Assembly (NCBI GenBank): GCA_964467765.1
Contig: CAYXSS010000002.1
Span: 1,310-65,309, forward strand
Direction: 5' to 3'
DNA length: 64,000 nucleotides
DNA from: an uncultured Candidatus Saccharibacteria bacterium
Lineage (GTDB): Bacteria; Patescibacteriota; Minisyncoccia; UBA6257; 2-01-FULL-56-20
Below the pieces are notes generated by a model. It did not search any database. It was not told where the DNA came from and worked only from the letters and a program-made list of their open reading frames with translations. The translations under genes were made by a program, and so were the position numbers. Numbering within the stretch: the stretch's first letter is position 1; each line of letters starts with the position of its first letter. Positions 1 to 64,000 of the stretch are shown here, piece by piece.

Positions 1-102
1 TCGGTCGCGGGGAAAGTAGGATATGCCGACACATAAGGATTTTTTACCAGCCTCTTTTACACGAAGCAGATTTGGGTTATTGGAATAGGCCATACGGGTT
101 GC

Positions 103-131
103 TTGACTATAAATTTTTGATATGCTATAAT
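103..131 (+). promoter_or_regulatory. sigma70-like promoter (TTGACT-17-TATAAT)
   Basis: TTGACT at 103-108, a 17-nt spacer, TATAAT at 126-131. It sits upstream of the SD and ATG at 172-187. Confidence 0.5.
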
Positions 132-184
132 GTAAAAAGCAACACTTGGAAAGGCCTGGCGAAGAAAGGCCAAGGAGGTGTCAG

Positions 185-370
185 ATGGCAGGTTGGATTG
201 GTGGTGGTTGCAGCTGCAAGGCCAAGAAAATACTCTGCATGCACGGCGACCCCAGCGCTTTCTCGATGAGGGGCGGTGCGAAGAGGTTGCAGGCGGAAGA
301 CGGCGGCAAGAAGAAGCAGAAACAGAAGGAACAGAAGAAGGCGAGGTACGGCGCAAAGTACGGCGCATAG
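185..370 (+). CDS. small basic Cys-containing hypothetical protein (61 aa)
   Basis: A strong SD (AAGGAGGTG, 172-180) lies 4 nt before the ATG at 185. The region is GC-rich, the C-terminus is Lys-rich, and a terminator hairpin follows immediately. A longer in-frame start at 146 has no SD. Confidence 0.35.
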   Translation: MAGWIGGGCSCKAKKILCMHGDPSAFSMRGGAKRLQAEDGGKKKQKQKEQKKARYGAKYGA

Positions 371-375
371 GACTC

Positions 376-410
376 GGGGCCGGTATCGTATGATCCGGCC
401 CCTTGTTTTT
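376..410 (+). terminator. rho-independent terminator
   Basis: An 8-bp GC stem (ggggccgg/ccggcccc) is followed by ttgttttt. Confidence 0.6.
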
Positions 411-506
411 CCTCTCGCAGAGATTTTCGGAGAGAATCAAGAGAAGGGCAGAATTATTTTCTAAAATGGATAAGCGAGATACCGAAACACTGCGTTTTGG
501 TGGCCG

Positions 507-539
507 GGGCGGTGGTTAACCACCGCCCTTTTTATTTTT
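507..539 (+). terminator. rho-independent terminator
   Basis: A 9-bp stem (gggcggtgg/ccaccgccc) with a ttaa loop is followed by tttttattttt. Confidence 0.6.
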
Positions 540-573
540 GCTATAATTTAATATAACCGAAAGGTCGATTTGA

Positions 574-864
574 TTGATCAAAATTATGAAGAAATTATTG
601 TGGGTTATCGTAGTAGTCGTTGCTTTGGGCGTTGTCTATTGGTTTTGGTCTAACGGCTGGCAGGGGACGCAGTTGCCGAAGGCTGGTACAACTGGTGGCA
701 AGCTGGCGGTTTCTCCTGAAGCGGCAAATCCGGATTCAATCGTTTCCGATTTGAATTCCGCTGCCGAAGCAGAGTCTCTTACTCCGGCCGAATCGGACAC
801 TTCGCTTACCGAACCAGGTTCAGTTGATTCTTTTGATCAATCGTTGAACACGAGCCAATTTTAA
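574..864 (+). CDS. small membrane-anchored/secreted hypothetical protein
   Basis: The N-terminus has a hydrophobic helix (LLWVIVVVVALGVVYWF). The C-terminus is acidic and Ser/Thr-rich. Confidence 0.45.
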   Translation: MIKIMKKLLWVIVVVVALGVVYWFWSNGWQGTQLPKAGTTGGKLAVSPEAANPDSIVSDLNSAAEAESLTPAESDTSLTEPGSVDSFDQSLNTSQF

Positions 865-870
865 AAACAT

Positions 871-1641
871 ATGCAGACTAAAAAGTTTTCGGCTCTTACG
901 GCTGCCGTGATGTTGCTTTCAACGGTTTCGCCGCTTGTTTACGCGCAGTCCGCTCCAAAAAACGCACCAAGCGTCAAAGGAGGAGCTTGCGACGCTTTGA
1001 TCCCGAAAATTTCAGACATCGAGACAAGACTGAATAAGCAGCTGGACGAAATGAAAAGCAAAGATGCCGATCAGCTGGCCCGTTTCGACGATCGTGAAAA
1101 AGACTATCTTGACAAACTGAACCAGAAACGAAGCGAACAGAAGAGCGATTTCGAGGCCAGAATAGACAAGTTCGAAGAAGGTGCAAAAAATGATGCCGAT
1201 CGCCAAGCCGTGGCGGCTTTCAGAGGCGCCGTCCAGGCGGCGATTGAAGCCAGACGCGCTGCGATCGAGGCAGCGCTAGCCGTTTTTCACAAAGGCGTGA
1301 GAGACGCTTTGGCGCTTAGGCGCCAGGCAACGGAGAAAGCGCTTGCGGACATGATAGCTTCCGTTCGTGCCGCTATGGAAAAAGCGAAAACAGATTGCAC
1401 GAGCGGTGTTAGCGGACAGACGGTAAGGAGCGCTTTTATAGCCGCTGTAAAATCAGCGCGAACCAAACTTGTCGATGCCAGAAAGTCGTCTGCCGATTTT
1501 GACTCGGCGATGAAAAAACTAGTTGCCGACAAAAAAGCCGCCTTCGACAAAGCTAATGCCGATTTCCGAGCCGCTCTTGAAAAAGCGCGAACTGCGCTGA
1601 AGAACGTTGTGCGCGAGTCGACTTCCACGCCAAGTCAATAA
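871..1641 (+). CDS. secreted Ala/Lys-rich coiled-coil hypothetical protein
   Basis: A signal peptide is present (MQTKKFSALTAAVMLLSTVSPLVYAQS). The rest is long helical Ala-rich repeats. Confidence 0.6.
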   Translation: MQTKKFSALTAAVMLLSTVSPLVYAQSAPKNAPSVKGGACDALIPKISDIETRLNKQLDEMKSKDADQLARFDDREKDYLDKLNQKRSEQKSDFEARIDKFEEGAKNDADRQAVAAFRGAVQAAIEARRAAIEAALAVFHKGVRDALALRRQATEKALADMIASVRAAMEKAKTDCTSGVSGQTVRSAFIAAVKSARTKLVDARKSSADFDSAMKKLVADKKAAFDKANADFRAALEKARTALKNVVRESTSTPSQ

Positions 1642-1729
1642 GGGTTGCGTTTGGCGTAGTTTGTCGCTTTTTGTTTCTGCCTCCGGCTAAAAGTCGGGGG
1701 CAGAAACTTTTTCGGCTATAATTAAGCTT

Positions 1730-2497
1730 ATGGGCAAGCGTCTTATAAAACAGATTGCTTATGGGATTTTTTATTTATTTTTTTTCGCCGGCATAATTTA
1801 CGGCTCTTACGTTTTATTTATTCGTCCGGCGCCGTCTTGCTTCGATAAAATTCGAAACCAAAATGAAGAAGGGGTTGATTGCGGCGGGCCGTGCGCGGCG
1901 GCGTGTATTCCGGCAGAGCTGCGTCCGATTGTGGCTATCGATCGCATTTTGAAATTCAGCAGTACACCGTCGTCAATAAGTATTTTGGCGAAAATCAGCA
2001 ATGCCAACCTTGATTACGCCGCAAAAAATTTTTCTTACAAATTTAATTTTTATAAAGCGAACGGTGATTTTGTCGGATCTCTTGGCGGCAATTCTTTTAT
2101 TTATGCCGGGGAAGTGAAATATCTTTTACTCCCGAATGCGTCTTTGCCGCCAGTTCCTTTTTCTAAAATTGATTTAAAAATAGAAAATGTCGAATGGTTA
2201 CCCGGTAACAGGTTTTCTGGCCCGCCAAATGTTGCCGTCTCCGGTGTTGCAACCGCGGCAGAAGCCAGTAATTTATCCGTCGATGGCCAAATAACCAACC
2301 GCGACAGCGTTTCATTCCCCGCGGTAACTGCGGTAGCAATTTTTCGCGGCCAATTTGGTCAGATTGCCGGGGCGTCGCAAACGGAGATTTCTAACCTTTT
2401 GCCAAACGAAACCAGGAAATTTTCAATTATTCATCCCCTCATACCAAGCGTCGACTTAAACGGTACCAGCGTTTTTGTTTACTCTCGAAGACCATAA
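1730..2497 (+). CDS. membrane-anchored hypothetical protein
   Basis: A single N-terminal TM helix is present. The stop overlaps the start of the SEDS gene at 2497, so the two are probably co-transcribed. Confidence 0.55.
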   Translation: MGKRLIKQIAYGIFYLFFFAGIIYGSYVLFIRPAPSCFDKIRNQNEEGVDCGGPCAAACIPAELRPIVAIDRILKFSSTPSSISILAKISNANLDYAAKNFSYKFNFYKANGDFVGSLGGNSFIYAGEVKYLLLPNASLPPVPFSKIDLKIENVEWLPGNRFSGPPNVAVSGVATAAEASNLSVDGQITNRDSVSFPAVTAVAIFRGQFGQIAGASQTEISNLLPNETRKFSIIHPLIPSVDLNGTSVFVYSRRP

Positions 2498-3570
2498 TGT
2501 CGCTTTTTTTGCCGGTCGGAATACTGCTTTTAGCCAGCCTTGCAGCAATTTCCAGCGTTTCTGCCTCGCTTTTTTACCTGCAGCTTGTATGGATTGCCGT
2601 AGGGCTAATGGCCGTTGTTTTGTTTTACTTTTTTGATTGGCGGAATCTTTTGAATTATCGCTGGCTTATCGGCGGACTTTATGCGCTGACGACCGTGCTC
2701 CTTCTCCTCCTTGATGTTTTCGGCTCTAAAATTCGTGGCACAAGAAGCTGGATCTCTTTGGGCCTGTTCAATTTTCAGCCAGTAGAGATAGCAAAGATTT
2801 CTTTGGTGCTTTTGTATGCTTTGTATTTCAGCAAAAAACATATAAATATTTCTCACTGGAGTACGGTTTTCCAATCGTTTTTATTTTTTGCAATTCCTGC
2901 AGCTCTCGTTGCCTTACAACCAGATTTCGGTTCGGCGCTGATTCTTTTCGGCATTTGGTTTATGTTTCTGATCTTATCCGGACTTTCCGGAAGGCGTCTG
3001 GTTATTTTTCTGCTCACGCTGCTTATAATTGCTCCGATTTTTTGGTTTAATATTCTGCGCGATTATCAGCGTGAGCGCATCGCGGGCGTTTTTTTTCCGG
3101 AGCGCAATGTTTTAGGAATTAATTACAGCGCCGCGCAATCAAAAATAGCTATTGGCTCCGCCGGTTTTTGGGGCAAGGGTTATAAACAAGGGACGCAGAC
3201 GCAGCTAGGCTTTCTTACGGAACCGGCATCCGATTTTGCTTTTGCTGTTGTCGTCGAAGAATGGGGAATTTTCGGGGGGCTGGTGGTAATTTCGGCGCTG
3301 ACCTTTTTAATTTTCAGGATTCTGCGAAGCGGCCTTGGGGCTCGCAGGAATTTCGAAAAATTCGTTTGCCTTGGGGTGGCGGTGATTTTCGGATTGCAAT
3401 TTTTGCTTAATGCCGGCTCGGCGCTCGGCCTTACCCCAATCGTCGGCGTAACATTTCCTTTTATCAGTTACGGAGGGTCGAGCATCGTGGCAAGCTTGTT
3501 TCTTCTGGGCCTTGTAGCCGCAATAAACAGAGAAAAAGACTGGGGAATAAAACAAGGCCAAATGCTCTAA
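2497..3570 (+). CDS. ftsW: SEDS-family peptidoglycan glycosyltransferase FtsW/RodA
   Basis: The protein is polytopic. It carries SEDS motifs (PDFGSALIL, IGSAGFWGKGY..GTQTQLGFLTE, SDFAFAVVVEEWG). Confidence 0.85.
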   Translation: MSLFLPVGILLLASLAAISSVSASLFYLQLVWIAVGLMAVVLFYFFDWRNLLNYRWLIGGLYALTTVLLLLLDVFGSKIRGTRSWISLGLFNFQPVEIAKISLVLLYALYFSKKHINISHWSTVFQSFLFFAIPAALVALQPDFGSALILFGIWFMFLILSGLSGRRLVIFLLTLLIIAPIFWFNILRDYQRERIAGVFFPERNVLGINYSAAQSKIAIGSAGFWGKGYKQGTQTQLGFLTEPASDFAFAVVVEEWGIFGGLVVISALTFLIFRILRSGLGARRNFEKFVCLGVAVIFGLQFLLNAGSALGLTPIVGVTFPFISYGGSSIVASLFLLGLVAAINREKDWGIKQGQML

Positions 3571-3585
3571 AATCAATTTAAGGAA

Positions 3586-4566
3586 ATGAGGCACGTCATC
3601 AAAAGAAGTTTCTTTTCCAAAAGGTTTTTTGCGCTGGCCTTATTTTTTTTCTCAGGCGTTGCGTTTTTATTGTCTCTTGGTCCGAAAGGAGCTGATTCTA
3701 GAATTATTTTCGAGATAAAACGCGGCGAAGGATTTTCCGAGATAGCCGCGCGCTTGGAAAAAGAAGGCATAATCAGATCGAGGCTGTCGTTTGAAATTCT
3801 CGGGATTTTAATTTGGAAATATAAGTATATAAACCCCGGCGTTTATACGCTCAATCCGGGCGAAACGAGCGTCGTCATACTTCGGGAAATTGCTCCCGAG
3901 GAAAAAAACGAAGCAGAAGTTCGCATACCGGAAGGCGCCACCGTTTATAAAATCGATTCTATTTTAAGCGACGCAAAAGTTATTATTCCCGGAAGTTTGA
4001 TAACCTATGCCTCATCGACTGATATAGAAGGTCGCCTTTTCCCGGACACCTACAGGTTCTTGTTTAATTCTTTTATGGAAGACGTGGTTAAAAAAATACT
4101 GGACAATTTCGACTTGAAAACCAAAAATGTGCTCAAGGGAAAAAATGAGGCAGAGATAAAAAAGATTGTGGTTTTAGCTTCGATTCTAGAAAAAGAGGTA
4201 CCGGAAGCGGAGGATATGAAAATAGTTGCCGGTATTTTACTGAAAAGAATCGGCGCCGGAGTGCCGCTTCGCGTTGACGCTACAATCTGCTATATTAAAG
4301 AGGTTTTAAGCGGGTCTGCGGTGTCTTCTTGTTATCCACTGCAGCCACTTGACTTCAAAAGAGAATCGGATTATAATACTTACTTACACGCTGGTTTGCC
4401 GCCTCGGGCTATTGGTAATCCAGGTATTTCGGCCATATCAGCCGCGGTTGCTCCGAAAAATTCCCCCTACTGGTACTACTTAAGCGACCCGAGAACCAAG
4501 AAGACGATCTTTGCTAAAACATTTGAAGAGCATAACGAAAACAGGGCAAGATATCTGGGGTTGTAG
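3586..4566 (+). CDS. mltG: endolytic murein transglycosylase MltG (YceG-like)
   Basis: An N-terminal TM helix is followed by a YceG-like domain. Being adjacent to a SEDS gene is typical. Confidence 0.75.
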   Translation: MRHVIKRSFFSKRFFALALFFFSGVAFLLSLGPKGADSRIIFEIKRGEGFSEIAARLEKEGIIRSRLSFEILGILIWKYKYINPGVYTLNPGETSVVILREIAPEEKNEAEVRIPEGATVYKIDSILSDAKVIIPGSLITYASSTDIEGRLFPDTYRFLFNSFMEDVVKKILDNFDLKTKNVLKGKNEAEIKKIVVLASILEKEVPEAEDMKIVAGILLKRIGAGVPLRVDATICYIKEVLSGSAVSSCYPLQPLDFKRESDYNTYLHAGLPPRAIGNPGISAISAAVAPKNSPYWYYLSDPRTKKTIFAKTFEEHNENRARYLGL

Positions 4567-4581
4567 TATTATAATAATGGC

Positions 4582-4610
4582 TTGACAGACCGCGTTTCAT
4601 CGCCTAGTAT
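4582..4610 (+). promoter_or_regulatory. sigma70-like promoter upstream of rpoBC (TTGACA-17-TAGTAT)
   Basis: Consensus -35 and a near-consensus -10. It is followed by a leader of about 285 nt before the ATG at 4895. Confidence 0.45.
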
Positions 4611-4894
4611 ATTACATACGAATTTCTGAAGCACGGTTATTGTAGCAATTGTTTGCTGAAAAATTCGTGCTTGCGGTGAAACGCGATGTGGCAAGCGAGT
4701 TGATTTAAGAGACTCGTGCTGACATAAAAAGACAAAAATAAATAAAATAAAAACGCTCCTTCCAGGGAAGGGGGGAGGTTTTATTGCGTTAGCCGTTTTT
4801 TCAAATAAAAATCTAGTTGATGGTTGATGCTTTTGGGTTGACGACAAAAAGCCAGATTAAAAAAACGATTTGAATTTATTTCGAAGCAAATAAA

Positions 4895-7800
4895 ATGCCA
4901 AAAATTCCGGTAAAAAGTTTCGCCAAATCGCTGCCGCTTGTTGAACCTTTTGACCTGAACGAGGCACAACTCCGTTCTTACGGTTGGTTTTTAGAAAAAG
5001 GATTGAAAGAAATTTTCGACGAAATTTCTCCGATCACCAGCCATACCGGCAAGGAATTCGAATTATATTTCGGTAAATATCATTTTGATGAACCGAAATA
5101 TGACGAAAGAACCGCGCGCTACAAGGATGCGACCTACGAAGCATCTTTAAGGGCGGAGCTGAGGCTCGTCGATAAAAAAACAGGGAAGTCGGAAAAGCAA
5201 GAAGTTTATCTTGGTGATTTTCCGATAATGACCAACCGGGGAACTTTTATTATCAACGGCGTCGAGCGTGTGGTTATTGCGCAGCTTGTGCGATCCGCCG
5301 GCGTTTACTTCACCTCTTTCCTTTGGCGTGGCCGCCAGCTTTTCGGTGCAAAAATAATTCCGAACCGCGGCGCATGGCTCGAGTTCGAAACCGATCCGGA
5401 TGGCGCCATTGAAGTTAAAATTGACCGCCACAGAAAGGTTCCCGTAACGGACCTTTTGCGTACGTTCGGATACGATGATGAAAAAATCCGTGCGGCATTT
5501 TCCGATGTCGAAAAAGGAATGTTCGACCACATTGAAGCAACTCTTAAAAAAGACACCGCCAAAAATGCCGATGAATCTTATGTCGAGATTTATCGGCGCC
5601 TCCGTCCGGGAGATCCGGCGGCCGCAGCAACGGCCAAGGGCTTGATTGATGCCATGTTTCAGCGTTCCGATCGCTACGACTTGTCCCGCGTCGGTCGTTT
5701 TAAATTTAACCAACGTTTGTACGGCGGACAGAAAAAAGAAGATAGGGTTTTAAATGGCGAAGATTTGGTTGCGGTTATAAAAGAAATAATCAATCTGAAC
5801 AACAAACAGGATTCTCAGCCGGACGACATAGATCATTTGGGCAACAGGCGCCTTAAGGCTGTCGGCGAGCTTTTACAGGGAAGACTTCGCATTGGCTTGG
5901 CCAGATTGAAACGGATTGTACAAGACAGAATGTCTACGGAAGCAAGAGAGCGCATCTCGCCTTCGCAACTCATTAACTTCCGTCCGATTGCCGCCGTCGT
6001 TAAAGAATTTTTTTCTTCTTCACAGCTTTCGCAATTTATGGATCAAGTAAATCCGTTGGCCGAACTTGAGCACAAACGAAGGATTTCTGCCTTGGGTCCC
6101 GGTGGTTTGACGCGGGAGCGGGCCAGCTTCGAGGTTCGCGACGTTCACCGCTCGCATTACGGCCGCGTTTGTCCGATTCAAACTCCCGAGGGCGGGAGTA
6201 TCGGTCTGATTAATTATTTGGCTAGTTTCGCCAAGATAAACGATTTCGGATTCGTCGAGACGCCATATGCGCGCGTTGAAAAAGGCAGGGTGACTGGAGA
6301 AATTGTCTGGATGGACGCACTGGAAGAAGAAAAATATAAAATAACGCATGCCGGAGTAAGAAGAGACGCGGAAGGCAATCTGTTGGGTGAAGTTGTTGAG
6401 GCCAGAGTAAAAGGTACGCCGGGAACTTGCGCCATACAGGAAATTGATTTTATCGACGTTGCCCCTCATCAATTTGTTAGCGCCGCTACTTCGCTTATAG
6501 CATTTCTTCAGCACGACGACGCCAACCGTGCGCTTATGGGTTCCAACATGCAAAGACAAGCCGTTGGCTCGATCAGGCCGGCCGCCCCTTATGTTTCAAC
6601 GGGCGAAGAAGAGAGGGTTGCGAGAGACTCCGGCTATGTTTTAAAAGCGGAAGGAAGCGGTAAAGTTGTCGAAGTTGATGCGGGGAAAATAACCGTTAAA
6701 TATCAGAAAGGCGGGACCAAAACTTATCACCTGGAAAAATTTAAAAGATCGAACCAGTTTACATGTATATCGCAGCAGCCGCTGGTTAATCTTGGAGATG
6801 TTGTAAAAAAAGACGACCTTTTGGCCGATGGGCCATCTACGGATGACGGTGTTCTTGCTTTAGGCCAAAATCTTCTTGTGGCCTTTATGTCCTGGGAAGG
6901 AGCAAACTTCGAGGACGCCGTAATACTTTCCGAGCGAGCCGTGCACAAAGATCTTTTTACTTCGATACACATCGAAGATTTTTATTGCGACGTACGCGAC
7001 ACAAAACTTGGTCCGGAGTTAACAACGCCGGACATTCCCAACGTTTCCGAAGAAAAATTGAGAAATCTGGACGAAGAAGGAATTGTACGTATTGGCGCCG
7101 AAGTAAGGGCAGGCGATATTTTGGTCGGAAAAATTTCTCCCAAAGGCGAAGCCGAGCTTACTCCGGAAGAAAGGCTTCTGCGGGCAATTTTCGGCGAGAA
7201 GGCCCGTGATGTGAAAGACACTTCTCTTACGCTGCCGCATGGTAAGCGCGGCCGCGTGGTCAACATCAAGATTTTCGACAGGGAAAAAGGCGACAAGCTT
7301 GAACCGGGAATAATCAAGCGCATTCAGGTTGAGATCGCAGAGTTAAGAAAAGTGCAGGCGGGAGACAAGCTTGCCGGCCGCCACGGCAACAAAGGGGTAA
7401 TTTCCCAAGTAAGAAGAGTTGAAGATATGCCATATCTCGAGGACGGGACGCCGGTGGACATAATTTTGAATCCTTTAGGCGTGGCTTCGCGTATGAATCT
7501 TGGCCAGGTGCTCGAAACACACCTTGGTTGGGCTGCGCAAAAACTGGGATATAGAGCCGTAACCCCGGGGCTCGATTCCGCAACAGAAGACGAAATAAGG
7601 GCGGAACTCAAGGCAGCTGGTCTTCCGGAAAACGGAAAAGTGACCCTTTTCGACGGCCGGACCGGAAAAAAAGTTGATCAGAAAGTCAATGTCGGCGTAA
7701 TTTACATGCTGAAACTCAATCATCTGGTTGAAGACAAGGCACATATGCGATCTACCGGTCCTTATTCACTCATTACCCAACAACCATTAGGCGGTAAGGC

Positions 7801-10800
7801 GCAGTTCGGCGGTCAGAGATTCGGAGAAATGGAAGTTTGGGCGCTCGAAGGATATGGGGCAAGGCATACATTGCAGGAAATGTTGACGATCAAGTCCGAC
7901 GATGTTTTGGGCCGCGCCGCTGCTTACGAATCGATAATCAGAGGGGAAGAAATTAAAGAGCCGAATTTGCCGGCATCGTTCAATGTGTTGGTCAACGAGC
8001 TCAAGTCACTTGGTTTTAACGTCAAACCGATTTATGCCGACGAAACAAGAAGGAAGGAAGATTTTTCCGCGCTGCAAATTACAGTCGCCTCTCCGGAAGA
8101 CATTTTGAAATGGTCGCATGGCGAAGTTATCAAACCAGAGACAATCAATTATCGAACCCAAAGACCGGAAAAGGACGGTCTTTTCTCGGAGCGTATTTTC
8201 GGTCCGACAAAAGATTATGAATGTTATTGCGGTAAATACAGACGTGTGCGTTATAAGGGCGTTGTTTGCGACAAGTGCGGCGTGGAGGTTACCAAGGCGT
8301 CCGTTCGGCGCGAAAGACTGGGGCATTTGGAGCTTGCCGCACCCGTTTCACATATTTGGTTTTTAAAGAGTGCGCCTTCCCGCTTGAGTTTATCTCTCGA
8401 CGTGTCTGCTCCAAAACTGGAACGCGTAATTTACTATTCCGCCTACATTGTTACCGAGGTTGACGAAGAAGAAAGAGAGAAAGCGCTAAAGGCTTTGGGC
8501 GGAGAACTAAAAAGCAGAATAAAAGAAAGCGGCAAAGGCAAAGGCGTTGAGAAAGAGCTTAAGGAAGCAGCCAAAGTTACCGAGGACTATCTTCAGGATT
8601 TGCGTCTTGGGCAAGTTCTTACAGAAACCGAATACTTTAATTTATCCAGACGTTTCGGCAGTGTTTTTCGCGCCGGAAGCGGAGCGGAAGCCGTCAGGAA
8701 AATTCTCGAGGGGATGGATCTGCGCAAGGAAATTCAAAAAATACAATCAGACCTCGACAAATCAAAAGACCCGCTTGCCCAAAGCAAACTCCTGCGGCGC
8801 CTCAAAATGTTTAAGTCTATGATCAAAAACCAAACGAGGCCGGAGTGGATGATCTTTAATGTTTTACCCGTTCTTCCTCCTGATCTTCGCCCGATGGTGG
8901 CGCTTGACGGCGGCAGGTATGCCACGTCCGACCTCAATGATCTATACCGGCGCGTTATTAACAGAAACAACCGTTTGAAAAAACTTTTGGACATAAAAGC
9001 GCCAGACGTCATTGTTCGCAACGAAAAAAGAATGTTGCAAGAGGCAGTAGACGCCCTAATCGACAATTCGGCAAGGTTTGGCTCGCAACAGCTTTCTTCG
9101 CAGCGCAGGCCGCTCCGATCTCTCGCTCACATGCTTAGAGGGAAACAGGGCCGCTTCAGACAAAATCTTCTCGGCAAGAGAGTGGATTACTCCGGCCGCT
9201 CCGTGATCGTCGTAGGTCCCAAATTAGGGATCGACGAATGCGGGCTGCCGAAGATTATGGCGCTCGAGCTTTTTCGGCCGTATGTCTTGAGCGAGATTAT
9301 CAAAAGAGGATTGGCTTACAACATTCGCGGCGCGGCGCGGTTTATCGAAGAGGGTAGCGACGAAGTCTGGGCAATTTTGGAAGACGTCATTCGCGACAAA
9401 ATGGTGCTCTTGAACCGCGCTCCGACACTGCACCGCTTAAGCGTGCAGGCTTTCAAGCCCCTGCTTACCGAAGGATTGGCGATTCAAATACCGCCGCTGG
9501 TTTGTGTCGCTTTCAATGCCGACTTTGACGGCGACCAAATGGCTGTGCACCTGCCTCTTTCGAATTACGCCCAGAAAGAGGCAAGAGAAATTATGTCTGC
9601 CGGCGGAAATATTTTGAAGCCGGCAACTGGCGAGCTTATAACTACGCCGACGCAAGACGTCGTTTTGGGAATTTATTATTTGACGCAGACGGACGAATCG
9701 AATGTGGAAAGAAACGAAAAAGGTTTGCCGAAAAAAGCGATCGGAGGAATCGAAGAAGCCCTGCTTGCGCATGAGTTCGGATTTATTGGTCTGCGCGAGC
9801 CTGTTTATTGGCAGAGTATGGAGACGACTCTCGGCCGCATGATTTTTAACGAAAATCTCCACGGCCTTCTTCCTTATCAAAACGAAGCTATAAACAAGAA
9901 AAAACTGGTAAAGATCGTAGAAAATATTTTTGACAAATATGGAAAAGAGGAAACAAGAAATATTTTGGATGCCGTAAAACTCTTGGGTTTCGAGATGGCA
10001 ACGCGTTCAGGAATTACATGGGCGATGGCCGACCTTATGGTTCCGAAAGGCAAACGCGCGCTGGTTGAGTCTTCAGAAAAACAAACCGCGGAAATTCAAG
10101 ATCAGTTTAACGAAGGGCTTTTGACTGCTGCCGAGCGGCGCGCCAGAGTGATAAGTGTTTGGGAAAAGGCAAAAGCCGATATTTCCAAACTGGTAGCCGA
10201 GGCTTTAGAAAAAAACAATCCCATTTACCAAATTGTTGATTCTGGTTCGCGCGGTTCTTGGTCCCAGCCGATCCAGATGATGGGTATGAGAGGTTTGGTG
10301 CAAAACCCCAAAGGAGAAATTATCGAATTGCCGATTAAATCATCTCTGAAAGAAGGTTTCAGTGTTTTGGAATATTTCATTTCCACGCACGGTGCGAGAA
10401 AAGGAACGACTGACACCGCTCTTAAAACCGCCCAAGCTGGATATCTGACGCGACGCTTAGTTGACGTATCACAGGATTTAATCATAAGAAGCGAAGACTG
10501 CCGCACAAAAGAAGGAGTAGAAATTTTCCGCAAGGACGGCAAGGAGTTCAACCAATCTTTCTCGAGCCGCCTCTTTTCGCGCACGTCGCTTGAGGATGTG
10601 AGGATACAGAGGAAAATCGTCGTGCGTGCCGGAGAAATTATAGACAAAATCGCAGCGGAGGCGATAGATCGTTCCAATATTGAATCAGCTAAGGTCAGGT
10701 CGCCAATCACCTGTAAGACGGCACACGGCATTTGTTCCAAATGCTACGGTTTCGACCTCGGCAGCAACAGTCCGGTGAAATTTGGCGTGGCCGTGGGCGT

Positions 10801-11656
10801 GCTTGCCGCTCAATCTATCGGTGAACCGGGAACGCAGCTTACAATGCGCACATTCCATGCCGGAGGCGTTGCCGGAGCTGATATTACGCATGGCTTGCCG
10901 CGCGTGGAAGAGCTTTTTGAAGTAAGACCGCCGCGAGGCAGGGCGATTCTTGCTCCTATGGACGGAATAGTAGAAAAAGTGGAAGACAAGGGCATGGCAA
11001 AACTTGTAAGAATATCACAGCCAGGATCAAAAAAGGCGCAAGAATTTTTGATTTCGCGCACAACACTGCTTTTCGTGGAAGTCGGAGCCAAAGTGCAGAA
11101 AGGCGATCAGATTTCTGAAGGACATGTCGATCTCAAGGAACTTTTAGCCATCAAAGGCAAAGAAGAGGTACAGCGCTACATCATCAACGAGGTGCAGAAA
11201 ATTTATTTATCGGAAGGCGCAACGATCAACAATAAACACATCGAGATAATCGTCAGACAGATGTTCTCTCGCGTGCGCGTAAGAGATGCCGGAGACTCCA
11301 CGGATTTTGTTGCCGGAGAAACCGTGGAAAAAGACAGTGTCCTCGAAGCCAACAGGGAACTTAAAAAACAGGGCCTGAAACCGGTCAAAGCAGACGAACT
11401 GCTTTTGGGAATAACGCGAGTCGCGCTTTCTTCCGACAGTTTCCTTTCCGCTGCTTCTTTCCAAGACACGGCGCGTGTTTTGGTTAAATCTGCAGTAGAA
11501 GGCAGAATAGACAGTCTGCGCGGCCTTAAGGAAAACGTGATCATCGGTCGCCTCATCCCGACAAAGGAATTGACAAAAGGTATACCGGAAGACGACGTTG
11601 ACGAAGCCGTAAAAGAGGAGCCGGTTGCCGCTGCTGGCGAACCAGAAGAAAATTAA
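4895..11656 (+). CDS. rpoBC: fused DNA-directed RNA polymerase beta-beta' subunit (RpoB-RpoC in one ORF)
   Basis: RpoB motifs ([37 protein letters not shown]) run straight into RpoC motifs ([39 protein letters not shown]). There is no stop at the junction near 8040. Confidence 0.95.
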
Positions 11657-11695
11657 ACTTGCTTAAAAACCAAGAATACATTTAAAATTTTTACC

Positions 11696-12115
11696 ATGGA
11701 AGAAACGGAGAAAAAAAACTACGAAATTTCCTGCCTTTTGGCCAAAGAAGAAGATGCCGATGTGGTTTTGCGGCTTTTGCGCCAGCACGGAATTGAGGCA
11801 ATATCGGACCCCAGGGTTAAAAAAATAAAATTGTCTTACCCGATAAAAAAGACAACACAGGCGGATTTTTGGTTTATAAGATGTTCAGCCTCGCCCGAAG
11901 CAGTTGTTGCTTTGGAAAAAGACTTAAAAACCGCCGCAGGCATTTTGCGCTTCATTATTGTCAAGCTTCCTAAAGAAGCGCTTGGTGTTCAAGGAGAGAC
12001 CGGTGGTCGTCCTCCGAGAAAATTTGTTCCAAGGAAAACAACTTTGCCGCAGAAGCGTACAGAGGTTTTGAGCAACGAGGCGCTGGAGAAAAAAATAGAG
12101 GAGATTTTGCAATAG
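11696..12115 (+). CDS. rpsF: 30S ribosomal protein S6
   Basis: S6-like profile (YEI..., LSYPIKK, FIIVKL). Its position directly upstream of ssb matches the conserved rpsF-ssb arrangement. Confidence 0.65.
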   Translation: MEETEKKNYEISCLLAKEEDADVVLRLLRQHGIEAISDPRVKKIKLSYPIKKTTQADFWFIRCSASPEAVVALEKDLKTAAGILRFIIVKLPKEALGVQGETGGRPPRKFVPRKTTLPQKRTEVLSNEALEKKIEEILQ

Positions 12116-12239
12116 GAGCATTGAATCCGCCGGAAGCCGCAATCTCTTTACAAACAGCTATATTTTTGTAGAATAAATAAGTCGCTATAACAATGATAAA
12201 GTTTGCAGATCAATACAGTCGCGATCTGCTTTTAACGGT

Positions 12240-12686
12240 ATGAATCTAAACAAAGTTTTTCTCATCGGCCGTCTGACTGCCGACCCGCAGCTCCGAAACG
12301 CTCCTTCGGGACAGGCGGTTACGAGCTTCGGCGTTGCTACCAATCGCGTTTGGACGGACAAATCCGGCGCGCGGCAGGAAGAAACGGAATTCCACAACAT
12401 CGTTGTCTGGGGCAGGCAAGCGGAAATCGTTACCCAGTTTTTGACGAAAGGCAGCATGGTACTCATTGAGGGGCGGCTGCGAACCCGTTCCTGGCAGGAT
12501 AAAAGCGGCCAGGAAAGAAGAACAACCGAGATCATAGCCGAGCGCGTCCAGTTTGGTCCGCGGCCGCAGGGCGGCGCAAAAGGAGGTCGGCAGACTGCAG
12601 CCGAAAATCAGGAGATAAAGACGGAAGAAGTGCCGACGGTTGACTTGGAAGGCGAGGAGGCGAAGGCGGGAGATCTGCCGTTTTAA
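12240..12686 (+). CDS. ssb: single-stranded DNA-binding protein
   Basis: An OB-fold SSB N-terminus (VFLIGRLTADPQLR) and an acidic C-terminal tail ending in DLPF. Confidence 0.9.
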   Translation: MNLNKVFLIGRLTADPQLRNAPSGQAVTSFGVATNRVWTDKSGARQEETEFHNIVVWGRQAEIVTQFLTKGSMVLIEGRLRTRSWQDKSGQERRTTEIIAERVQFGPRPQGGAKGGRQTAAENQEIKTEEVPTVDLEGEEAKAGDLPF

Positions 12687-12750
12687 TTCAAAATTTAAGA
12701 GTCAAAATGTAAAATTTTCATTTTGATATTTGTGGTTTAAATTTTTAAAC

Positions 12751-13176
12751 ATGGCCAAAAAAATCAAAACAATTTTAAAACTTCAACTTCCTGCCGGACA
12801 GGCCAATCCCGCGCCGCCCGTTGGCACCGCTTTGGGGCCGCACGGCGTAAACATTCAGGAATTCTGTAAACAATTCAACGACAAGACAAAGGATATGGCA
12901 GGCGATATCGTGCCGGCGGAAATCACGATTTTCGAAGACCGCAGTTTTAAGTTTGTCTTGAAGACCCCGCCCGCATCGGCGCTTTTGAAAAAAGCCGCAG
13001 GAATCGAAAAGGGCTCTGGCGACCCCCTAAAAACCAAAGTCGGTAAAGTTACCCGCGCCGATGTGCGCAAAATCGCCGAAAGAAAAATGCCGGATCTAAA
13101 TACCGACGATCTCGCCGCTGCCGAGCGCACCGTCATGGGCACGGCGAGAAATATGGGAATTGAGGTTATAGATTGA
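12751..13176 (+). CDS. rplK: 50S ribosomal protein L11
   Basis: [35 protein letters not shown] is a classic L11 N-terminus. The start was moved to the MAKK codon. Confidence 0.9.
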
Positions 13177-13414
13177 TAATCCTTGTGCATATTTCTGTGA
13201 AAAGGTCGGGAAACCGGAGTTTCCAGTGTCGGAAAACAGCGATCCGCCGACAGGCGGAGAGCACTAGAAACCCCTGCCTGCCGGCAGGGGTTTCTAGGGA
13301 GGGGCGACGAATAGTCGCTCCGACGTAATATGGGAATCAAGAAGTGGCGATGAGCAGTCGCTCCGACAGGCGGAACTGAAATTATAAATGAAACCCCTCT
13401 CTTTGAGAGGGGTT

Positions 13415-14047
13415 TCATTTATTTCTTAATATCGGTTCAATCGATTTTTTCACGTCCTGAAAAATCTTTTCTTCGTCCGGGGAAGCGTCAATAATGACCG
13501 TGGAATTTTTGAACCGCGGATGTTCGGCGACTTGCAGGTAGTTTTGTCTGATTTTTTCGAGCCAAGCTTCTTTCTCAAAAAATTCTTTTCTATCCCTGCC
13601 TTTTTCGATGCGCCGCAGCGCTTCTTTTGAGGGAATGTCGAAAATTATATTCAGATCAGGCCAGATAAGATGCGCTCCGATGATTTGCTCATGCATTTCC
13701 ATAATTTCTTCCGCTGAAATACCATCAAGCATGCCGTAAGCGACAGTGGAAAACGTGAAGCGTCCCATAAGGCAAATATTTCCGGCATCAAGCCGGGGTT
13801 TAATGGTGCTTACGATATCCTGTGCCCGATCGATGACGTAAAGTCGCTGGAATTCTTTTGCGTCCGCGATTTTCGGCATCTCGCCGCGCAGCATTTTCCT
13901 GATTGTTTGGCCTATTGGGGTATCGCTTGGCTCGCGTGAAAATTTTACATCAAAGCCAAGTTTTTGAAGCCAAGAAATTGTTCGCTCGGCCTGTGAGTCT
14001 TTGCCGCAGCCGTCGATCCCCTCGAGGGCGATGAGTTTGCCTTTCAT
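13415..14047 (-). CDS. tmk: thymidylate kinase
   Basis: A P-loop (LEGIDGCGKDSQ) and an overall dTMP-kinase profile. Confidence 0.85.
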   Translation of the reverse strand: MKGKLIALEGIDGCGKDSQAERTISWLQKLGFDVKFSREPSDTPIGQTIRKMLRGEMPKIADAKEFQRLYVIDRAQDIVSTIKPRLDAGNICLMGRFTFSTVAYGMLDGISAEEIMEMHEQIIGAHLIWPDLNIIFDIPSKEALRRIEKGRDRKEFFEKEAWLEKIRQNYLQVAEHPRFKNSTVIIDASPDEEKIFQDVKKSIEPILRNK

Positions 14048-14171
14048 TCCGCCTTTAATTTTATCAAAAATGAACTAAAACAATTATTATCGTTCGTTGT
14101 CTTTCTATAAAGCTGGGCAAAAGGTTTAAACAATCATTGACACCGTAAAGCCCCGGCGGTAAAATGTTGGT

Positions 14172-14597
14172 ATGAAATCCGTCGTCATTTGCGGTTCGCA
14201 AAGATATAAAGAAGGGATTGAGTCTTTCGCCGAAAAACTGCGCAAGCTCGGCTGCCCGATCGTTTTCGAGCCGAATTTCGTGCGCCAGCGGAAGAAAATG
14301 CTCCATAAAGAAGAAAGCCAAAGACTTAGAGTGAAATCGTACAGAGACCGCGTGCCGGCCATGGTCCACGAACACTTCGACAGGATCCGCAAAGCGGATG
14401 TCTGTTATGTCTACAACAAAGATGGTTATTTGGGCGTAAATACCACCCTCGAGCTTGGCTTTGCCCATGGCAAGAACATGGTGATTTACGCGCTTGAACC
14501 GGAGCGTTCGATTGAGGCGGGCGGTGAGATTTGCCGCGACATACTGTTTACGGAAATCATCGAAACGCCGGAGGAGTTGATAAAGAGGCTTACCTAA
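14172..14597 (+). CDS. DNPH1/Rcl-like 2'-deoxynucleoside 5'-phosphate N-hydrolase / nucleoside 2-deoxyribosyltransferase-fold protein (paralog 1)
   Basis: It has a VVICGSQRY N-terminus and a C-terminal LGVNTTLELGFAHGKNMV motif, which recall the Rcl/NDT family. It is paralogous to 16933..17391. Confidence 0.5.
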   Translation: MKSVVICGSQRYKEGIESFAEKLRKLGCPIVFEPNFVRQRKKMLHKEESQRLRVKSYRDRVPAMVHEHFDRIRKADVCYVYNKDGYLGVNTTLELGFAHGKNMVIYALEPERSIEAGGEICRDILFTEIIETPEELIKRLT

Positions 14598-14637
14598 TTT
14601 AAAATATTAGGCGGATAATTATAGGGTTGACATTGGA

Positions 14638-15054
14638 ATGTCAAAGGGCAAAAGCGTAGGCGCAATCATCAAAGACGAAAAAGGCGGATTTTTGGTTCAG
14701 TACAGGCTGAAGACTCCGCAAGGACTCGCCTTGCCCGCGGGGCACATTGAAGAAGGGGAGGATCCGGCAGAATGTCTTTTGCGGGAAGTTTTCGAAGAAA
14801 CAGGTCTTAAGGTTAAGAATTTCAAGCCGGTTATCGAAAATAAGTTTTATCCCAATTCTTGTCCGAAAAATCACGAAGGCCATGATTGGTGGGTTTACGA
14901 AGCAGAAGCAGAAGGCGATCTGGTCTTGCGCGAGCCCGACAAACACAAGTTCTTGAAATTTATGTCTTTGGATGAAATGAGGCGCTACGTCGAGCGGGGC
15001 GAAACTGATCCGGCTTGGTTTGAATACATTTTGCCAGAACTGGTCATTATCTGA
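14638..15054 (+). CDS. NUDIX hydrolase
   Basis: NUDIX box GHIEEGEDPAECLLREVFEETGL. Confidence 0.8.
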   Translation: MSKGKSVGAIIKDEKGGFLVQYRLKTPQGLALPAGHIEEGEDPAECLLREVFEETGLKVKNFKPVIENKFYPNSCPKNHEGHDWWVYEAEAEGDLVLREPDKHKFLKFMSLDEMRRYVERGETDPAWFEYILPELVII

Positions 15055-15153
15055 TCAATTGCCGGTGGATTTTCCGGCAAACGCCGCCTATGTTGCACGC
15101 GGCGTTTTTTTGTGATAAGAAGAAGTTAGAAATATTGCCATCAAAGCGAGGAA

Positions 15154-16287
15154 ATGGCAGTGAAACGGAAGAATGACACGAAGATAATCATTACAACCGG
15201 AATTCCCGGATGCGGCGAAAAAGATTTTTTTTTAAAGCTCGTCCATTATTGTGAGATGCGTGGCAAAAGCGTGAAAATCATCAATACAGGAGATCTGATG
15301 TTTGATAATTTCGCCGACCTTGGGCACAAGATGAGACACAAAACCATTCTTAGAGTTGAGCAGTGGCGTTTGCAGACCGACAGATCGGCCGTGCTTCGCG
15401 CCGCTCTGCAAGAGATTGTCGATAATAAGAACAAATACGACTTAGTCCTTGTCTGCATCCACGCCTGGTTCCTGTGGGATTATGTATATTTGGAGGCCTG
15501 CGATAGGTTTTTGAAAAAATTTTTAACCATGCCAGAGCTTGCGGCACTTGTGACATTTATCGACGACTACAGGCCGATCATAATGCGCCTTCGGGAGCGT
15601 GAGCAATGGCAGGATCAAAAATTGAATCCTGAAAAAATTCTTTCTTGGCAGAACGTTGAGGTTGGGACAACTCAGATTATCGCTGGACTTTTTGACGTTC
15701 AGTTCCAGGTTTTCGCCACCTCGCAGTCGCCGTCGGAATTTTATAAGATGGTTTTTCATCCGGAGATCGAGTCAGTTTACACAGGAATGCCGATTTCGCA
15801 TTTGCGTAAAGCGGACGATAGAGAACCGATTGACAGATTTATCAAGAAACTTTCGCGGTATTTCCGGATTGTAAATCCTTTAAGCGTTGAGGTTGTTGGA
15901 GCAGTTCATTTCGACAAGAAAGAGCCGGAAAAATATGGCCAGGCGGTGCATAGACACATTGTTCATCGCGATCTCTATTGGTTTTTACACCTTTGCGATT
16001 TTATGGTGGCTTATTGGCCCCAGGTCATAGTTCCGGAAGAGGTGCAAAAGGCTGCCAAACACTACCCGAATATTCTCAAAGAGTGGCCCAGGGCCATTTC
16101 ATCTCCGGGGCTTTCGAGCGAAATGCAGCAGGCGTGTGGCGAAGGAAAAGACGTTTTTACTGTTTTTCTAGGTTCGGAAGCGAGTCCATTTATTGTTCGC
16201 AATTCGACGCGCATCTTTTTGTCCGAAAAAAAATTTTTCTCATACCTGGACAAAAAATACCCCGGGCGGAAAGATCTCGTTTGGTAA
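15154..16287 (+). CDS. two-domain hypothetical protein, with an N-terminal atypical P-loop kinase-like region and a possible C-terminal NDT/SLOG-like region
   Basis: GIPGCGEKD fits GxxGxGK. The C-terminal half has VYTGMPIS and SPGLSSEMQQACGEGKDVFTVF motifs that recall the NDT fold. The match is weak. Confidence 0.4.
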   Translation: MAVKRKNDTKIIITTGIPGCGEKDFFLKLVHYCEMRGKSVKIINTGDLMFDNFADLGHKMRHKTILRVEQWRLQTDRSAVLRAALQEIVDNKNKYDLVLVCIHAWFLWDYVYLEACDRFLKKFLTMPELAALVTFIDDYRPIIMRLREREQWQDQKLNPEKILSWQNVEVGTTQIIAGLFDVQFQVFATSQSPSEFYKMVFHPEIESVYTGMPISHLRKADDREPIDRFIKKLSRYFRIVNPLSVEVVGAVHFDKKEPEKYGQAVHRHIVHRDLYWFLHLCDFMVAYWPQVIVPEEVQKAAKHYPNILKEWPRAISSPGLSSEMQQACGEGKDVFTVFLGSEASPFIVRNSTRIFLSEKKFFSYLDKKYPGRKDLVW

Positions 16288-16324
16288 AAAAACAAAGGCG
16301 CCTCTTATGAAGCGCCTTTTGATT

Positions 16325-16879
16325 TCATGGCAAGCGTACTTTTTTGAACTTATTGAGCACCGAAGTTACTACTTCATCCGGAGACATATCGGTTGTATCT
16401 ACGACAAAATGATAGTGCAACGGGTCGAGATGGTTTTCTATGCAGTAAAGATTTTTGTAGCGTTCTCGTTCCTCCTCTTCGCGCGCCGCGGCCAAGTTTA
16501 TTATTTCTCCAAGTGTTCGGTCGTTATATTCCGGACGAATTGAAGTTCGCATAGCCATCGTTTCAGGATTTACAGAAAGAAAGACATTAAAAACAGCAAA
16601 CGGGCTTTCTTTGGCGAAATACCAGGCTATGCGTCCTTGTACAACAACATTGTCATTTTCCCGCAGAAATTTTTTTTGCTCTTCGTCTACGGCGCGCTCA
16701 ACGGCCGGATTGTTTTTCAGGCGCGAATAGAACTCATCTATCGTCAACCCTTCTTTTTCCGCCATTTTTCTGAAAAGCTGTCCGACATTGAATTCTTTGT
16801 AGCCCAAAACCGAAGCCAACTTGCCAGCCACGTGGCTTTTTCCGGAGCCCACTTTTCCTCCAAGCGTGATTATTGCCAT
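16325..16879 (-). CDS. cytidylate kinase-like family P-loop kinase
   Basis: A Walker A motif (GGKVGSGKSHVAGKLA) and a length and profile that fit the cytidylate-kinase-like (Cytidylate_kin2) family. Confidence 0.65.
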   Translation of the reverse strand: MAIITLGGKVGSGKSHVAGKLASVLGYKEFNVGQLFRKMAEKEGLTIDEFYSRLKNNPAVERAVDEEQKKFLRENDNVVVQGRIAWYFAKESPFAVFNVFLSVNPETMAMRTSIRPEYNDRTLGEIINLAAAREEEERERYKNLYCIENHLDPLHYHFVVDTTDMSPDEVVTSVLNKFKKVRLP

Positions 16880-16932
16880 TGCTGTTGATAATTTGATTTG
16901 ATTATAAAACTAAACGGGGTATTATCAATGGA

Positions 16933-17391
16933 ATGAAGTCCGTGGTATTTTGTTCAAGCCAGCGGTTTAAGAAGGATATGGAAAAATTCATCGGTGAATT
17001 GCGTACCCTTGCTGCGGCAAAAGGTCTGCACCCCGTTGTTCTCGAGCCGAATTTCGGAGAAAAAGAAGAAAAGGTTGGTGTCCTGCACGAAAAAGATCGC
17101 TTAAACGATGCGGTTTATCGGGAAGCCGTTGCCGGAAAGGTCTACGACCACCTTTTCCGTAAAGTGCGCATTGCCGACGTTTGTTTTGTTTTCAACAAGG
17201 ATGGCTATCTAGGCGTCAATACAACTGGCGAACTCTTTGCCGCAGCCATGTCGGGTAAGATGTGTTATGCCTTGCACGACAAAACCCTGATGGGCAGCTA
17301 TCCGCACGATCTCTACGAGGAGCCGTCGGCGAGAAAACTTATCCACGAAGTCGTTTCCACTCCAGAAGAGCTTTTAAAGAGGCTTGCTTAA
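16933..17391 (+). CDS. DNPH1/Rcl-like / nucleoside 2-deoxyribosyltransferase-fold protein (paralog 2)
   Basis: It is homologous to 14172..14597 (MKSVVFCSSQRF...LGVNTTGELFAAAM). Confidence 0.5.
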   Translation: MKSVVFCSSQRFKKDMEKFIGELRTLAAAKGLHPVVLEPNFGEKEEKVGVLHEKDRLNDAVYREAVAGKVYDHLFRKVRIADVCFVFNKDGYLGVNTTGELFAAAMSGKMCYALHDKTLMGSYPHDLYEEPSARKLIHEVVSTPEELLKRLA

Positions 17392-17414
17392 AAATCTAAA
17401 CATCTTTTCGTTGC

Positions 17415-17446
17415 CCCGCCTAAGAGTGCGGGTTATAATTTTTTTA
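17415..17446 (+). terminator. rho-independent terminator
   Basis: A cccgc/gcggg stem followed by a long T-run (ttataattttttt). Confidence 0.5.
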
Positions 17447-17520
17447 CATGGACCATCAACCAACAATCGGGTTGGAAATACCCGCCTTCGCTAAAACTAC
17501 GGCGGGCAGGCACGCCTCAT

Positions 17521-18954
17521 ATGTCTAATTATCAACCCACGATAGGACTAGAAATCCACACAGAGTTGAAAACCAAAACAAAGATGTTTTGCGACTCTTT
17601 GAACGATCCGGAAGAAAAGCATCCGAACACTAATGTTTGTCCCGTTTGCCTCGGGCATCCGGGGACGCTGCCGACGATAAATAAAAAAGCGGTTGAGGAA
17701 GTGATAAAAGCGGGGCTGGTGCTCGGAGGCAAAATTAATCCCGTCGCGAAATTCGACCGCAAAAATTATTTTTATCCGGATTTGCCCAAGGGTTACCAAA
17801 TTTCGCAGTACGACCAGCCGCTTGTCTCGGGCGGAGGACTGAACGGCGTGCGCATCAAGAGGATTCATTTAGAAGAAGACACGGGAACGCTTGGACATGA
17901 AAGCGGTTCCTCGGCAAGCCTGGGACAACGAATTTCGCTTGTCGACTTCAACCGCGCCGGCGTTCCTCTTATGGAGCTTGTCACGGAGCCGGATCTCAAG
18001 TCCGCCGAAGAAGTTGTTTCTTTCGCTAAAGAATTGCAGCTCATCCTGCGCTACCTGAACGTGTCAGATGCCGACATGGAAAAAGGCCAGATGCGCATTG
18101 AGGCAAACGTGAGCTTAAATATGGGCACAAAAGTTGAACTGAAGAACATAAACTCTTTCAGGTTTGCCAAAGAGGCAATTGAATATGAGGTGGGACGGCA
18201 GATCAAAGCGCTTGAAAAAGGAGAGAAAATTCACCAGGAAACTCGCGGCTGGGATGAAAACAAAAAAAAGACGGTTAGCCAGCGCTCGAAAGAAGAAGCG
18301 CACGACTATCGCTATTTCCCAGAACCCGATCTGCCGCCTTTTGAAACGGGCGTTTTCGATTTGGAAAAATTGCGCGCAGAGCTGCCGGAACTTCCGCAGG
18401 CGAAAAGGGCAAGGCTTATGAGCGAATACGGTCTTCCTGAAAATCAGGCGGAGCTTATACGAAGCGATGCCGACCTTGCGAAATTTTTTGAAGAGTCGGC
18501 AAGCGAGTTTAAAGAATTGTCGGTTGCTGCCGATTGCGGATTGTTGGCGAATTACATCTTGAGCGACCTGCGTGGATTGATGAATGACTCCGGTATCGGA
18601 TTCGGCGAACTTAAATTTGGTCCGGAACACCTCGCTCATCTTCTCGCCTTGATTTCTCAAAAAAAGATTACAAGCCGAAAAGCCAAAGACTTACTCTCCA
18701 TCATGTTCCGCGACGGCCGCGATCCGGAAGAAATTCTCTCCGTGGAAGGATTCGAGGCGATATCAGACGAAACAAAAATTTCCGAAATTGTAAAAGTAAT
18801 TTTGGAAGAAAATCCGGCGGCGGTCGCCGATTACAAAAAAGGAAAATCGCAAGCCGTTCAGTTTTTAACCGGCAAGACTATGGCGAAACTCCGCGGTGCC
18901 GGAGACCCACAGGTTATCCAAAAAGTCATATCTAAACTCCTCGGACAATCTTAA
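17521..18954 (+). CDS. gatB: Asp-tRNA(Asn)/Glu-tRNA(Gln) amidotransferase subunit B
   Basis: The GatB N-terminus (PTIGLEIHTELKTKTKMFC, CPVCLGHPGTLP) and the C-terminal GatB/YqeY domain. Confidence 0.9.
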   Translation: MSNYQPTIGLEIHTELKTKTKMFCDSLNDPEEKHPNTNVCPVCLGHPGTLPTINKKAVEEVIKAGLVLGGKINPVAKFDRKNYFYPDLPKGYQISQYDQPLVSGGGLNGVRIKRIHLEEDTGTLGHESGSSASLGQRISLVDFNRAGVPLMELVTEPDLKSAEEVVSFAKELQLILRYLNVSDADMEKGQMRIEANVSLNMGTKVELKNINSFRFAKEAIEYEVGRQIKALEKGEKIHQETRGWDENKKKTVSQRSKEEAHDYRYFPEPDLPPFETGVFDLEKLRAELPELPQAKRARLMSEYGLPENQAELIRSDADLAKFFEESASEFKELSVAADCGLLANYILSDLRGLMNDSGIGFGELKFGPEHLAHLLALISQKKITSRKAKDLLSIMFRDGRDPEEILSVEGFEAISDETKISEIVKVILEENPAAVADYKKGKSQAVQFLTGKTMAKLRGAGDPQVIQKVISKLLGQS

Positions 18955-19060
18955 GCGGTTGCCAAAATTGTTGATTTTTTGCGGCTAATGCGGTTGTTGA
19001 CTCTAGCCAGCCGTGTTTTATTATTCTTATAGAAACTTGTTATGCGTTTTGGAGGATTGT

Positions 19061-21118
19061 ATGAGCGAGACGAAAGGGTTCGATCTCGAAAAGGTTATCA
19101 GCGAAGACGCGGAAAGGAAGATAAGAAAACAGAAAACACACAAGGAAATAACGTTTAAAGACTACCTTGCGCTTCTGAAAAACGATCCAAAAATCGCCCA
19201 AAATTCTCCGGCCAGGCTTCTCGAGAAAATCTTGAATTTCGGCAAAGAGCCGGTTCCTGAATCGGAGCAATGGTTTGCGGACGACAACGGTTCGCCGATA
19301 GACATTCGCTACGCCGCTTTTTCCAAGAAGCTTTTCGGGTTGGATAAGCCGATTTATCAGGCAGTGAATTTCTTAAAGGCTGGCGCCAATCGTTTAGAAA
19401 CGGGGAACCAAATTCTTCTTTTGGTCGGTCCTACTGCTGGCGGCAAATCGACGTTCGCAAGAATGTTGAAACAGCTTCTTGAGGATTATTCCCTGCGCCA
19501 GGTTTTCGCCATTAAAGGTTGTCCGATGCACGAAGAGCCTTTGCATATTCTGCCGCGTTACCTGAGAAGTGACTTTGAGCGCGACCTGAAAGTTAGGATA
19601 GACGGCGATCTTTGCCCGCACTGTCGCCACATACTGGATGAAAAATATACCATCAAAGAAGGCGAAGAAAAAGGCAAGGTGCGCTGGTGGGACGTGCCCG
19701 TAGAGACCTTCACTTTTTCCATACAAGGCGCTCGCGGCATTGGATCTTTTGAGCCGTCTGATGAGAAATCCCAGGACGTTACCGAGCTTGTCGGCCGCGA
19801 AAACATTTCGATAAGTTCCACAAAAGGCCCGGATCATCCTCTGGCCTGGTCTCTTTCCGGAGAATTGGAAAAAGCCAACAGAGGAATATGTGAAGGACGC
19901 GAACTTATAAAAGCGGACGAAAAGCTCCTATGGGTATTTATCAGCGTTGCCCAAGAAAAAGAGGTCAAATTGCAAGGGTCCAGCTTCCCGCATCTTTCTG
20001 TCGATACGATTGTTATCGGCCACACGAACCTTACCGAATACAATAAATTTTCTTCGCGCCAGGAAAACGAAGCTTTGCATGATCGCATGTACGTTGTGCA
20101 GTTCCCGTATCCGCTGCGCATGAGCGACGAAGTAAAGATCTACAAAAAGCTTATTGAAGAAGAAAGCGATTTTGTGCATCTCTCGAAGTGCCACATCGCT
20201 CCCGGTTCGCTTGAGCTTGCAGCCCTATTTGCCGTGCTCACGCGGCTTTTGCCTCGGTCTAAGGGCGAAGTGGATATTTTAACTAAAGCAAAGATCTACA
20301 ACGGAGACAGGTTGCTCTTGGAATTCCGCGACAAAGACAAGAAACCGATCGACATCAGGACTCTTGTCGAGGAGGGCCAGGAATCGCCGGATGTTAGCAA
20401 GCGCGAAGGTATGTTTGGCGCAAGCTCGCGCGACATTTTGGCGGCCATCAACATGGAACTTGTGAAAAAAGGCGACGGCTGTCTCACCCCGCTTTCCGTG
20501 ACTCGCGCGTTGCGCGACGTCTTCGAGCATCGCATGGGTTATACGCCGGAAGAGCAGGCGCGCTTCAGAGAAATAATCCAGGAAAGTGTTATGGCGGAGT
20601 ACAAAGAATTTGTTATCGAGTCCGTAAACAAAGCTTTTCTTAGGGCTTATGACGATCTGGCTCGCGAGCTATTTGCGAGATACATTGAGGCAGTCGAGCT
20701 CCACCGCAATCAGAGAAGAAAACTGGTGCGCGGAGGTTTCAAGGTCGAACGCGACGATATTACCCAGAAGCCGAAAGAGCCGGATTTGAAGCTCATGCGC
20801 TCCATCGAAGAACATATCCCGGTCGGTGAATCGGAGGCGGATACCTTCCGCGGCGAAATCTTGGAATACAAATCCCAGATGAAGAGTTTCAATTACGACA
20901 CTTATCAGCCGCTGGCCCGCGCAGTTGAGAAAAAGCTTTTGGCGGACAACAAAACCAGTCTTGGCCTGGTGCTTTCTCAAGACAAGCCAAAGGGCGAAGA
21001 GGAAAAGAAGCGAGCCGACGATCTCTTCGGCGCGCTAACCGACCCCAACGGCGCGCGTTTCTGCCCGGTTTGCGCCAAAGAAGTTGTTGAAAAAGCGAGA
21101 GAATTCCTTAACGCATAA
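19061..21118 (+). CDS. prkA: PrkA-family serine protein kinase (AAA+ plus kinase-like)
   Basis: A Walker A motif (LLLVGPTAGGKSTFARML) and the length of a PrkA/YeaG family member. The start was moved to MSETKG because a GGAGG SD precedes it. Confidence 0.8.
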   Translation: MSETKGFDLEKVISEDAERKIRKQKTHKEITFKDYLALLKNDPKIAQNSPARLLEKILNFGKEPVPESEQWFADDNGSPIDIRYAAFSKKLFGLDKPIYQAVNFLKAGANRLETGNQILLLVGPTAGGKSTFARMLKQLLEDYSLRQVFAIKGCPMHEEPLHILPRYLRSDFERDLKVRIDGDLCPHCRHILDEKYTIKEGEEKGKVRWWDVPVETFTFSIQGARGIGSFEPSDEKSQDVTELVGRENISISSTKGPDHPLAWSLSGELEKANRGICEGRELIKADEKLLWVFISVAQEKEVKLQGSSFPHLSVDTIVIGHTNLTEYNKFSSRQENEALHDRMYVVQFPYPLRMSDEVKIYKKLIEEESDFVHLSKCHIAPGSLELAALFAVLTRLLPRSKGEVDILTKAKIYNGDRLLLEFRDKDKKPIDIRTLVEEGQESPDVSKREGMFGASSRDILAAINMELVKKGDGCLTPLSVTRALRDVFEHRMGYTPEEQARFREIIQESVMAEYKEFVIESVNKAFLRAYDDLARELFARYIEAVELHRNQRRKLVRGGFKVERDDITQKPKEPDLKLMRSIEEHIPVGESEADTFRGEILEYKSQMKSFNYDTYQPLARAVEKKLLADNKTSLGLVLSQDKPKGEEEKKRADDLFGALTDPNGARFCPVCAKEVVEKAREFLNA

Positions 21119-21210
21119 AATTCTTATTGGCAGCCGACGTCATTTTGACGCCGGTTTTTTTTATTGCTAAAATAAAACCAGCGCTTTGGATCTTTAATAA
21201 GGAGATGCAA

Positions 21211-22566
21211 ATGCCGATTGTACAGACTGAACCGACCTCCTATAAGGGAACTGGCGACGCCAAACGGCATCGCGACAAACAAAGAGAAGCTCTGAAGAAA
21301 AAACTTCCGGAAATCATTTCCGAGGAAGCGATTATTACCAAAAAGAAATCGGGAATCGTGAAGGTTCCCATAAAAATGATCGATATTCCTCACTTCCGTC
21401 CGCGGCGCGATTGTCGGGGCGCTGGCGGCGGTCAAGGCCCTTACCAACCAGGCGATATTTTGAAAAGAAAGCCTGGTCAAGGCAACAAGCCTGGCGAAGC
21501 CGGACAAGAGCCCGGCGTAGACTATATTGAAACGGAAATTTCCATAGAGGAATTGATAGAAATGATGCTCGAAGATATCGGTTTGCCGCGGCTCACGGAG
21601 AAAACGCAGAAATCCATACTGGTGGAACTTGGATATCGCGTAGCCGGTCGCCAAAAATCCGGACCATGGCCGCTTCTAGACAAAAAAGCAACCGTGAAAG
21701 AGGGAATAAAAAGATTTTGGTTTTGCCTGCGGGCGGTTCAGACGGAGGCCGACTCCGACGAGCTTGCGGCCTTCGCCGCGCTCAAAGAAACGAACGGCGA
21801 CGTTCAAGCCGCCATAGAATTTTTACGAAGCGGCAAAACTCTTAAACCGTTCGAAAAAATAGAACCATTCCCGATTTTTGCGGCCGACGACATGCGCTTC
21901 CATAAAATTAAAGAAAATATGGAGGAAAGGTCGCGGGCGGTGGTAATAGCAATGATGGATGTTTCCGCATCGATGACTGATGTAAAAAAATATTATGCCC
22001 GCTCGACTATTTTTTGGCTGGTCAGCTTCCTAAGAACCATTTACAAGCAGGTTGAAATCAGGTTTATCGTGCATCATGCTACGGCCAGGATTGTTGACGA
22101 AGAAGAATTTTTCAAGGTCGGCGAGAGCGGCGGGACGCTGTGCCACAGTGCCTACGAACTTGCCGAGAGCTTGATTAAATCTGAATATCCGACGGAAGGC
22201 TGGAACGTTTATGTTTGGCATTTTTCCGACGGCGAAGATTTTAATGCCGATGAGACTTGTAAAGCGGCTGCGAAGTTGATTGATTTGGGAATTAATATGC
22301 TTGGTTATGGCGAGATAAATCCGGAAGAGGAGTGGGGCGTGATGACAGCGGCACTGCCGAACTTTAAGGGGCTTGCCGAATCAGTTCTTTGGAAATACTT
22401 GCGCAGCCATTTTTCTCTGCGCGAATCCAAAGATAGCAACGAAGTCAAACTTATGACCAAAGACAACCTGCCGTTTCTTGCGGTATTTATTTCCGCGCGC
22501 AAGCACATATTTTTGGCGCTTAAGGAATTTCTTCGCAAGGATCGGTGGAAGGAGGTGACACGATGA
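21211..22566 (+). CDS. yeaH: YeaH/YhbH-like DUF444 (vWA-like) protein
   Basis: It lies between prkA and spoVR. A vWA-like MIDAS region is present (VVIAMMDVSASM). The start is the ATG at 21211, 6 nt after AAGGAG. Confidence 0.7.
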   Translation: MPIVQTEPTSYKGTGDAKRHRDKQREALKKKLPEIISEEAIITKKKSGIVKVPIKMIDIPHFRPRRDCRGAGGGQGPYQPGDILKRKPGQGNKPGEAGQEPGVDYIETEISIEELIEMMLEDIGLPRLTEKTQKSILVELGYRVAGRQKSGPWPLLDKKATVKEGIKRFWFCLRAVQTEADSDELAAFAALKETNGDVQAAIEFLRSGKTLKPFEKIEPFPIFAADDMRFHKIKENMEERSRAVVIAMMDVSASMTDVKKYYARSTIFWLVSFLRTIYKQVEIRFIVHHATARIVDEEEFFKVGESGGTLCHSAYELAESLIKSEYPTEGWNVYVWHFSDGEDFNADETCKAAAKLIDLGINMLGYGEINPEEEWGVMTAALPNFKGLAESVLWKYLRSHFSLRESKDSNEVKLMTKDNLPFLAVFISARKHIFLALKEFLRKDRWKEVTR

Positions 22567-24077
22567 AAAAAACAGACATCGCCCGTTTGTCCAAAATAGA
22601 AGACCGCATACGCCGTATTGCCGAGGATAACGGCCTTCTGACCACAGACATCCTTTTTGAGGTCGTTCCGGCAAGGAAAATGCTTGAATCCATGGCCTAC
22701 ATGTTTCCGACGAATTTTTCCCATTGGTCTTTCGGCAGGGATTACGAAAAATATAGGACGATTTACGAATATACCGGATCGGGAATTCCCTACGAACAAG
22801 TTTGGAATTTCGATAAGCCGCGCGCTTTGATTGTCGAAACAAACCCCGTTGCTCTCAACATCATGGTCATCGCGCATGTTTTCGGGCACGTAGATTTTTT
22901 CTTGGCAAACGGTTTTTTACGCCGTGGCAGGGAAGTTGCCGATATTGCCGAAGAGGCGAGAAATGCGGCAAATCGCTTTGCCGCCTACGAAGAACGATTC
23001 GGCAAACAGGATGTGGAGCGGGTTATGGATGCCGCCATGTCGATCATGTGGCACGAAAACCCCGATCCGTTTTTCGATGAACCTGAAGAAGAAGAATTAC
23101 GCGAGCGCCTAATAGAGATCGAGAGGGCGAAGCTGGAACGGACCCGCAGTCTCAAGTCCGAATTCAGCAAGCCCGAAAGTAGAGAAGAAACAGCGGCCAT
23201 CGAAGAAAAGCTTGCGGAGCTTATGAAAAAGACTCCACCGGAGCCGACACACGACCTTTTGCTTTATATTTCGCGCCGATCGCCTAAACCATTGAAGCCT
23301 TGGATGGCGGATGTTATAAGCGTGATTCGCCGCCAAGCGAGAGCTTTGTCTCCCAACAGGCGCACGAAGATGCTTAATGAGGGCTGGGCCACATATTGGC
23401 ACGTAAAAATCATGCGGCAGCTTTTTCAGGAAGGACTTTTGACGGCGGAAGAGCACGGCGTTTTTAACGAGTTTCACTCCGCAGTTACGCGGCAAAATAG
23501 AATGTCTCTTAACTGGTACGGAGTGGGATTGGCTCTTTTGAACGAGATAGAGGACAGATGGAACAAGGGGCGCTTTGGCGGGGATTATGAAAAATGCAAC
23601 GATGCCTACAAACTGGCCGATTGGGATACGGGCGCAATGTTGGGCAAGAAAAAACTTTTCGAAATAAGGTCCGCGTATAGCGACAGAATGGCCGTAGAGG
23701 AATTTTTCACCGACGAATTTATCCGCGACCAAGAACTTTACCTTTATACCGAAAGCGTGAATCCTCAAGACGGTTCCGTGGAATACGTCGTCGACGAAGA
23801 CGATCCGGAAATAATCAGGCGCAGACTGAAATCGCTTTTCACCCTTTACGGAACGCCGTTGATTACGGTTGAGGACGGAGATTGTGACGGAGCAAAAGAG
23901 TTGTACCTTAAACACCGTTTTTCCGGCTATGAGCTGGATCCGCACTACAGAAACGGCACATTGCGTAAAATTTATGATCTATGGGGCAAACCCGTGCATC
24001 TTGAAGCAGCACACGATGGAAAACTGAAACTATTCACTTTTGATGGCAAGGGCTTCAGCGAATCCATCATGCTCTAA
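22563..24077 (+). CDS. spoVR: SpoVR/YcgB family protein
   Basis: SpoVR motifs (AYMFPTNFSHWSFGRDYE, MVIAHVFGHVDFF). The start overlaps the yeaH stop as ATGA. Confidence 0.85.
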   Translation: MKKTDIARLSKIEDRIRRIAEDNGLLTTDILFEVVPARKMLESMAYMFPTNFSHWSFGRDYEKYRTIYEYTGSGIPYEQVWNFDKPRALIVETNPVALNIMVIAHVFGHVDFFLANGFLRRGREVADIAEEARNAANRFAAYEERFGKQDVERVMDAAMSIMWHENPDPFFDEPEEEELRERLIEIERAKLERTRSLKSEFSKPESREETAAIEEKLAELMKKTPPEPTHDLLLYISRRSPKPLKPWMADVISVIRRQARALSPNRRTKMLNEGWATYWHVKIMRQLFQEGLLTAEEHGVFNEFHSAVTRQNRMSLNWYGVGLALLNEIEDRWNKGRFGGDYEKCNDAYKLADWDTGAMLGKKKLFEIRSAYSDRMAVEEFFTDEFIRDQELYLYTESVNPQDGSVEYVVDEDDPEIIRRRLKSLFTLYGTPLITVEDGDCDGAKELYLKHRFSGYELDPHYRNGTLRKIYDLWGKPVHLEAAHDGKLKLFTFDGKGFSESIML

Positions 24078-25078
24078 TCAGAGCCGCCGAAACAAGGCGG
24101 CTTTTTTATACCATTAATAATTCGAGGCGCTGAACGCGTGCCGGTTAAAAATTTTTTTACTGCCGCAACGGCTTCTCGTTCGCTTTTCACCCACTTTATT
24201 TTTTTGTCTTTTTTAAACCAGGTCATTTGTCTTTTGGCATATTTGATCGTGCCGCTTTCCATTTTCGCGAGGGATGTCGCCAGGTCGCAGCGCCCTTTTA
24301 AATAATCGATAATTTCTCCATAACCGATCGCTTCGAATGCTTTAGTGGTCTCTCCGTAGCGGGCAACAAGTTTTTTTATCTCCCTTACCAAACCCAGCTT
24401 GATCATTTTCTTTGCCCGCAGATTTATTTTTTTTCGTAGTTTATTCTTGGAAATTTTTATGCCAAGTTTCAAAACATCAAAAAGCGGCGCGCCGCTCTTG
24501 CGTTGGGCGGTGAATGGTTGGCCGGTCTGTATTGCTACCTCAAGCGCCCGGATAACGCGCCGCGGATTTTTCAGGTCAATGATATAGGCCGCTTCCGGAT
24601 CTAGTTCGATCAGTTTTTCTGCCAGATTGCCAAGCCCCTCGGTTTGCATTTTTTTCTCAAGACGTTCGCGCAAGACGGGGTTTGCCGCGACTTTTGGAAT
24701 ATCGAGATTATCCACGACGGCTTTAACGTAAAGGCCAGTGCCGCCAACAAGAATTGCAACCTTCTTCTTGTCAAATATTTTATTTATTGCTTTTACGGCA
24801 TCAAATTTAAAATCGGCAACGTCATAATCTTCGTCGGGATTTTTGATGTCGATAAGATGATGCTGGACTCGGCGCATTTCCTTTTTTGTTGGTTTTGCCG
24901 TGCCGATGTCCATGCCCCGGTATATTTGCCTGGAGTCGGCCGAAACTATCTCCGCCCCTTCGATGCCGAAGAGTTTCCGCTGCCGCGGCAAGGAAAGCCA
25001 AGCTGCGATTTTTACGGCCAGAGCGGTTTTTCCGCTTGCGGTTGGGCCGACGACAGCAATAAGCTTGTCTGTTGACAT
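24074..25078 (-). CDS. miaA: tRNA dimethylallyltransferase
   Basis: A P-loop (VVGPTASGKTALA) and MiaA motifs (SADSRQIYRGMDIGTAKP). Confidence 0.85.
   Translation of the reverse strand: MSTDKLIAVVGPTASGKTALAVKIAAWLSLPRQRKLFGIEGAEIVSADSRQIYRGMDIGTAKPTKKEMRRVQHHLIDIKNPDEDYDVADFKFDAVKAINKIFDKKKVAILVGGTGLYVKAVVDNLDIPKVAANPVLRERLEKKMQTEGLGNLAEKLIELDPEAAYIIDLKNPRRVIRALEVAIQTGQPFTAQRKSGAPLFDVLKLGIKISKNKLRKKINLRAKKMIKLGLVREIKKLVARYGETTKAFEAIGYGEIIDYLKGRCDLATSLAKMESGTIKYAKRQMTWFKKDKKIKWVKSEREAVAAVKKFLTGTRSAPRIINGIKKPPCFGGSD
24082..24108 (+). terminator. rho-independent terminator after spoVR (it overlaps the 3' end of convergent miaA)
   Basis: An agccgcc/ggcggct stem followed by tttttt. Confidence 0.5.
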
Positions 25079-25356
25079 GAAAATAATTATCTGTTATACT
25101 TTGCAATAGTCAACCCTTAGCGGGTTTTGGAGGATGAAATGCATAAGGAAGCTGCGAGCATCATTCTGGGCGCGAGTCTTGTCGGTCTTTTTTGCGCGAT
25201 CTTTTCCGCTCCGCAGGAAGAATCGGAAGAGAAGCGGATGGTTGCTTGGGCAGAGTGTCCCTGGCCATCCGTGCGGCAGGTTTCGCAAATGGTCCACTAG
25301 ACGTTGCCGTAGAAACAAAAAAGCCATCGTTTTGACGATGGCTTTAGTTTTTAAAT

Positions 25357-26112
25357 TCAGCGCCTGATTTTTGCCAGGATAGAATCGCAGAATTTTTCAA
25401 CCTCGCATTGCAGCGGTTCAAGTTTTTGCCAGTTGTTGTCAATGCGGTAATCGCATCTTTTGCCTATTTTCGAGATAAGTATTTCCGTCGGAGCTTGGCA
25501 TTGTTTTACGAAATCTTCTTTGCTGGTTGCCTCTTCTCCCTGTCTCCGCCTGGTTTTCAGACGTTCATATCTTGTGTCGAGATTGGCCGTTACGTAGAGC
25601 ATGACATTGTTCGGAAAGCTTCTCAAAACAGTTTCGTCGTTGGCCAGACGGAGGGCATCGAAGTGCACTACATCCGCAGCGCATTGCTCGATATAAAATT
25701 TCAAAACCCGGGCTGTGGTGCCGTCGCCGAAGGCGCGTTCCATAATAACAGGCAGCTTTTGCAGATTTTCCCGGTTTATTTCCAGTTTTTCCGGCGGAGG
25801 ATCGCCGAAAGAATTTGGTTCGAAAAGCAGCGCAAGGCAAGACCTTCTTATGTTGCTTTCATTTGTTTCTATGAGCCAGAGACGGAGAATAGCTTCCAAT
25901 TTTTCGCGGAGAGGTTTCCCGATAAGACCGATTTTGCCGCCATAAATTACCTGCTGAAGCTGTTTTATGGTATCTGTTAGGAATCCGCTCGACCTTACAT
26001 GTCCGGTTGTGAAGCCGTTTTTGCCTGCCCATTCGTTTATTAATCCGATAACAGTTTCTTTTCCGGCGAGCGCCTCACCTACGTATCCGATGACAAGTTT
26101 ATCTGGCATCAT
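25357..26112 (-). CDS. P-loop NTPase/nucleotide-kinase-like hypothetical protein
   Basis: A Walker-A-like motif (GYVGEALAGKETV). Nothing else is recognisable. Confidence 0.4.
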   Translation of the reverse strand: MMPDKLVIGYVGEALAGKETVIGLINEWAGKNGFTTGHVRSSGFLTDTIKQLQQVIYGGKIGLIGKPLREKLEAILRLWLIETNESNIRRSCLALLFEPNSFGDPPPEKLEINRENLQKLPVIMERAFGDGTTARVLKFYIEQCAADVVHFDALRLANDETVLRSFPNNVMLYVTANLDTRYERLKTRRRQGEEATSKEDFVKQCQAPTEILISKIGKRCDYRIDNNWQKLEPLQCEVEKFCDSILAKIRR

Positions 26113-26182
26113 GCGTCCTTTCGGCGAAAAGTAAAATAAGCTGTTTTTATGCTACTATAAAAATAAATTTTTTCCAAGCTCT

Positions 26183-27001
26183 ATGAAATTTTTCGACGCC
26201 CACACGCATATCCATTTTCCGGCATACGACCTCGACCGCGAGGAAGTTTTTTCCCGCGCACAATCGGCTGGCGTGAGAATGATTACGGTGGGCACGCAGT
26301 TTTCGACTTCCGCCTCCGCCGTTGAATTCGCCAGGCTGCACAAAGGCGATGCTTGGGCAACCGTTGGATTTCACCCGGCGCACTTTTCGGAAAAATGGTA
26401 CCACGACAAAAATGAACAAGCGGCGGCGGGACGGCAGGAGTTTGACATAAAAGAGCTTCGTAAGCTGGCCGAGAATCCGGAGGTTGTGGCGATAGGCGAG
26501 TGCGGCTTGGATTATTTTAGAGACGCTTCACCCAAAACAAAAAATGGACAGAGAGAAGCGTTTATGGCCCAGATGAAATTGGCGCGCGAAGTTAAAAAAC
26601 CCTTGATGATACATTGCCGCGCCGCCTTCGGCGACCTTATAGAAATGCTTCACGCTTCGCGCCAAATGCTTCAGGATTGTCCCGGCGCGATTCATTTTTT
26701 TTCGGGTACCGCAGAAGATGCCAAAAAAATATTGGAGCTTGGGTTTTCATTCACCTTTGGCGGCGTTGTTACTTTCTCCCGCGATTACGACGAAGTAATT
26801 AAATATGTTCCGCTGGACCGGATTTTGTCCGAAACCGATGCGCCGTATGTTGCGCCCGTGCCGTATCGCGGCAAGCGCAACGAGCCGGCTTATGTTGTTG
26901 AGGTTGTGAAAAAACTGGCGGAGATAAAGAGGGTTTCTGTCGAAGAAATGACAGGAAAAATTCTTACAAATGCGCGGTCCGTTTTCAGAATAAGAATATA
27001 A
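26183..27001 (+). CDS. tatD: TatD-family metal-dependent hydrolase
   Basis: The FDAHTHIHF N-terminus and an overall TatD profile. Confidence 0.85.
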   Translation: MKFFDAHTHIHFPAYDLDREEVFSRAQSAGVRMITVGTQFSTSASAVEFARLHKGDAWATVGFHPAHFSEKWYHDKNEQAAAGRQEFDIKELRKLAENPEVVAIGECGLDYFRDASPKTKNGQREAFMAQMKLAREVKKPLMIHCRAAFGDLIEMLHASRQMLQDCPGAIHFFSGTAEDAKKILELGFSFTFGGVVTFSRDYDEVIKYVPLDRILSETDAPYVAPVPYRGKRNEPAYVVEVVKKLAEIKRVSVEEMTGKILTNARSVFRIRI

Positions 27002-27037
27002 AAAGCCCCGAACCTATTGGTTTGGAGCTTTGCCGCG

Positions 27038-27697
27038 TCAGAGCATCTTAAGCGCTGACGGACCGATTTTCATGTGAAGCGTGAGCGTGTCGGGCAGTAG
27101 GTGGGCAATGCAGACGCCGATCGCCACGTGGAGAATCGCTAGAAGATATGGATTTTTAAAGTACAACCCCGCGAATTTGTAATTTTTGAGGAACACGTAG
27201 GCGCTTGCCATGCCGGTAAAAAGCGTGACGATCATCAGTAGCGGATTCGGGGCGTGCACCAGAGAAAAAACGACTCCCGTTGCTATTGCCGCGGAAAGAT
27301 TGCCGTGGAAAACATTGGCGAATCGTCTCGCGAAGTAGCCGTTCAAAAGGAGTTGCTGGAAGAAGGCCCAGCCGAAATAACGGAGAGCGTGGCCAAGAAT
27401 TTTTATCGTGGCTGGCATTGTCCCCTCAGTCGTTTTTTGGCTGTAAGCTGCGAATATTACGGCAAAAGAAGAGAAAATAAGCAACAGAAGAGAGAGTACG
27501 AGCCATAATCTTTTCATGCTCGGCGGACGTAGGCCGAGATTCTCGAAAGATTCTTTTCGTGAAATCCAGCTGCCGACAACTATGAAAAGCGCCACGGTTG
27601 CGGCGAGAAACGATTTTCTTCCTGCGAACCATATCTGGTAAATTATCAGAAAAAAAACAGAGGAAACCTCGATCCATATTTGTAGTTTCCGGCTCAT
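27038..27697 (-). CDS. CPBP/Abi-like polytopic membrane protein (degenerate)
   Basis: Multiple TM helices with an FSLVHAPN motif. The start was moved to an internal Met to avoid overlapping the upstream paralog. Confidence 0.4.
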   Translation of the reverse strand: MSRKLQIWIEVSSVFFLIIYQIWFAGRKSFLAATVALFIVVGSWISRKESFENLGLRPPSMKRLWLVLSLLLLIFSSFAVIFAAYSQKTTEGTMPATIKILGHALRYFGWAFFQQLLLNGYFARRFANVFHGNLSAAIATGVVFSLVHAPNPLLMIVTLFTGMASAYVFLKNYKFAGLYFKNPYLLAILHVAIGVCIAHLLPDTLTLHMKIGPSALKML

Positions 27698-27704
27698 ATT
27701 CTCG

Positions 27705-28649
27705 TCAATTCCTGAAGAACAGAATCCATGTGAAATCGACCATGGCGTGGAGCAGGGAAGATGCGAGAATCGATTTGGTTTTGTGGTAAACCCAGCCGTA
27801 AGCCAGGCCGGCGATAGTGGCAAAAAGCACGTACCACCAGTTTGGGAAATGAAATGTCGCGAGCGTTGTCCCCGTGGTGTGGCCGATGTGCGTTAACCCG
27901 AAAACAATCGATGTCCATAGAAGAGCCGAAGCGAATTTCATTCTGGTGAGGAAAAAATTCTGAATTATGCCACGGAAGATTATTTCTTCGGAAAGGGCGA
28001 TGTTCAGCAATACGCCCAGCGTGAAATCAATCGGTATGCGCCATAGTGAATGCGTTCCGAACCATCCAAGTCCGGGTTTTAGGAAATTGATGTAGATACC
28101 CAGCGGCGCGATGCTAATCATAAGCATTGCGTAGCAGAAAAAGACTCTTCGCAAGCCTTTTTCACCGAAAGACCAGTTGCAGTTAAGTGTCAGATTTTTC
28201 CAGGCATAAACAACGATCAGCGTGTAGACAATCAGGCTCCAGACGCCGCCGGGAAAAGTGAGACCAGCGGTAGTTGTCCATTTTCTTGGCACAATGCTCA
28301 GAACTGGAGGCAGCACTATCGCGAGTATGATAGCTATGTCTGGGAAATCGGCGAGATTTTTTGGCGCTTTTATTTTATTGTTCAGATAAATCAGAAGCGT
28401 TGGTAGAAAAAGATACAGGGAAAAATAGAAAAGGACTTCAAGATTTTGTTTATGGTTTATCATGGCAAACGCCGCGTAGTTCAGGGAGAGAATTGCGGAC
28501 AAAGCAAACAAACGCAGCGGTTTTTGCGAGAACCACAAACCTACCGGATCCCTTAACCGTTGAGAAACAAGAACGATAATCGTCAAGATCAAAAACAAGC
28601 CAGGCAGGAGGCAAAGCGCTCCGTACATTTCGCCACCCCAAAGTGTCAA
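27705..28649 (-). CDS. CPBP-family intramembrane metalloprotease (CAAX protease/Abi)
   Basis: Motifs EEIIFRG, FGLTHIGH and HAMVDF in a polytopic membrane protein. Confidence 0.65.
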   Translation of the reverse strand: MTLWGGEMYGALCLLPGLFLILTIIVLVSQRLRDPVGLWFSQKPLRLFALSAILSLNYAAFAMINHKQNLEVLFYFSLYLFLPTLLIYLNNKIKAPKNLADFPDIAIILAIVLPPVLSIVPRKWTTTAGLTFPGGVWSLIVYTLIVVYAWKNLTLNCNWSFGEKGLRRVFFCYAMLMISIAPLGIYINFLKPGLGWFGTHSLWRIPIDFTLGVLLNIALSEEIIFRGIIQNFFLTRMKFASALLWTSIVFGLTHIGHTTGTTLATFHFPNWWYVLFATIAGLAYGWVYHKTKSILASSLLHAMVDFTWILFFRN

Positions 28650-28753
28650 GAAACTAGTTCAATTTTATATGGGTTTATATTAAAAAATCAAGCTTATTTA
28701 TCGAGAAGATTTGAGAAAACCGCGTCAATCGGATAAAATCGAGATTAATATTA

Positions 28754-31693
28754 ATGAAGTACGATCCTAAGAAAATCGAATCGAAGTGGCAAAAGAAGTG
28801 GCTGGAAGAAAAAGTTTTTCGCGCCAGTGACCCGTTCGACTACACCCAGGGCAAGCCGCAGAAACAAAAATATTATCAGCTGGAAACATTTCCTTATCCT
28901 TCGGCTGCTGGTTTGCATGTCGGCCATCCCAAGGGCTACATCGCCGAAGATATCCACGCCCGCTTTATGCGCATGAACGGGCGCGAGGTTCTCTATACAA
29001 TGGGCTGGGATGCTTTTGGATTGCCGACGGAAAATTACGCGATCAAAGTCGGCAAATCGCCGCAGGAAGTCGCGGCGGAGAACATTAAAAACTTCAAGCG
29101 GCAGGTACGGATGTTCGGCCTCTCTTATGACTGGGATCGGGAAATCAACACTTCGAGCCCGGATTATTATAAGTGGACACAGTGGATTTTTATAAAGCTA
29201 TGGGAGAGGGGATTGGCTTACAGGAAAAAGGCGCCCGTCAATTGGTGCCCGCAAGACCAAACCGTTTTGGCGAACGAGCAGGTGATAAATGGCAAGTGCG
29301 AGAGGTGCGGGGCGGAAATAGAGCAGAGAGAAATGGAGCAGTGGTTTTTTCGCATCACCGATTACGCGGAAAGACTACTTGCCGATTTACGCGATCTTGA
29401 TTGGCCGGCGGCGACGATAAAGCGCCAGGAGGATTGGATAGGAAAATCGGAAGGAGCAGAGCTTGATTTTGAAATCAAAACGGACGAGCCGCCGAATTTC
29501 GTTTTGCTTCATGGCTACAAAGGTTCGCCGGAGAAAAATTTTTTCCCTTGGCTGAAAAAGGAATTGGAAAATCGGGGTTATAAAGTCCAGGTGCCGGCAT
29601 TACCAAATCCTAAAAACCCCAGTGTTTACGATCAGGTTGATTATGTTATAAAAACAGTTTCTTTTGATGACAACACCGTTATTGTGGGGCATAGTTTGGG
29701 TTCGGTGGTTGCTTTAAAAGTTCTTGAGAGAATAAATCAGCCAGCCAGAAAAACCGTTTTAATTGGCGGATTTACGGAAAATAATTTCGTAGACAATGAT
29801 AATTTCGAACCGAATATCTTCGACTGGAAATTCGATGTTAAAAAAATTAGCAAAAACGCCGGTTTTCTTTTGTCGATGAGAGACCTTACGGATGACGCGG
29901 TCCCACAATATCAACCCTTAAAACTTTCCGAAACTTTTGGTGGCCAATTGGTAGATTTTAAAGCCATAAAACCTCACGCTAGAAATACGAATGAGCCCGA
30001 AGTTCTTCGCCGGGCGTTGGATATTATAACCGTTTTTACAACCCGTCCCGACACGCTTTTCGGCGCGACTTATATGGTTTTGGCACCGGAGCATCCGCTT
30101 GTTGAAAATTTGAAATCGAAAATTGAAAATTGGCCGGAAGCAAAAAAATATATCGAGCAAGCTAAACGCAAAACGGAACTGCAGAGGCGTGAGGAAGTAA
30201 AAAATAAAACCGGCATAGAGCTCGCGGGCATAAAAGCGATGAATCCGGCAACCAAAGAAGAAACACCCGTTTGGGTCGCCGACTACGTTTTGATGGGTTA
30301 CGGCACGGGAGCGATTATGGCGGTGCCAGCGCATGACGAGCGCGACTATGAATTCGCCAAAAAATTTGAGCTACCTGTTCGACGCGTGGTTCATGGAGTC
30401 GGCGGCGGCATTGTTTATGTTGGTGTAGGGAAAATGGTTAACTCTGGCAAGTTCGACGGTATGGATTCGGAAAAAGCGAAATGGGAAATCACTAAATATG
30501 TTGGCGGCGAAAGGAAAATCCAATACAAACTGCGCGACTGGTCGGTTTCTCGACAGCGCTATTGGGGCTGTCCCATACCGATGATTTACTGCGAGACATG
30601 CGGCATTGTTCCGGTGCCGGAGAAAGATTTGCCTGTAAAATTGCCGTCCCTTGAAGACTATCGGCCCAAAGGAATTCCGCCGCTTGCCGCTTCGGAAAAA
30701 TTTATAAACGTGAAATGCCCGAAATGCGGCGGCGAGGCCAGGCGAGACCCGGAAACACTCGACACTTTCGTAGATTCGTCCTGGTATTTTTTGCGCTACA
30801 CCGATCCGCATAACGAAAAAGAGCCGTTCGATAAGAAAAAAGCTGCGCACTGGCTCCCAGTCGATCTTTATGTGATTGGCGCGGAACATACGACGGCGCA
30901 CCTGCTCTATGCACGGTTTATCACTAAGTTTATGAGAGATGCAGGCCATCTTCGGTTCGGTGAGCCGTTTTTGAGATTAAGACACCAGGGACTGATTTTA
31001 GGGGAAGACGGACAGAAAATGTCCAAAAGCAAGGGAAATGTGGTAAACCCTGACGATCTGATAAACGAATTCGGAGCGGACACGGTGCGAGTCTACGAGA
31101 TGTTTATGGGCCCCTTTGAGCAAGGCCAGCCGTGGGACCCTAGGGGAGTTTTGGGCGCCAACAGATTTTTGAACCGCGTTTGGAATTATTTCGCCGCAGG
31201 CAATTTTTCCGTAAGCGAAGAATCGCCAAAAACGACCAAACATATAATTCACAAGACGATAAAAAAAGTCAGCGAAGACATTGCCGGATTCAGTTTCAAT
31301 ACTGCAATTTCGGCTTTGATGGTTATGTTAAACGATCTTGAAAAATCTGGAGAAAAAATTTCCAAAAGCGACGCGGAAACGGCGCTTAAAATGATCCATC
31401 CTTTCGCCCCACACATCTCACAGGAACTTTGGTCGCGGCTTGAAAACGATAGCTACTTGGATTTCGAGCCGTGGCCCGAACATAATGAAGATCTTGCGCG
31501 CGAAGAAAAAATCACGGTTGTTATACAGATCAACGGAAAAGTGCGAGACAGTTTCGAGGCCGCAAATGGTCTTGCCGAAAAAGACGCGCGCGAGCGCGCC
31601 CTTAAAAGCGAAAAAGTGCGAAAATATCTGGGAAACAGCAATCCCAGGAAATTTATTTACGTACAGGATAAAATAATAAATATAGTGATTTAA
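28754..31693 (+). CDS. leuS: leucyl-tRNA synthetase with an inserted alpha/beta-hydrolase (YdeN/RBBP9-like) domain
   Basis: HIGH (HVGHPKGY), the KMSKS region (KMSKSKGN) and the editing-domain motifs (TTRPDTLFGATY, GTGAIMAVPAHDERDYEFA). An extra domain of about 185 aa with GHSLGS is encoded at 29471-30028. Confidence 0.9.
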   Translation: MKYDPKKIESKWQKKWLEEKVFRASDPFDYTQGKPQKQKYYQLETFPYPSAAGLHVGHPKGYIAEDIHARFMRMNGREVLYTMGWDAFGLPTENYAIKVGKSPQEVAAENIKNFKRQVRMFGLSYDWDREINTSSPDYYKWTQWIFIKLWERGLAYRKKAPVNWCPQDQTVLANEQVINGKCERCGAEIEQREMEQWFFRITDYAERLLADLRDLDWPAATIKRQEDWIGKSEGAELDFEIKTDEPPNFVLLHGYKGSPEKNFFPWLKKELENRGYKVQVPALPNPKNPSVYDQVDYVIKTVSFDDNTVIVGHSLGSVVALKVLERINQPARKTVLIGGFTENNFVDNDNFEPNIFDWKFDVKKISKNAGFLLSMRDLTDDAVPQYQPLKLSETFGGQLVDFKAIKPHARNTNEPEVLRRALDIITVFTTRPDTLFGATYMVLAPEHPLVENLKSKIENWPEAKKYIEQAKRKTELQRREEVKNKTGIELAGIKAMNPATKEETPVWVADYVLMGYGTGAIMAVPAHDERDYEFAKKFELPVRRVVHGVGGGIVYVGVGKMVNSGKFDGMDSEKAKWEITKYVGGERKIQYKLRDWSVSRQRYWGCPIPMIYCETCGIVPVPEKDLPVKLPSLEDYRPKGIPPLAASEKFINVKCPKCGGEARRDPETLDTFVDSSWYFLRYTDPHNEKEPFDKKKAAHWLPVDLYVIGAEHTTAHLLYARFITKFMRDAGHLRFGEPFLRLRHQGLILGEDGQKMSKSKGNVVNPDDLINEFGADTVRVYEMFMGPFEQGQPWDPRGVLGANRFLNRVWNYFAAGNFSVSEESPKTTKHIIHKTIKKVSEDIAGFSFNTAISALMVMLNDLEKSGEKISKSDAETALKMIHPFAPHISQELWSRLENDSYLDFEPWPEHNEDLAREEKITVVIQINGKVRDSFEAANGLAEKDARERALKSEKVRKYLGNSNPRKFIYVQDKIINIVI

Positions 31694-31725
31694 AAAGTCG
31701 TTTGTGTAATTATCTCGCGCGGTAA

Positions 31726-32601
31726 ATGGGTTCTAAAATTTTTTTGGTATTGTTATTCGTCGTTATTCTGGGAGGTGTGGCTTATTTTTTCCGCTCCGGC
31801 GCGCCAAAGACGGCAGTCAGTTTTTTGGATCGTTTCAATTTTGCAAGCAGCACTTCTTATTCCGCTCCGCGTTTCCAATCTCCTTATCCGGAAGTTGCCG
31901 AGCCGCAAAATTTATCAGGGCAAAATCAGCCCGTTCCCGAAATCAAGCCGCCGGATGGTTTTGCCGCAAAAGATCTCTCGCCATATTTCGGCAAAGTTCG
32001 ACTCTCGGTTTCTCTTAGTAAGGCAACCCTTGCCGCAAGCGGTCTTGGAGAGGGGCAGGGAGTTAATGTAAGCGGCTGGAAGATTAAGGGTAATAGCGGC
32101 GAGCTTATAGTTCCCCGCGCCGTGCCTCTTTACGAGCCTTCGGGACTTGGCGTGGAAAACGATGTTATCTTGAAAAACGGCGAAGAGTTTATCGTTTATT
32201 CCGGCCAGAGCGCCATCGGACTCAACCTGCGTCTTAATAAATGCCTTGGATATTTGCAAAATTACAACAGTTTCGATCCACCGCTTCCAACAAACTGCCC
32301 TGCCCCTTCGAGCTATACCGGCTTCTCCGGTTTGAGCGGCAAGTGCCAAGACTATGTAAGCTCATTGGGCGGATGCCGCCTGCCAGAATCAAATCCGGAC
32401 ATTCCGCCGAATGATTACGCCTGCCGCGATTTTTTGGACACGATAAATTACAAAGGCTGTTTTGATAAATATCGTTATGACTCGGATTTTTTCTCCAATG
32501 AGTGGTGGGCCTGGAGCAGTTTGAGTTTTTTGGATGAGCGGCATGACAAAGTTTTGCTCTACGATCAAAAAGGTTTGCTGGCTGATTTATATCAGTATTA
32601 A
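31726..32601 (+). CDS. membrane-anchored Cys-rich hypothetical protein
   Basis: An N-terminal TM helix and 8 Cys in the C-terminal half. Confidence 0.5.
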   Translation: MGSKIFLVLLFVVILGGVAYFFRSGAPKTAVSFLDRFNFASSTSYSAPRFQSPYPEVAEPQNLSGQNQPVPEIKPPDGFAAKDLSPYFGKVRLSVSLSKATLAASGLGEGQGVNVSGWKIKGNSGELIVPRAVPLYEPSGLGVENDVILKNGEEFIVYSGQSAIGLNLRLNKCLGYLQNYNSFDPPLPTNCPAPSSYTGFSGLSGKCQDYVSSLGGCRLPESNPDIPPNDYACRDFLDTINYKGCFDKYRYDSDFFSNEWWAWSSLSFLDERHDKVLLYDQKGLLADLYQY

Positions 32602-32661
32602 TAATTAAAAATAGAAAAGCGGAATCCCGAAAATGAACCACCGGCTTTATGCCGAGGAGTT

Positions 32662-33753
32662 TTATTTTCTTTCGGCCAGCACTGCGCTTGTTCTGAATTG
32701 CTTTCCTTCGCGCAAGACGAGCAGCCCCGTTTCCTCGCCCACTCTCATGTTTTCCAAGAAATCCTGGATTGGCTTGTTGCTAAGTTTTTTGCCGGCGAAT
32801 TCGAGAATGATATCTTTTTCTTTGATGCCTGCTTGGTCCGCGGGAGAGCCGGGGACGACGCCGTGGCCCACGTCTTCCGGTCCCTCGCGCATGACAAGCG
32901 CCCCGTAATTTACGGGCAAGCCCATTTTCTCCTTGAGATTGTCATCGATCATCATATAGCGCAGTCCCAGGAACGGCCGCCTGATGCGCCCGTATTTTTT
33001 TATGTCATCCAGATCGCGTCTCGCGGCATTAATTGGTATGGCAAAGCCGATATTCTGCGCGCCGAAAACTATGGCGGCGTTTATGCCGATGGCCTCTCCT
33101 GCCAGATTGACGAGCGGTCCGCCCGAATTGCCGACGTTAATTGCGGCATCAGTTTGGATTAAACCCCTCATTTCCTGCGGAGGAGAGTTTGGTTCCGCTT
33201 GGGCCATGATGGAGCGCGAAAGACCGGAAACTATGCCGGAAGAGACGGTATTTTTGAAAATTCCCAAAGCGTTGCCAATAGCAATGACTTCTTCTCCCAG
33301 GTCGACACTGGTGGCATCACCTAGTCCGACAGTCGGCAGATTCTTGGTCTCGATTTTCAGTATGGCGACGTCGTTGATCGGGTCGCGGCTCAAGATTTTC
33401 GCAGAAAATTTTCTGTCATCGTTCAAAACAACCACATACTCCGCTTTGGGGTCGCCGACGACATGCTTGTTGGTCAAAACAATGCCGCTTGGTTCTACGA
33501 CAAAACCCGACCCGCCGCCGACCTGTATCATGCCGCGCTTGTCGACGAGGAAATCTGGAATCTTGAACTTGCGCATCCCACCCTCGCTGCTGTTACCGCC
33601 TGGTACGTAAAAATCCCTATGTATTTCTCGCTCTACGTCCTTAAGATGCTTAGAGATGACAACAGAGACTACCGCTGGCATGACTTTTTTTATTGTCCCA
33701 ACAATGGAATTTTGCGGCATTGGGTTAATTATAGCATTGTCTGCCGACTGCAT
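32662..33753 (-). CDS. htrA: HtrA/DegP-family serine protease with a PDZ domain
   Basis: Trypsin-like motifs (TNKHVV, GNSGGPLVN) followed by a C-terminal PDZ domain. Confidence 0.85.
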   Translation of the reverse strand: MQSADNAIINPMPQNSIVGTIKKVMPAVVSVVISKHLKDVEREIHRDFYVPGGNSSEGGMRKFKIPDFLVDKRGMIQVGGGSGFVVEPSGIVLTNKHVVGDPKAEYVVVLNDDRKFSAKILSRDPINDVAILKIETKNLPTVGLGDATSVDLGEEVIAIGNALGIFKNTVSSGIVSGLSRSIMAQAEPNSPPQEMRGLIQTDAAINVGNSGGPLVNLAGEAIGINAAIVFGAQNIGFAIPINAARRDLDDIKKYGRIRRPFLGLRYMMIDDNLKEKMGLPVNYGALVMREGPEDVGHGVVPGSPADQAGIKEKDIILEFAGKKLSNKPIQDFLENMRVGEETGLLVLREGKQFRTSAVLAERK

Positions 33754-34011
33754 ATGCCTCGAATTCTAGGCGAATTAGCAAATAGATCGTTGAGGGCTTC
33801 TTGCCAAGCGGCTCTAAAAATCATTGGCGGTGGGTGGAGGCGCTGCGCTATTCGAACGCTCTCGTTTCACTCGCTTTTCAAAACCCTCGGTTTTGAATCC
33901 GCTCCGCTCATTCCTACACGGGAAACTCCCGTTTCCCGACCCCTTCACGTTCGAATCCTCTCGTCCATAATGCGACAAAAATTATGGCATGAAACCATTA
34001 TTTTTGTCGAT

Positions 34012-34100
34012 GCGGTGGGTGGAGGATTCGAACCTCCGAGGGGATTTCTCCCCAACCGCATTTCGAGTGCGGCGCGTTAGACCACTCTGCCAACCCACCG
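34012..34100 (-). tRNA. tRNA-Ser (anticodon CGA)
   Basis: The reverse complement folds as a class II tRNA. The acceptor is CGGTGGG, the anticodon stem is CCGCA/TGCGG with loop CTCGAAA, the extra arm is long, and the T-arm is GGAGGTTCGAATCCTCC. Confidence 0.75.
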
Positions 34101-34140
34101 AGCAATCTTCTTATAGGCATTTTACATCCCGCGGCTGTAT

Positions 34141-34169
34141 TTGACAAGCTATTATAATTATGCTACAAT
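34141..34169 (+). promoter_or_regulatory. consensus sigma70-like promoter (TTGACA-17-TACAAT)
   Basis: A perfect -35 and a TACAAT -10. It is upstream of the small ORF at 34212. Confidence 0.5.
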
Positions 34170-34211
34170 GCCAGTAGCATGATTGTAAAAGATCGGGAAA
34201 GGAGTAGGGAT

Positions 34212-34553
34212 ATGAAAAAGAGAGCGTTTGGTTCGCTCTCGGGGCTTTTCGGAGCCTTGAGAGGAATCGTCAGAAGTTGGGTTTTCGGCAAGAACGATGT
34301 CCGTGGCAACATCGAGCTGGCCGAAGAAAAAGCCGAGCAGGTCGAGCAGGCGTACCAGAAGGTCGTTTACTGGCAACCCGGCCCACAAGAGAGGGTTTTG
34401 TACCTCACCAACGGCGGTGGGACGCTCGTTGCCCGTTTCATGGGATCGGACGGCAAAACGGTTCTCTTGCGTCGCAGGGGCTATCGGCAGATCATCTTTA
34501 CGACTGCGGATCGCATCCGGCCGCGGCAGCAAAATGCCGCCACATCTGCCTGA
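34212..34553 (+). CDS. small GC-rich hypothetical protein (113 aa)
   Basis: An SD (AAAGGAG) lies 7 nt before the ATG. The gene has its own promoter and terminator and is GC-rich relative to its surroundings. Confidence 0.45.
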   Translation: MKKRAFGSLSGLFGALRGIVRSWVFGKNDVRGNIELAEEKAEQVEQAYQKVVYWQPGPQERVLYLTNGGGTLVARFMGSDGKTVLLRRRGYRQIIFTTADRIRPRQQNAATSA

Positions 34554-34569
34554 TCGAAACAACCAACAG

Positions 34570-34604
34570 GCCTCGGCGAACGCCGAGGCTTTCAAATTAT
34601 TTTG
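34570..34604. terminator. bidirectional rho-independent terminator
   Basis: A 9-bp stem (gcctcggcg/cgccgaggc) is flanked by an A-run and a T-run. It sits between convergent genes. Confidence 0.55.
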
Positions 34605-36379
34605 TTATCAATTTCTTTCCTAATCCTCTCTATAGTTTTTTCCAGCTTTATTTCTCCTTCCTGCCCGCGGCGGTAGTTCCGGACGTTAACCGTTCCATTT
34701 TTCTCTTCCTGTTCGCCAACCACTAAAACATAGGGAATCTTCGTAATCTCGGCGTCGCGGATGCGTTTGCCAACGGTTAGGTTTTCGTCGCTTAGTTCGG
34801 CCCGGATGCCGGCTTCCCGCAAAACACGATAAATTTTTTCCGCGTATTTTCTCTGCGACGCGCCTACGTTTATTATTTCCGCTTGCACCGGTGAAAGCCA
34901 CAAAGGTAGCCGCCCTTCGAAATGTTCCAAGATGATGCCGATGAAGCGCTCGAATGTTCCGAGTATTGCCCGATGGATCATAACCGGTCGTTCCTTGCTG
35001 CCCTTGTCGCTCACATAAAAAAGACCGAATCTTTCCGGATTGTTGAAATCGAGCTGAATTGTGGCGACGGTCCATTCGCGGCCGAGAGAATCTTTGGTGT
35101 TGATATCTATTTTCGGTCCGTAAAACGCGCCATCTTTCGGCTTCGTTGCGTATTTGATGCCGGAGTTTTTGAGTACGTGTTCGAGCGCTGCCTCGGCTTT
35201 CTGCCAGAGTTCGGGATCTCCCATTGATTTATCCGGCTTTGTGGCGAGATTGAACGAAAGCGGCAAGTCGAAAGTTTTATACACCTCTTTGACAAGCTCG
35301 ATCAGATTTTTGACTTCATCCTCGATTTGGTCCGGGCGGCAATAAATATGGGCATCGTCTTGGCTCATTTGGCGCACGCGGAAAAGGCCGCCGAGCGTTC
35401 CCGAAAGTTCGTTCCGGTGCAGGCGGTCGGTAATTTCCGAGAGTCGCAGAGGCAGGTCGCGCCACGATCTCACGCGGAATTTATAAATATAGGTGCTCTC
35501 CGGGCAGTTCATCGGTTTCAGAACATAAACTTCTTTCTGTTCTCCCGGCGGGGAGAAATAAAACATATTTTCGCGGTAGTTGGCGAAGTGACCCGATTTT
35601 TCAAAAACTCCTTTTTTGACCATTACCGGCGTCGACACTTCTTCATATCCCTCGCGATCCAATTTTTCGCGCATTAATTTTTCAAGCTCCCGCCAGATGA
35701 TCATTCCTTTTCCGTGCCAAAAAGCCGCGCCGGGAGCCATGTCTTCAAAATGGAAAAGATCCAGCCGTTCGCCCAATTTCCTGTGGTCGCGCTTTTCCGC
35801 TTCGGCGCGCATTTTGATAAACTCATCCAGTTCTTTTTTGCCCGCGAAAGCCAGGCCGTAAATCCTTTGCAGCTGCGGATTTTTTTCGTCGCCGCGCCAG
35901 TATGCCGCAGCCAACCTATCGAGCTTGAAGCTGCCCCCCGGAATTTCCGAAGTGTTTTTTACGTGTCCGCCTCGGCACAAATCGAAAAATGCTTCGCCGG
36001 TATAATAGGCGGTCAATTGTTTCTTCTCGCCGACGAATTCTTTTATCAGATCCAGCTTGAACGGCTGCTCGGAGAAAAGTTTTTTTGCCGCCGCCGCCGT
36101 CAACTTTTTTCCGGAGAAAGGCAGTTTTTGCGCGATAAGCTCGCGCATCGTTTTCTCGAACTCCAACAAATCCTCCGGCGTAAGCGAGCGCGGCAAAAGG
36201 AAGTCATAATAAAATCCGTTCTCGATCGTCGGTCCGATGCCGAGTTTTGCATCGGGAAATTTTTTAAGCACGGCGGCGGCCAAAAGATGCGCCAGCGAGT
36301 GACGGACGTTTTCTATGGACTTCGAGGATTTTTTGCCGGACATATGAGTTATTATATGGCCGGCCGAGCGGTTTGACAA
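34592..36379 (-). CDS. thrS: threonyl-tRNA synthetase (N-terminally short form)
   Basis: Class II aaRS core and an anticodon-binding domain. The N-terminus (HSLAHLLAAAV) starts near the second additional domain and there is no TGS domain. The ORF begins at a TTG, and an ATG 12 codons in (at 36343) could be the real start. Confidence 0.85.
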   Translation of the reverse strand: MSNRSAGHIITHMSGKKSSKSIENVRHSLAHLLAAAVLKKFPDAKLGIGPTIENGFYYDFLLPRSLTPEDLLEFEKTMRELIAQKLPFSGKKLTAAAAKKLFSEQPFKLDLIKEFVGEKKQLTAYYTGEAFFDLCRGGHVKNTSEIPGGSFKLDRLAAAYWRGDEKNPQLQRIYGLAFAGKKELDEFIKMRAEAEKRDHRKLGERLDLFHFEDMAPGAAFWHGKGMIIWRELEKLMREKLDREGYEEVSTPVMVKKGVFEKSGHFANYRENMFYFSPPGEQKEVYVLKPMNCPESTYIYKFRVRSWRDLPLRLSEITDRLHRNELSGTLGGLFRVRQMSQDDAHIYCRPDQIEDEVKNLIELVKEVYKTFDLPLSFNLATKPDKSMGDPELWQKAEAALEHVLKNSGIKYATKPKDGAFYGPKIDINTKDSLGREWTVATIQLDFNNPERFGLFYVSDKGSKERPVMIHRAILGTFERFIGIILEHFEGRLPLWLSPVQAEIINVGASQRKYAEKIYRVLREAGIRAELSDENLTVGKRIRDAEITKIPYVLVVGEQEEKNGTVNVRNYRRGQEGEIKLEKTIERIRKEIDNKII

Positions 36380-36455
36380 ATAATTTTATATATACTATTA
36401 TGTGATTAGCGCGGGAGAAATCCCGCGACTTTGAAAAGAAAGGTAGGAACTGTCC

Positions 36456-37181
36456 ATGAAAAATCGTGGAACTGTCCAACCGGCAACACACGGCCAAGTA
36501 AGAGAGGTTCTTTCAACCATGATCCAGGCGGTGCCTGATCTCTCTGCCGAGGAGACGCAATACTGGATCGGCAACAAGCGGAAGCTGCAGTCGGAGATAC
36601 GCAAGATTTTCAAACCAGCGGACCTTCTCTCCAACGTTCGCGCCGAGCACGAACGCTTCTACCGCGAGGAGCTCGGCATGGAAGTCGACTTTTCTGGCGT
36701 CCGCGTCCCGGACGAGCCGGGCGGCTTCGACCGCGTGCTTATCGTGGCCAAAGGGCTCACGATCGAGCGCGTGATCGCCGCCTGCCGCCGCCACTTTGCG
36801 GTGAGCACGTATCGCGATAACCTCTCTGATGCCGACATGAAGTCGAACGAACGCACGCCCGCGGAAGGGCACTACGCCATCCGCGTGCGCAACCGTGAGG
36901 AAGCAGACGAGGAGCTCAAAAACCTCTCGGCCGAAGACGTCCTTGCCCGCAGCCTCAAGACCGAAACGCTCCTCGAGCGCCTGCTCCACGAGCTCAAGTA
37001 CTTCCGGGAAACCGGAAAACATTTGGACGCGGACAACTGGACGCTCTGTTCAGGTTCGCGGATTTCCTATGGCTGCGTGCCGCGCGTGGGCTGGAACAGG
37101 TGGGACCGCGGGCTCTGCGTGTACTGGGCCAACCGGTCGCACCGGCACGGCGATCTGCGCCCTCGGGCGGTTTCTGTCTAA
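36456..37181 (+). CDS. GC-rich hypothetical protein, duplicated-gene copy A
   Basis: It has its own promoter (TTGACA at 36373-36378), a GAAA hairpin in the 5' UTR and a terminator at 37210. The C-terminal roughly 175 aa are identical to copy B. Confidence 0.6.
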   Translation: MKNRGTVQPATHGQVREVLSTMIQAVPDLSAEETQYWIGNKRKLQSEIRKIFKPADLLSNVRAEHERFYREELGMEVDFSGVRVPDEPGGFDRVLIVAKGLTIERVIAACRRHFAVSTYRDNLSDADMKSNERTPAEGHYAIRVRNREEADEELKNLSAEDVLARSLKTETLLERLLHELKYFRETGKHLDADNWTLCSGSRISYGCVPRVGWNRWDRGLCVYWANRSHRHGDLRPRAVSV

Positions 37182-37209
37182 CCCTCGTAACTCAAACCTC
37201 TAACCCTTG

Positions 37210-37240
37210 GGGCCCAACATCTGTTGGGCCTCGAATTTTT
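37210..37240 (+). terminator. rho-independent terminator
   Basis: ggcccaaca/tgttgggcc stem followed by tttttt. Confidence 0.6.
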
Positions 37241-37311
37241 TATAAAAACATTGCCCGACGACCGGCTTTCTTATATCATAAAAGCAGTTTTTCGAAAGAG
37301 GATATTGGGCG

Positions 37312-38193
37312 ATGAAAGCACGCGCAGCGATTTTGTTCTTCTTTCTATCGTTCGGCGCAATTTCTTTTGCCGACGAACGGTTTGAAAATGCCAAAAAGCT
37401 TTATGAAGAGACGAAATATAAGGAATCGTTGCAGTTTCTCGACGAGAAGAGCGGTGACCAGGAAACAATATTACTTCTGGGCAAAAATTATTACCAATTA
37501 GGCGAAGCGGACAAGGATAACTATAAAACAGCGACGGATTTTTTTGAGAAAGCGGCGAACATCAATCCCAGAAACGCCGAGTACCTTTTGTGGCTTGGTA
37601 AAGCTTGGGGGCGCAGAGCAGAAACAGCCGGATTTTTGGGAAAATTGAAAGTTATAAGCTATGCGGGCAAAGCCAGGCAATATTTTGAGGCTGCGCATTC
37701 GGCCGATCCGAAAAACCATGAGGCTGCCTGGGTGACTTTCCTGTATTACCTTGAAGCCCCTGGTTTTTTGGGCGGCGGGATAGACAAGGCGAAAATTATT
37801 TCTGGAGAAATCGCGAAACTCGATGCGGCAGAAGGTGAATGCACGCTTGCTTTTCTCGAAGAAAAGCGTAAAAACTTCTCCGGCGCGAAAGCACATTGGT
37901 TAGATGCGATAAAAATCAATCCGTCGAATACGATTATAGCCGTCGAGTACGCAAAGTTTTTGAAAAGGCACAAGGATTACGGCGAGGCGGAAGTTGTTCT
38001 TATTGGGCGAAGATTTGAAGCCCCGAACACCCCGAGCGTTAACTTCGAGCTTGCCAGATTGTATTTCGAAACCGGCCGCAGGAACGAAGCCAGGGAAATA
38101 TTGGAGAAATATATTAACCCCGATCTTACTCCTCTTACCCCCGAAGACCCGTCGCGGTTTGAAGCGGAAAAGTTGTTAAAGAAGATTTCTTAG
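37312..38193 (+). CDS. secreted TPR-repeat protein
   Basis: A signal peptide and TPR-like repeats (LGKNYYQLGEADK, AWGRRAETAG). Confidence 0.65.
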   Translation: MKARAAILFFFLSFGAISFADERFENAKKLYEETKYKESLQFLDEKSGDQETILLLGKNYYQLGEADKDNYKTATDFFEKAANINPRNAEYLLWLGKAWGRRAETAGFLGKLKVISYAGKARQYFEAAHSADPKNHEAAWVTFLYYLEAPGFLGGGIDKAKIISGEIAKLDAAEGECTLAFLEEKRKNFSGAKAHWLDAIKINPSNTIIAVEYAKFLKRHKDYGEAEVVLIGRRFEAPNTPSVNFELARLYFETGRRNEAREILEKYINPDLTPLTPEDPSRFEAEKLLKKIS

Positions 38194-38203
38194 TGTTTTT
38201 CTC

Positions 38204-38230
38204 CGCGAGACAATGTGTCTCGCGTTTTGC
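38204..38230 (+). terminator. rho-independent terminator
   Basis: cgcgagac/gtctcgcg stem followed by tttt. Confidence 0.45.
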
Positions 38231-38254
38231 TTTCGCATACGAAGGCGATTGTAT

Positions 38255-39574
38255 ATGATTAATACTATGTTGGACGCAAAAATCATCAGAGAACAGCCGG
38301 ATAGAGTAAAGGAATACATCAAAACCAAAAATGCCGACCCAAAGCTCGTCGACAATTTTCTCGATCTCGACAAAAAATGGCGGGAGCTGACCGCGCTTCT
38401 AGATAATTTGCGCGCCGGGCAGAAAAAATTGAGCGAAAACCGCGATATTGATGGCGCGAGAAAAAACAAAGAAGAAATAAAATCGCTCGAAGCGCAGCTG
38501 CCCGACGTGGAAAAAGAAAGGGAGCTTGTTTGGGCGCAGATTCCGAATTTGCCCGATGCGGATGTACCCGTGGGCAAGGACGAAAAAGGAAACAAAGTTT
38601 TGCGGAAATGGGGCGAGCCGAAAAAATTTGATTTCAAACTACTCGATCACATGGAGTTGGGAACAAAGCTCGGTTTGATCGACACGGAGAAGGCGGCAAA
38701 AGTTTCCGGCGCGCGCTTCGGATATTTTATGCGCGAGGCGGCGCTCTTGGAGTTTGCCATCGTCGAGCACGCCTTAGGCGTTTTGACTGACGAGAAAATA
38801 TTAAAAACGCTGGCCGAAAAAATTACCAAGGGGTACTCCGCCAAGCCCTTTGTGCCCGTGATACCGCCGGTAATGATCCGGCCGGAAGTTTTCCGCCGCA
38901 TGGGTCGGCTCGACCCCGGGCAGGAAGAAGAAAGGTATTACTTGCCTAAAGATGATTTATACCTCGTCGGTTCAGCCGAGCACACCCTCGGGCCGCTTCA
39001 CATGGACGAGACGATTCCAGAAGAAAATTTGCCGCTTCGCTACGTCGGTTTTTCCACATCTTTCCGGCGCGAGGCTGGTTCTTACGGAAAAGATACGCGC
39101 GGCATGCTCCGCGTCCACCAGTTCGACAAAATTGAAATCGAATCTTTCACCGCGCCGGAAAATTCTCGCAAAGAACAAGATTTCATCGTTTCGATTCAGG
39201 AGTATCTGATGCAATCCCTCGAACTTCCTTATCTGGTCGTCGCCATTTGCACTGGCGATATGGGCGGGCCGGACGCGCGGCAAATTGACATCGAAACCTG
39301 GTTGCCCGGGCAAGGCAAATACCGCGAAACGCATACCTCGGACATGATGACTGATTACCAGTCGCGGCGATTGGGAACAAAAGTGCGCCGCGCCGGCCCC
39401 TCGGCAGCACTCGGGGCAGGCGGCAAGACGGAATTCGTCCACATGAACGACGCCACGGTTTTCGCCATCGGCCGGATTTTGATCGCCATCATGGAAAATT
39501 ACCAGACAAAAGAGGGCAAAATTAACGTGCCGAAGGTTTTGCAAAAGTATCTCGGAAAGAAAGTAATCGGTTAG
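38255..39574 (+). CDS. serS: seryl-tRNA synthetase
   Basis: An N-terminal coiled-coil (MLDAKIIREQPD) followed by the class II motifs. The start could be 38255 or 38267. Confidence 0.9.
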   Translation: MINTMLDAKIIREQPDRVKEYIKTKNADPKLVDNFLDLDKKWRELTALLDNLRAGQKKLSENRDIDGARKNKEEIKSLEAQLPDVEKERELVWAQIPNLPDADVPVGKDEKGNKVLRKWGEPKKFDFKLLDHMELGTKLGLIDTEKAAKVSGARFGYFMREAALLEFAIVEHALGVLTDEKILKTLAEKITKGYSAKPFVPVIPPVMIRPEVFRRMGRLDPGQEEERYYLPKDDLYLVGSAEHTLGPLHMDETIPEENLPLRYVGFSTSFRREAGSYGKDTRGMLRVHQFDKIEIESFTAPENSRKEQDFIVSIQEYLMQSLELPYLVVAICTGDMGGPDARQIDIETWLPGQGKYRETHTSDMMTDYQSRRLGTKVRRAGPSAALGAGGKTEFVHMNDATVFAIGRILIAIMENYQTKEGKINVPKVLQKYLGKKVIG

Positions 39575-39726
39575 GCGCTGGCCGGTAGGCGACGGTTGGT
39601 TGGCGCTTGTCGGCTGCCGATTGCTAATCGAGCACAAACTGTTGATTTTCCCTATTCTAATTCGCGCGAATAGAAAAATAAGGTATGATATAAGATATTT
39701 AAGATAATGGAGCTGATACTTGAGCA

Positions 39727-40002
39727 ATGAAACAATTGGAAAAAATTTTCAAAGGATTGGCGAATCGGCGGCGGCTTGCGATAATCGCGCTTTTGAGCCG
39801 CAAAAAAGAAATGGCCGTGGCCGACATCGCCGACGAGATTGGTCTTTCGTTCACCGCTACCTCCAAACACTTAGGTATTTTGCGCAACCTTGATATTCTC
39901 GATCGTAGGCAGGAGAGCTTGACGGTTTATTATCGTTTGGCGAATCCTTTGCCTCCGGTCATAAAATTACTTCTCTCAACCATTTCTAATTCGCGCGAAT
40001 AG
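39727..40002 (+). CDS. ArsR-family transcriptional regulator
   Basis: A winged HTH (RRLAIIALLS....VADIADEIGLSFTATSKHLGILRNLDIL). Confidence 0.75.
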   Translation: MKQLEKIFKGLANRRRLAIIALLSRKKEMAVADIADEIGLSFTATSKHLGILRNLDILDRRQESLTVYYRLANPLPPVIKLLLSTISNSRE

Positions 40003-40178
40003 GAAAATAAGATGACAGGAATAAGATAATAGGAAAATAAGGGGTGGGAAAATAGGGAGAAGGAGCAGAAAGTAGAGGCAGGAAAATAATGGGCAAAAAT
40101 AATCTTTTGATTGGGCGGCGAATCGAGCCATTACGATTGCTTGATAAATCTGGCGCCGGATTGAGCCACTGCAAAAAT

Positions 40179-40208
40179 TTGACAAAATAGCAAAAACCAT
40201 GCTATAAT
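40179..40208 (+). promoter_or_regulatory. consensus sigma70 promoter (TTGACA-18-TATAAT)
   Basis: Perfect hexamers upstream of duplicated-gene copy B. Confidence 0.55.
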
Positions 40209-40252
40209 GGATTTAGCGCCTGAGAAATCCGGCGACTTCACAAAACAAAAGG

Positions 40253-40975
40253 ATGCTGACCATGAAGAAGGAAATGGTCGGTTGTGCGTCGGGGAAACCT
40301 GACGTGCGGGAAGTAACGAAGGTTTTGGCGGACATCGCCGTCAAAATCGGCAACGGAACGATCTCTCTCGACGAAGCCAAGGCATTCGCGGTGCGCAAGC
40401 AGCCGTTTACGGGGCGCATCTCGAAGGTCTTGCGGGAGGAGCACGAACGCTTCTACCGCGAGGAGCTCGGCATGGAAGTCGACTTTTCTGGCGTCCGCGT
40501 CCCGGACGAGCCGGGCGGCTTCGACCGCGTGCTTATCGTGGCCAAAGGGCTCACGATCGAGCGCGTGATCGCCGCCTGCCGCCGCCACTTTGCGGTGAGC
40601 ACGTATCGCGATAACCTCTCTGATGCCGACATGAAGTCGAACGAACGCACGCCCGCGGAAGGGCACTACGCCATCCGCGTGCGCAACCGTGAGGAAGCAG
40701 ACGAGGAGCTCAAAAACCTCTCGGCCGAAGACGTCCTTGCCCGCAGCCTCAAGACCGAAACGCTCCTCGAGCGCCTGCTCCACGAGCTCAAGTACTTCCG
40801 GGAAACCGGAAAACATTTGGACGCGGACAACTGGACGCTCTGTTCAGGTTCGCGGATTTCCTATGGCTGCGTGCCGCGCGTGGGCTGGAACAGGTGGGAC
40901 CGCGGGCTCTGCGTGTACTGGGCCAACCGGTCGCACCGGCACGGCGATCTGCGCCCTCGGGCGGTAGTCTTGTAA
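40253..40975 (+). CDS. GC-rich hypothetical protein, duplicated-gene copy B
   Basis: Positions 40437-40961 are nucleotide-identical to 36643-37167. The N-terminal roughly 60 aa have diverged. Confidence 0.6.
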   Translation: MLTMKKEMVGCASGKPDVREVTKVLADIAVKIGNGTISLDEAKAFAVRKQPFTGRISKVLREEHERFYREELGMEVDFSGVRVPDEPGGFDRVLIVAKGLTIERVIAACRRHFAVSTYRDNLSDADMKSNERTPAEGHYAIRVRNREEADEELKNLSAEDVLARSLKTETLLERLLHELKYFRETGKHLDADNWTLCSGSRISYGCVPRVGWNRWDRGLCVYWANRSHRHGDLRPRAVVL

Positions 40976-41006
40976 GTAACCCTAGAACTTTGTTCCTCCA
41001 ACCCTT

Positions 41007-41038
41007 GTGGCTCGACCTTGTCGAGCCACAATTTTTTC
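41007..41038 (+). terminator. rho-independent terminator
   Basis: A 10-bp gtggctcgac/gtcgagccac stem followed by tttttt. Confidence 0.6.
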
Positions 41039-41327
41039 AATAGACTCAAATCGGCTAATACAACCGGCCGAGCGCATAAATTTTTGTGCGTTCGACAGCG
41101 GTTTGCCACAGTACGAAGGAAACTGCTTATCCGTTTTTAGTGAGGATTGTTTTTTGGCATGCCTCAAAATACAAACTGATCGCCACATTATCGCGTGTTG
41201 CGAACCAAAACGAAGCGGCGGATGTTTCAGAAAATATCGGAAAAGAACTTAGCGTCATATTTGGGCGTGTTGAGCCACTGCCGCGGGCATAAAATCAGAA
41301 AAAAGATTATGATGAAAGTATTGCACA

Positions 41328-42527
41328 ATGAAAACCTCGATCGGTAAAAACCTAAGAACCTGGATCGAGATCGATTCGCGGGCGGCGAAGAAGAATTATG
41401 ATGTTTTCAGAAAACTTTTGCAGCCCATTCGACAAGTTCAGGGCAAGCCCATTCGACCCGCTTCGCTCGCGAAGCGAGGCGAGCAAGTTCAGGGCAAAGC
41501 CGCTCCGCGCCTTTGGTCAGTTGTAAAATCCAACGCTTACGGCCACGGGTTAATTATTTTTTCGCGACTTGCGCAAAAACTGGGAATAGACGGTTTCTGC
41601 GTCGATTCTTTAGTGGAAGGGTTGCGTCTGCGGAAAGAAGGCATCAAAAAACCCATTCTGGTTTTGGGGCCGACGCTGCCGGCGCTTTTTCCGGAGGCGG
41701 CGAAACAAAAAATCACGATCACAATATCTAATTTCGAGGCCTTGAGAAACCTCGTGCAGTTGAAAACCGCTCCGGCATTTCATATTAAGGTAGACACTGG
41801 CATGCACCGGCAAGGGTTTTATCTTGGCGACCTGCCAAGAGTCATCAATACAATTGCCAAATATCAAATACCAATCACCGGAATTTATACACATTTTTCT
41901 TCTGCAAAGGACATTAATTATCCGACATATACAGAAAAACAATTTGCCGAATTTCAAAAAGCGGCAAAATTATTTGAACAAGCCGGTTTCAATAATTTGA
42001 TAAAACATTGCGCAGCAACTGGTGCGACGCTGATTGATCCTAAATATCACCTCGACGCTGTGCGTGTTGGCATCGGGCTTTACGGCCTCTGGCCGTCTAA
42101 AGAACTGGAAATTCAACTCGGCGTAAAAATTCATTTACAGCCGGTTTTGAGATGGCGCGCCGTAATAAGTGAAATGAAAAAATTGGATAAGGGTGATTAT
42201 GTCGGCTACGATTTGGCCGAGCGGATTCCGCAGACGATGCGGGCCGCGATCATGCCCGTTGGTTACTGGCACGGTTTGCCGAGGTCGCTTTCGCATATCG
42301 GCGAGGTTTTAATAAAAGGGAGAAGGGCGAAAATCATCGGCAAAGTTTCCATGGATCTTTCGGTTGTCGGTCCGGTTTTGGCAGCCGCTGCCGGCGACGT
42401 GGCGACGCTTATCGGCAGAGAGGGCAAAGAAGAGATTTCCGCTTTTGAGGTTGCCCAGCGCGCGGGGACAATACACTACGAATTTTTGACCCGACTTAAT
42501 CCTCTGATAGAAAGAATATTGTCTTAA
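41328..42527 (+). CDS. alr: alanine racemase with an N-terminal in-frame insertion
   Basis: The PLP site (VVKSNAYGHG) and an overall Alr profile. An extra segment of about 30 aa (QPIRQVQGKPIRPASLAKRGEQVQGKAAPR) is encoded by repeat-rich DNA. Confidence 0.85.
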   Translation: MKTSIGKNLRTWIEIDSRAAKKNYDVFRKLLQPIRQVQGKPIRPASLAKRGEQVQGKAAPRLWSVVKSNAYGHGLIIFSRLAQKLGIDGFCVDSLVEGLRLRKEGIKKPILVLGPTLPALFPEAAKQKITITISNFEALRNLVQLKTAPAFHIKVDTGMHRQGFYLGDLPRVINTIAKYQIPITGIYTHFSSAKDINYPTYTEKQFAEFQKAAKLFEQAGFNNLIKHCAATGATLIDPKYHLDAVRVGIGLYGLWPSKELEIQLGVKIHLQPVLRWRAVISEMKKLDKGDYVGYDLAERIPQTMRAAIMPVGYWHGLPRSLSHIGEVLIKGRRAKIIGKVSMDLSVVGPVLAAAAGDVATLIGREGKEEISAFEVAQRAGTIHYEFLTRLNPLIERILS

Positions 42528-42528
42528 A

Positions 42529-43362
42529 ATGTTCGGCCGGAAAAAAGACGTGGCCGGGGTTGCTTACCTTCCCGAAGGCCGATACGAGCGCAAGAGAAAG
42601 CGCTTTTACTCCGCTGTTTTAACTGCCGCCGTTGTTTTTTATCTGCTTGCCGACCTTGCCGCATGGTTTATCTTGCGCACGCCGACATTTCAGATAAAAG
42701 AAGTCAGGTTTGTTGGAGGAGAAGAGGCGACGAACGGCAGAGTGGCGAGCGTTATTCTTTCCCGTGCCATCCGTGGCAGTTTTTGGCGAGCGGTTTTAGG
42801 AGTAAACAACATGCTTGTTTGGCCGGGGACGCTTGATGGCGAAGGATTGGCTTTTTTACCGGACTTAAAGAGCGTTACAATCGAAAAAAATTATGAGAAA
42901 GGCGCAGTTACTGTTAAAATCGAAGAGCGGATGCCTTACGGCATATGGTGCGAGGCAGGCACTTCGCCGGAGGTCGGCGATTGCTGGTGGTTCGACGAAG
43001 AAGGGGTGATTTTCAAGCGGGCGATTTTTACCGAAGGCAGCGTTATCACAACGGTGCTGGATTATTCGCAAAGCGGTCTTGGATTGCGAAAAAAAGTTTT
43101 GCCGGAAAAATTTATTGCAAACGCGCTTTCCGTTTTCGATGTTTTGCGGGACAGCGGCTTGGCGGTAAAAGCCATGCGCTTGAACGATCTGAAACTGGAA
43201 GAGCTGGAGGTTTTAATTTTCGGCGGGCCGAAATTTTATTTCAGCCTAAGATTTCCGGCAAATAGTTTGAGAGAAGTTATTAGAAATTTTTCCGGCCAAG
43301 GCGGGTTTGCAAACTTGCAGTATTTGGATTTTCGCGTTGAAAACAGAGTGTATTATAAATAA
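42529..43362 (+). CDS. FtsQ/DivIB-like cell-division protein (POTRA)
   Basis: One TM helix and then a POTRA-like region (IKEVRFVGGEE). The genes around it have cell-wall functions. Confidence 0.45.
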   Translation: MFGRKKDVAGVAYLPEGRYERKRKRFYSAVLTAAVVFYLLADLAAWFILRTPTFQIKEVRFVGGEEATNGRVASVILSRAIRGSFWRAVLGVNNMLVWPGTLDGEGLAFLPDLKSVTIEKNYEKGAVTVKIEERMPYGIWCEAGTSPEVGDCWWFDEEGVIFKRAIFTEGSVITTVLDYSQSGLGLRKKVLPEKFIANALSVFDVLRDSGLAVKAMRLNDLKLEELEVLIFGGPKFYFSLRFPANSLREVIRNFSGQGGFANLQYLDFRVENRVYYK

Positions 43363-43375
43363 TCAAGCTAATTTA

Positions 43376-45292
43376 ATGGCGGAAGAACGGTTAACCGGCG
43401 GGAAAAGGAAGGGCCTGCCACGCGGCATCGGCTGGGCGGTATTTGCCGTCGCTGTTCTTTTTGTTGTCGGCTTGGTTATATCATTTCGTTTGACACAGGA
43501 GCGGATTTTAAGAAGCGCGACAAAAAATTTAGAACAATTCCAGGCCGGCGTGGACGCTCTCAAAAAATTTGACGCCAGATCGGCAGAAGAGAAATTCTCG
43601 GCTATCGGCGAAGCAAAAAATCCGGAGCAGACGATGGAAAATTTTTGGTCTCTTTTTGGCGGAGCAAAAGAAATTTTCTCCGGCTTCCGCAATATATCAA
43701 CGCAAGCAGTTGTTCTCTCGCAAGAACTTGATTTTTTCAAGCGCGACGCAGCCGGTCTTTTCCTAAATCGTGGCGGAAGCGTTTTACTTGAGCATTTGAA
43801 ATCCGCACGTTCGGCGCTGCAAATAATAAACGAAGAAAGCAGAAAATTTTCTTCTCTTTCCTCCGTAATTCCGCGCTCAGCGTCCGTGAAATCTTTTCCT
43901 GAATTTTATTTGCCGCTTGCTTTGGATGCAGAGAGGGTTAAGTCGCTGCTTGATACCGCCATATCGTGGCTCGGATCCGAAAGAAAAATTCTCGTCTTCT
44001 TGCAAAATCCGTCCGAAATTCGTCCGGCGGGAGGATTTCTCGGCAGTTACGCGATTTTATCCATCGCCAACGGAGAACTGGAACAAATAGAAGTCCGCGA
44101 CATCAACGAAGTTGACAGAACATTCGATAAAAAAATTATTCCGCCGAAAGCCCTGCAATCTGCGGTCAAGTCGTGGCGGCCAGCGGACGCCAACTGGTTT
44201 TTTGATTTTTCCTTGTCGGCCGAAAAAACAATGGAATTTTTCGAGGCATCCGGACTTTATAAAGGAGAAAAGTTCGATGGGGCCGCCGCAATTTCTCCAA
44301 AAATCGCGCAGGATATTTTGGCGATTGTCGGACCGATTGAAATTCCGAAAAAGAAGCTGGTCTTGAATAGGGATAATTTCCTCGTAGAAACGCAAAGAGT
44401 TGTCCAAGAAGGTCAGGCAGCCGGAGCAACTTATCCCAAAAAAGTCCTGGAGGAGCTGGCGCCGCTTCTTGTGGCAAAAACTGCTTCGCTGGGCGATAAA
44501 GACAAAGACAAAATTTGGGATTTGGTTGCGAACTGGGTTCAAAACAAGGACGTTGTTCTGTATTTTCGCGACGAGAAACTGGAAAATCTGGCCGATTATT
44601 ACGGGGCAGCTGGCAAATTATACGAATTGCCGACGGGATTTAACGGCGATTACCTGGCGATTGTTGACGCCAGTGTTGGCGGCGGAAAATCGGATTTATT
44701 CGTTAAGCAAGCTGTTTCTTTAGAAAGCCAAATTAATAGCGACGGCACGGCAAGCAACCATCTTGTTATCGAGCGGGTGCACCAGGGAAGCAAGAGCAAA
44801 TATTGGTGGTATAAAACCCCGAATCAGGACTATCTCCAAATTTACGTTCCGCGCGGAGCCGTGCTGACAAATTTCAGCGGCGGTTTCGAGAAAAAAATTG
44901 CGGCTCCGATCGATTTTGCCCGCACCGGCTATCAAACCGATTCTCTTCTTGCCTCGGCCGAATCCTCAACGGAAAAAGTTTTTAGTTACCCGGCCGTAGA
45001 AACACGCCTCGAAGGCGGCAAAAGGATTTTTTCAACCTGGTCGCAGGTTAAATCCGGAGAAAAAACCAAAATTTCTTTCGATTACGCCAATCGCTCGGCT
45101 TTTATTCCGGAAGACGGCGCGAAATACGAATTTGTTTTCGAAAAACAGGCCGGCACGAACCGAGGCTATAAATTCCAAATCAGCGCTCCGGTCGGTTTCG
45201 TATTTAAAGAAAACGGCTTGCCGGTTTGGACGTACGAAACCGACGACATTCCGGGGCGGCTGGTAGTGGACTTGACATTGGAGAGGATATAG
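43376..45292 (+). CDS. large membrane-anchored extracytoplasmic hypothetical protein
   Basis: One N-terminal TM helix and no recognised catalytic motif. The start was moved to MAEERL. Confidence 0.5.
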   Translation: MAEERLTGGKRKGLPRGIGWAVFAVAVLFVVGLVISFRLTQERILRSATKNLEQFQAGVDALKKFDARSAEEKFSAIGEAKNPEQTMENFWSLFGGAKEIFSGFRNISTQAVVLSQELDFFKRDAAGLFLNRGGSVLLEHLKSARSALQIINEESRKFSSLSSVIPRSASVKSFPEFYLPLALDAERVKSLLDTAISWLGSERKILVFLQNPSEIRPAGGFLGSYAILSIANGELEQIEVRDINEVDRTFDKKIIPPKALQSAVKSWRPADANWFFDFSLSAEKTMEFFEASGLYKGEKFDGAAAISPKIAQDILAIVGPIEIPKKKLVLNRDNFLVETQRVVQEGQAAGATYPKKVLEELAPLLVAKTASLGDKDKDKIWDLVANWVQNKDVVLYFRDEKLENLADYYGAAGKLYELPTGFNGDYLAIVDASVGGGKSDLFVKQAVSLESQINSDGTASNHLVIERVHQGSKSKYWWYKTPNQDYLQIYVPRGAVLTNFSGGFEKKIAAPIDFARTGYQTDSLLASAESSTEKVFSYPAVETRLEGGKRIFSTWSQVKSGEKTKISFDYANRSAFIPEDGAKYEFVFEKQAGTNRGYKFQISAPVGFVFKENGLPVWTYETDDIPGRLVVDLTLERI

Positions 45293-45357
45293 AATATAAT
45301 ATAGCCAGTACCGTAACGATGCGTCGTTACGGACTAAAGGCAAAAAGGAGGATGGCA

Positions 45358-45732
45358 ATGAACGAGAAGGGAAAGACGTTTCTGTTCGGATTGCTTCTGG
45401 CAGTCGTTGGTTTGGGAGGATTCGTACTCACCTCGCCCGGACCGCAGTACCTCAAAGGAGATTTTCTCTTATACCTCGTCTATACGGCGCCGGGATCAAG
45501 TGTGTCTGCTTATGGCATGCTTTCCATACTGGCGCATTCCAAGTTGCTGGGGCTGCCATCAAGTTTCTATCATGAGTCTGTACGGATAATGGCTCTGAGG
45601 TCTGTGTGTTTGTGGGTCGGCCTTTACAGCATTATGATCCTCGGTTTCGCAGCTCTTGCACCGAAAAGTTTTTTCAAGGATACCGATCTTGTTTCCGGGC
45701 CGATCGAAGGCGATTCTACAGATATCCCGTAG
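45358..45732 (+). CDS. small polytopic membrane hypothetical protein
   Basis: An SD (AAAGGAGG) precedes the ATG at 45358. Three or four hydrophobic helices are present. Confidence 0.45.
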   Translation: MNEKGKTFLFGLLLAVVGLGGFVLTSPGPQYLKGDFLLYLVYTAPGSSVSAYGMLSILAHSKLLGLPSSFYHESVRIMALRSVCLWVGLYSIMILGFAALAPKSFFKDTDLVSGPIEGDSTDIP

Positions 45733-45874
45733 TTTCTCTGCCCCAGCGTAAACGCGCCGGGGTTTTTATTTTTTGTTGACACTAAAAAATTTCAGATATA
45801 TACTGCTTTTAGCGTCGGCGTTCTGTTTCGGCGCCGGAAAAAATCTCCGCAGGAGCGGAGAAATAGGAGTGGAA

Positions 45875-46285
45875 ATGAAAAAAGCATTTCTGTCGGCTGT
45901 TTTTGTTTTAGCGTTACCGATCTTTGTTTTTGCCCAAAAAGCCATCCCTACCGATCCGCGAGGCGTAATAGTTTTCGGCGAGGAAAACAACGGGGAAACC
46001 TTTCGTATCGGCAAGAGCGATGTTTTGATGATCAGTCTTTTAGCAGAGCTTGGCACCGGATACGATTGGCGCATTGTCGGATACGATAAAAAAATCCTTA
46101 AATATTACGGGAAGAACACAATCGACCTGTCCGATTCCGGATATCCTGTCAGAAAAACGGAAGAGACTTACAAATTCAAAGCCAGAAGGAAAGGCGTTTC
46201 CTGCGTCAAATTGGAATACGGTCGACGACGGGATAAACAATATAGAAACAGGAAAAGAGTGGTTATCATAGTGGAAGTTGAATAA
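45875..46285 (+). CDS. secreted hypothetical protein
   Basis: An SD (AGGAG) and a signal peptide (MKKAFLSAVFVLALPIFVFAQ). Confidence 0.45.
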   Translation: MKKAFLSAVFVLALPIFVFAQKAIPTDPRGVIVFGEENNGETFRIGKSDVLMISLLAELGTGYDWRIVGYDKKILKYYGKNTIDLSDSGYPVRKTEETYKFKARRKGVSCVKLEYGRRRDKQYRNRKRVVIIVEVE

Positions 46286-46347
46286 TTTCCGCATCAATCC
46301 TCTGCCGAAAAGCAGAGGTTTTCTTTTTTGCTTAACAAACTAAGATT

Positions 46348-48129
46348 ATGTTCATGGACAACATCAGAAACTTCGTCATCATTGCCCATATTGACTCCGG
46401 CAAATCGACGCTCGCCGACAGGATGCTCGAAATCACCGGCACGGTCGAGGCGCGCAACATGCGGCCGCAGTATTTGGACAAAATGGAGCTTGAACGAGAG
46501 AGAGGCATCACTATTAAAATGGCCCCCGTGCGGATGAACTATGGTCAATATGTGCTCAACCTGATTGACACCCCCGGACACTCCGATTTTTCTTACGAAG
46601 TTTCCCGCGCGCTTGCGGCCGTTGAGGGAGCGATACTTTTGGTTGACGGCACAAAAGGAATTCAGGCGCAGACTTTGTCTAATTTGCGGGCGGCTCGCAA
46701 GGCAGGCCTTACGATCATCGGCGCCGTAAATAAAATCGATCTCAACTTGCCGCAGCTGCCGCGAGTCATAAAATCCGTTTCCAACCTGCTTGGCGTCCGC
46801 GAGGAAGAAATTTTTAAGATTTCGGCAAAAACAGGCGATGGCGTGGGCGACTTGATCGAAGAGGTGGTAAAAAAAATCCCCCCGCCAAAAATTTTGCTCG
46901 GGGATGTCGGCCGGGCCCTTATTTTCGATTCTTTATACGACGATCACAAAGGAATTATCGCCTTCGTTCGCGTATTTGGCGGTGAATTTAGTGGCGGCAA
47001 TGAGGCAGAATTTATTGCCGCTAAGACAAAATTCAAAATCAAAGAGCTGGGATTTTTTTCGCCGGAATTCAAATCAAGCAAAGAAATTAAATCCGGAGAA
47101 ATCGGTTATATGGCAACAGGCCTGAAAGAACCGAATCTTGTGCGGGTGGGAGATACGGTTTTAAAAATTGAAAATTCAAAATTCAAAATTGACGACCTGA
47201 TTTTGTCGGGCTACAGAGAGCCCGCGCCGGTTGTTTTCATTTCTTTTTATCCCGACGGAGCAACGAAATTCGAGGAATTACAAAGGGGTTTGGAAAGACT
47301 ACGACTCACCGATGCCGCGCTCCATTTCGAGCCGGACGCGAACGAGGCGCTGGGCAGGGGATTTAAAGTCGGTTTTTTGGGCCAGCTTCATTTTGAAATT
47401 ATCGCAAGCCGCCTCAAGCGCGAATTCGGCCTTAATTTTTTGACCAGTTTTCCCTCTATCGCCTACAGGATTATAGAAAACGGGAAAGAAAAAATTATAA
47501 AGCAGCCGCAAGACTTTCCGGATAAGCCGGACAAGGTTTGGCAGCCGATGATCAAGCTTGAAATGCTCACGCCGCAGCCGCATTTGAGTTCTGTGGCCAA
47601 CCTGAAAAATATTTTTGATTTGGAAGTAAAGACGGTTGAGAATATGGGCGATAGCCTGCTGATTACTGCCCGCATGCCGCTTGCCGAGCTTATTCGCGAC
47701 TTCGACGACAAACTAAAGTCCGCCTCATCCGGCTACGCCTCGTTCAGTTACGAGCTTGACGGCGAAAGCGAAGCCGATGTCGAGAAATTGGAAATTTTAA
47801 TCGTTGGCGATATTGTTCCGGCGCTGACGCGCATTGTTGCCAAAAAAGATTTGGAACGCGAGGCCCGCGGTACGGTGGAGCGCCTCAAGGAGCTCTTGCC
47901 CAAGCAGCAATTTGTTCAGCCGATTCAGGCAAGAGCGCAGGGCAGGATTATAGCCCGGGAAACGATTCCGGCGATGAAAAAACTTCTCGGTAATTTCGGC
48001 AAAACCGGAGGAGACAGAACGCGCAAAATGAAATTATGGAAAAAACAGCAGCGCGGCAAGGAAAAACTTCAGAGTATGGCCCGCGTGGAATTGACGCCGG
48101 AAGTATTCAGGGAAATTTTGAAAAAGTGA
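46348..48129 (+). CDS. lepA: translation elongation factor 4
   Basis: A GTPase N-terminus (NFVIIAHIDSGKSTLADRML, DTPGHSDF) and the LepA C-terminal domain. Confidence 0.9.
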   Translation: MFMDNIRNFVIIAHIDSGKSTLADRMLEITGTVEARNMRPQYLDKMELERERGITIKMAPVRMNYGQYVLNLIDTPGHSDFSYEVSRALAAVEGAILLVDGTKGIQAQTLSNLRAARKAGLTIIGAVNKIDLNLPQLPRVIKSVSNLLGVREEEIFKISAKTGDGVGDLIEEVVKKIPPPKILLGDVGRALIFDSLYDDHKGIIAFVRVFGGEFSGGNEAEFIAAKTKFKIKELGFFSPEFKSSKEIKSGEIGYMATGLKEPNLVRVGDTVLKIENSKFKIDDLILSGYREPAPVVFISFYPDGATKFEELQRGLERLRLTDAALHFEPDANEALGRGFKVGFLGQLHFEIIASRLKREFGLNFLTSFPSIAYRIIENGKEKIIKQPQDFPDKPDKVWQPMIKLEMLTPQPHLSSVANLKNIFDLEVKTVENMGDSLLITARMPLAELIRDFDDKLKSASSGYASFSYELDGESEADVEKLEILIVGDIVPALTRIVAKKDLEREARGTVERLKELLPKQQFVQPIQARAQGRIIARETIPAMKKLLGNFGKTGGDRTRKMKLWKKQQRGKEKLQSMARVELTPEVFREILKK

Positions 48130-48216
48130 AGCTTTCGCAGCCCGAAGTCGCGGCCGCTTTTTTACGGACTTGTTACGGACTTGTTTACGATTGTTTTCTT
48201 CGTTATCTTGAAGATA

Positions 48217-48498
48217 ATGAAGATTGCCGCAGTTGTAATTTTATCCGCCGTTCTTTTGCTGGTGGGCGTACAGATTTATTCGTTTTTGAAACGCCGCGCC
48301 GAGCTTTCCTTGGAATTTTCCGATATCAGCGCAAAACTGAATCGGGCGAAGCTGGAACAAGAAAAATTCCGCGCCGAGCTGGATTATTATTTGAACCCTG
48401 CGAACTTGGAAAAAGAACTCCGTGCCCGTTTTAATTACAAAGCTCCCGGAGAAAAGTTGTTGATTATCGTGCCCAAGGGCAACAGCACCAGTGAATAG
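48217..48498 (+). CDS. FtsB/DivIC-like septum-formation coiled-coil protein
   Basis: One TM helix followed by a short coiled coil. It is small. Confidence 0.3.
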   Translation: MKIAAVVILSAVLLLVGVQIYSFLKRRAELSLEFSDISAKLNRAKLEQEKFRAELDYYLNPANLEKELRARFNYKAPGEKLLIIVPKGNSTSE

Positions 48499-48567
48499 GT
48501 CAGGGTTTTTATTGAAAATAAAACCGCTCGCTTCGCCGAATCGAAGCTGGAAGTCGAAAATTTTTTT

Positions 48568-49143
48568 ATGTCTCGTTATCGCATCTACATTATTTTCTTG
48601 ATTATAGTTTCCGTCGGCCTTAGCGGACTGTTTTTGGTTTCCCGCGGTTATTATCCGATCGCCCTTGTCGACGGAGAATTTGTCAGTGCTCGCAGGTTTG
48701 TTGACGATTATAACGCCGCGCTGCTTTATTACAACAACTTCCTTAAAACCTATAAGCCGAACGCCGAAGAAAGCGAAAAAATTTCTCCGTCTGATTTACA
48801 ACTTGCCGTAATCGGCAACATAATCGAACGGGTTTTAATTTCTCATGCCGCGCGCAAAGAGGCGGGAAGCGACTTGGATGTTTTGATTGCCGGCAAAATA
48901 GATAAATATCTTGGCGATCCTCAGTTGGCGCAGGCAGCCTCCGCGCTTTACGGGTGGAACATGGAAGATTTCAAAAAAAACGTTTTGGTTCCTCAAGCGG
49001 AACGCGAAATTTTGCTGGGACGTTTTTTCCTGCGCGCGCAAAATTTCGAAACTTGGTTTTCGGAAACGAAACGCTCGGTGACCGTATACATTTTTTCGCC
49101 GAGATTTGAATGGAACGGGGAAGCAGTAGTCAGAAAAACCTAA
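48568..49143 (+). CDS. membrane-anchored hypothetical protein (SurA-N-like?)
   Basis: An N-terminal TM helix. The chaperone-like assignment is weak. Confidence 0.35.
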   Translation: MSRYRIYIIFLIIVSVGLSGLFLVSRGYYPIALVDGEFVSARRFVDDYNAALLYYNNFLKTYKPNAEESEKISPSDLQLAVIGNIIERVLISHAARKEAGSDLDVLIAGKIDKYLGDPQLAQAASALYGWNMEDFKKNVLVPQAEREILLGRFFLRAQNFETWFSETKRSVTVYIFSPRFEWNGEAVVRKT

Positions 49144-49186
49144 GCATTCCGGTTCCGTTTAAGGGGTGTTATAATTTATTGGGTTT

Positions 49187-50713
49187 ATGATTAACGCTTC
49201 TTTGGGCGCAAAAAAAGATAATGTAATGTCTGGTGAGACAGCAGCGGAGCTTAGTCGTGAAGAACGCCTGGCAATCGAGAAATTTTTTTTGGAAAAAGGG
49301 CTGCCGCTTGATACGGCGGTTACGTTCAGCGACGTCACGCTTCCGGAGGGTTATTCCGACATCCGTTCGCGTTCCGAAATATCGGACTTTTCCGGTCTGA
49401 TTGCTCCGGGTCTGAAGCTGTCCATTCCCATCGTTTCCGCCAACATGGAATCCGTTACCGGTCTTGAGCTTGCCGTGGCGTTGGAACGGGAAGGCGGACT
49501 GGCTTTTTTCCCGCAGACATTGCCCATAGCCGAGCGCCTGGAGCTTGTCGAGCGCATCGGCCGCGTTGACTCGGCATTTATCGAACATCCGCTTACAATA
49601 AGGCCAGAGAAAAATTTGGGCGAAGCAAGAAATCTCATGTCGCGTTTCGGCGTCAAAAGTTTGATTGTTACGGACGAAAGCAAAAAAGTCGTCGGTATTC
49701 TCTCCAAGCGGGATTGGTTTTACGAAAACGACGACAAAAAAACAGTCGGCGACTTGATGACTAAGCGCGTTATCACCGCTCCGAGAAACATTCATTTTGA
49801 CAAAGCGGCAGAAATTTTACGCAAACACAAAATCGAAAAATTGCCTCTCGTCGGCCGCCAAGGCGGATTGGCCGGCCTTATTACGGCGAACGGCCTTTTT
49901 TATAAATATCGCCATCCGCGAGCGATGCGCGACGAAAAGGGCAGATTCTTGCGTGCCGGTTCGATTGGCGTTGGCCAGACTTTCGATGAAAAACATTTAA
50001 AAGAAGTCGAATCGCAGGCCGGTGCCGGCATCTCCGTTCTTTTGATAGACACGGCTCGCGCTTTTTCCGTTAACACCGAAGAAGCTTTGCAAGAAATCAA
50101 AAAGAGATTTCCTCGCCTGCCTCTTGTTGTCGGCAATGTTTCGAGCGCCGAAGGGGCAAAGCGGCTTTTCGAACTCGGAGCGGATGTTGTCAAGGTCGGC
50201 CAGGGTCCGGGGTTTGCCTGCCGCACGCGGGCAGTGGGCGTGGGCACGCCTCAACTTACGGCTGTTGCCGAATGCGCCGTAATTGCCAATCGTTTCGGTA
50301 AAACGATTATTGCCGATGGCGGCATAAAAAGTCCTGGCGATTTGGCGAAGGCGCTCGTTGCCGGAGCGCGGGCGGTGATGCTCGGCAATATGCTTGTGCG
50401 CGCTAGGGAATCGGCGGCGCCGATTTTCATTGACGAAGAAAACAGGCCTGTTAAAAACTATGCCGGTTCGGCTTCTTTTGCCGCTCAGTGGGAAAGATTG
50501 CGGCGCGGCGATCTTGCGCGCATCAGGCGCCCGGAGGGCGTAACGCAAGTGGTTCCCGTAACCGGTACGGTAAAGGAAATCGTCGATGATCTTATCCACG
50601 GTTTAAGTTCGACCATGGCCTATTTGGGCGCAAGGAATATGGAGGAGCTTCGCGCAAAAGGAAAATTCGTTTTCCAGACCCATGCCGGCCACGTTGAAGG
50701 GGTTAAAAAATAG
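49187..50713 (+). CDS. guaB: IMP dehydrogenase / GMP reductase family protein with a CBS pair
   Basis: A TIM-barrel IMPDH profile (IADGGIKSPGDLAKALVAGA), an active-site Cys loop (GQGPGFACRTR) and an inserted CBS pair. Confidence 0.8.
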   Translation: MINASLGAKKDNVMSGETAAELSREERLAIEKFFLEKGLPLDTAVTFSDVTLPEGYSDIRSRSEISDFSGLIAPGLKLSIPIVSANMESVTGLELAVALEREGGLAFFPQTLPIAERLELVERIGRVDSAFIEHPLTIRPEKNLGEARNLMSRFGVKSLIVTDESKKVVGILSKRDWFYENDDKKTVGDLMTKRVITAPRNIHFDKAAEILRKHKIEKLPLVGRQGGLAGLITANGLFYKYRHPRAMRDEKGRFLRAGSIGVGQTFDEKHLKEVESQAGAGISVLLIDTARAFSVNTEEALQEIKKRFPRLPLVVGNVSSAEGAKRLFELGADVVKVGQGPGFACRTRAVGVGTPQLTAVAECAVIANRFGKTIIADGGIKSPGDLAKALVAGARAVMLGNMLVRARESAAPIFIDEENRPVKNYAGSASFAAQWERLRRGDLARIRRPEGVTQVVPVTGTVKEIVDDLIHGLSSTMAYLGARNMEELRAKGKFVFQTHAGHVEGVKK

Positions 50714-50742
50714 GCCGATTTTTCTCGTGCGGATGGCATAGC

Positions 50743-50772
50743 CCCGCTACTTGCGGAAAGCGGGTATTTTTT
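50743..50772 (+). terminator. rho-independent terminator
   Basis: cccgct/agcggg stem followed by tatttttt. Confidence 0.5.
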
Positions 50773-50820
50773 GTTACGATGTAGGTAGAATTTTACAATC
50801 TTGTTTTGCTGGAGGAGAAA

Positions 50821-53760
50821 ATGTCGACGGAGCAGAAATTCTCCGCTGAGCAGGTGGAAAGAATAAAGAAACTTTTCGAGGAATCCCAGGAGGATACGAA
50901 CAAGTTCCGCGAGCTTGTTGAAGCGGACGAAGAACTGAAATCTTTTTCGTGGGAAGACGTGAGAACCAAGGCCGAAAACCTCCGCTTATTGAAGCGGTTG
51001 GCGAAGCTTTATAAGGAACTGGAAGAAAAACTGGCCAAGCGCGTTGCCGAAAAGGCATTAATCGAAGTCGGCGCGGAAAAACTTTTCGAGGAGTTCTGCA
51101 AAGAAGTTCCGGACAAAGAAGAGCCGCCAAGCTTCTTAAGAGATCTCGAGGTTTTTGTTGCCAAGGCGGAAGAAGTTGTCTGGACGAAAGAAACTCTTGA
51201 GGCCCTGGAGCAGGCCATGCGCCACGGCTTACCCGCCGAAACTTTTATTAAATACCACTCGCATATCCCGCAGAAATTCGTGGAAGAGAAAATGAGAAAA
51301 CTTCGCGGCATAAGCAGGGTTCAGAAATCAGCCGAATTCATCAGGGGCATAGGCAGAATTACCGATGTCAGCAAGATAGATTCCAAAAGCGTGATTCACT
51401 TCAAAAAGACCTCACGCAGGCGTCCTTACGAAACGGGCATCAAGCAATTGCGCTGGACCGCAAGCGTCATCAACGGCGCAAACATCGGCATCAAACACTC
51501 GCCGCTTATCGAGGAAAACCCCGTGCGTTGCGCGCTGGCCAATGCCCGCCGCAACGGAGATTCGCTCGTTATTCTTACCAACCTCATCGATCTCGACCTC
51601 AAGAAGGCCGGCGGTACGCCACAGGTGTATCGTTCGCAGATTTCCGGTTACAACACCAATGTGGAAATTCTTTCTCCCGAATACCAGCAGCGCGCCAAGG
51701 CCGTTCTAAGCGGCGAAGAAGAAGGATTGATTTATGAAAATCTCGCCGAGAAATTTTTAAACATTCTTTCCGGCTGGGAAAAGATTTTTATGCGTCCCGA
51801 CGGCAAACCTGAATTTACAGGAATCGTTTTGGGACTTCTCGGTCCGAAAGAGGACGAGTTCATCAAGACCGGCACCTATTGGGAGCTGCATCGTCTGACG
51901 ATACAGAGACAGAAGAAGCTGGACGTGGAAATTTCCATGGCCAAACACCAGCTTAAAGAAGCAATGGAATACGGCGCACCGGAAGAAGAGATCGAAGATC
52001 TTCAAAAAAACCTTGACAGGCTTATTGCCGAGAGAGACAAGACGCGCGTTTCTTTCCACCGGCCGGAGGATCTGCAGGATTACGAACGGCGAGTCCGCAC
52101 TTTCGTCGTCAAGATGCTCGAAGAAAAAATTCCCGGTCTCAAGATCATCGCCCAAAGAAAGGCTTATGTGAAAATCGGCGAGGAGACCGTGCTTTTCGAA
52201 ATACCGTTTAACATGGATGCCACCGACGGTTTGCTGGCCAATTTCTGCAACCACTACGGTCCGCGAGTTCTTCGCGGCGAGGTTCCAAAAACAGTTGTTA
52301 TTTGCCAGGCGCATTCGCCCAACTTCCGCATGACCGTTCGCGAAGTCGATGGCGGCGGCAGGCGCGGCGATGCAAGGATCTATGTTGCCCCGATTGCCAT
52401 TGATCAGAAATTTTTGCAATCCGAGTTGAATCAGGAAGCCAAGCCGGTCCATCAGCTCGAGAAAGCCATTTGGATGGGGCAATTCGAAGCAGGAGTTTTG
52501 CGTCTCAATTGCGCAAACGGCGTAGTCAATCCCGATCCCATGTCCGTTGCCGATCTGGTAAAAATGGAAGTCGGCTATGGCACCTACTTGGAAAATCTAG
52601 AAAAATGCCGCTATATCTGGACCTATCTGCCATCCGACCCTCACTGGGGCTGGGGCTGGAAAGAATTTGTTCACGATCCGGATAGCGGGCGCGAGCTCGG
52701 TATGTGCGAGGCAGCAATTGAGATGATGCGCCGCGCCGGGATTTGCGAGGAAGGGAAATTGCCGATACATTTTTTTGCCATTTGCGACGATCCGACGCAA
52801 GGCAACCACTTCCAGACGCAGCAGCAGCCACATCAGCACAAAATGCCGTTTCACAGAATCGAAGAGAGATGGCTTGCGGCCTTGCGAGCCGCCAAAGAAG
52901 GCGATGCGGAAAAGAGGCTCGAAATCTTGAGGGAAATGAAGCGCCTCAATCTGTACCAATTCGGCGTTCGCGGCGAACACTGGACGCAAGACCAGCTGGA
53001 GCAGGTTATCGAGCGTCACCTTGAGCCGAATACAGACTTTTTCCTTGCTTTGCTCGCAAGCGCCAAGAGGGCCGGACTTGTTCTGCGGCCCGTGAGCGAC
53101 TTTACCGACACCGACCATTTTCCGCCCGGTACTCCGGATAAAAGGGATATCGGCATCGTCAATTTCTCTACCGGAAATCACTTTGCCGCCACCGTCAACA
53201 AGGAAATTATGGAAGGCGCGATTTATGCCAAGATGCTGCGGCTCATGCTTCGCGCCCATCCCGACTGGAAAGACAAAAACGAACTGCTGGAAAAACTTGT
53301 CACTGCGCCCACTTACGGCAACATCACCGTTGGCTGGGGTACGATTTCCGTCCCTGGCGGCTACGAGTGGGGTATCGAAGTGCGCAATAAACCGCCGCGC
53401 CTCTCAAGTTGGGGAGACACGCTCCTTGGAGCGGTTCGCAACGACGAGCAGCGTGGCAACTACTCGCGCATTTTCGACAAGCGCATGACTCTCAAATGCT
53501 ATGGCGACAAGCATTTCTTCGGCGCCGTACGCACCGGACACACTTTTTATTTTATGGCCGCGCCCGGAGTGCCAACCGAGGTTTACGGCGAACTTGGTTT
53601 TCCGCCGAATAATACCGGCGTCTCATTTGTCGGTCTGCCAGCGGGCGGTCCTACGAGCGGTCCGATCCTCGTCCGCACGCTGACATTCAGTCAGATTCGC
53701 GACTACTTCAAGAAGCCGTACAAGTTCGACTGGGAAGCTTTTCTCCCCGATCCGGCATAA
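50821..53760 (+). CDS. large (about 980 aa) uncharacterised protein
   Basis: An SD (GGAGGAG) before the ATG. The N-terminus is Glu/Lys-rich and predicted helical. No recognised catalytic motifs were found. Confidence 0.55.
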   Translation: MSTEQKFSAEQVERIKKLFEESQEDTNKFRELVEADEELKSFSWEDVRTKAENLRLLKRLAKLYKELEEKLAKRVAEKALIEVGAEKLFEEFCKEVPDKEEPPSFLRDLEVFVAKAEEVVWTKETLEALEQAMRHGLPAETFIKYHSHIPQKFVEEKMRKLRGISRVQKSAEFIRGIGRITDVSKIDSKSVIHFKKTSRRRPYETGIKQLRWTASVINGANIGIKHSPLIEENPVRCALANARRNGDSLVILTNLIDLDLKKAGGTPQVYRSQISGYNTNVEILSPEYQQRAKAVLSGEEEGLIYENLAEKFLNILSGWEKIFMRPDGKPEFTGIVLGLLGPKEDEFIKTGTYWELHRLTIQRQKKLDVEISMAKHQLKEAMEYGAPEEEIEDLQKNLDRLIAERDKTRVSFHRPEDLQDYERRVRTFVVKMLEEKIPGLKIIAQRKAYVKIGEETVLFEIPFNMDATDGLLANFCNHYGPRVLRGEVPKTVVICQAHSPNFRMTVREVDGGGRRGDARIYVAPIAIDQKFLQSELNQEAKPVHQLEKAIWMGQFEAGVLRLNCANGVVNPDPMSVADLVKMEVGYGTYLENLEKCRYIWTYLPSDPHWGWGWKEFVHDPDSGRELGMCEAAIEMMRRAGICEEGKLPIHFFAICDDPTQGNHFQTQQQPHQHKMPFHRIEERWLAALRAAKEGDAEKRLEILREMKRLNLYQFGVRGEHWTQDQLEQVIERHLEPNTDFFLALLASAKRAGLVLRPVSDFTDTDHFPPGTPDKRDIGIVNFSTGNHFAATVNKEIMEGAIYAKMLRLMLRAHPDWKDKNELLEKLVTAPTYGNITVGWGTISVPGGYEWGIEVRNKPPRLSSWGDTLLGAVRNDEQRGNYSRIFDKRMTLKCYGDKHFFGAVRTGHTFYFMAAPGVPTEVYGELGFPPNNTGVSFVGLPAGGPTSGPILVRTLTFSQIRDYFKKPYKFDWEAFLPDPA

Positions 53761-53810
53761 GGACGCAAAGTTTTGCCGAAGCAAATCGCGTCCCAAGATA
53801 AAAAATTAAA

Positions 53811-53836
53811 GCTCCGCTTCCAGCGGAGCTTTTTCT
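53811..53836 (+). terminator. rho-independent terminator
   Basis: gctccgc/gcggagc stem followed by ttttt. Confidence 0.55.
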
Positions 53837-53896
53837 TGCAAAACCTTTTTCTTCGTGCAATAATTACACCAGAAAAATTTACAAGAGAAAAATGTT

Positions 53897-54517
53897 ATGA
53901 AAGTCCACCCGCTGCTTTTTCTCGATCTTGAAACGACCGGCCACGACCCGCTAAAGCGTGTAGGCCAAAACCTTGTTCCTTGGCACGAAATCATAGACAT
54001 CGGAGGGATTCTGGTCGATCCGGAACGGCTATCGGTTGTCGCGGAGTTCGAGAAAAAAGTGATGCCGGCGCATGCGGAGCGCTGCCTTCCCGATCTGGTC
54101 AACCGCTACCGGGAAAGAGCCGCTCGCGGCGAATGGCTTACGGGAACAATTCTTCCCGTGGCCATCCACAAACTTCTTTGGTTTGCTGGCAGCACGGGGG
54201 AGACGGCGATACTTTTAGGACAAAACTTCTTTTTCGACTGGAATTTCCTCTCCGTCGCTTTCGCCGCTTGCGGCATCGAAGAGTCGGAATGGAAGAAGTT
54301 TCTGCATTATACGCGCCTCGATGTCCGTTCCATGGCCGCACAAGCGCTCTTGGGACCGGGTGAAGTCTACGACCCCGACGAATTCAGCATGCGCAATGGC
54401 AGGTTGCTCAAGCGGCTTGGTATCGACCCGGAGCCTGAGGTGCACGAAGCCATCAATGGCGCGCGCAAGTCGTTTGAGGTTTACAGAAAACTTCGCGAGC
54501 TTAGAGCCGATCGATAA
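53897..54517 (+). CDS. DnaQ-like (DEDD) 3'-5' exonuclease domain protein
   Basis: Exo I (LFLDLETTG) and Exo II-like (GQNFFFDWNFL) motifs. Motif III is degenerate (HEAINGA). Confidence 0.55.
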   Translation: MKVHPLLFLDLETTGHDPLKRVGQNLVPWHEIIDIGGILVDPERLSVVAEFEKKVMPAHAERCLPDLVNRYRERAARGEWLTGTILPVAIHKLLWFAGSTGETAILLGQNFFFDWNFLSVAFAACGIEESEWKKFLHYTRLDVRSMAAQALLGPGEVYDPDEFSMRNGRLLKRLGIDPEPEVHEAINGARKSFEVYRKLRELRADR

Positions 54518-54621
54518 GACGCGGATCCGCAAGGACCCGCTTTTTCTTTTGTGGATAAACCAATTTGCTTTTTGGAAAATTGCCGGTAAGATATTATCAG
54601 GATTATTGAAAAGGAGTCGTC

Positions 54622-55251
54622 ATGACCTTCGTGATTGAAGAGCCAACGAGAAGATTCTACTTTGCCCATCCGGTTAATGTTTACGGAAAGCCGTTAGAAG
54701 AGGCGATAATCGCTCTTATAGAATCGGTTTTTCCGAACGATGTTGTTGAGAACCCCAATCAACCGCATCATCAAGAGGGTTATACAAAGTATGCCGAAAG
54801 AGCAAAGCAAAGCAGCACCAAGCACAAAGGAATGAATTATTTCTACGACGAAGTTCTACCGCATTGCGATGGTTGCGTGGCCGTGCCTTTCCTTGACGGT
54901 AAAATGGGCCTTGGTGTCGCAGGCGAAGTGAGATGGTTTGTAAAAAGAGGCTTGCCGGTCTATGTCGCAACTCCCGCGAAAGCCGATATAACCGCGGAAG
55001 ATATAGAAAATTTTATCGCAAATCCATTGAGCGGATTGTTTGCAATCGGGCCGCTTTCAAAAGACCACAGAGTCGATTTTCTTTCCTGGAGCGAGGAAAA
55101 AGAAGAGAGTGAAAAGACGCGCCCGCAGTTTGTCGTGCCGCATCTCGAAACTCGCCTGCGTACTTGGTTGGTTTACAATCGCCAATACCGGCCGTACGAG
55201 GAGGCCCATCTCGTTTCTATGCCTGAGCCGCCGGGATTTTATCCCGAATGA
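54622..55251 (+). CDS. hypothetical protein, possibly SLOG/NDT-fold
   Basis: FYFAHPVNVYG and GLGVAGEVRWFVKRGLPVYV recall the NDT/SLOG Rossmann-like motifs. The match is weak. Confidence 0.35.
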   Translation: MTFVIEEPTRRFYFAHPVNVYGKPLEEAIIALIESVFPNDVVENPNQPHHQEGYTKYAERAKQSSTKHKGMNYFYDEVLPHCDGCVAVPFLDGKMGLGVAGEVRWFVKRGLPVYVATPAKADITAEDIENFIANPLSGLFAIGPLSKDHRVDFLSWSEEKEESEKTRPQFVVPHLETRLRTWLVYNRQYRPYEEAHLVSMPEPPGFYPE

Positions 55252-55366
55252 TAAGCAAGGCCGCAATTTCAACGCCGAGGCGATTATGCCCCGGCTTTTT
55301 TCTTGCTTGCAAATGCCCGGCCTACTATAATGAAACCAGATATTTTTAAGTTGAGAGGAGGGGAAG

Positions 55367-57955
55367 ATGAGCTGCAAGAAAGAGAAAAACATCGTAGATA
55401 TGAGCGGCCGCACGGTTATTTTAAGCTTGGAAAATTTTGTTCACTTCCCGCATTTTATTTTGCACATCTCCCTGAACGGAGAAACATTCAAGCGAATCAA
55501 AGACAATGTTTTTGTCGTTGCCAACCCGGTTTTAGGCGAAAAGATTTCTGCTGTTGACAAGGGAGTTCTTGCCGTCGTCACAGAAGACAGGCCGGAAGGA
55601 AAAAGCATGCGCTACGTCGTCGCCGAACTTGTTGCGAGAGTGAAAATATCCGATGTTCAGGAACACGGCCTTGGCAAGAAAAATATTTGCGACTGCCATG
55701 CCGTGCCGATAGTCGAGAACAAAATTTCCGAAGAACGTTGGGAAAGCGGGGAATTTCGAGGACTCGTCGATGGTCTGATGAAATCTTTATTTTCACTCGT
55801 TTCCAGCGCCCGCGAAGCCAACGAAACCATAGTGGGTTGTTTTAAGGCCGAAGGGGACGTGGAAGGAATGGCTGAATATGTGGATCGGTTAAACAGGCTA
55901 TACATCGTCCTCAAGCGGTTTGAAAAACTTGACCGCGACGATTTTTCCCTGATGGTCGACGAAATGGCGGGCAATATCATGGAATGGCTGTTTATTGCGT
56001 CTCCCGAAAAAGAATTTGAGAAAGATTTTCTGCTTAAGATGCGCAACGTCCTTTTCGAAGAAGATTTGGAAAAAAGAGCCGTTCTGCTTAGCGAAGCCTT
56101 TAACCATGCCGCCAAAAATCTTATGGGCGTTATCGATCCCAACGGCGTTTTTCCGGAGATGGAAGACGAAGACGCTAATTACTCAATCGACGTGCCGAGA
56201 GACTTGCCCGACCATATCCGCAAGAAAGTGGAAAAAATTTTGGGCCGTGCCGATACGAATAGTATGGATGGCAGGGTAAATCAGGAATATGCCGAATGGC
56301 TCTGCCGTTTTCCTTGGAACAGGAAAACCGAGGATGAAAGCGATTTTAAAAAGATTCGCGAGCGGCTGGAAGCGGATCATGACGGCCTGGAAAATATCAA
56401 AGAGCGTATCGCCGAATTTATTGCCGTACGCAAGACCAAGGCCGATGCCAAGGCGCCTATCCTTCTTTTTGTCGGACCGCCAGGAGTCGGAAAGACTTCT
56501 TTGGGACAGTCGATTGCCAGCGCGCTGGGAAGAAAGTTTATTCGCCAGTCTCTGGCCGGCTTAAAAGACGAGGCCGAACTTCGTGGCCACCGCCGTACTT
56601 ACGTCGGCGCACTGCCCGGCATTATTATTCAGAGGCTCTGCGACGCCGCGTCTCGCAGCCCGGTTTTTATGCTTGACGAAGCTGACAAACTGGGAGAGCA
56701 CGGCAAAGACATTCCGGCGCACGCGCTTCTCGAAATTTGCGATCCTGAACAAAACGATTCTTTCCGCGACCACTACTTGGACGAGCCGGTTGATCTTTCC
56801 GAGGTTTTATTCATCCTTACGGCCAACACCGTTTTGACCATTGATGAGATGCTTTTAGACAGAGCGGAGATCATAGAATTTTCCGCTTACACCGAGGAAG
56901 AAAAGATCCGCATCGCGAGGCTTTACACAATCGGAAAGGTTTTGCGAGAATCGGGAATCGAACCGGAAAATCTGCGCAAACAAAATCTGCCGGTTTTCAC
57001 CGTTGAATTTACCTATCAGGCGCTTGAAGAGCTCATTGGCAAATATTCCGCAGATGCCGGCATGAGAGATACGGAACGCAACATCAAGAAAATCATTTCC
57101 AAAATACTCAAAGAAGTTCAGCAGGGAAACCTGGAAGATCTTCTTTCGGGTGCCAATGGCAACGGCGCAGATTTTAAGGAAAATGAGTTTACGGAAGAGA
57201 CGCGAGAATGCGCTCTTGAACCGCAAAAAGTTATAAGAGTCGGCATTCAGAGATTAAGAAAATTCTTGGGCGATCCGAAAAAAAGGGAGTGGATGCCAGA
57301 CTTGAATGATTTGCTGCCGGGAGTGATACCGATTCTTGTGGTAGATGGAAACGGACAGGGAAAAGTTAGCCGCGCCGAGGTGTCTTTCGGGCCGATAGGT
57401 CCGCAAGAAGGTCCGAAAATAAAAAGAACCGGGAATTTGCAGGATGTTATCAAAGAATCGGTGGGCGTTGCCTTGGATCGGCTGACGGAAGACGACTTCG
57501 GAGTGCTTAAGGGCAGGGACTTGAGAAAATTCATTCACGTCCATTTGCCGGACGGCGCAACGCCGAAAGACGGCCCTTCCGCCGGACTGGCAATCTTTGC
57601 GGCGATTTATTCCAGATTCATCAAAAAACCGGTTAAGCCGCTTTTCTCGGTAACCGGAGAAATCGCTCTCCGGAGCAGGGTTTGCTTGCCGGTTGGCGGC
57701 ATAGACGCAAAACTTATCGCCGCACACAAAGCCGGCATCAGGGAAGTAGCCATTCCTTTGGCAAACAAAATAGATCTCAAGAAAATTCCAAAAAACGCCA
57801 GAATTATCGGGCCGGAAGACTTGGGCGAAGGAAAGTCGTGGAAAGATTTTTCGCGCGAAGAAAAACAGGAAGGATCGTTTACGATTTATTGTGTTGAAAC
57901 GCCGGAAGACGTGCTGGAAATAGCTTTTCCGGACGATTACCCGCCTCAAAACTAA
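55367..57955 (+). CDS. lon: ATP-dependent Lon protease
   Basis: A Lon N-domain, an AAA+ module (LLFVGPPGVGKTSLGQSIA) and an S16 protease domain (PKDGPSAGLAIFAAIYS). Confidence 0.85.
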   Translation: MSCKKEKNIVDMSGRTVILSLENFVHFPHFILHISLNGETFKRIKDNVFVVANPVLGEKISAVDKGVLAVVTEDRPEGKSMRYVVAELVARVKISDVQEHGLGKKNICDCHAVPIVENKISEERWESGEFRGLVDGLMKSLFSLVSSAREANETIVGCFKAEGDVEGMAEYVDRLNRLYIVLKRFEKLDRDDFSLMVDEMAGNIMEWLFIASPEKEFEKDFLLKMRNVLFEEDLEKRAVLLSEAFNHAAKNLMGVIDPNGVFPEMEDEDANYSIDVPRDLPDHIRKKVEKILGRADTNSMDGRVNQEYAEWLCRFPWNRKTEDESDFKKIRERLEADHDGLENIKERIAEFIAVRKTKADAKAPILLFVGPPGVGKTSLGQSIASALGRKFIRQSLAGLKDEAELRGHRRTYVGALPGIIIQRLCDAASRSPVFMLDEADKLGEHGKDIPAHALLEICDPEQNDSFRDHYLDEPVDLSEVLFILTANTVLTIDEMLLDRAEIIEFSAYTEEEKIRIARLYTIGKVLRESGIEPENLRKQNLPVFTVEFTYQALEELIGKYSADAGMRDTERNIKKIISKILKEVQQGNLEDLLSGANGNGADFKENEFTEETRECALEPQKVIRVGIQRLRKFLGDPKKREWMPDLNDLLPGVIPILVVDGNGQGKVSRAEVSFGPIGPQEGPKIKRTGNLQDVIKESVGVALDRLTEDDFGVLKGRDLRKFIHVHLPDGATPKDGPSAGLAIFAAIYSRFIKKPVKPLFSVTGEIALRSRVCLPVGGIDAKLIAAHKAGIREVAIPLANKIDLKKIPKNARIIGPEDLGEGKSWKDFSREEKQEGSFTIYCVETPEDVLEIAFPDDYPPQN

Positions 57956-57958
57956 AAC

Positions 57959-57988
57959 AAGGAGCCGAAACAAAAGGCTCCTTTTATA
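57959..57988 (+). terminator. rho-independent terminator
   Basis: ggagcc/ggctcc stem followed by ttttataatt. Confidence 0.5.
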
Positions 57989-57997
57989 ATTAAGACG

Positions 57998-58648
57998 ATG
58001 GGCGAAAAACTACAAACCAACAAACAGCTTATCAAATTTTTGGTCGACGAAGGATATCTGAAATCGCGGCGCATAATCGATGCGTTTGAAAAAATTGATC
58101 GCGGAGATTTCGTTCCGGATAAATATATAAGCGAGGCGTACGCGAATTATCCTTTGCCTATCGGGCACGGCCAGACGATTTCCCAGCCCCTAACCGTGGC
58201 TTTTATGCTTGAACTTTTGGATCCGCGTCCGGAAGAAAAAATTTTGGAAATTGGCGCGGGTTCCGGCTGGCAAGCGGCGCTTCTTGCCCAAATTACTGGT
58301 CCCGAAGGGTTGGTGGTTGCCATCGAAAGGATTCCGGAGCTTGTCGAATCCGCAAAGGAAAACGTTCATAAATACGGTTTTCTAAGCGATGGCAGATTGA
58401 AGATTTTTAGAGCTGACGGTTCGAGGAGCGCTCCGCCGAAAGTTTTTCCGCAAGGCGGATTCGACAAGATTGTCGCCGCCGCGGCCGGAGATGAAATACC
58501 TAAAGCGTGGAAGGATGAATTAAAGATCGGCGGAAAAATTATAGCGCCGGTTTTAAACAGTATCGTCGTTTTGGAAAAGATTTCGGAAGAAAATTTTAAG
58601 AAAACGGAATACCCCGGATTCAGTTTTGTGCCCTTGATTAAGGGGTAA
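57998..58648 (+). CDS. pcm: protein-L-isoaspartate O-methyltransferase
   Basis: PIMT motifs (ISQPLTVAFMLELL, EIGAGSGWQAALLA). Confidence 0.85.
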   Translation: MGEKLQTNKQLIKFLVDEGYLKSRRIIDAFEKIDRGDFVPDKYISEAYANYPLPIGHGQTISQPLTVAFMLELLDPRPEEKILEIGAGSGWQAALLAQITGPEGLVVAIERIPELVESAKENVHKYGFLSDGRLKIFRADGSRSAPPKVFPQGGFDKIVAAAAGDEIPKAWKDELKIGGKIIAPVLNSIVVLEKISEENFKKTEYPGFSFVPLIKG

Positions 58649-58748
58649 ATCTTCACGACTTCCGTCTTCGGCAGCCGAATTTGACCCCCCAGGGAATAAA
58701 GAGTATTCTGCTTTTAGAACGCTTGAAACCCTATCAAGGGGGCAAGTT

Positions 58749-61004
58749 ATGAAACTGAAGTTTTTCTGCATCGGTATTTTGTCTGCTTGTTTGGCATTGC
58801 CACAGGAAATGCCCGAGAGGGGAAACACTCCTCCTGATGCGGTTGGCGACCAAAAAATTGCGCCGGACAATACGCGAGCCGACACAAAATCAACGGAATC
58901 CCTGCTTAAAGATCTCCAGAAAAAACTGGAAAAACTGGAAAAGAAATATACAAAGAAGAAAACGGAGCTGGAGAATAGAATCAGCCAGGAAAAAGATGCG
59001 AAGAAAGTGGAAAAATTGAAGAAAGAACTGGCCGAGCTGGAAACGAATTTTCAAAAGGAAAAAAACGATCTGAACGAAAAGATCGGCCGGCTCAAGATTG
59101 TTCCGGTAGAAAAACGAACCGTGGATACGAAAAGCCACTTGCTCGTCCCCGGCACCTGCGGCGACATTATGTCTTGGCCGCCTCTAGACGAGAGGCGTCA
59201 GATGGTCGAGGCGCTCGGTCCCCCGAGCCGCTGCGAAGAGCACACCAGCCGAGACATAGTTGTTTGGATTGGGAACGCCACTCCACTTTTAAGTAAGAGC
59301 TACTGCTTCACCCCGATTACCAAAGGAGGGCAGACCGGAGAGTTTAAATTCCGCGCGCCCGGCCTCACTTTTATGGTTTTTTGCAATATCGAAGGCACGA
59401 ACTGCAAGATGTACGTTTTTATGGAGCACATGCCAACCCTGCAGCAAATTGTTTTTGTTTCCGGCAGTGATCGCCAAAGAGACCAGCTTCTGCTTAACAT
59501 GTGTCCTCCGAATGCACAGGTGGAATACCCGGCGCAAGGCTTGTGGCACCTTCTGCCGCTAGACGCCAATTACGGCGAGGAAGGAAACTACGACGGCGTG
59601 ATCAGGGGCCTTATTGACGGCATGGGCGGAATTTCGAGATTGCATTTTGGATTACAAGGCCTGGAGGCCTACAAGGCAAGCGCGCCGATCCCCAAGCTCG
59701 AACTAAGAAATATTGTTCTCGACGACAAATTGCCGGAGCTTTTCAAGAGCGTTGAAAATCCGTGGCTTGCGATTTACGCAAACTTCGCGCCGCTTCTCGA
59801 CGAACCGACAAATGACATTTTTGTCCAGAACAAGATCGCCGACCGGCTGAATTTTTGGTTGCATGGCAAGGTGTCTGTCGCAACGGCCGAAGAGATAAAG
59901 AAGTTTGTCGAAGCGCTCGACAAGAAATCGGTCAAGACGAAGAATTATGAAATTTACCGGCATGATCTAAACGAGGCGGAGAGTTTGTTTCGCGCAGGCA
60001 AATGGAAAGAAGCCGTAAAGTCCATGGAAAATTTGAACAAGATTTTGGAGAAAGACAATAAAAAGATTATGAAACAATGCGGCAAATCTCTTCAGGCGCG
60101 CGACAGGACGGTTGATTTTATGGAGCAGTGGGAGTTCGTTCCCGCGGGCGATGTCGTCTCCGACTTCATCAAGACGCACCCAGACAAAAAGAAGCAGGAA
60201 GAAATGAAACCGCTCTTGGCCACCTACAATACAAATGCCAAGCCTGTTAGGGACTATATCGACAAGTTGCGAGTGAAATTGACGAGCAATCTGAAAGAAG
60301 GAGAGCTTCTGGAGCCGGTGGTTGTAAAACCCGGCGAGAAAGTTGTTTTCCTCGTAAGCGTAGTCGGCGGCACGATTGATTACGAGAGGCAGAAAACGCG
60401 TCTCCGTGCCGTAGTGAACGAGCGCTTTGTACCGGCTGACGAAGTCGGCGTAGTCGAAAAAGATGCGCCGGAACTGAACCAACTGTTTGCCGGCATGCTC
60501 AATGTCGACGAACTTATTGCAAGCGGCTTTGAAAGCGTTGTTGTCGAAAAGAGTCGCAGCCGGACGATAGTTTCGCAGGTGCAAGCCAAAGACAGGAAAA
60601 TCGGCTTCGCTAAATTTGCCGATCGGGCAAACATAAGCGAAGAAACTGTTTTATTGAAAGACGTCAAAGATAAATCTGGTTTGAGTTGGTTGCCGGTTGT
60701 TATGCCCAAGACGAACGTTTCGCAATCGAGCATTCCTAAAGACCCGAACAAGTTTCTCACAACGTTCAGCTTTTTGGATAGAGACTCCAAGCGCCTTACG
60801 ATTATGTCATTCGTTTTTGAAAGCAAGCGGCCGCTTACATACGTTTCTCCCGATGGCAAAGGAAATGCGGTTACGGTCAATTTCTATCTCTATCCTGGAC
60901 TCTATGAAAACGAAATGACGATAGTCGACGCCTTAAACAAAAACGTCAACGACAGAGAAGTGAAATTTCCGAAAATCCGTTTTAGGGTTTTGCCTCCTAA
61001 TTAA
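58749..61004 (+). CDS. large secreted hypothetical protein
   Basis: A signal peptide, a Lys/Glu coiled-coil segment and a Cys-containing middle region. Confidence 0.55.
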   Translation: MKLKFFCIGILSACLALPQEMPERGNTPPDAVGDQKIAPDNTRADTKSTESLLKDLQKKLEKLEKKYTKKKTELENRISQEKDAKKVEKLKKELAELETNFQKEKNDLNEKIGRLKIVPVEKRTVDTKSHLLVPGTCGDIMSWPPLDERRQMVEALGPPSRCEEHTSRDIVVWIGNATPLLSKSYCFTPITKGGQTGEFKFRAPGLTFMVFCNIEGTNCKMYVFMEHMPTLQQIVFVSGSDRQRDQLLLNMCPPNAQVEYPAQGLWHLLPLDANYGEEGNYDGVIRGLIDGMGGISRLHFGLQGLEAYKASAPIPKLELRNIVLDDKLPELFKSVENPWLAIYANFAPLLDEPTNDIFVQNKIADRLNFWLHGKVSVATAEEIKKFVEALDKKSVKTKNYEIYRHDLNEAESLFRAGKWKEAVKSMENLNKILEKDNKKIMKQCGKSLQARDRTVDFMEQWEFVPAGDVVSDFIKTHPDKKKQEEMKPLLATYNTNAKPVRDYIDKLRVKLTSNLKEGELLEPVVVKPGEKVVFLVSVVGGTIDYERQKTRLRAVVNERFVPADEVGVVEKDAPELNQLFAGMLNVDELIASGFESVVVEKSRSRTIVSQVQAKDRKIGFAKFADRANISEETVLLKDVKDKSGLSWLPVVMPKTNVSQSSIPKDPNKFLTTFSFLDRDSKRLTIMSFVFESKRPLTYVSPDGKGNAVTVNFYLYPGLYENEMTIVDALNKNVNDREVKFPKIRFRVLPPN

Positions 61005-61014
61005 AATCAAAAAC

Positions 61015-61046
61015 CGTCCCGATAATTTCGGGACGGAATTTTTATT
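61015..61046. terminator. bidirectional rho-independent terminator between convergent genes
   Basis: ccgtcccg/gggacgg stem with A-rich and T-rich runs on either side. Confidence 0.55.
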
Positions 61047-62166
61047 TCTTCTCCGTTTTCTTCAGGTGCCAGCGTTTGCGGTAAAACGAGTGGTCGGTGT
61101 AATAATCGTTAGCCTTGAATTTTCCGTTTTTTTCTTCGCCAACCTCGAGATAAATGTCGTACCAGCCCGGTTTTACTTTCGTATAGAACCCAAGGAGATA
61201 CATCTTGCCGATTCTCTCCTCGATTTCTTTGAAGGCGTCATTTGCGTCATCAACGTTTTTTACCAGGAGGCGAGCCCCCCCGCTCATTTCGGCGATTTCG
61301 CCCAATTCGTTCTGGGTGTTGAGAGGAGCCGTAAGCGAATTTGCCAGGTCCGAGAAATTATATCTTTCGGAAAAATCGACTACATAAAGGATGGTATTGG
61401 TGTCTTGCAGTGCAGAAACAGCGTCGCCGGCGGTAACCTTCTGGCATGTTTTGGACCTGCCCCACATTCGTTTCTTCTCCGGACAAACATCGCCGCTTTC
61501 GGGATCGATCAAGGGAAATCTTACCGTATCTATTCCGTCCGTGGCGACGAAAATGATTTTCGTATAATCGCCGACATCCTTCATTTTTTTGGCAGCCAGA
61601 TAAACCGAATCGAAAATGGCGCTTGTCCCTCCGGGTTTGACGTTGTCGAACTTTCCTTCGGAGGCGGGAACGTTTTCCGTCCAATCAACAAGCCAGTGAA
61701 GACGCTCGGAAAATTCCCCGATTGCGTATTTGTCCTCCGACTTTCTTGTGATAAACGTTTTTATGAGATCGAGGCTTGCCGGTACGGAAAACTTTTTGAA
61801 GTAGTTCGTCGTTGACGCCGAAGAGTCGTTGAGCCCGATGATTCGCAGCGGCGGAACGTTTTGTTTGTCGAAAACGCGCGGCGCAAGTATCTCGCAGTCC
61901 GCGAGACTCGGCCCTTTCTTTCGCTGCTTACTCCAGCGAACCTCCGATGATCCGGGACAAATTGCTACGCGGAAATTTTCTTTCATTAAGGTCGTGACCA
62001 AATGGTTATTCTTGTCCATGACCACAACCTCGAGATTTAAAAGATTGACATCCACAGTTAGTTTTTCCGTGCCGACAGGATTATCGGCTGTTTTCGTCGT
62101 TGCGAAAACTTGGAAAACCGTTAAGAAAGCAAAACAAAACAGCGTGAGAGTCAGCTTGTTTTTCAT
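61042..62166 (-). CDS. secreted hypothetical protein (possibly vWA-like)
   Basis: A signal peptide (MKNKLTLTLFCFAFLTVFQVFA). It was preferred over the antisense plus-strand ORF. Confidence 0.5.
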   Translation of the reverse strand: MKNKLTLTLFCFAFLTVFQVFATTKTADNPVGTEKLTVDVNLLNLEVVVMDKNNHLVTTLMKENFRVAICPGSSEVRWSKQRKKGPSLADCEILAPRVFDKQNVPPLRIIGLNDSSASTTNYFKKFSVPASLDLIKTFITRKSEDKYAIGEFSERLHWLVDWTENVPASEGKFDNVKPGGTSAIFDSVYLAAKKMKDVGDYTKIIFVATDGIDTVRFPLIDPESGDVCPEKKRMWGRSKTCQKVTAGDAVSALQDTNTILYVVDFSERYNFSDLANSLTAPLNTQNELGEIAEMSGGARLLVKNVDDANDAFKEIEERIGKMYLLGFYTKVKPGWYDIYLEVGEEKNGKFKANDYYTDHSFYRKRWHLKKTEKK

Positions 62167-62263
62167 GCGGCACCACTGGATTGATTAAAAAGCTACTTGT
62201 ATACTACGATAGATTGCCGAAGTTTGCAACCGCGGTGGTGGCGTACGCCGCGAGCAATATGAT

Positions 62264-62334
62264 GCAGGATTAGTATAGTGGCAGTACGGTTGCTTCCCAA
62301 GCAACAGGCGCCGGTTCGATTCCGGTATCCTGCT
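62264..62334 (+). tRNA. tRNA-Gly (anticodon CCC)
   Basis: The acceptor is GCAGGAT/ATCCTGC, the anticodon stem is GTTGC/GCAAC with loop TTCCCAA, and the T-arm is CCGGTTCGATTCCGG. No CCA is encoded. Confidence 0.75.
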
Positions 62335-62425
62335 CAACCCAGAAGTATTTTATGAAAGAATGATTGTTCTAAAATAGCACCGATCCTGTGTTTCGGCTTC
62401 AAATGGTTTGCCGAGGATTAGAGTT

Positions 62426-63196
62426 TCACACCCTTCTTCTCAGAAGGCTTAACCCGAATATCGAAGCTGCGACAACTACAACTGCCGGTCCCAATTCCAG
62501 TCCGTAATTTTTGGACAGAGCAAAGCCAATGGCAACGGATAGCACACTGAAGACGGATGACAGTGAGAGGAATTTTCCGAGCGTGTGAACGATTTGCCTT
62601 GCCGCCGCCGCGGGAATGATGATAAGCGATCCCATCAGCAGTGCTCCTAAAAATCTCAAACCTAAAATAATAGTCAGGGAAAAAATCAGAAGAAAAAAAA
62701 GGTTAAGCAATTTAAGATTTGTTTTTGTGGTTGCCGCGAGATCGGAAGAAAAAGTTCCTATGATTAACCTGTTTTTGAGAAGCCAGACGGCAAGAAAAAC
62801 GATTGCCGCAAAAGAAAGCCCAAGTACAAACTCCAAAAGAGACAGTCCTCCGAGCCCGCCGAAGAGGGCTTCTTCGAGATTTTCCTTTGGGGTAATAAGC
62901 GCTCCCAAGGCCAGAGAGGCGGCGAAGATAACTCCGATGGCCACCTCGGTAGTAAGAGCCGTTTTTTCCTCAACTCTCCAAATAATTATTGTGCCCAGCA
63001 AGAGAGTGGCTGCGCCGCCCAGTACCGGATTTATTCCGTAAAGAATTGCCAGTCCTATTCCCGGCAAAGCGATATGAGAAATTACGTCTCCAGCCAGAGA
63101 CAGCCGCTTCATCAAAGCAAAGCTACCGATAAGGCCGGCGGCGCCGGCGGAGACGAGCGCCAGAATTATTGAATAAACCTCGCTATTGCCGGCCAT
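62426..63196 (-). CDS. metal ABC transporter permease (ABC-3/ZnuB-MntB family)
   Basis: A polytopic permease profile. The start was trimmed to an internal Met because it overlaps the ATPase gene. Confidence 0.75.
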   Translation of the reverse strand: MAGNSEVYSIILALVSAGAAGLIGSFALMKRLSLAGDVISHIALPGIGLAILYGINPVLGGAATLLLGTIIIWRVEEKTALTTEVAIGVIFAASLALGALITPKENLEEALFGGLGGLSLLEFVLGLSFAAIVFLAVWLLKNRLIIGTFSSDLAATTKTNLKLLNLFFLLIFSLTIILGLRFLGALLMGSLIIIPAAAARQIVHTLGKFLSLSSVFSVLSVAIGFALSKNYGLELGPAVVVVAASIFGLSLLRRRV

Positions 63197-63887
63197 TAAA
63201 GTGATGAAAAAATTTATGCGGTCCGAAAAGATCACTTAGAGATTCCGGCCGTAGCGCTTCTTCCGGCGCGCCGAAGCAGACAGCCGATTTGTTGAGACAC
63301 AAAACTTTACTTGCGTAGCGATAGACGAAATGCAGATCGTGTGAAACAACTATCGTCGTCATTTTTCTCGAGTCCTGCAAGCGGTGGATAAGATCGAAGA
63401 TTTGTTCTTCACCGTGGATGTCGATGCTTGCCGTCGGCTCATCCAAAAGAAGGACATTCGGTTTTCCGAGGATAGCAAAAGCAATCAGGGATTTTTGGAA
63501 TTGTCCGCCGGAAAGATGGCCAACGGAAGTTTCGAGAATTGTTTTTGTAAGACCAGCGTCCTCTGCCGCCGAGACTACTTCTCGCTTGTCCAGTTTCAAG
63601 ATTGCCGCTTTCGCTTCGAGCAGGTTACGAAAATTAATTGGCAGGTGCCTGTCCGCATCTATTTTTTGCGGAACATAGCCGACCCGCACCCCGGAGTTCC
63701 ACGTTATTTTTCCTTCGTAAGGAATTAAACCAAGCAGGGCTTTAAGCAGGACGGTTTTTCCGGAACCGTTTGGTCCGATTAAAGCCAGGCTTTCTCCGGC
63801 CTCAATGGAAAAATTTAAATTTTTTACGGCAAAAAAATCGCCGAAGCGCACAGTTAGATTATCGGTGGCAAGAATTGGTTGCGGCAT
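63183..63887 (-). CDS. metal ABC transporter ATP-binding protein (ZnuC-like)
   Basis: Walker A (GPNGSGKT), the ABC signature (LSGGQ) and Walker B (LLLDEPT). Confidence 0.85.
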   Translation of the reverse strand: MPQPILATDNLTVRFGDFFAVKNLNFSIEAGESLALIGPNGSGKTVLLKALLGLIPYEGKITWNSGVRVGYVPQKIDADRHLPINFRNLLEAKAAILKLDKREVVSAAEDAGLTKTILETSVGHLSGGQFQKSLIAFAILGKPNVLLLDEPTASIDIHGEEQIFDLIHRLQDSRKMTTIVVSHDLHFVYRYASKVLCLNKSAVCFGAPEEALRPESLSDLFGPHKFFHHFNGRQ

Positions 63888-64000
63888 AATGATAATTTAA
63901 ATTATACCGCACAATGGCGTTCACAGCCTTTCTGTGTTGCCACCGGATTTTTGTCCACATGTTCCATCCTTCTGGTTTTGCTATGATTTTTATGAACAGT

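Follow-up and report, generated by a model that had tools for sequence, protein, structure and literature searches.

[quoted passage not shown] The ORF listing and the translation both give a single frame running from an ATG start to a TAA stop. The probability that a frame of 2253 codons stays open by chance, estimated from base composition alone at 48% G+C, is about 1e-50. One entry in the protein collection, P0121, is 100% identical to the predicted product. All six beta domains in Pfam (RNA_pol_Rpb2_1, 2, 3, 45, 6 and 7) score above the gathering threshold and occur in order at aa 21-1044, and the five beta' domains (RNA_pol_Rpb1_1, 2, 3, 4 and 5) lie at aa 1055-2174. Each half also matches its NCBIfam models over the full length, passing the RpoB and RpoC equivalog cutoffs, respectively. 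The rpoB model PRK00405 (NF001616) scores 1510.3 bits against a cutoff of 896, with aa 7-1044 aligned to profile positions 4-1093 of 1096; TIGR02013 (RpoB) scores 1486.5 bits against a cutoff of 801.15; and TIGR02386 (RpoC) scores 1531.8 bits against a cutoff of 963.5, with aa 1060-2223 aligned to profile positions 2-1138 of 1147. The initial annotation had described rpoB and rpoC as a single 2253-codon ORF, and the extent of the ORF together with the order of the Pfam and NCBIfam domains bears this out. It had also described the C-terminus of RpoB as running directly into the N-terminus of RpoC (...CYCGKYRR); our translation is identical, and positions 8020-8070 contain neither a stop codon nor a change of frame.

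Table 1. Features of the fused rpoB-rpoC locus (window coordinates; aa, residues of the fused protein).
Feature	Position	Strand	Remarks
Untranslated gap after yceG, upstream of rpoBC	4567..4894	+	328 nt; promoter-like hexamers and a hairpin
Fused rpoB-rpoC ORF	4895..11656	+	2253 codons plus TAA; product of about 250 kDa
Beta (RpoB) module, aa 1-1047	4895..8035	+	terminates at conserved P1045-x-Y1047
Hinge, five variable residues A-D-E-T-R, aa 1048-1052	8036..8050	+	actual fusion point, from column entropies
Beta' (RpoC) module, aa 1053-2253	8051..11653	+	begins at conserved R-K-E-D-F
N-terminal Cys4 zinc-binding motif of beta', aa 1110-1129	8222..8281	+	C1110, C1112, C1125, C1128; intact
Catalytic NADFDGD motif of beta', aa 1541-1547	9515..9535	+	intact; conserved in at least 90% of alignment A1

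The gene order FtsW-YceG-rpoBC-rpsF-ssb-rplK is conserved among relatives, and rpsF also lies downstream of rpoC in an unfused relative (L086), as it does in the fused loci. The gap upstream of rpoBC contains promoter-like hexamers at 4582-4610 and 4719-4748 and a hairpin followed by a T-run at 4756-4777; the counts of both kinds of element are not above those in shuffled controls.

The two modules meet at a short, sharply delimited hinge. In a junction alignment of 110 homologues, on which all column statistics given here are based, the hinge columns have entropies of 1.6-2.6 bits, compared with 0-0.7 bits at the flanking conserved positions. On the beta side, the terminal P-x-Y is retained with proline (P12 in the numbering of the junction alignment) in 96 and tyrosine (Y14) in 100 of the 110 sequences. 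On the beta' side, the initial R-K/R-D/E-x-F is represented by arginine in 101, an acidic residue in 109 and phenylalanine (F24) in all 110. The distance from the FGEMEVWA motif of beta to the KPETINYRT motif of beta' is likewise nearly fixed, at 96 aa in 110 of 120 homologues and 97-109 aa in the other ten. The absence of an intergenic spacer, as first described, is thus apparent at the level of individual residues, with only about five non-conserved positions (A1048-R1052) between the conserved end of beta and the conserved start of beta'. In a comparison with the sequences of chains in the PDB, the match of the RpoB half to E. coli beta extends through residue 1338 of 1342; seven residues further on, the match of the RpoC half begins, at residue 12 of E. 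coli beta'. By this alignment, beta therefore appears to be essentially complete in the fused protein, and beta' appears to lack about 10 N-terminal residues relative to its E. coli counterpart, so that the tether would be near minimal. A sequence search of the PDB yielded no chain spanning both halves among the best 60, and no solved structure of a natural fusion was found. An AlphaFold2 model of a 501-aa junction fragment, built with 48 homologues, was poor overall (mean pLDDT 56.8, pTM 0.52); locally, at pLDDT 65-81, this same poor model places the last strand of beta, a short loop and the first strand of beta' in succession.

In a metagenome-assembled genome, an open frame across two genes that are usually separate could plausibly result from an assembly or sequencing artefact, that is, a single-base error, confined to this contig, that erased the rpoB stop codon or shifted the frame. 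The initial annotation had named this possibility and proposed that orthologous loci be examined for the same fusion; these loci decide in favor of a real one. In the full-protein search, where each of the at least 120 listed matches represents a cluster at 90% identity, the best 120 full-length matches are all fused, span 2240-2322 aa, contain the full complement of Rpb2 and Rpb1 domains, and are 69-81% identical to the query. These fused clusters come from NCBI, JGI/IMG, ENA and Logan assemblies, and the names attached to them are Ca. Liptonbacteria, Ca. Ryanbacteria and Paceibacterota. The closest loci and protein names being Paceibacterota, Liptonbacteria and Ryanbacteria, the fusion in the window is assigned, on these matches, to the Parcubacteria group of Patescibacteria.

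The same architecture was found at the DNA level in six loci. These include the GTDB species representative of a member of Ca. Paceibacterota (L001; DATJQA010000074); the Hainich groundwater contigs L082 and L083; and L084 and L085, with stop-free frames of 2261 and 2313 codons, respectively. In all of these, as in the protein clusters, the junction is homologous to that in the window. Error-prone long-read contigs do exist among the relatives, and in one of them (L081) frameshifts break the gene into many pieces; even there, however, the junction is open. Another fused protein, P0122, was recovered again in five separately assembled Hainich groundwater contigs, and some fused relatives reside on contigs of 0.89-0.91 Mb. 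With Helicobacter muridarum (L066) as positive control, the script used to call fusions did report a fusion; it reported separate genes in 78 other bacteria and thus tells the two states apart. The scan of genome contigs is a sample rather than a census, consisting mostly of unrelated bacteria in which rpoB and rpoC share a frame, with L001 as the only representative of the fused clade.

The substitution pattern points in the same direction. Between the window and L082, pN is 0.13 and pS is 0.78 over the whole gene, and 0.11 and 0.85, respectively, at the junction; between the window and L001, pN is 0.20 and pS is 0.82. Across the two comparisons, synonymous sites are saturated (pS 0.78-0.85), with pN at 0.13-0.20 overall and 0.11-0.39 at the junction. 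Saturation of synonymous sites combined with low pN implies that selection has kept the frame open over a long time, and the junction residues are under purifying selection. Given an equivalent junction in at least 120 protein clusters and six loci from different samples, assemblers and archives, along with this constraint, the comparison of sequences leaves a negligible probability for an assembly error, which we consider excluded for practical purposes.

The same data bear on whether the fused gene could be a decaying, non-functional copy, with working separate rpoB and rpoC genes elsewhere in the genome. No observation speaks positively for a pseudogenised fusion, and the window offers a view of 64 kb of the genome. 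Against it stand a pN/pS of about 0.17-0.24 over the whole gene, the equivalog-level scores of both halves, the conserved synteny, and the state of the functional motifs. In the 48-sequence alignment A1, three of the zinc-binding cysteines (C261, C276 and C279 in alignment numbering) are invariant and the second (C263) is present in at least 90% of the sequences; the catalytic NADFDGD motif is retained, and hundreds of further columns are invariant across the 48 homologues. Decay of this copy is therefore extremely improbable.

We therefore regard the locus as very probably a genuine, evolutionarily fixed rpoB-rpoC fusion of a Parcubacteria lineage, which would act as a single tethered polypeptide in an otherwise ordinary RNA polymerase. 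A fused gene could nevertheless give rise to two proteins, through internal initiation of beta' near the junction or through post-translational cleavage, in which case the working enzyme would contain ordinary separate subunits. The junction DNA of the window does contain a purine-rich run, AGAAGGAAGGAAG, at 8048-8060, and the linker of some relatives includes an in-frame ATG; among these are L084 and L085, for which the NCBI pipeline calls a separate RpoC. However, in the window the stretch from the purine run to the conserved N-terminus of beta' is devoid of ATG, GTG and TTG codons, and the next possible start is the Leu codon of ...DILKW, TTG at 8105-8107, about 45 nt downstream of the run. 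No Shine-Dalgarno-like run is present in the junction DNA of L001 and L081, where the same protein motif is encoded via GAC/CGC codons; not being conserved in relatives, the purine run was rejected as a ribosome-binding site. The hinge itself has no stop codon, no ATG, GTG or TTG, and no ribosome-binding site conserved in relatives, and no promoter-like or terminator-like site was found at the junction on the plus strand. A methionine anywhere in the linker occurs in only 8 of 110 homologues, and the linker is too short, and its length too constant, to resemble a processing loop. We know of no precedent for cleavage of the natural Helicobacter fusion, which Zakharova and colleagues reportedly described in 1998/1999 as a single polypeptide; the H. 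pylori fusion likewise forms one chain, and splitting it reportedly leaves the bacterium viable. Production of two proteins from the fused gene is thus improbable, with the qualification that internal initiation may occur in those members of the clade that have a linker ATG. Because no conserved start codon or ribosome-binding site is present at the junction, we infer a single tethered beta-beta' polypeptide of about 250 kDa as the simplest reading. Such a polypeptide is mechanistically reasonable, given that beta and beta' of E. coli and of M. tuberculosis remain functional when engineered into one chain (for E. coli, according to work cited in bioRxiv 10.1101/2021.11.05.467461); a plasmid carrying fused rpoBC is also a routine route for expressing and purifying M. 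tuberculosis RNA polymerase (bioRxiv 10.64898/2026.04.06.716786).

Under the single-polypeptide reading, one chain would be translated in which about five residues tether the C-terminus of beta to the N-terminus of beta', and this chain would combine with the alpha dimer, and with omega where the cells have it, to form an RNA polymerase that is ordinary in other respects. The two joined termini are neighbors in the core enzyme, which is why a tethered enzyme would be expected to work. The fusion would enforce a 1:1 stoichiometry of the two subunits and remove one bimolecular step of core assembly, a possible rationale for its existence.

To place the origin of the fusion, the RpoC part was used in a neighbor-joining tree of 35 sequences and 1155 columns. 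The fused Parcubacteria are monophyletic in this tree, and their sister is L002, which has separate genes. Other separate-gene Patescibacteria (L003, L005, L007, L011, L016 and L022) fall outside the fused clade, and Helicobacter (L066) is far removed from it. In L002, rpoB ends with ...AAG GCA TAA, followed by nine nucleotides (TAC TAT CGT) and the ATG of rpoC, all in one frame, an arrangement that probably represents the ancestral state. From there, loss of the rpoB stop codon along with a small in-frame deletion, by which the ancestor would have lost the short spacer and the rpoC start as well, could have produced the fused gene.

A search with the RpoC half delineates the fused group. All matches at 66% identity or higher are fused proteins, fragments of fused proteins, or 'RpoC' entries of about 1200 aa that carry an RpoB tail or linker at the N-terminus, whereas matches at 65% identity or lower, including those from Harrisonbacteria and Wolfebacteria, start with MDFDAIKL..., the ordinary N-terminus of RpoC. 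At the DNA level, rpoB and rpoC are truly separate in L086 (65% identity). The RpoC entries of about 1200 aa (66-73% identity) were considered as possible reversions to separate genes, and this was rejected, because the RpoB tail or the linker is still present at their N-termini. Two of them, the 'RpoC' genes called in L084 and L085, proved at the DNA level to be annotation splits rather than separate genes, being internal-ATG calls within stop-free frames, with the rpoB part left unannotated.

The unfused neighbors (L002; Harrisonbacteria, Wolfebacteria, Zambryskibacteria and Nomurabacteria) share with the fused clade a compact enzyme, with a beta of about 1050 aa and a beta' of about 1190 aa at 60-68% identity, but have their own rpoB stop and rpoC ATG. 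This is confirmed at the DNA level for L002 and L086; in the other neighbors the genes are presumably separate too, judging from their MDFDAIKL-type N-termini.

Natural beta-beta' fusions in Helicobacter and Wolbachia had been cited in the initial annotation, in agreement with PMC7483510, which names the Helicobacteraceae and Wolbachia as bacteria with fused rpoB-rpoC (citing Lane & Darst 2010 and Zakharova et al. 1999). The fusion in Helicobacter and Wolinella resembles that in the window in that beta precedes beta' in one ORF, which is free of stops and inherited by a whole lineage. It differs in size, the Helicobacter protein being much larger (2890 positions in the PRK09603 profile versus 2253 residues here), and in the junction, where the distance from LALDV to ASP is 41 residues in H. 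muridarum and 26 here, that is, 15 shorter. The Wolbachia fusion (PRK14844) has the same architecture and likewise belongs to a reduced-genome, host-dependent bacterium, but of a different phylum and with a profile of 2839 positions. The product encoded in the window scores well below the cutoffs of both fusion models, with 2200 bits against 5372 for the Helicobacter-type model NF007172 (PRK09603) and 2064.6 bits against 4632 for the Wolbachia-type model NF011417 (PRK14844), and in each case the match is split into six separate stretches. It thus has the architecture of these proteins and is a member of neither family. Together with the distance to Helicobacter in the RpoC tree, these scores indicate that the Parcubacteria fusion arose independently of the Helicobacter and Wolbachia fusions. 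The best functional analogues are artificial constructs, such as plasmid pMP61, in which rpoB and rpoC of E. coli or M. tuberculosis were joined by engineering. These too link the C-terminus of beta covalently to the N-terminus of beta', and RNA polymerase can be expressed and purified from them; unlike in the natural fusion of the window, their linkers are designed.

Fused genes are not confined to these lineages. In an exhaustive HMMER scan of 1.84 billion representatives at 50% identity, in which the whole fused Parcubacteria clade collapses to one representative (P0176), about 20 other representatives longer than 2000 aa match both halves of the junction query. These include proteins from Mycoplasma wenyonii (WP_014849752.1, 2648 aa) and an Anaerolineaceae metagenome-assembled genome (MBQ6520178.1, 2744 aa) as well as P0251, P0256, P0266, P0279 and other clusters. 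They are 41-57% identical to the query, their junction spacing is 87-145 aa compared with 96 aa here, and their linkers are non-homologous; from spacing and linkers, we infer separate origins for these fusions. Evidently, then, beta-beta' fusion arose repeatedly, with the Parcubacteria as one large instance. The initial description of the architecture as rare therefore holds across bacteria, but not within this Parcubacteria clade, where fusion is the rule, and the approximately 20 additional fused clusters extend it to other lineages.

Both the architecture and its workability are already established, and the sequences themselves are already in databases, where fused Parcubacteria proteins have been available from the release of the Rifle genomes in 2016 onward (OGZ00444.1, OGZ54329.1). 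A full-text literature search, in which subscription journals are thinly covered, turned up no paper describing the fusion in CPR/Patescibacteria. Judged against these sources, the new points are the lineage, its tight linker and the problems of annotation discussed below. The fusion leaves the understanding of transcription unchanged. Its significance is that the natural beta-beta' fusions listed in textbooks, a short list of Helicobacteraceae and Wolbachia, are joined by a large, uncultivated lineage in which the fusion evolved independently. Whether the gene is fused or not could serve, as a simple rare genomic change, to place Parcubacteria lineages, and at 2253 residues, the protein would be a very compact natural single-chain core of RNA polymerase that could be used for heterologous expression and structural work.

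A more far-reaching proposal holds that the fusion dates back far and, as a shared derived character, defines a large Parcubacteria clade comprising at least the NCBI candidate phyla Liptoniibacteriota and Ryaniibacteriota, and that its unusually tight, partly conserved mini-linker (P-x-Y, five variable residues, R-K/R-D/E-x-F) is adaptive in ultra-small, chaperone-poor cells, for instance, by replacing an assembly aid such as omega, rather than being a neutral accident. We offer this as speculation that is unlikely to be correct; if it is true, the fusion would mark the clade cleanly for taxonomic purposes and would amount to a natural experiment on how RNA polymerase is assembled.

A more immediate consequence concerns annotation, which is inconsistent for the fused gene. 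It is variously recorded as a 'hypothetical protein', as a 2245-aa 'beta'' subunit, or as an RpoC predicted to start at an internal ATG, in which case rpoB goes unannotated. Where marker-gene phylogenies and completeness estimates assume RpoB and RpoC to be two proteins, such inconsistency can distort the outcome. In UniProt, the fused Parcubacteria proteins carry the automatic label 'Multifunctional fusion protein'.

In E. coli, rpoBC adjoins rplK-rplA-rplJ-rplL, whereas the fused rpoB-rpoC ORF (rpoBC) of the window does not. The arrangement FtsW/RodA-YceG-rpoBC-rpsF-ssb-rplK-tmk found here is conserved in L082, L083 and L084, loci of the Parcubacteria clade sharing the homologous fusion junction. 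Within the gap upstream of rpoBC lie two promoter-like sites, as well as a hairpin rich in G+C with a T-run after it (4756-4777). The gap could be a leader or attenuator, but counts of such sites showed no excess over shuffled controls.

In public records of members of this clade (L084, L085 and also protein entries P0417-P0450), the fused ORF is split by annotation. The 'RpoC' call, approximately 1204-1248 aa long, begins at an internal start, and the rpoB portion is left without a gene call; the stop-free frames in the DNA of L084 and L085 span 2261 or 2313 codons. In other records, the entire 2245-aa fusion is labelled 'subunit beta'' or 'hypothetical protein'. Such split or misnamed rpoBC annotation could be a source of error for phylogenies based on marker genes and for completeness checks.

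Features of the window and of two related loci
Feature	Locus	Coordinates	Details
Flanks of rpoBC	window	2497-4566, 11696-14047	tmk on opposite strand
Gap 5' of rpoBC	window	4567-4894	328 nt
ORF	window	15154-16287	377 aa
prkA, DUF444 (yeaH-like), SpoVR (ycgB-like)	window	19013-24077	three-gene module
Leucyl-tRNA synthetase	window	28754-31693	979 aa
ORF	window	50806-53760	984 aa
ORF	window	58749-61004	751 aa
'RpoC', internal start	L084	4501-8115	GCA_018971305.1
'RpoC', internal start	L085	3465-7094	GCA_030648185.1

Several further lineages, among them Mycoplasma wenyonii and one Anaerolineaceae MAG, also have fused beta-beta' proteins (P0251, P0256, P0261, P0266 with 6 members, P0279 with 21 members, and P0395), which are 2400-2800 aa long and whose linkers are unrelated; natural rpoBC fusions thus outnumber the two textbook cases. 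L002 (CAZWDJ010000006.1), which is sister to the fused clade and has the two genes separate, carries the label 'uncultured Candidatus Saccharibacteria bacterium'. Its RpoC, however, clusters with the Parcubacteria sequences; the label is probably wrong.

Elsewhere in the window, a Pfam search (E <= 1e-5) yielded no match for the three sizeable ORFs listed in the table. The prkA product, containing the PrkA AAA and kinase domains, belongs to a module whose Patescibacteria host presumably has a very small genome. Residues 250-341 of the leucyl-tRNA synthetase match Pfam Ser_hydrolase (28.9 bits; cutoff, 22) and may represent an inserted domain.

Follow-up and report, generated by a model that had tools for sequence, protein, structure and literature searches.

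Two paralogs of the NDT/DNPH1 superfamily in a conserved nucleotide gene cluster between rplK and gatB of a CPR bacterium

What might two small, unannotated paralogs do in a cluster of nucleotide-related genes that sits between rplK and gatB? We addressed this question in a 64,000-nucleotide stretch of contig CAYXSS010000002.1 (hereafter the window) from a small-genome bacterium of the CPR (Parcubacteria), for which a first-pass annotation, made from the sequence alone, had claimed a six-gene cluster at 13415-17391. All six ORFs are present: tmk, NDT_A (141 aa), a NUDIX gene, a 377-aa gene, a cytidylate-kinase-like (cmk-like) gene and NDT_B (152 aa) (Table 1). The annotation had also placed tmk immediately upstream of the NDT genes; this holds for its position but not for its strand, as both tmk and the cmk-like gene lie on the opposite (-) strand. 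The -10 element of the promoter match upstream of NDT_A ends 6 nt 5' of the NDT_A start codon.

Table 1. Features of the cluster and its borders (window coordinates).
Feature	Position	Strand	Basis or remark
rplK (ribosomal protein L11)	12730..13176	+	left border of cluster, conserved
Hairpin, 18-bp stem, between convergent rplK and tmk	13384..13422	.	terminator-like on both strands
tmk, dTMP kinase, 210 aa	13415..14047	-	PF02223 and TIGR00041
Sigma-70-like promoter match, TTGACA-17-TAAAAT	14137..14165	+	11/12, consensus match only
NDT_A, 141 aa, NDT/DNPH1 superfamily	14172..14597	+	AF2 model, fold matches, family profile, hhalign, residue conservation
NUDIX hydrolase, 138 aa	14638..15054	+	PF00293, canonical Nudix box
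377-aa two-domain gene	15154-16287	+	N-terminal P-loop domain and C-terminal domain
377-aa protein, N-terminal domain, archaeal-adenylate-kinase-like	15154..15723	+	family profile vs PDB
377-aa protein, C-terminal domain, probable NDT-like	15739..16287	+	hhalign, PF05014 matches, invariant residues
GC-rich hairpin between convergent 377-aa and cmk-like genes	16294..16319	.	terminator-like
Cytidylate-kinase-like P-loop kinase, 184 aa	16325..16879	-	PF13189, TIGR02173, canonical GSGKS motif
NDT_B, 152 aa, NDT_A paralog	16933..17391	+	43% identity to NDT_A
gatB	17521..18954	+	right border of cluster, conserved

NDT_A and NDT_B belong to the NDT/DNPH1 superfamily

Pfam and NCBIfam bore out the earlier assignments of the NUDIX, tmk and cmk-like genes. 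The tmk product matches PF02223 (Thymidylate_kin; 1.1e-35) and TIGR00041 (136.8 bits, above the cut-off of 83), while the cmk-like product matches PF13189 (Cytidylate_kin2; 2.1e-17) and TIGR02173, the archaeal-type (d)CMP kinase profile, at 3.3e-27 and 95.6 bits, slightly below the cut-off of 102.1. The NUDIX protein (PF00293, 3.7e-22) carries the canonical Nudix box GHIEEGEDPAECLLREVFEETGL. Its best PDB match is the MutT/NUDIX protein 3smd (3.7e-10), and its matches span ADP-ribose hydrolases, Ap4A hydrolases and MutT-type enzymes, with ADP-ribose pyrophosphatases at about 3e-5.

NDT_A and NDT_B are 43% identical over their full length (BLASTP, E 1e-35), which confirms the proposed paralogy. 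Both begin with MKSVV(I/F)C(G/S)SQR(Y/F), as had been noticed, and have NKDGYLGVNTT(L/G)EL in common; the DGYLGVNTT motif, described earlier as C-terminal, is instead internal (residues 84-94 of 141).

The Nuc_deoxyrib_tr Pfam matches of the two proteins fall below threshold (E 0.12 and 0.2; 13 and 12.2 bits, gathering threshold 28.8), and family profiles together with a structure model were required to assign the fold. The profile search retrieved 706 representative clusters at E<=1e-3, and PF05014 is matched by 43 of 57 diverse family members (best 3.3e-11). Against the PDB, the best match of the family profile is the NDT 6evs (3.4e-5), with the nucleophile Glu aligned. The AF2 model of NDT_A (pLDDT 94.3) was compared with solved structures using Foldseek; the best PDB matches were the NDTs 7o62 and 7m5h, YtoQ, human DNPH1 and BcmB (E 1e-5 to 1e-4), and MilB was also among the fold matches. 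By structure, the nearest solved proteins are transferases that act on nucleosides rather than hydrolases of nucleotides. For YtoQ, a PF11071-type NDT-like protein (8OF6), the fold match had no significant sequence-profile counterpart in the NDT_A/B family in these searches. Among the viral fold matches were a 412-aa Klosneuvirus protein that bears the name 'Nudix hydrolase' and, from the Gordonia phages Ghobes and Archimedes, the DmtZ-DutZ fusions.

In line with the Rcl/DNPH1-NDT fold suggested earlier, NDT_A and NDT_B are best read as an ancient pair of paralogs within the N-(deoxy)ribosyltransferase / deoxyribohydrolase superfamily (Pfam clan CL0498, PF05014-like). In the searches made here, their subfamily was found mainly in Parcubacteria (CPR).

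Both proteins are very highly conserved, at about the level of ribosomal protein L11. It is worth noting that this exceeds what would be expected of a simple house-cleaning enzyme, and so runs counter to such a role.

The NDT-NUDIX pairing is conserved at a housekeeping locus

Gene order was compared at 44 species-level loci drawn from many Parcubacteria lineages and proved strongly conserved: in these relatives the cluster is placed between rplK and gatB, with L11 homologs upstream in 22 of 44 loci and GatB homologs downstream in 22 of 44. At one of them (L004), the syntenic left gene carries Pfam Ribosomal_L11 and the syntenic right gene GatB_N and GatB_Yqey. A NUDIX gene lies no more than 300 bp from an NDT-like gene in 32 of the 44 loci (29 of the 36 with enough flank), and the B-type orthogroup occurs in 34/44, usually as the last gene ahead of gatB. 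Tmk was found in 21/44 related loci, and the enzymes within the cluster in relatives include dCMP deaminase, Tmk, ThyX and a dNMP kinase (phrog_139, 1e-20). The first-pass annotation had tied its reading to family membership and a conserved neighbourhood; the genes are indeed not scattered in relatives, nor do the two proteins fall in an unrelated family.

Could these small genes have been kept together by chance, their adjacency meaning nothing for function? Synteny around ribosomal genes is a trait of the compact CPR genomes, and two members of the cluster are only occasional, the cmk-like gene being present in just 2/44 related loci, plus L001, and the 377-aa gene in 6/44. However, the NDT-like/NUDIX pairing recurs in distant members and other contexts, where a relative adjoins NUDIX, ITPase and YfbR-HD genes (L054) or overlaps a NUDIX gene (L056). 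It is mirrored by domain fusions of distant relatives with MazG (P0244) and with NTPase_I-T (P0301). It also survives a non-orthologous swap, as in L015 the NUDIX slot is taken by an ITPase-type NTPase_I-T protein (PF01931, 3.3e-32). We consider chance adjacency extremely unlikely.

The enzyme set also resembles phage modules that combine an NTP pyrophosphatase, an NDT-fold dNMP transferase, dNMP kinases, a ThyX-type synthase and dCMP deaminase, as with DmtZ/DutZ in Z-genome phages (PMC12884076). DmtZ has the NDT fold, hydrolyses dAMP and also passes deoxyribose 5-phosphate on to a base; its gene adjoins, or is fused to, that of the dATP pyrophosphatase DutZ (PMC12884076). DmtZ shows that natural NDT-fold enzymes can move deoxyribose 5-phosphate to another base. 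The likeness to the NDT/NUDIX pair lies in coupling a pyrophosphatase to an NDT-fold enzyme that acts on the resulting dNMP. There are also differences: DmtZ retains the Tyr/Asn/Glu triad, DutZ has a dUTPase rather than a NUDIX fold, and the phage enzymes serve base replacement, whereas the genes described here occupy a cellular housekeeping locus.

By analogy, the cluster could make or handle a non-canonical DNA base, as in phage hypermodification or base replacement, with the pyrophosphatase depleting a canonical dNTP and the NDT-fold enzymes placing deoxyribose 5-phosphate on the unusual base. The ThyX, deaminase and phrog_139 dNMP kinase genes of relatives fit this scheme, but ordinary dTTP synthesis accounts for Tmk, ThyX and dCMP deaminase. 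In the loci examined, we saw neither a base-synthesis gene (PurZ-like, hydroxymethylase, glycosyl- or aminotransferase) nor a dedicated polymerase, and a PHROG search returned no family matching NDT_A, NDT_B or the 377-aa fusion protein. The fixed rplK...gatB position in many Parcubacteria lineages makes the modified-nucleotide alternative raised earlier less likely, and overall we judge it improbable.

The putative active site combines an NDT/DNPH1-type Glu with a DNPH1-like phosphate loop

Gly88 and Glu94 (NDT_A numbering) are invariant in 57/57 family members, and Glu94 occupies the NDT/DNPH1 nucleophile position, the place of the catalytic acid that the first-pass annotation had proposed to look for. 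The putative site of NDT_A comprises this Glu, the phosphate-loop-like C7-G8-S9-Q10-R11 and His68, with Q10, E48, R51, Y57, N82, Y86 and N90 as further invariant residues. In NDT_B, the counterparts of conserved NDT_A residues are C7, S9, Q10, H73, N88, Y92, N96 and E100. Judging by these residues, both paralogs look catalytically intact.

Similarity of the family to human DNPH1/Rcl, the 2'-deoxynucleoside 5'-phosphate N-hydrolase and 5hmdUMP sanitiser, is detectable by profile-to-sequence comparison only (hhalign, E 2.8e-4, probability 41%). In this alignment C7-G8-S9-Q10-R11 corresponds to C26-G27-S28-I29-R30, Arg lid included, G88 to G100, and E94 to the nucleophile E104. DNPH1 binds the 5'-phosphate through backbone NH groups of I29, R30, G31 and G100, with R30 also forming a lid that shuts over the substrate (PMC10483697). 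In contrast, two of the three classical triad residues are missing from NDT_A: the Tyr24 equivalent is Val5, and the Asp80 equivalent is a gap adjoining His68. The chemistry of NDT_A/B could therefore differ. The NDT_A/B proteins also have extra invariant residues and occur as two paralogs per genome, and the NDT_A loop before the catalytic Glu is two residues longer than in DNPH1, which makes the Ser98/Gly100 equivalences uncertain.

MilB and BcmB, the CMP and hydroxymethyl-CMP N-glycosidases, likewise use a Glu nucleophile on nucleotide substrates, and according to Zhao et al. 2014 an Arg near the N-terminal loop reportedly controls substrate entry in enzymes of this type. They belong to antibiotic biosynthesis clusters, and at the Tyr position, where NDT_A/B have Val, they have a Phe thought to set ribo specificity (PMC7308715).

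These residues bear on whether NDT_A/B are classical nucleoside 2'-deoxyribosyltransferases that swap the bases of free deoxynucleosides, as in lactobacilli, with the locus kinases phosphorylating the products. The Pfam family matched by relatives is Nuc_deoxyrib_tr, several kinase genes lie close by, and the catalytic Glu motif T/S-x-x-E-L/I-G-x-A is common to NDT_A/B and the NDTs (PF05014; 7O62, 6EVS, 1F8X, 1S2D). However, the equivalent of NDT Tyr7 is Val, and Asp72 has no equivalent, with His instead. NDTs carry a G-x-F/W-F type N-terminal loop, whereas the C-G-S-x-R loop found here is of the DNPH1 phosphate-binding type. Moreover, the locus kinases are NMP kinases (Tmk, Cmk, dNMP kinase) and not clear deoxynucleoside kinases, the sole dNK match in the locus survey having an E of 0.02, and the close NTP-pyrophosphatase link suggests monophosphate substrates. 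On balance, we regard base exchange on free deoxynucleosides as unlikely.

We also considered that NDT_A/B sense or process NAD+/ADP-ribose-type ligands, or are non-catalytic, TIR/SLOG-like regulators, in which case the NUDIX protein would be an ADP-ribose pyrophosphatase, as its PDB matches allow. The TIR/DrHyd/SLOG clade includes both NAD/ADPr processors and non-catalytic sensors (PMC9503650), one of the 57 relatives weakly matches ThsB_TIR and TIR_2, and the very high conservation of NDT_A/B would fit many interaction constraints. Against this, an invariant Glu stands exactly at the NDT/DNPH1 nucleophile position, sequence profiles match NDT families rather than TIR or LOG, the MazG and ITPase domains of the fusion proteins use NTPs as substrates, and the context is housekeeping dNMP metabolism rather than defence islands. 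A ligand-sensing role thus seems quite unlikely.

The 377-aa protein probably carries a third NDT-like domain

The atypical P-loop reported in the 377-aa protein was correctly assigned: its N-terminal domain is AAA_17 / archaeal adenylate-kinase-like, with GIPGCGEKD as a non-canonical Walker A. The family profile matches the adenylate kinases 6ln3 (2e-8) and 1nks (1.7e-7) in the PDB. Among 28 family members, the canonical Walker A lysine position holds R in 17, E in 8, K in 2 and D in 1. As the lysine is missing in 26/28, this 'kinase' domain may have no kinase activity at all; possibly it is a degenerate nucleotide-binding domain with a regulatory role.

The suggestion that the C-terminus is NDT-like can be upheld tentatively. 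It aligns with the NDT_A/B family in hhalign (E 3.9e-4, probability 36%) with the Glu matched, PF05014 is found at about 1e-3 in 2/29 family members, and an invariant SPG...E323 motif is present. By sequence comparison, this is probably a third NDT-like domain.

A model for NDT_A and NDT_B

The tight link to NTP pyrophosphatases and the alignment with the DNPH1 phosphate loop both favour monophosphate substrates for NDT_A/B. With intermediate confidence, we propose that both are (d)NMP N-glycosidases or phospho(deoxy)ribosyl transferases acting downstream of an NTP pyrophosphatase in a pyrimidine deoxynucleotide locus; we infer their function, substrate level, chemistry, sugar and base specificity, and physiological role. 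The adjacent pyrophosphatase, a NUDIX protein in this cluster but of ITPase type in one relative, would supply the monophosphate. The C-G-S-Q-R loop would hold it, while the invariant Glu (E94 in A, E100 in B) would attack C1' of the (deoxy)nucleoside 5'-monophosphate, releasing the base and leaving a covalent phospho(deoxy)ribosyl-enzyme. This intermediate could be hydrolysed to (deoxy)ribose 5-phosphate or transferred to another base. The 377-aa protein would add its probable NDT-like domain and its degenerate adenylate-kinase-like one.

The pathway logic is similar to that of the human 5hmdC-DCTD-DNPH1 route, where DNPH1 is fed by the action of an NTP pyrophosphatase and of dCMP deaminase. 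The host, like other CPR bacteria, presumably lacks de novo nucleotide synthesis. Since the rplK-gatB housekeeping locus gathers pyrimidine deoxynucleotide enzymes (Tmk and the Cmk-like kinase here; dCMP deaminase, ThyX and dNMP kinase in relatives), the module would clean or rebalance a scavenged nucleotide pool.

Organization of the cluster

All six ORFs that the first-pass annotation had placed at 13415-17391 were recovered there by reading the ORFs, between rplK and gatB. Close homologs are named after Candidatus Sungbacteria and other Parcubacteria, which assigns the window to a CPR bacterium. The annotated functions of the genes accompanying the NDT paralogs also held. Tmk scored 136.8 bits against TIGR00041, exceeding the equivalog cut-off of 83.25. 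The NUDIX protein carries the canonical Nudix box (GX5EX7REUXEEXGU), which reads GHIEEGEDPAECLLREVFEETGL in the ORF, and matched PF00293 at 79 bits (cut-off 21); its nearest solved relatives were mixed, comprising MutT-type, ADP-ribose and Ap4A hydrolases. The 184-aa kinase is cytidylate-kinase-like, with a canonical Walker A motif, GGKVGSGKS (pattern GxxGxGK[ST]), and 95.6 bits against the archaeal-type (d)CMP kinase TIGR02173, below the equivalog cut-off of 102.1.

Coordinates of the cluster, of other features in the window, and of genes in related loci (prefix L)
Feature	Location	Strand	Remarks
rpoB-rpoC ORF	4895-11656	+	2253 aa
rplK	12730-13176		flank of cluster
Hairpin	13384-13422		pattern match only
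tmk	13415-14047	-	TIGR00041 equivalog cut-off passed
Promoter-like site	14137-14165		consensus scan, pattern match only
NDT_A	14172-14597	+	141 aa
NUDIX gene	14638-15054	+	PF00293, 3.7e-22
377-aa gene	15154-16287	+	AdkA-like N-terminal half, NDT-like (probable) C-terminal half
Hairpin	16294-16319		pattern match only
Cytidylate-kinase-like gene	16325-16879	-	184 aa, close to TIGR02173
NDT_B	16933-17391	+	152 aa
gatB	17521-18954		flank of cluster
PrkA, DUF444, SpoVR trio	19013-24077	+	directly 3' of gatB
miaA	24074-25078	-	IPPT, 5.6e-80
P-loop-kinase-like gene	25357-26112	-	251 aa
TatD-family DNase gene	26183-27001	+	
DUF6899 gene	L001:4611-5300		5' of NDT_A
GIY-YIG nuclease gene	L001:5613-5996		5' of NDT_A
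NTPase_I-T gene	L015:8472-9008		PF01931, 3.3e-32
~250-aa NDT-like protein	L013:9299-10057		
~250-aa NDT-like protein	L010:9811-10551		
~250-aa NDT-like protein	L015:9115-9885		
~250-aa NDT-like protein	L019:9126-9887		
~250-aa NDT-like protein	L026:8947-9720		

Consensus scans point to four transcription units: tmk; NDT_A with the NUDIX and 377-aa genes; the cmk-like gene; and NDT_B, the last possibly running on into gatB. A promoter-like site precedes the NDT_A unit, and each of the two hairpins lies between convergent genes. The -10 element (TAAAAT) of the best promoter-like site ends 6 nt before the NDT_A ATG, which leaves no space for a Shine-Dalgarno sequence; thus, the NDT_A mRNA may be leaderless. 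An Rfam scan of 13000-17800 gave nothing near any gathering score, and therefore no known riboswitch or leader. Two minus-strand ORFs lying over NDT_A (14064-14468 and 14126-14392) are probably not genes; the conserved homologs belong to the plus-strand ORF.

Elsewhere in the window, a single ORF encodes the complete set of RpoB (Rpb2) domains and, after it, that of RpoC (Rpb1), and is an rpoB-rpoC gene fusion. The PrkA (AAA_PrkA plus PrkA), DUF444 (YeaH-like) and SpoVR trio is a stress- or sporulation-associated module within a reduced CPR genome. The genes for MiaA (tRNA isopentenyltransferase) and a TatD-family DNase, the latter of possible relevance to nucleotide scavenging, surround a gene for a 251-aa P-loop-kinase-like protein, itself about 8 kb from the cluster. 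This kinase-like protein is homologous (3e-12) to a 193-aa protein that matches the phage dNMP kinase phrog_139 (1e-20) and whose gene lies within the NDT/NUDIX cluster of five related loci (L001, L011, L012, L027 and L028).

NDT_A and NDT_B adopt the nucleoside deoxyribosyltransferase fold

NDT_A and NDT_B (hereafter A and B) share 43% identity from end to end (E 1e-35). Taken singly, the window copies reached PF05014 (Nuc_deoxyrib_tr) only below threshold (E 0.12 and 0.2; 13 and 12.2 bits against a cut-off of 28.8), and neither was recognized at a significant level by NCBIfam, PHROGs or Pfam. A single-sequence search of NDT_A against the PDB, as well as a shallow 12-sequence profile, returned noise only (KDO8P synthase, Fab chains). 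Searching 1.8 billion cluster representatives with a profile recovered 706 relatives at E<=1e-3. PF05014 was matched by 43 of 57 diverse homologs at E<=0.01 (best 3.3e-11) and PF15891 by 13 of them, and the family profile found the NDTs 6evs (3.4e-5) and 4hx9 (0.007) and the CMP N-glycosidase BcmB (0.03) in the PDB, with the nucleophile Glu aligned. AlphaFold gave a confident model of NDT_A with the 57 diverse homologs (pLDDT 94.3, pTM 0.88), against a pLDDT of 45 with 12 close sequences. Foldseek matched this model to NDTs (7o62, 7m5h), YtoQ, human DNPH1 and BcmB, at E values of 1e-5 to 1e-4. Both paralogs have the flavodoxin-like alpha/beta fold with a parallel sheet that characterizes the NDT superfamily (Pfam CL0498). 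The profile matches, the model and the Foldseek hits agree that the NDT/DNPH1 fold first proposed for them was correct.

One metagenomic relative, P0169 (478 aa), carries an NDT_A-type domain at residues 339-478 (E 6e-56) after a domain of the NeuB, or sialic-acid-synthase, family; this arrangement could be a true fusion or a gene-calling artefact.

The predicted active site keeps the nucleophile and departs from the classical triad

Classical NDTs (L. leichmannii numbering) use a Tyr7, Asp72, Glu98 triad, and Asp92 and Asn123 contact the 5'-OH. The homodimeric DNPH1 converts a dNMP into the base and deoxyribose 5-phosphate; its Tyr24 is hydrogen-bonded to the nucleophile Glu, and Asp80 is the general acid/base. 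In A and B the Glu alone is kept. Gly88 and Glu94 of NDT_A are invariant in all 57 diverse family sequences; E94 falls on the nucleophile of 6evs, 4hx9 and DNPH1 (E104), in the helix after the fourth strand as elsewhere in the superfamily, and E100 is conserved in the B orthogroup.

The other two triad residues are missing. When the A/B family was aligned by hhalign with human DNPH1 (E 2.8e-4, probability 41%), whose sequence was confirmed against the PDB, Tyr24 fell on Val5, a position occupied by V, I, T or C in the family, and Asp80 fell on a gap. His68 adjoins this gap, and its position is at least 95% conserved in each of the two orthogroups. In the alignment with 4hx9, Asp72 is an insertion beside the family His. 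Whether the Tyr position holds Tyr or Phe is considered to govern the choice between deoxy and ribo sugars (PMC7308715). As Val fits neither rule, the sugar specificity of A and B is not readable from sequence.

In contrast, the phosphate-binding region of DNPH1 has counterparts. In the DNPH1-dUMP complex, the backbone NH groups of I29, R30, G31 and G100, together with Ser98 and Ser128' of the partner subunit, hold the 5'-phosphate, while Arg30 shuts over the substrate as a lid (PMC10483697). By alignment, the loop G27-S28-I29-R30-G31, the Arg30 lid and Gly100 find equivalents in the family: C26-G27-S28-I29-R30 corresponds to C7-G8-S9-Q10-R11 of NDT_A and G100 to G88, whereas Ser98 faces Tyr86 in a loop whose length differs by two residues. 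These aligned residues make the CPR proteins look more like nucleotide-binding than nucleoside-binding members of the superfamily. That A and B are classical nucleoside transferases, with which they share the fold and the nucleophile, is a reading we consider unlikely.

Q10, E48, R51, Y57, N82, Y86 and N90 are likewise conserved in the A and B orthogroups. This common set suggests that both paralogs are catalytically intact and form a distinct variant of the family. NAD/ADPr-type activity, or a non-catalytic TIR/SLOG-like role, appears rather doubtful for a pair that keeps the nucleophile in this way.

A, NUDIX and B form a conserved core

We scored 44 loci, from one genome per GTDB species, with the proteins of the window. 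The loci came from the Sung-, Giovannoni-, Yanofsky-, Wolfe-, Kaiser-, Azam-, Harrison-, Niyogi- and Nealson-bacteria, among other lineages. In this sample, which was recovered by motif patterns from the closer alignment of A and B and is thus biased towards well-conserved homologs, a NUDIX gene lay within 300 bp of an NDT-like gene in 32 of the 44 loci (29 of the 36 with enough flank). A and B occurred together in 21 loci, L11 and GatB in 22 each, Tmk in 21 and dCMP deaminase in 11; the kinase-NDT fusion (6), ThyX (4) and the Cmk-like gene (2) were rarer. From these counts, the core is A, NUDIX and B flanked by rplK and gatB, and the slot from NUDIX to B is variable. The expected conservation of the neighbourhood across relatives was thus borne out, and it is hardly credible that the adjacency is meaningless.

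The complete Sungiibacteriota genome CP066690 has, in order, dCMP-deaminase-like, dNMP-kinase-like, Tmk, ThyX, DUF6899, GIY-YIG, A, NUDIX, a 127-aa gene, Cmk-like (minus strand) and B. A Liptonbacteria contig reads L11, dCMP deaminase, Tmk, kinase-NDT fusion, NUDIX, B and GatB. In the complete Sungiibacteriota genome (L001), the DUF6899 gene and the small GIY-YIG nuclease gene are inserted just 5' of NDT_A; DUF6899 homologs hold the same position upstream of NDT_A in 4 of the 44 loci. Five related loci encode, between NUDIX and NDT_B, a conserved protein of about 250 aa that has no Pfam match and is NDT-like by hhalign against the A/B family (probability 83%, E 8.4e-6), with the invariant motifs GSIQN, GDYGRRWR and VSGGSAxE.

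NTP pyrophosphatases recur beside this domain

In locus L015 no NUDIX gene was detected, and the usual NUDIX slot after NDT_A holds an NTPase_I-T (ITPase-type) gene, a non-orthologous replacement. Two distant family members are fused to pyrophosphatases: P0244 to MazG, under the source name 'non-canonical NTP hydrolase', and P0301 to NTPase_I-T. A 130-aa relative (L054) lies within a run of NTPase_1, ITPase, NUDIX and YfbR-like HD genes, and another (L056) overlaps a NUDIX gene.

Proteins of the Gordonia phages Ghobes and Archimedes were among the viral fold matches, as was a 412-aa protein of Klosneuvirus under the name 'Nudix hydrolase'. Those of the Gordonia phages are DmtZ-DutZ fusions, characterized in 2026; DmtZ, of the NDT fold, hydrolyses dAMP and also moves deoxyribose 5-phosphate onto 2-aminoadenine, and its partner is a dATP pyrophosphatase (PMC12884076). 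Taken together, adjacency and fusion show four unrelated NTP-pyrophosphatase folds recurring with this kind of domain, and the common denominator of these partners is a nucleoside monophosphate product. That our cluster, a pyrimidine-deoxynucleotide locus, is a non-canonical-base pathway strikes us as improbable.

The 377-aa protein joins two unusual halves

The 377-aa protein, or kinase-NDT fusion, belongs to a small family: 45 homologs were found, with named sources in CPR or unclassified bacteria and one Thermoprotei archaeon. In its N-terminal half it is a homolog of archaeal adenylate kinases (family profile versus 6ln3, 2e-8). Despite this homology most of the family lacks the canonical Walker A lysine, and the window protein has the atypical P-loop already reported, GIPGCGEKD. 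In 28 members the lysine position is R in 17, E in 8, K in 2 and D in 1, and the following residue is never S or T. The nucleotide-binding domain of this half is degenerate, or non-canonical at the least.

The C-terminal half, with an invariant SPG...E motif, is probably a third NDT-like domain. Its proposed NDT likeness gained support from hhalign against the A/B family (E 3.9e-4, probability 36%, Glu matched) and from PF05014 matches in 2 of 29 family members at about 1e-3. A sequence profile of this half found no match in the PDB.

Constraint on A and B

Measured against the window copies, median identity across the related loci was 76% for NDT_A, 67% for NDT_B, 68% for L11, 57% for GatB, 35% for NUDIX and 29% for Tmk, and B exceeded GatB in 16 of 17 paired loci. 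Even in a sample biased towards conserved copies, A and B stand far apart from the NUDIX and Tmk genes next to them. In the loci examined, A and B are conserved about as strongly as ribosomal protein L11. Such constraint is unusual for a house-cleaning enzyme, and is our main reason to allow for a more central role, for instance in an essential base-exchange step or as an A/B heteromer that is obligate.

A model for the cluster and its meaning

De novo nucleotide synthesis is generally reported to be absent from CPR/Patescibacteria, and their route to a clean, balanced dNTP pool is poorly understood. Our model assumes that the host, like other CPR bacteria, lives on scavenged nucleotides. The pyrophosphatase would turn some (d)NTP into monophosphate, the invariant Glu of A and/or B would attack C1', and the base would then be released or exchanged; we hold this sequence of steps to be the likeliest reading, at about even odds. 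The purpose might be sanitation, the role of DNPH1; rebalancing of the pool through base exchange like that of DmtZ; or breakdown to ribose 5-phosphate or deoxyribose 5-phosphate.

Both the superfamily and the chemistry it performs are already well known. The A/B subfamily stands out as a conserved paralogous pair that deviates in two of three triad residues. Where sources name its members they do so as 'hypothetical protein', bar one UniRef label beginning 'MazG', and the searchable literature nowhere mentions the subfamily together with CPR or Patescibacteria, the search having yielded only an unrelated study on viruses of Nanohaloarchaeota. The replacement of Tyr and Asp by Val and His could interest NDT-based nucleoside and nucleotide biocatalysis.

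Should A and B prove to be dNMP N-glycosidases or base-exchange enzymes, bacteria would have in them a counterpart of the human DNPH1 sanitising route or of the phage DmtZ base swap, and the pair would make small, soluble, easy-to-test targets. We also raise a bolder, speculative version, which is probably not the case: A and B would be a natural phosphodeoxyribosyltransferase, possibly heteromeric, that exchanges bases directly on dNMPs, is fed or regulated by NUDIX and the kinase-NDT fusion, and is effectively essential. Were it true, a base exchange that is central and effectively essential would account for conservation as strong as that of a ribosomal protein, and Parcubacteria could turn the deoxynucleotides that they scavenge from foreign DNA into the four required, without nucleoside kinases, and discard damaged or modified ones.

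Follow-up and report, generated by a model that had tools for sequence, protein, structure and literature searches.

Locus and host gene

The window, the whole 64 kb stretch of DNA analysed here, carries a gene for a bacterial-type leucyl-tRNA synthetase (LeuS, or LeuRS) in which a predicted serine hydrolase domain of the YdeN/RBBP9 family lies nested in the CP1 editing region. The source organism is a candidate-phyla-radiation-type bacterium. The features of the host gene are as follows.

28754..31693, + strand: leuS, 979 amino acids (aa) plus stop, from the list of open reading frames; bacterial-type LeuS hosting the nested domain
28916..28927, + strand: HVGH (HIGH signature), aa 55-58
29444..29482, + strand: outgoing strand of the host beta-hairpin, aa 231-243, reading ...SEGAELDFEIKT; first CP1 strand
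29483..30025, + strand: nested YdeN/RBBP9-family serine hydrolase domain, aa 244-424 (181 aa)
30026..30055, + strand: returning hairpin strand and threonine-rich editing motif, aa 425-434, IITVFTTRPDT
30056..30499, + strand: rest of the CP1 editing domain, including GTGAIMAVPAHDERD at 30302-30346
31016..31030, + strand: KMSKS loop, aa 755-759

The protein scored 977.6 bits against the leuS_bact equivalog profile TIGR00396 (cut-off 548.4). The match falls into two stretches with a gap at aa ~243-423, restarting at aa 423, which corresponds to profile position 238. A full-length AF2 model (pLDDT 89.3, pTM 0.80) was matched by Foldseek to the LeuRS of Thermus thermophilus (2bte; E 6e-81, TMt 0.81) and Escherichia coli (4aq7; TMt 0.85). 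Pfam family PF13603 covers aa 424-582 with 197 bits.

Alignment of 47 LeuS sequences revealed that H55 and G57 of HVGH are invariant (H58 at least 90%), as are M756, S757 and K758 of KMSKS (K755 and S759 at least 90%). The editing motif TTRPDT (aa 429-434) is invariant at T429, T430, R431, D433 and T434. Further into CP1, GTGAIMAVPAHD occupies aa 517-528 and the longer GTGAIMAVPAHDERD aa 517-531, carrying the conserved Asp of GTGxxMxVPxHDxRD; here G517, G519, A520, D528, R530 and D531 are invariant. The synthetic and CP1 editing motifs of this LeuRS are thus all intact by sequence, and we predict that it charges and proofreads tRNA-Leu as usual. The gene sits at an orthologous TatD-LeuS-x-HtrA locus, with synteny kept in three relatives.

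Insertion site and boundaries

The CP1 editing domain opens with two strands that pair as a surface beta-hairpin, and the hydrolase sits at the tip of this hairpin. In the model, the outgoing strand (DSSP E231-242) aligns with residues 229-238 of T. thermophilus LeuRS and the returning strand (E424-429) with residues 243-252; the last residue before the insert, aa 243, corresponds to residue 238 and the first one after it, aa 425, to residue 243. A hairpin turn of 4-5 residues (T. thermophilus 239-242) is therefore swapped for 181 residues, just before TTRPDT, with the insertion point five residues upstream of that motif. The limits, aa 244-424, were set by this alignment and by insert-free relatives, and the junctions read ...EIKT|DEPPNF... 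and ...RRALDI|ITVFTT....

An earlier sequence-only reading of this DNA had proposed an in-frame insertion between the WIGxSEG strand and TTRPDT with the LeuRS motifs retained, and both the alignment and the model bear this out. All the strings that it quoted (FVLLHGYKGSPEKNFFPWL, GHSLGS, VLIGGF, TTRPDT, GTGAIMAVPAHD and KMSKS) are present. Its flanking motifs also exist, but two are spelled differently: WIGRSEG reads WIGKSEG and HIGH reads HVGH. It had placed the insert at 29471-30028 (aa 240-425), which is the right region with limits slightly too wide.

The base composition of the insert differs from that of its host, with a GC3 of 0.398 vs 0.538 in the remainder of leuS; values as low as this occur in 0.9% of equal-sized coding windows within the 64 kb. 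Insert and host-gene GC3 are equal in three relatives. We did not detect repeats, target-site duplications or mobile-element genes at the insert boundaries, and no transposition or homing machinery is evident.

A complete YdeN/RBBP9-type hydrolase

Within the nested domain we identified the following predicted catalytic features.

29510..29515, + strand: His253-Gly254, 'HG' oxyanion-hole motif, after the first hydrolase strand
29687..29701, + strand: nucleophile elbow GHSLG, aa 312-316 (GHSLGS, aa 312-317); Ser314 codon at 29693-29695
29891..29893, + strand: Asp380, predicted triad acid, in ...RDLTDDAVP
29975..29977, + strand: His408, predicted triad histidine, in ...IKPHAR

The sequence-only reading had assigned aa 240-425 to a YdeN/RBBP9-like hydrolase, and profile, sequence and structure comparisons all agree, the profile and sequence matches being much stronger than chance would give. 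Pfam PF06821 scored 32.8 bits on the insert alone and 28.9 in the whole protein (cut-off 22), with an alignment limited to profile positions 2-92 of 172; PDB sequence and fold matches served to assign the second half. Abhydrolase_1 scored 28.7 bits on the insert (cut-off 25.8). In phmmer searches against PDB sequences, YdeN (1uxo) was recovered at E 4.6e-13 (query 11-134) and RBBP9 at E 2e-7 over query 21-173, a stretch that includes Ser, Asp and His. The insert modelled alone with AF2 (pLDDT 91.5, pTM 0.90) superposes on 1uxo with TMq/TMt 0.83/0.83 and rmsd 2.4 Å, and on RBBP9 (7oex, 2qs9) with TM 0.80-0.84, while larger alpha/beta hydrolases reach a TMt of only ~0.45-0.6. As modelled, the insert is a complete, minimal alpha/beta-hydrolase of YdeN/RBBP9 type, ~180 residues long and with no lid domain.

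The putative triad is conserved among the 28 LeuS with the same insert: Ser314 in 27/28, Asp380 in 28/28 and His408 in 28/28, aligning with Ser75, Asp138 and His165 of RBBP9 (numbering counted directly from its sequence). In the model, Ser314 follows strand E308-313 and precedes helix H315-326. The HG motif is kept in the LeuS-embedded copies (H 28/28, G 27/28) and is invariant with stand-alone homologues added, and in a wider 28-sequence alignment of the domain His408 is the sole fully invariant column. These motifs are held across copies sharing ~40-75% identity, and insert identity to the copy in the window drops to 38%. Because the catalytic residues are conserved across such deep divergence, selection on enzyme activity is suggested, and we infer from sequence that the nested domain is an apparently active serine hydrolase. 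The subfamily also has motifs of its own (LPNxxxPxxxEQ, FDWKFDFxKIK and HxxxxxEP).

Pfam and NCBIfam searches of the insert alone returned alpha/beta-hydrolase families only. Known aminoacyl-tRNA editing and deacylase folds (CP1, YbaK/INS, AlaX/tRNA_SAD and DTD) show no homology to the insert, which by fold resembles YdeN, RBBP9 and further alpha/beta hydrolases. An intein was also considered: the Pfam scan, read up to E 1, gave no match to a Hint or intein family, and the insert has neither a Cys/Ser at its start nor a His-Asn followed by Cys/Ser/Thr at its end. The intein-free domain acquisition suggested earlier thus agrees with the junctions.

Insertion hot spots in LeuS and beyond

We examined the 120 closest LeuS, from Patescibacteria. 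At the same hairpin (site 1) the guests are the hydrolase (37 sequences), Ham1/ITPase (10), ASCH (1) and PD-(D/E)XK (1). Two further sites are empty in the present protein.

30389..30412, + strand: empty 'site 2', aa ~546-553, mapped against the insert-free P0034
30590..30604, + strand: empty 'site 3', CETCG turn of hairpin E610-613/E617-620 (model)

Site 2 holds a NUDIX domain of ~144 aa in many relatives (~50 of the 120), including the closest ones (P0007, P0008 and P0009). Site 3 is filled by the same hydrolase family in P0143, P0188, P0187, P0178 and P0213, between positions ~192/193 of the LeuS C-part. GNAT is also among the guests seen in LeuS, and GNAT and NUDIX domains co-occur with the hydrolase. 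No insert of any kind is present in 41 of the 120. Guest architectures are interleaved on the LeuS core tree (NJ, without support values), and their distribution is patchy even among LeuS with 65-75% core identity; nested Ham1 copies retain their own starting Met. We conclude that, in Patescibacteria, the site-1 hairpin and two other loops of LeuS are insertion hot spots that have received several unrelated small enzymes.

The sequence-only reading had allowed that the segment might be a lineage-typical LeuS insertion lacking a GxSxG triad. It is indeed lineage-typical, with dozens of LeuS clusters from Patescibacteria carrying it, but the triad architecture is present, and for that reason the identification as a hydrolase stands.

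The insert occurs in other genomes too, and the same hydrolase subfamily is nested in at least seven proteins besides LeuS: ValS, AlaS, SecA, TsaD, Fmt, Der and UvrA. Stand-alone proteins of ~180 aa, which begin and end where the insert does, account for 80 of the 150 nearest cluster representatives, and free-standing fusions of hydrolase and NUDIX were also found. In the domain tree (NJ, without support values), nested and free-standing sequences intermingle, and those from LeuS site 1 are polyphyletic. The serine is replaced by Gly or Asp in some copies (P0024, P0135), and Glu or Phe occupies the acid column in some. Our alignments revealed no extra surface motif that distinguishes nested from free copies. 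The LeuS hydrolase is thus one case of a lineage habit of nesting small 'house-cleaning' enzymes inside essential proteins, a label suggested by the identity of the neighbouring domains. We found no published description of this nesting in the searchable literature.

Possible function of the nested hydrolase

Given these analyses, we favour the interpretation, at a probability of roughly 0.55, that a permissive LeuRS loop carries the domain as a passenger, a self-contained hydrolase module with catalytic activity. It would work autonomously while tethered to the synthetase, and would be made 1:1 with an essential, constitutively expressed protein. Its position would be set by structural permissiveness, that is, a hairpin tip that accepts a self-folding guest, and not by coupling to the editing site. 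Small ester or amide hydrolysis, possibly with an aminoacyl compound as substrate and serving house-cleaning or salvage, may be the likeliest chemistry, because the guests of LeuS include NUDIX, Ham1/ITPase, GNAT and ASCH, hydrolase and NUDIX are fused elsewhere, and RBBP9 offers a chemical precedent. The one family member that has been characterised, RBBP9, is an aminopeptidase with a requirement for a free alpha-amine; it forms an aminoacyl-enzyme and removes the amino acid from its leaving group (PMC8866121).

A tentative alternative, which we consider rather unlikely, is that the hydrolase acts in cis, cleaving an aminoacyl ester or anhydride that LeuRS produces or binds. Mis-acylated tRNA-Leu, released non-cognate aminoacyl-AMP and synthetase inhibitors that mimic the aminoacyl-adenylate are candidate substrates, and the domain would be an extra proofreading or self-protection module held beside the editing site. 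The distance of only five residues to TTRPDT is compatible with such coupling, and the RBBP9 reaction is suited to aminoacyl ester or amide cleavage. LeuS, ValS, AlaS and Fmt bind aminoacyl-tRNA or aminoacyl-adenylate and TsaD has an adenylate intermediate, so that a shared substrate rather than permissiveness could explain these hosts; co-occurring GNAT and NUDIX domains could act on the amine or nucleotide part, and NCBIfam already holds an IleS-with-GNAT family (NF040702). However, sister LeuS carry Ham1, ASCH or PD-(D/E)XK at the very same hairpin, the hydrolase also occupies the distant site 3 and proteins with no aminoacyl link (SecA, UvrA and Der), and its presence is patchy, with about a third of the close LeuS lacking any insert. 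Since the CP1 editing residues are invariant, nothing in editing needs replacing and there is no deficit to compensate. The amine-anchoring Glu108 of RBBP9 also has no clearly conserved counterpart in the insert, the candidates being D347 (20/28) and D349 (6/28) in a loop of uncertain alignment. The comparative data therefore lend no support to the added editing or deacylase function proposed in the sequence-only reading, and we consider a new domain dedicated to LeuRS editing less probable than a passenger hydrolase module.

The number of unrelated hosts, the use of at least three LeuS sites, the polyphyly of site-1 copies and their interleaving with free-standing ones would also be expected of an insertion-prone cassette, self-propagating or trapped by a ratchet. 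Such a cassette would survive only in permissive loops of essential proteins, from which imprecise deletion cannot remove it, with little or no benefit to host protein or cell. The patchiness among close LeuS, the low insert GC3, compatible with exchange from a lower-GC donor, and the starting Met of nested Ham1 copies fit this account. We nevertheless find it improbable: the deep conservation of catalytic residues implies selection on an activity that would be superfluous for a pure passenger, the boundaries lack any sign of mobility and its machinery, and the matching GC3 of insert and host in three relatives points to long residence.

A bolder proposal, which we regard as doubtful, combines mobility with function. 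A portable nested module may have repeatedly colonised loops of essential proteins that handle nucleotides or aminoacyl groups in ultra-small bacteria, and in LeuS, ValS and AlaS, together with co-nested NUDIX and GNAT, it might cleave aminoacyl-nucleotide compounds on site. Its targets would be escaped non-cognate aminoacyl-adenylates or antibiotics that mimic aminoacyl-adenylates. If true, this would be a new form of target-tethered proofreading or self-immunity, unlike every known editing domain.

A non-catalytic role, in which the fold would serve to bind or scaffold tRNA, a partner protein or the membrane, or to sense a regulatory ligand, and the triad would be retained for ligand binding instead of turnover, would suit the first description of RBBP9 as a protein-binding factor (background in PMC8866121) and the copies with a substituted serine or acid, but is very improbable given the near-complete retention of Ser, His and HG at site 1, the many free-standing homologues with the same motifs and the absence from our alignments of a surface motif specific to nested copies.

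Implications

Bacterial aminoacyl-tRNA synthetases are usually regarded as architecturally fixed, and extra catalytic domains as a eukaryotic speciality. The protein described here is a bacterial LeuRS with a second, apparently active enzyme inside its proofreading domain. Such nesting is systematic in Patescibacteria, where at least three LeuRS loops take up serine hydrolase, NUDIX, Ham1/ITPase, GNAT, ASCH or PD-(D/E)XK domains, and where a single hydrolase subfamily is found in at least eight different essential proteins, LeuS included. These insertions mark, by natural example, where LeuRS and other core proteins tolerate guest domains, which is of use in protein engineering, and bear on how genome-reduced symbionts package accessory enzymes. 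They also raise the testable possibility of a synthetase-tethered quality-control or inhibitor-detoxifying activity, which would be new if real. There is a practical consequence as well: public pipelines label some insert-bearing LeuS 'alpha/beta fold hydrolase' or 'non-canonical purine NTP pyrophosphatase', and such mislabelling can make a genome seem to be without LeuS.

Comparison with known systems

The closest relatives of the nested domain are YdeN of Bacillus subtilis (1uxo) and human RBBP9 (2qs9, 7oex), which share its fold and length (~180 aa; TM 0.80-0.83, rmsd 2.4-2.7 Å), the GHSxG elbow, Asp and His at aligned positions, and significant sequence similarity. Both are free-standing, whereas the LeuS hydrolase is nested in another enzyme, and identity is only 20-24%. 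The host in turn resembles canonical bacterial LeuRS (T. thermophilus 1h3n/2bte, E. coli 4aq7) in fold, domain order and the HIGH, KMSKS and CP1 motifs. Among the 50 best fold matches, however, known LeuRS chains have at most ~880 residues and leave about a quarter of the query model unmatched (TMq <=0.75).

CP1, ZN1 and the leucine-specific domain are established insertions of class Ia synthetases, nested in the Rossmann fold; they are ancient, near-universal and coupled to tRNA charging. As in those cases, a whole domain sits in a host loop, with entry and exit through an antiparallel strand pair, but the hydrolase is a second-order nesting (inside CP1), is patchy and is interchangeable with unrelated domains. 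A curated class Ia precedent for an unrelated small enzyme domain is NF040702 ('isoleucine--tRNA ligase, N-acetyltransferase domain-containing'), in which both host (IleS) and guest (GNAT) are different; the present LeuS is no member, scoring 76.8 bits against a cut-off of 1999. Inteins are likewise in-frame, self-folding inserts in conserved essential proteins, and their classic hosts include synthetases, SecA and UvrA, overlapping the host list of the hydrolase. Unlike an intein, the hydrolase is complete from first strand to last helix and must therefore stay in the mature protein.

A serine hydrolase nested within leucyl-tRNA synthetase

We identified a complete serine hydrolase domain of the YdeN/RBBP9 family inside the leucyl-tRNA synthetase (LeuS) encoded in the window. 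The gene and the three loops discussed below are:

28754-31693, + strand: LeuS ORF, 979 amino acids, with the insert region inside one long ORF
29483-30025, same ORF: the insert, LeuS amino acids 244-424, at site 1, the hairpin before TTRPDT
30389-30412, + strand: site 2, LeuS amino acids ~546-553, inside the editing domain
LeuS amino acids 613-617: site 3, the turn of a CxxC hairpin

Pfam analysis placed Ser_hydrolase (PF06821) at amino acids 250-341, between the class I catalytic and editing domains. The insert alone scored 32.8 bits with this model (cut-off 22) and 28.7 bits with Abhydrolase_1 (cut-off 25.8), and it matched the PDB sequences of B. subtilis YdeN (1uxo, E 4.6e-13) and human RBBP9 (E 2e-7), the latter alignment covering the serine of GHSxG, the aspartate in TDD and the histidine in PH. 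Modelled alone (19-sequence alignment; pLDDT 91.5, pTM 0.90), the domain superimposes on YdeN with TM 0.83 (rmsd 2.4 Å, 188 columns) and on RBBP9 with TM 0.80-0.84; the alpha/beta hydrolases ranking next are larger, and their TMt is only ~0.45-0.6. The alpha/beta-hydrolase with a YdeN/RBBP9-like fold that had been proposed in the sequence-only reading is thus borne out by two profiles scoring above their cut-offs, by the PDB sequence matches and by the modelled fold.

In phmmer alignments with T. thermophilus LeuRS (1h3n), ...GAELDFEIKT (to amino acid 243) pairs with residues 229-238 and IITVFTTRPDT (from amino acid 425) with residues 243-252, so that amino acids 244-424 stand in place of a turn of four residues. 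The corresponding stretch of insert-free relatives is ...GAEIEFRIK-NLESR-IKVFTTRPDT. In the full-length AlphaFold2 model of LeuS (47-sequence alignment; mean pLDDT 89.3, pTM 0.80), the flanks are strands E231-242 and E424-429, and the insert follows a beta-alpha-beta pattern, its pLDDT block means lying at 80-94. An intein or other spliced element was rejected, as there are no Hint or intein matches and no splice-junction residues and the hydrolase is complete from first strand to last helix; the earlier suggestion of an intein-free domain acquisition therefore stands. We also rejected an assembly chimera or frameshift artefact, since an NCBI contig of 77 kb encodes the identical protein (P0006), synteny is conserved and more than 35 independent LeuS clusters (NCBI, JGI, ENA, Logan) have this architecture in common.

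The host protein retains the features of a leucyl-tRNA synthetase. It scores 977.6 bits against the NCBIfam equivalog for bacterial leucine--tRNA ligase (cut-off 548.4), in a match split into two stretches, the second restarting at amino acid 423 (profile position 238). Pfam recognizes the class I catalytic domain, the editing domain PF13603 (amino acids 424-582) and the anticodon-binding domain. HVGH, KMSKS, TTRPDT and GTGAIMAVPAHDERD are present and conserved over 47 homologues, insert-bearing or not; all motifs quoted at first sight were found, two of them in altered form (WIGKSEG for WIGRSEG and HVGH for HIGH). Outside the insert, the model resembles solved bacterial LeuRS (2bte, E 6e-81, TMt 0.81; 4aq7, TMt 0.85), and about a quarter of it is left unmatched by the solved LeuRS chains among the matches listed, each of at most ~880 residues. 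A TatD-like gene lies on one side of leuS; on the other comes a hypothetical gene and then one for an HtrA-type protease. Three relatives with hydrolase-bearing LeuS have the same order of TatD, LeuS and HtrA-type protease (one to three genes downstream), which identifies the window gene as an orthologue; it is presumably the sole leuS copy in the genome.

Guest domains in related LeuS proteins

A full-length LeuS search retrieved the identical protein and thousands of other LeuS, of which the nearest 120 were mapped against an insert-free reference. Named matches in this set are from Patescibacteria, Paceibacterota and Liptonbacteria, and core identity to the window protein is ~65-75% for all LeuS compared. 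Two insertion hot spots emerged, sites 1 and 2, and 41 of the 120 have no insert. The hydrolase recurs at site 1 in 37, so the insertion, which the sequence-only reading proposed to check for lineage specificity, is not confined to this genome; the same hairpin holds Ham1/ITPase in 10, ASCH in 1 and PD-(D/E)XK in 1. Site 2 holds a NUDIX domain of ~144 amino acids in about 50. The window's closest relatives (P0007, P0008 and P0009; relatives' locus L001, 3001-6609) carry both hydrolase and site-2 NUDIX. At site 2 the window protein has a short Gly/Val-rich loop instead; the NUDIX was either lost here or gained by the closest relatives. In a neighbour-joining tree of the LeuS core (without support values), architectures are interleaved, and several hydrolase-bearing LeuS adjoin insert-free ones.

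The nested Ham1/ITPase of two relatives (P0071, P0062) still starts with Met (…KMDLVFATN…), and it looks as if a whole Ham1 gene, start codon included, had been inserted in frame. Some full-length LeuS proteins (P0087, P0084, P0094, P0033 and others) are publicly named 'alpha/beta fold hydrolase', 'non-canonical purine NTP pyrophosphatase' or 'class I tRNA ligase family protein', with the consequence that their genomes may seem to be without LeuS.

In the window genome, GC3 is 0.398 for the insert versus 0.538 for the rest of LeuS; among 181-codon windows from long ORFs across the 64 kb, just 0.9% have so low a value. Insert and host agree in three relatives (0.50/0.53, 0.38/0.42 and 0.70/0.70). 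Comparison of insert identities among LeuS relatives revealed no donor closer than the vertical relatives, and a repeat search of 29300-30200 for a mobile-element footprint showed nothing beyond short repeats at chance level, and none of them flanks the insert. Exchange of the insert as a cassette from a lower-GC relative is possible, though unproven.

The same hydrolase in other proteins

When the domain was searched exhaustively with phmmer against 1.84 billion cluster representatives, 1834 relatives were retrieved, 561 with E <= 1e-10. Of the best 150 among these 1834, 80 are free-standing proteins of ~180 amino acids and 23 are other, longer proteins. In 32 LeuS the domain occupies site 1, in some cases next to a NUDIX or GNAT domain, and in ~10 LeuS it occupies site 3. 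Pfam scans identified further hosts as ValS, AlaS, SecA, TsaD, Fmt, Der/EngA and UvrA (in the representative library, P0160, P0179, P0158, P0174, P0220 for Fmt, P0259 and P0190 for UvrA), and terminal fusions with inositol monophosphatase, riboflavin kinase, ACT, Smr and, twice, NUDIX. Matches listed in a homologue search with the domain profile are almost all stand-alone proteins, mostly from DPANN archaea. One free-standing homologue, P0002 of a Pacearchaeota archaeon (46% identity), has both its start and its end within a few residues of the insert's limits. A neighbour-joining domain tree (without support values) intermingles nested with free copies and divides the LeuS site-1 copies among several separate groups, which suggests that the hydrolase was inserted repeatedly or that cassettes were replaced.

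The copies in P0190 and P0220 have Trp at the family's conserved Gly (HSLWWV instead of HSLGGV, for example), which suggests source genomes with UGA assigned to Gly (code 25, Gracilibacteria/Absconditabacteria) and translation under an inappropriate table.

Catalytic potential and possible function

In 28 LeuS carrying the hydrolase at site 1, the insert is from 76% down to 38% identical to that of the window. The predicted nucleophile Ser314 is kept in 27 of the 28, and Asp380, His408 and the HG oxyanion-motif residue His253 in every one; widening the alignment to free-standing homologues and to copies in other hosts leaves the triad and HG residues invariant or almost invariant. By homology, Ser314, Asp380 and His408 would form a spatial triad. 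Conservation of these residues at such divergence argues for selection on catalysis, and hence for the nested guest being a working enzyme.

We favour, at a probability of roughly 0.55, the interpretation that an autonomous hydrolase, predicted to be active, rides as a passenger in LeuRS and is thereby made 1:1 with an essential protein. The insert position would then reflect a structure that tolerates guests, not a mechanistic link with LeuRS editing, as the same hairpin takes unrelated enzymes and the same hydrolase occurs at a distant LeuS hairpin and in proteins as unlike as SecA and UvrA. These observations, together with the editing residues, which are invariant in hydrolase-bearing and insert-free LeuS, lend no support to the added editing or deacylase function that the sequence-only reading had entertained. 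Compensation by the hydrolase for a degenerate CP1 editing site was rejected on the same invariance. Small-molecule house-cleaning or salvage chemistry may be the role of the predicted enzyme, considering its companions NUDIX, Ham1/ITPase and GNAT and the free-standing hydrolase-NUDIX fusions. Two such free-standing proteins (P0215, P0266) contain the same pair that co-occurs inside LeuS, which hints that the two activities are functionally linked.

The main rival, a cis-acting aminoacyl-ester or adenylate hydrolase providing extra proofreading or inhibitor detoxification, is appreciably less probable, in view of the range of guests and hosts. It would accord with an insertion point five residues before TTRPDT, with the over-representation of hosts handling aminoacyl-tRNA or adenylates, and with the aminoacyl chemistry of RBBP9. 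RBBP9 is the only family member with a defined activity: it is a serine aminopeptidase that cleaves off an N-terminal, preferably aromatic, amino acid and requires a free alpha-amine (PMC8866121). Its amine-anchoring Glu108, however, has no clearly conserved equivalent in the window insert and its relatives. Conservation of the catalytic residues makes a ratchet-trapped cassette without benefit improbable, and a non-catalytic role of the insert more improbable still.

Other features of the window

Further features of the window are:

4895-11656, + strand: rpoB and rpoC in a single ORF, 2253 amino acids
19007-21115, + strand: PrkA-type AAA protein kinase
21112-22563, + strand: ORF of 484 amino acids
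22524-24074, + strand: SpoVR-like protein
34012-34099, - strand: tRNA-Ser(CGA)
34595-36385, - strand: ThrS gene, 597 amino acids
50785-53757, + strand: ORF of 991 amino acids
58638-61001, + strand: ORF of 788 amino acids
62264-62335: tRNA-Gly(CCC)

The rpoB-rpoC ORF contains Rpb2 domains (amino acids 28-1051) and Rpb1 domains (from amino acid 1062), indicating fused beta and beta' subunits of RNA polymerase. The genes at 19007-24074 look like a yeaG/yeaH/ycgB-type cluster, which is unexpected beside a Patescibacteria-like LeuS. The 991- and 788-residue ORFs have no Pfam match at E <= 1e-5. The tRNA-Ser gene adjoins ThrS ~2.3 kb downstream of LeuS, and no tRNA-Leu lies within the 64-kb window.

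Comparison with known systems

In the searchable literature, which leaves most subscription journals outside, we found no description of LeuRS bearing a hydrolase, NUDIX or Ham1 domain, nor any of Patescibacteria synthetases with nested domains; this amounts to no more than absence of evidence, and the domain matches already exist in databases as automatic annotation. The general kind of feature is already known, whether seen as a nested domain or as an accessory enzyme domain in a synthetase, with precedent in a curated NCBIfam family of IleS with GNAT. What appears to be new is this particular LeuS architecture, together with the hot-spot behaviour of the insertion sites and the occurrence of a single hydrolase subfamily in many hosts.

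Follow-up and report, generated by a model that had tools for sequence, protein, structure and literature searches.

The window, by which we mean the whole stretch of DNA analysed, comprises 64 kb of a 77,478-nt NCBI MAG contig from an incomplete genome. It contains two copies of a gene of one protein family, referred to here as copy A and copy B, and all window features given below lie on the plus strand. Copy A (36456..37181) codes for 241 aa and copy B (40262..40975; family HMM E = 1.3e-92) for 237 aa. Both consist of an N-terminal helical module, of type 1 in copy A (36456-36644) and of type 2 in copy B (40262-40438), followed by a C-type-lectin core (36645-37178 and 40439-40972, respectively). 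The start of copy B was placed at 40262, and not at the alternative upstream ATG at 40253, on the basis of the ...CTGACCATG context that is conserved where family genes start and of the database entry P0002 (237 aa). Three bystander genes, recognised as ORFs and with Pfam, lie between the copies and code for a TPR protein (37312-38193), SerS (serS, 38213-39574) and an ArsR-type HTH protein (39727-40002). With repeats on either side of it, serS can reasonably be regarded as lying in a potential deletion or amplification hotspot.

The first-pass annotation had credited each copy with its own promoter, 5' GAAA hairpin and terminator, and all of these proved to be real when consensus scans and RNA folding were applied. 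Copy A is preceded by the promoter TTGACA-17-TATTAT (36373..36401; 11/12 in the consensus scan) and copy B by TTGACA-18-TATAAT with TG (40179..40208; 12/12). At the 5' end of the transcripts, a hairpin with a GAAA loop is found at 36410..36427 in copy A, where it has a 7-bp stem (MFE of the folded 53-nt leader, -16.6 kcal/mol, z = -3.0), and at 40215..40237 in copy B (43-nt leader, -8.3 kcal/mol, z = -1.8). The two hairpins are 85% identical, with one G-C/C-G pair flipped. Most genes of the family show the promoter and 5' hairpin layout of copy A with varying hairpin sequences, and an Rfam search of the 5' hairpins gave no match. At 25-30 nt past the stop codon, both copies carry a GC-rich hairpin with a 12-bp stem and a T run after it (37207..37234, z = -5.2, in copy A; 41005..41031, z = -6.7, in copy B), together with a degenerate CCTTGTACCTTGTACCCTT-like post-stop motif of the family. 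Since T runs follow them, these hairpins may be plain terminators and not DGR recognition elements (IMH, GC-rich inverted repeat).

As determined by exact-run extension, positions 36645..37171 and 40439..40965 form a direct repeat in which 527 of 527 bp are identical, something that cannot have arisen by chance. The base-for-base repeat reported at first reading was therefore borne out, its coordinates having been set 2 nt early at the start and 4 nt short at the end. The tract extends from codon 64 to 10 nt short of the stop, which is the whole homologous part of both genes, and outside both of its ends ungapped identity is at once at random level (4-11/20). In a gapped alignment, similarity reaches 37241/41037 (95.7% over 601 nt), with ~65% similarity and indels 3' of the tract end, and the N-terminal coding parts of the two copies are ~47% identical (95 of 203 gapped columns). 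The copy number within the 64-kb window is two. In the metagenome collection, a 40-mer from the core had 0 matches and no close relatives of protein A were found.

No match in Pfam, NCBIfam, PHROGs or PADLOC exceeded the cut-offs, the best being DUF5137 (15 bits, cut-off 25) and DinD (13.6, cut-off 242). The product had been described as having no recognisable domain, and for sequence-profile libraries this is right. However, the structure prediction that had been proposed for the shared domain gave a C-type-lectin fold (AlphaFold model, pLDDT 91.5) resembling TvpA, Mtd and TaqVP, and in its relatives the gene stands in a DGR context. The modelled protein has this fold in common with Mtd of a Bordetella phage, TvpA of Treponema and TaqVP of Thermus, but it shows no detectable sequence similarity to them, has no Pfam FGE-sulfatase or DUF1566 match, is much smaller (~240 aa) and carries a ~60-aa helical N-terminal module of which at least two alternative types exist. 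No signal peptide or membrane anchor was evident on inspection.

The family is found in Patescibacteria (CPR) and, when clustered at 50% identity, comprises at least 1,159 clusters. Among 85 related loci, 45 have avd, on the reverse strand, and then a DGR reverse transcriptase (RT) after the family gene; in about 40 of the 85, a search over 10 kb or up to the end of the contig detected no RT. A template repeat (TR) matching the last ~120 nt of the gene, the variable region (VR), was found in 32 loci. These TR/VR pairs are 112-132 nt long and 75-90% identical, and their mismatches fall nearly all at template adenines (adenine:non-adenine, e.g., 20:1, 25:1 and 19:0). Aligned with the TRs of these 32 related DGRs, the VR equivalents of the window lie at 37051..37170 in copy A and 40845-40964 in copy B, and their sequences are the same. 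Compared with the nearest foreign TR, that of locus L001, the window VR is changed at 20 of 31 template-adenine sites versus 15 of 89 non-adenine sites; an adenine bias is also seen against all 32 TRs, all of these being comparisons with foreign TRs, as the locus's own TR is deleted. Family membership, fold and the DGR context of the relatives show that both genes code for DGR variable proteins.

In this family it is the ~40 codons at the C-terminal end that are hypervariable. They form a DGR variable region within the supposedly constant core, while N-terminal types 1 and 2 are old conserved modules, each present in more than 10 genomes. A survey of related genomes for N-terminal variants, also suggested at first reading, did reveal many of them on one core. 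The idea of a cassette-like or polymorphic system pointed in the right direction but with reversed polarity, since the C-terminal codons vary and the N-termini of the two copies represent two conserved types. The GC-rich core noticed earlier is likewise real (64.5% GC in the tract against 48.2% in the whole window; core GC3 81%), but the elevation is a family-wide trait and not a mark of conversion. Family genes exceed their background by 10.6 points of GC, as seen in 79 of 82 loci, and by 13 to 24 points in GC3, whereas the adjacent RT is below background. A horizontal origin of the core was rejected because the excess is family-wide and absent from the adjacent RT.

Just 3' of the point where the first-pass annotation ended, and missed there, lies a retroelement relic. 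It begins with the relic of a DGR leader RNA (41053..41179; blastn, and nhmmer E = 2.7e-20), which covers positions 1-115 of a 189-position profile and is 74-87% identical in blastn to the spacer between target and TR of loci L001, L039, L006, L035 and L003. Across a deletion junction at ~41177-41180 it is joined to a C-terminal remnant of a DGR RT (41180..41341; ...PHYRVLRTKTKRR...LASYLGVLSHCRGHKIRKK), which abuts alr and was found by tblastn with the RT of L001 and by tblastx to many RTs. Its ~55 codons correspond to columns 303-371 of the 466 in the RT HMM (E = 1.5e-17). A six-frame scan of the 64 kb gave no other DGR RT, a blastn search of the window with the gene as query (word size 7) returned just the two copies and no template repeat, and tblastn with the Avd of L001 gave no significant match to avd in the window (best E = 0.23).

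The relatives share the order target, TR, reverse-strand avd and RT with CPR DGR architecture B3 (Wu et al. 2018) and DGR clade 2 (Roux et al. 2021), and 90% of the DGRs in CPR bacteria have this layout (Wu et al. 2018, PMC5758913). Both studies (for the second, PMC8144416) describe targets without recognisable domains, and the first lists unnamed VR classes as 'UVR1-6', of which this family may be one. The window locus differs from these systems in being a relic without TR, avd and most of the RT. It is a decayed example of a known DGR system and not a new one.

The closest relatives have a comparable layout, with a type-1 gene upstream of serS in L003 and a type-2 gene upstream of alr in L001; further family genes occur upstream of serS in L083 and downstream of it in L023. 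Judging from N-terminal type and neighbourhood, and not from a tree, the true orthologues would be P0003, a type-1 gene upstream of serS, and P0004, a type-2 gene upstream of alr. Their cores are 67% identical in DNA, and identity between paralogues of the family is usually 66-79%. Past the tract, the 3' end of copy A resembles that of P0003, including a common 4-nt gap, and that of copy B resembles P0004. In the P6-11 MAG, paralogue cores are ~98% identical outside the VR, the VRs have diverged and differ at codon positions 1-2, and no RT or leader is found nearby.

Taken together, it is likely that the two genes are old DGR-target paralogues, the cassette 3' of copy B having been deleted, and that their core was homogenised by gene conversion. 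Each consists of a short helical module (type 1 in A, type 2 in B) and a domain of C-type-lectin fold, the VR of which is altered in the relatives through adenine-specific mutagenic retrohoming, with a neighbouring TR as the source and with Avd and the DGR RT as the machinery. In the cassette 3' of copy B, an internal deletion of ~1.4 kb has led to the loss of the 3' part of the leader, the TR, avd and ~80% of the RT, and since there is no other RT in the 64 kb, diversification has stopped locally. In a separate event, non-reciprocal recombination (gene conversion) would have overwritten 527 bp of one paralogue with the sequence of the other, leaving both N-terminal modules with one lectin domain and the same frozen predicted binding site. 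As the variable regions are identical, no diversification appears to have taken place since, and the DGR would have been lost before, or soon after, the conversion. We lean slightly towards copy B as the donor. The core similarity of the closest relatives is 67.6% for type 2 versus 61.2%, in a match list biased by the query, and among species-level loci N-terminal type and core similarity are unlinked.

The sequence had first been read as ongoing gene conversion or a very recent partial duplication. Of these, a recent conversion is the best reading of the identical core, because both N-terminal types occur widely in other genomes, and duplication is less likely, since the relatives are comparably arranged. 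The identity tract is bounded by diverged sequence within otherwise old paralogues, and each partner has relatives elsewhere with their own diverged core. A point against conversion is that the tract spans exactly the whole homologous region. This is not trivially expected, since a paralogue identity of 66-79% offers few long identical stretches at which RecA-type recombination could start. We also considered whether the DGR itself had produced the 527-bp identity, for example by reverse transcription of target mRNA, and rejected it: adenine mutagenesis would scramble the ~100 adenines of the tract, and the TRs of the family are only ~120 nt long.

It is unlikely that the identity is an artefact in which repeat collapse or consensus polishing made two real genes with merely similar cores equal. 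The source is a single MAG contig, each protein was seen on a single contig only, no independent assembly was found in the metagenome collection searched, and reads could cross-map between cores as close as those of the P6-11 paralogues. However, each copy has a promoter, an N-terminus, a 3' end and a terminator of its own in unique sequence, and the 3.3 kb that separate the copies consist of unique genes, so that both loci must be real. Moreover, the ends of the tract are sharp and coincide with the ends of homology, and sequences at the usual level of paralogue identity would not collapse. Assembly or polishing could still have inflated the identity to 100%.

A recent partial duplication, in which the core and its 3' flank were copied and fused to a pre-existing or new N-terminal module at the second site, is in our view improbable. 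It would agree with the modularity of DGR targets, for which intragenic recombination fusing diverse N-terminal domains to the C-terminal lectin region has been suggested (Roux et al. 2021, PMC8144416), and with the many N-terminal variants on one core. Nevertheless, in the closest relatives both N-terminal types belong to complete genes, each with a diverged core of its own, at comparable positions, and the 3' ends past the tract each follow their own closest relative. Still less probable is that a DGR elsewhere still diversifies both genes in trans, the identical VRs being a snapshot or a selected state: remote targets of DGRs are known, many related loci lack a detected RT and the P6-11 VRs have diverged with no RT or leader close by, but the window VRs agree at each of the ~31 template-adenine positions, where one retrohoming event in either gene would break the identity, and the local cassette has demonstrably been deleted. 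Outside the 64-kb window, the genome could still contain a DGR acting in trans or a third 'master' copy.

Concerted evolution of bacterial paralogues through gene conversion is known, for instance, for tufA/tufB in Salmonella. As in that case, the window has dispersed genes in direct repeat whose flanks have diverged and whose identity does not go beyond the homologous part, but here the partners are chimeric, have one domain in common and form part of a hypermutation system. Some 15% of DGRs are multi-target systems (Wu et al. 2018, PMC5758913). The window resembles them in having two target genes of the same family a few kb apart, and the P6-11 pattern is the one expected from independent diversification of paralogous targets. 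In contrast, the VRs of the window are identical, and identity runs 400 bp upstream of the VR, far past the ~120 nt that homogenisation by the TR would cover.

A wider proposal, which we consider doubtful as a whole, is that concerted evolution of the lectin scaffold is regular in the multi-target DGRs of Patescibacteria, that the GC3 excess is a footprint of GC-biased conversion and that the DGRs of this clade need the leader RNA. The core, VR and 3' recognition region would be copied repeatedly among genes with different N-terminal modules, and the cases cited are the window pair and the P6-11 MAG, where the VRs are diversified. If true, one template repeat could serve several N-terminal modules.

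With these results, a pair of hypothetical proteins can be interpreted as a fossil hypermutation system of an ultra-small bacterium, and a large unannotated family for which there is no Pfam model gains a name and a fold. The pair would be an example, dated by logic, of the fate of DGR targets after loss of the RT, with a frozen predicted binding site and homogenised paralogues. If conversion is the correct reading, it also provides direct sequence evidence for domain-level recombination among DGR targets, which Roux et al. 2021 (PMC8144416) inferred from modularity only. For annotation, such pairs should be labelled as DGR variable proteins, and a nearby RT fragment can be taken as a marker of an inactivated cassette.

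Neither the leader relic nor the full leaders of nine complete loci matched Rfam, and neither Rfam 15 nor the literature searched contains this RNA. In the relatives, the leader is ~190 nt long, multi-helix and covarying, and it abuts the 5' end of the template repeat, the motif GGCTAATACA being a candidate for its transcription start. A recurrent deletion was noted as a by-product of the analysis. To specialists in DGRs, this deletion and the covarying leader RNA probably matter more than the duplication does.

By exact-match extension, positions 36645-37171 and 40439-40965 were found to be identical over 527 bp, and ungapped identity drops to the random level on either side of this tract. 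When gaps are allowed, a weaker similarity continues past the stop codons in the 3' direction to 37241/41037 (95.7% over 601 nt). The tract (GC 64.5%, GC3 81%; window GC 48.2%) lies inside two plus-strand ORFs, copy A (36456-37181, 241 aa) and copy B (40253/40262-40975). For copy B we favour the start at 40262, which would give a protein of 237 aa and is backed by the conserved start context of the family and by its database entry P0002. Each gene has a near-consensus promoter (36373-36401, 11/12, for copy A; 40179-40208, 12/12, for copy B), a 5' hairpin with a GAAA loop (36410-36427 and 40215-40237) and a terminator with a 12-bp stem (37207-37234 and 41005-41031). The repeat, promoters, hairpins and terminators had been described correctly, to a few bases, in the first-pass annotation. 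A TPR gene, serS and the gene of an ArsR-type regulator separate the two copies, with thrS (minus strand) 5' of the pair and alr 3' of it. Nearly all genes of the family have a consensus promoter and a AAGGAGGAACTG..CATG start context, as well as a 5'-terminal hairpin whose sequence varies.

At their respective cut-offs, no model of Pfam, NCBIfam, PHROG or PADLOC matched the protein of copies A and B. Hundreds of homologues of ~240 aa were found, every named one from Patescibacteria/CPR metagenome-assembled genomes, and none of them carries a precomputed Pfam domain. An exhaustive HMMER search with the core alone gave 1,620 clusters (50% identity) at E <= 1e-3 and 1,159 at E <= 1e-10. In the family alignment, a conserved core (...W..FYR..., YAIRVR, EADEEL.N.SA, TLLER...ELKYF.ETGKHLD..N.TLCSGSR) is followed by a C-terminus in which conserved columns are interleaved with highly variable ones (G.VP.V.W...L.V.W.......LR.R.VVS). 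N-terminal to the core there are at least two mutually unrelated, internally conserved types, type 1 resembling copy A and type 2 copy B, each of which occurs in more than 10 species-level genomes. In thirteen predicted viral contigs from IMG/VR (L086-L098), the encoded relatives correspond to the lectin core alone (query residues ~97-239) and lack both N-terminal modules; phages of these bacteria may therefore also use the lectin scaffold.

Downstream of the closest type-2 relative, P0004 (locus L001, groundwater metagenome), come the accessory gene avd (reverse strand), the gene of a reverse transcriptase (RT; Pfam RVT_1) and alr, the neighbour that this array has in common with copy B. The last 132 nt of the P0004 gene are repeated 383 nt downstream with 83% identity, and at 20 of the 21 mismatched sites the downstream copy has an adenine. 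This pattern is the signature of a diversity-generating retroelement (DGR), in which the template repeat (TR) is invariant and adenine-specific mutagenic retrohoming rewrites the variable repeat (VR). A survey with one genome per species added 80 further loci, giving 85 related loci in total. A DGR RT lies next to the family gene in 45 of these 85, some of the remaining ones being cut by contig ends, and a reverse-strand avd precedes nearly all of the RTs. In 32/85 loci a clean TR/VR pair was recovered whose mismatches are biased to adenines (25:1, 19:0 and 23:0, among others). The layout is that of architecture B3, which Wu et al. 2018 (PMC5758913) report for 90% of CPR DGRs, and the DGR corresponds to clade 2 of Roux et al. 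(PMC8144416), a DGR clade confined to CPR. In alignments of distant genomes, the first ~30 nt after the stop codon, ahead of the terminator hairpin, contain CCTTGTAC-like repeats as a conserved non-coding motif (consensus CCCTTGTACCTT....CTTGTACCCTT), a candidate IMH-like recognition element for retrohoming, which is degenerate in copies A and B (37182-37209 and 40976-41007).

The segment between target gene and TR is a conserved, structured RNA of ~190 nt, located directly upstream of the TR in Patescibacteria DGRs. This leader RNA starts at GGCTAATACAACCGG, ~7 nt after a TATAAT box, and ends at the TR. RNAalifold, applied to 20 loci, predicts 41 pairs in six helices, one of them a long-range helix with its 3' strand abutting the TR. 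Compensatory changes were observed at 31 of the 41 pairs, and 95.9% of cells pair, versus 80.6% in shuffled controls (none of 500 as high) and 34-51% in controls with slid partners. The sequence profile matches in 51 other loci, and full copies are present, for example, at L001:960-1155, L039:1102-1309 and L035:1136-1348. Neither the window nor nine complete loci gave a match to Rfam 15, and no description of the leader was found in the searchable literature.

Searching the window by tblastn with the L001 RT yielded a sole, short match (41246-41311). A six-frame scan of the 64 kb with an RT profile of 36 relatives also gave one match, at 41180-41341, which spans profile columns 303-371 (of 466; E about 1e-15 to 1e-17). 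Immediately 5' of it, 127 nt (41053-41179) are 74-87% identical to the non-coding leader segment of the relatives and constitute a truncated leader, aligned to positions 1-115 of 189 of the leader profile (E = 2.7e-20). Comparison with L001 places the deletion junction at ~41177-41180. Neither avd nor a third VR copy able to serve as TR was found in the window. The loss amounts to ~1.4 kb and took away the remainder of the leader together with the TR, avd and, counted from its start, roughly 80% of the RT. No DGR relic was detected downstream of copy A. In L003, the locus of the closest type-1 relative (P0003), a full leader RNA comes after the gene, then decayed fragments of avd (60 aa) and of the RT (110 aa), then serS; this decayed cassette (10730-11690; also in L004 and L005) is another inactivated one, at the position taken in the window by the TPR gene. 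Compared with the nearest foreign TR, the window VR differs at 20/31 adenine sites and 15/89 other sites, a bias that was repeated against all 32 TRs. The VR thus still bears the mark of past diversification. The window locus is a relic CPR DGR with two homogenised variable-protein genes.

The earlier comparison with polymorphic systems stands, but the variable end is the C-terminal and not the N-terminal one, and the system is now extinct. Given the TR/VR and RT context in relatives, the C-terminal domain that had been called constant is, in this family, the carrier of the hypervariable site. A very similar deletion was seen in a distant genome (L081, ~4900-4990), where the leader breaks off at ~position 111 and continues directly into RT columns 305-374; both deletions retain the last ~60 codons of the RT. 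The leaders of L055 (1978-2096) and L015 (3302-3430) are also truncated, without any RT. The recurrent deletion could reflect a hotspot, or selection keeping the RT 3' end before the downstream gene.

It is improbable that an assembly or polishing artefact inflates the 100% identity of the two cores. The proteins of copies A and B are known from a single NCBI contig, and the metagenome collection gave no exact match to a 40-mer of the core and no close relative. Unique sequence surrounds each locus, so that the existence of two genes is safe and only the figure of 100% is in doubt. The closest relatives occupy comparable places, type 1 upstream of serS and type 2 upstream of alr, with cores that are 67% identical in DNA. 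On the 3' side of the tract, a 4-nt gap is common to copy A and P0003, and the sequence of copy B agrees with that of P0004. The old, widespread N-termini, the comparable positions and the relative-like 3' ends argue that both genes are older than the identity tract; a fresh duplication fused to a different N-terminus is less likely. In six other genomes the two members of a paralogue pair share 66-79% identity, and therefore homogenisation is not the rule. The copies' VRs are identical at every former adenine position, so no retrohoming has taken place in either copy since homogenisation, which is consistent with the deleted cassette; an active DGR elsewhere in the genome is also less likely. 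The DGR itself was ruled out as maker of the 527-bp tract, as TRs measure ~120 nt and adenine mutagenesis would alter the ~100 adenines of the tract. The simplest reading is a recent gene conversion that covered all of the sequence in which the two genes are homologous, its limits lying where homology ends, at codon 64 and close to the stop; in the first-pass annotation this process had been proposed alongside a very recent partial duplication, and of the two it is the more likely. The core is slightly closer to the type-2 than to the type-1 relative (67.6% vs 61.2% protein identity). This would at most hint at copy B as donor; across species, however, core similarity does not track N-terminal type.

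The mosaic recurs in one other genome, the P6-11 MAG, on two contigs (L013:10150-10830 and L037:9934-10620). Here identity is 37% for the N-termini, which are unrelated, 93.7% for the core 5' of the VR (most of which is at ~98%, by eye from the alignment) and 82% for the VR, with 15/18 differences at codon positions 1-2; the 3' flank is 93% identical, then 41% beyond. No RT or leader was found within 10 kb of either copy. The P6-11 VRs diverged after homogenisation, and those of the window did not. A systematic homogenisation of scaffolds among DGR targets seems unlikely, and is, together with the leader RNA, the lead that we consider most novel.

Since the core exceeds the local GC background in 79/82 loci (mean +10.6 points), its GC excess is not specific to the conversion event; the RT lies 6 points below background. 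Averaged over 68 family genes, the excess is +7 points in the N-terminal part, +7 to +8 in the pre-VR core and +18 in the VR, with +13 to +24 points for GC3, and GC is back at background in the first 150 nt downstream. Only 5% of third positions in the VR are adenine, which fits a DGR, in which mutagenesis would also hit silent adenines. The excess over the rest of the gene has no such obvious DGR explanation.

A 28-nt direct repeat (39655-39682 and 39984-40011, 27/28 identical), each copy of which contains the perfect 12-nt palindrome ATTCGCGCGAAT, flanks the ArsR-type gene on both sides. The first copy is directly 5' of this gene and may be an operator, because it lies between possible -35 and -10 hexamers (by eye). 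The second overlaps the stop of the ArsR gene, ~180 nt 5' of the copy B promoter. A purine-rich stretch of repeated AGGAAAATAAG-like units (40003-40110) lies between the ArsR gene and that promoter.
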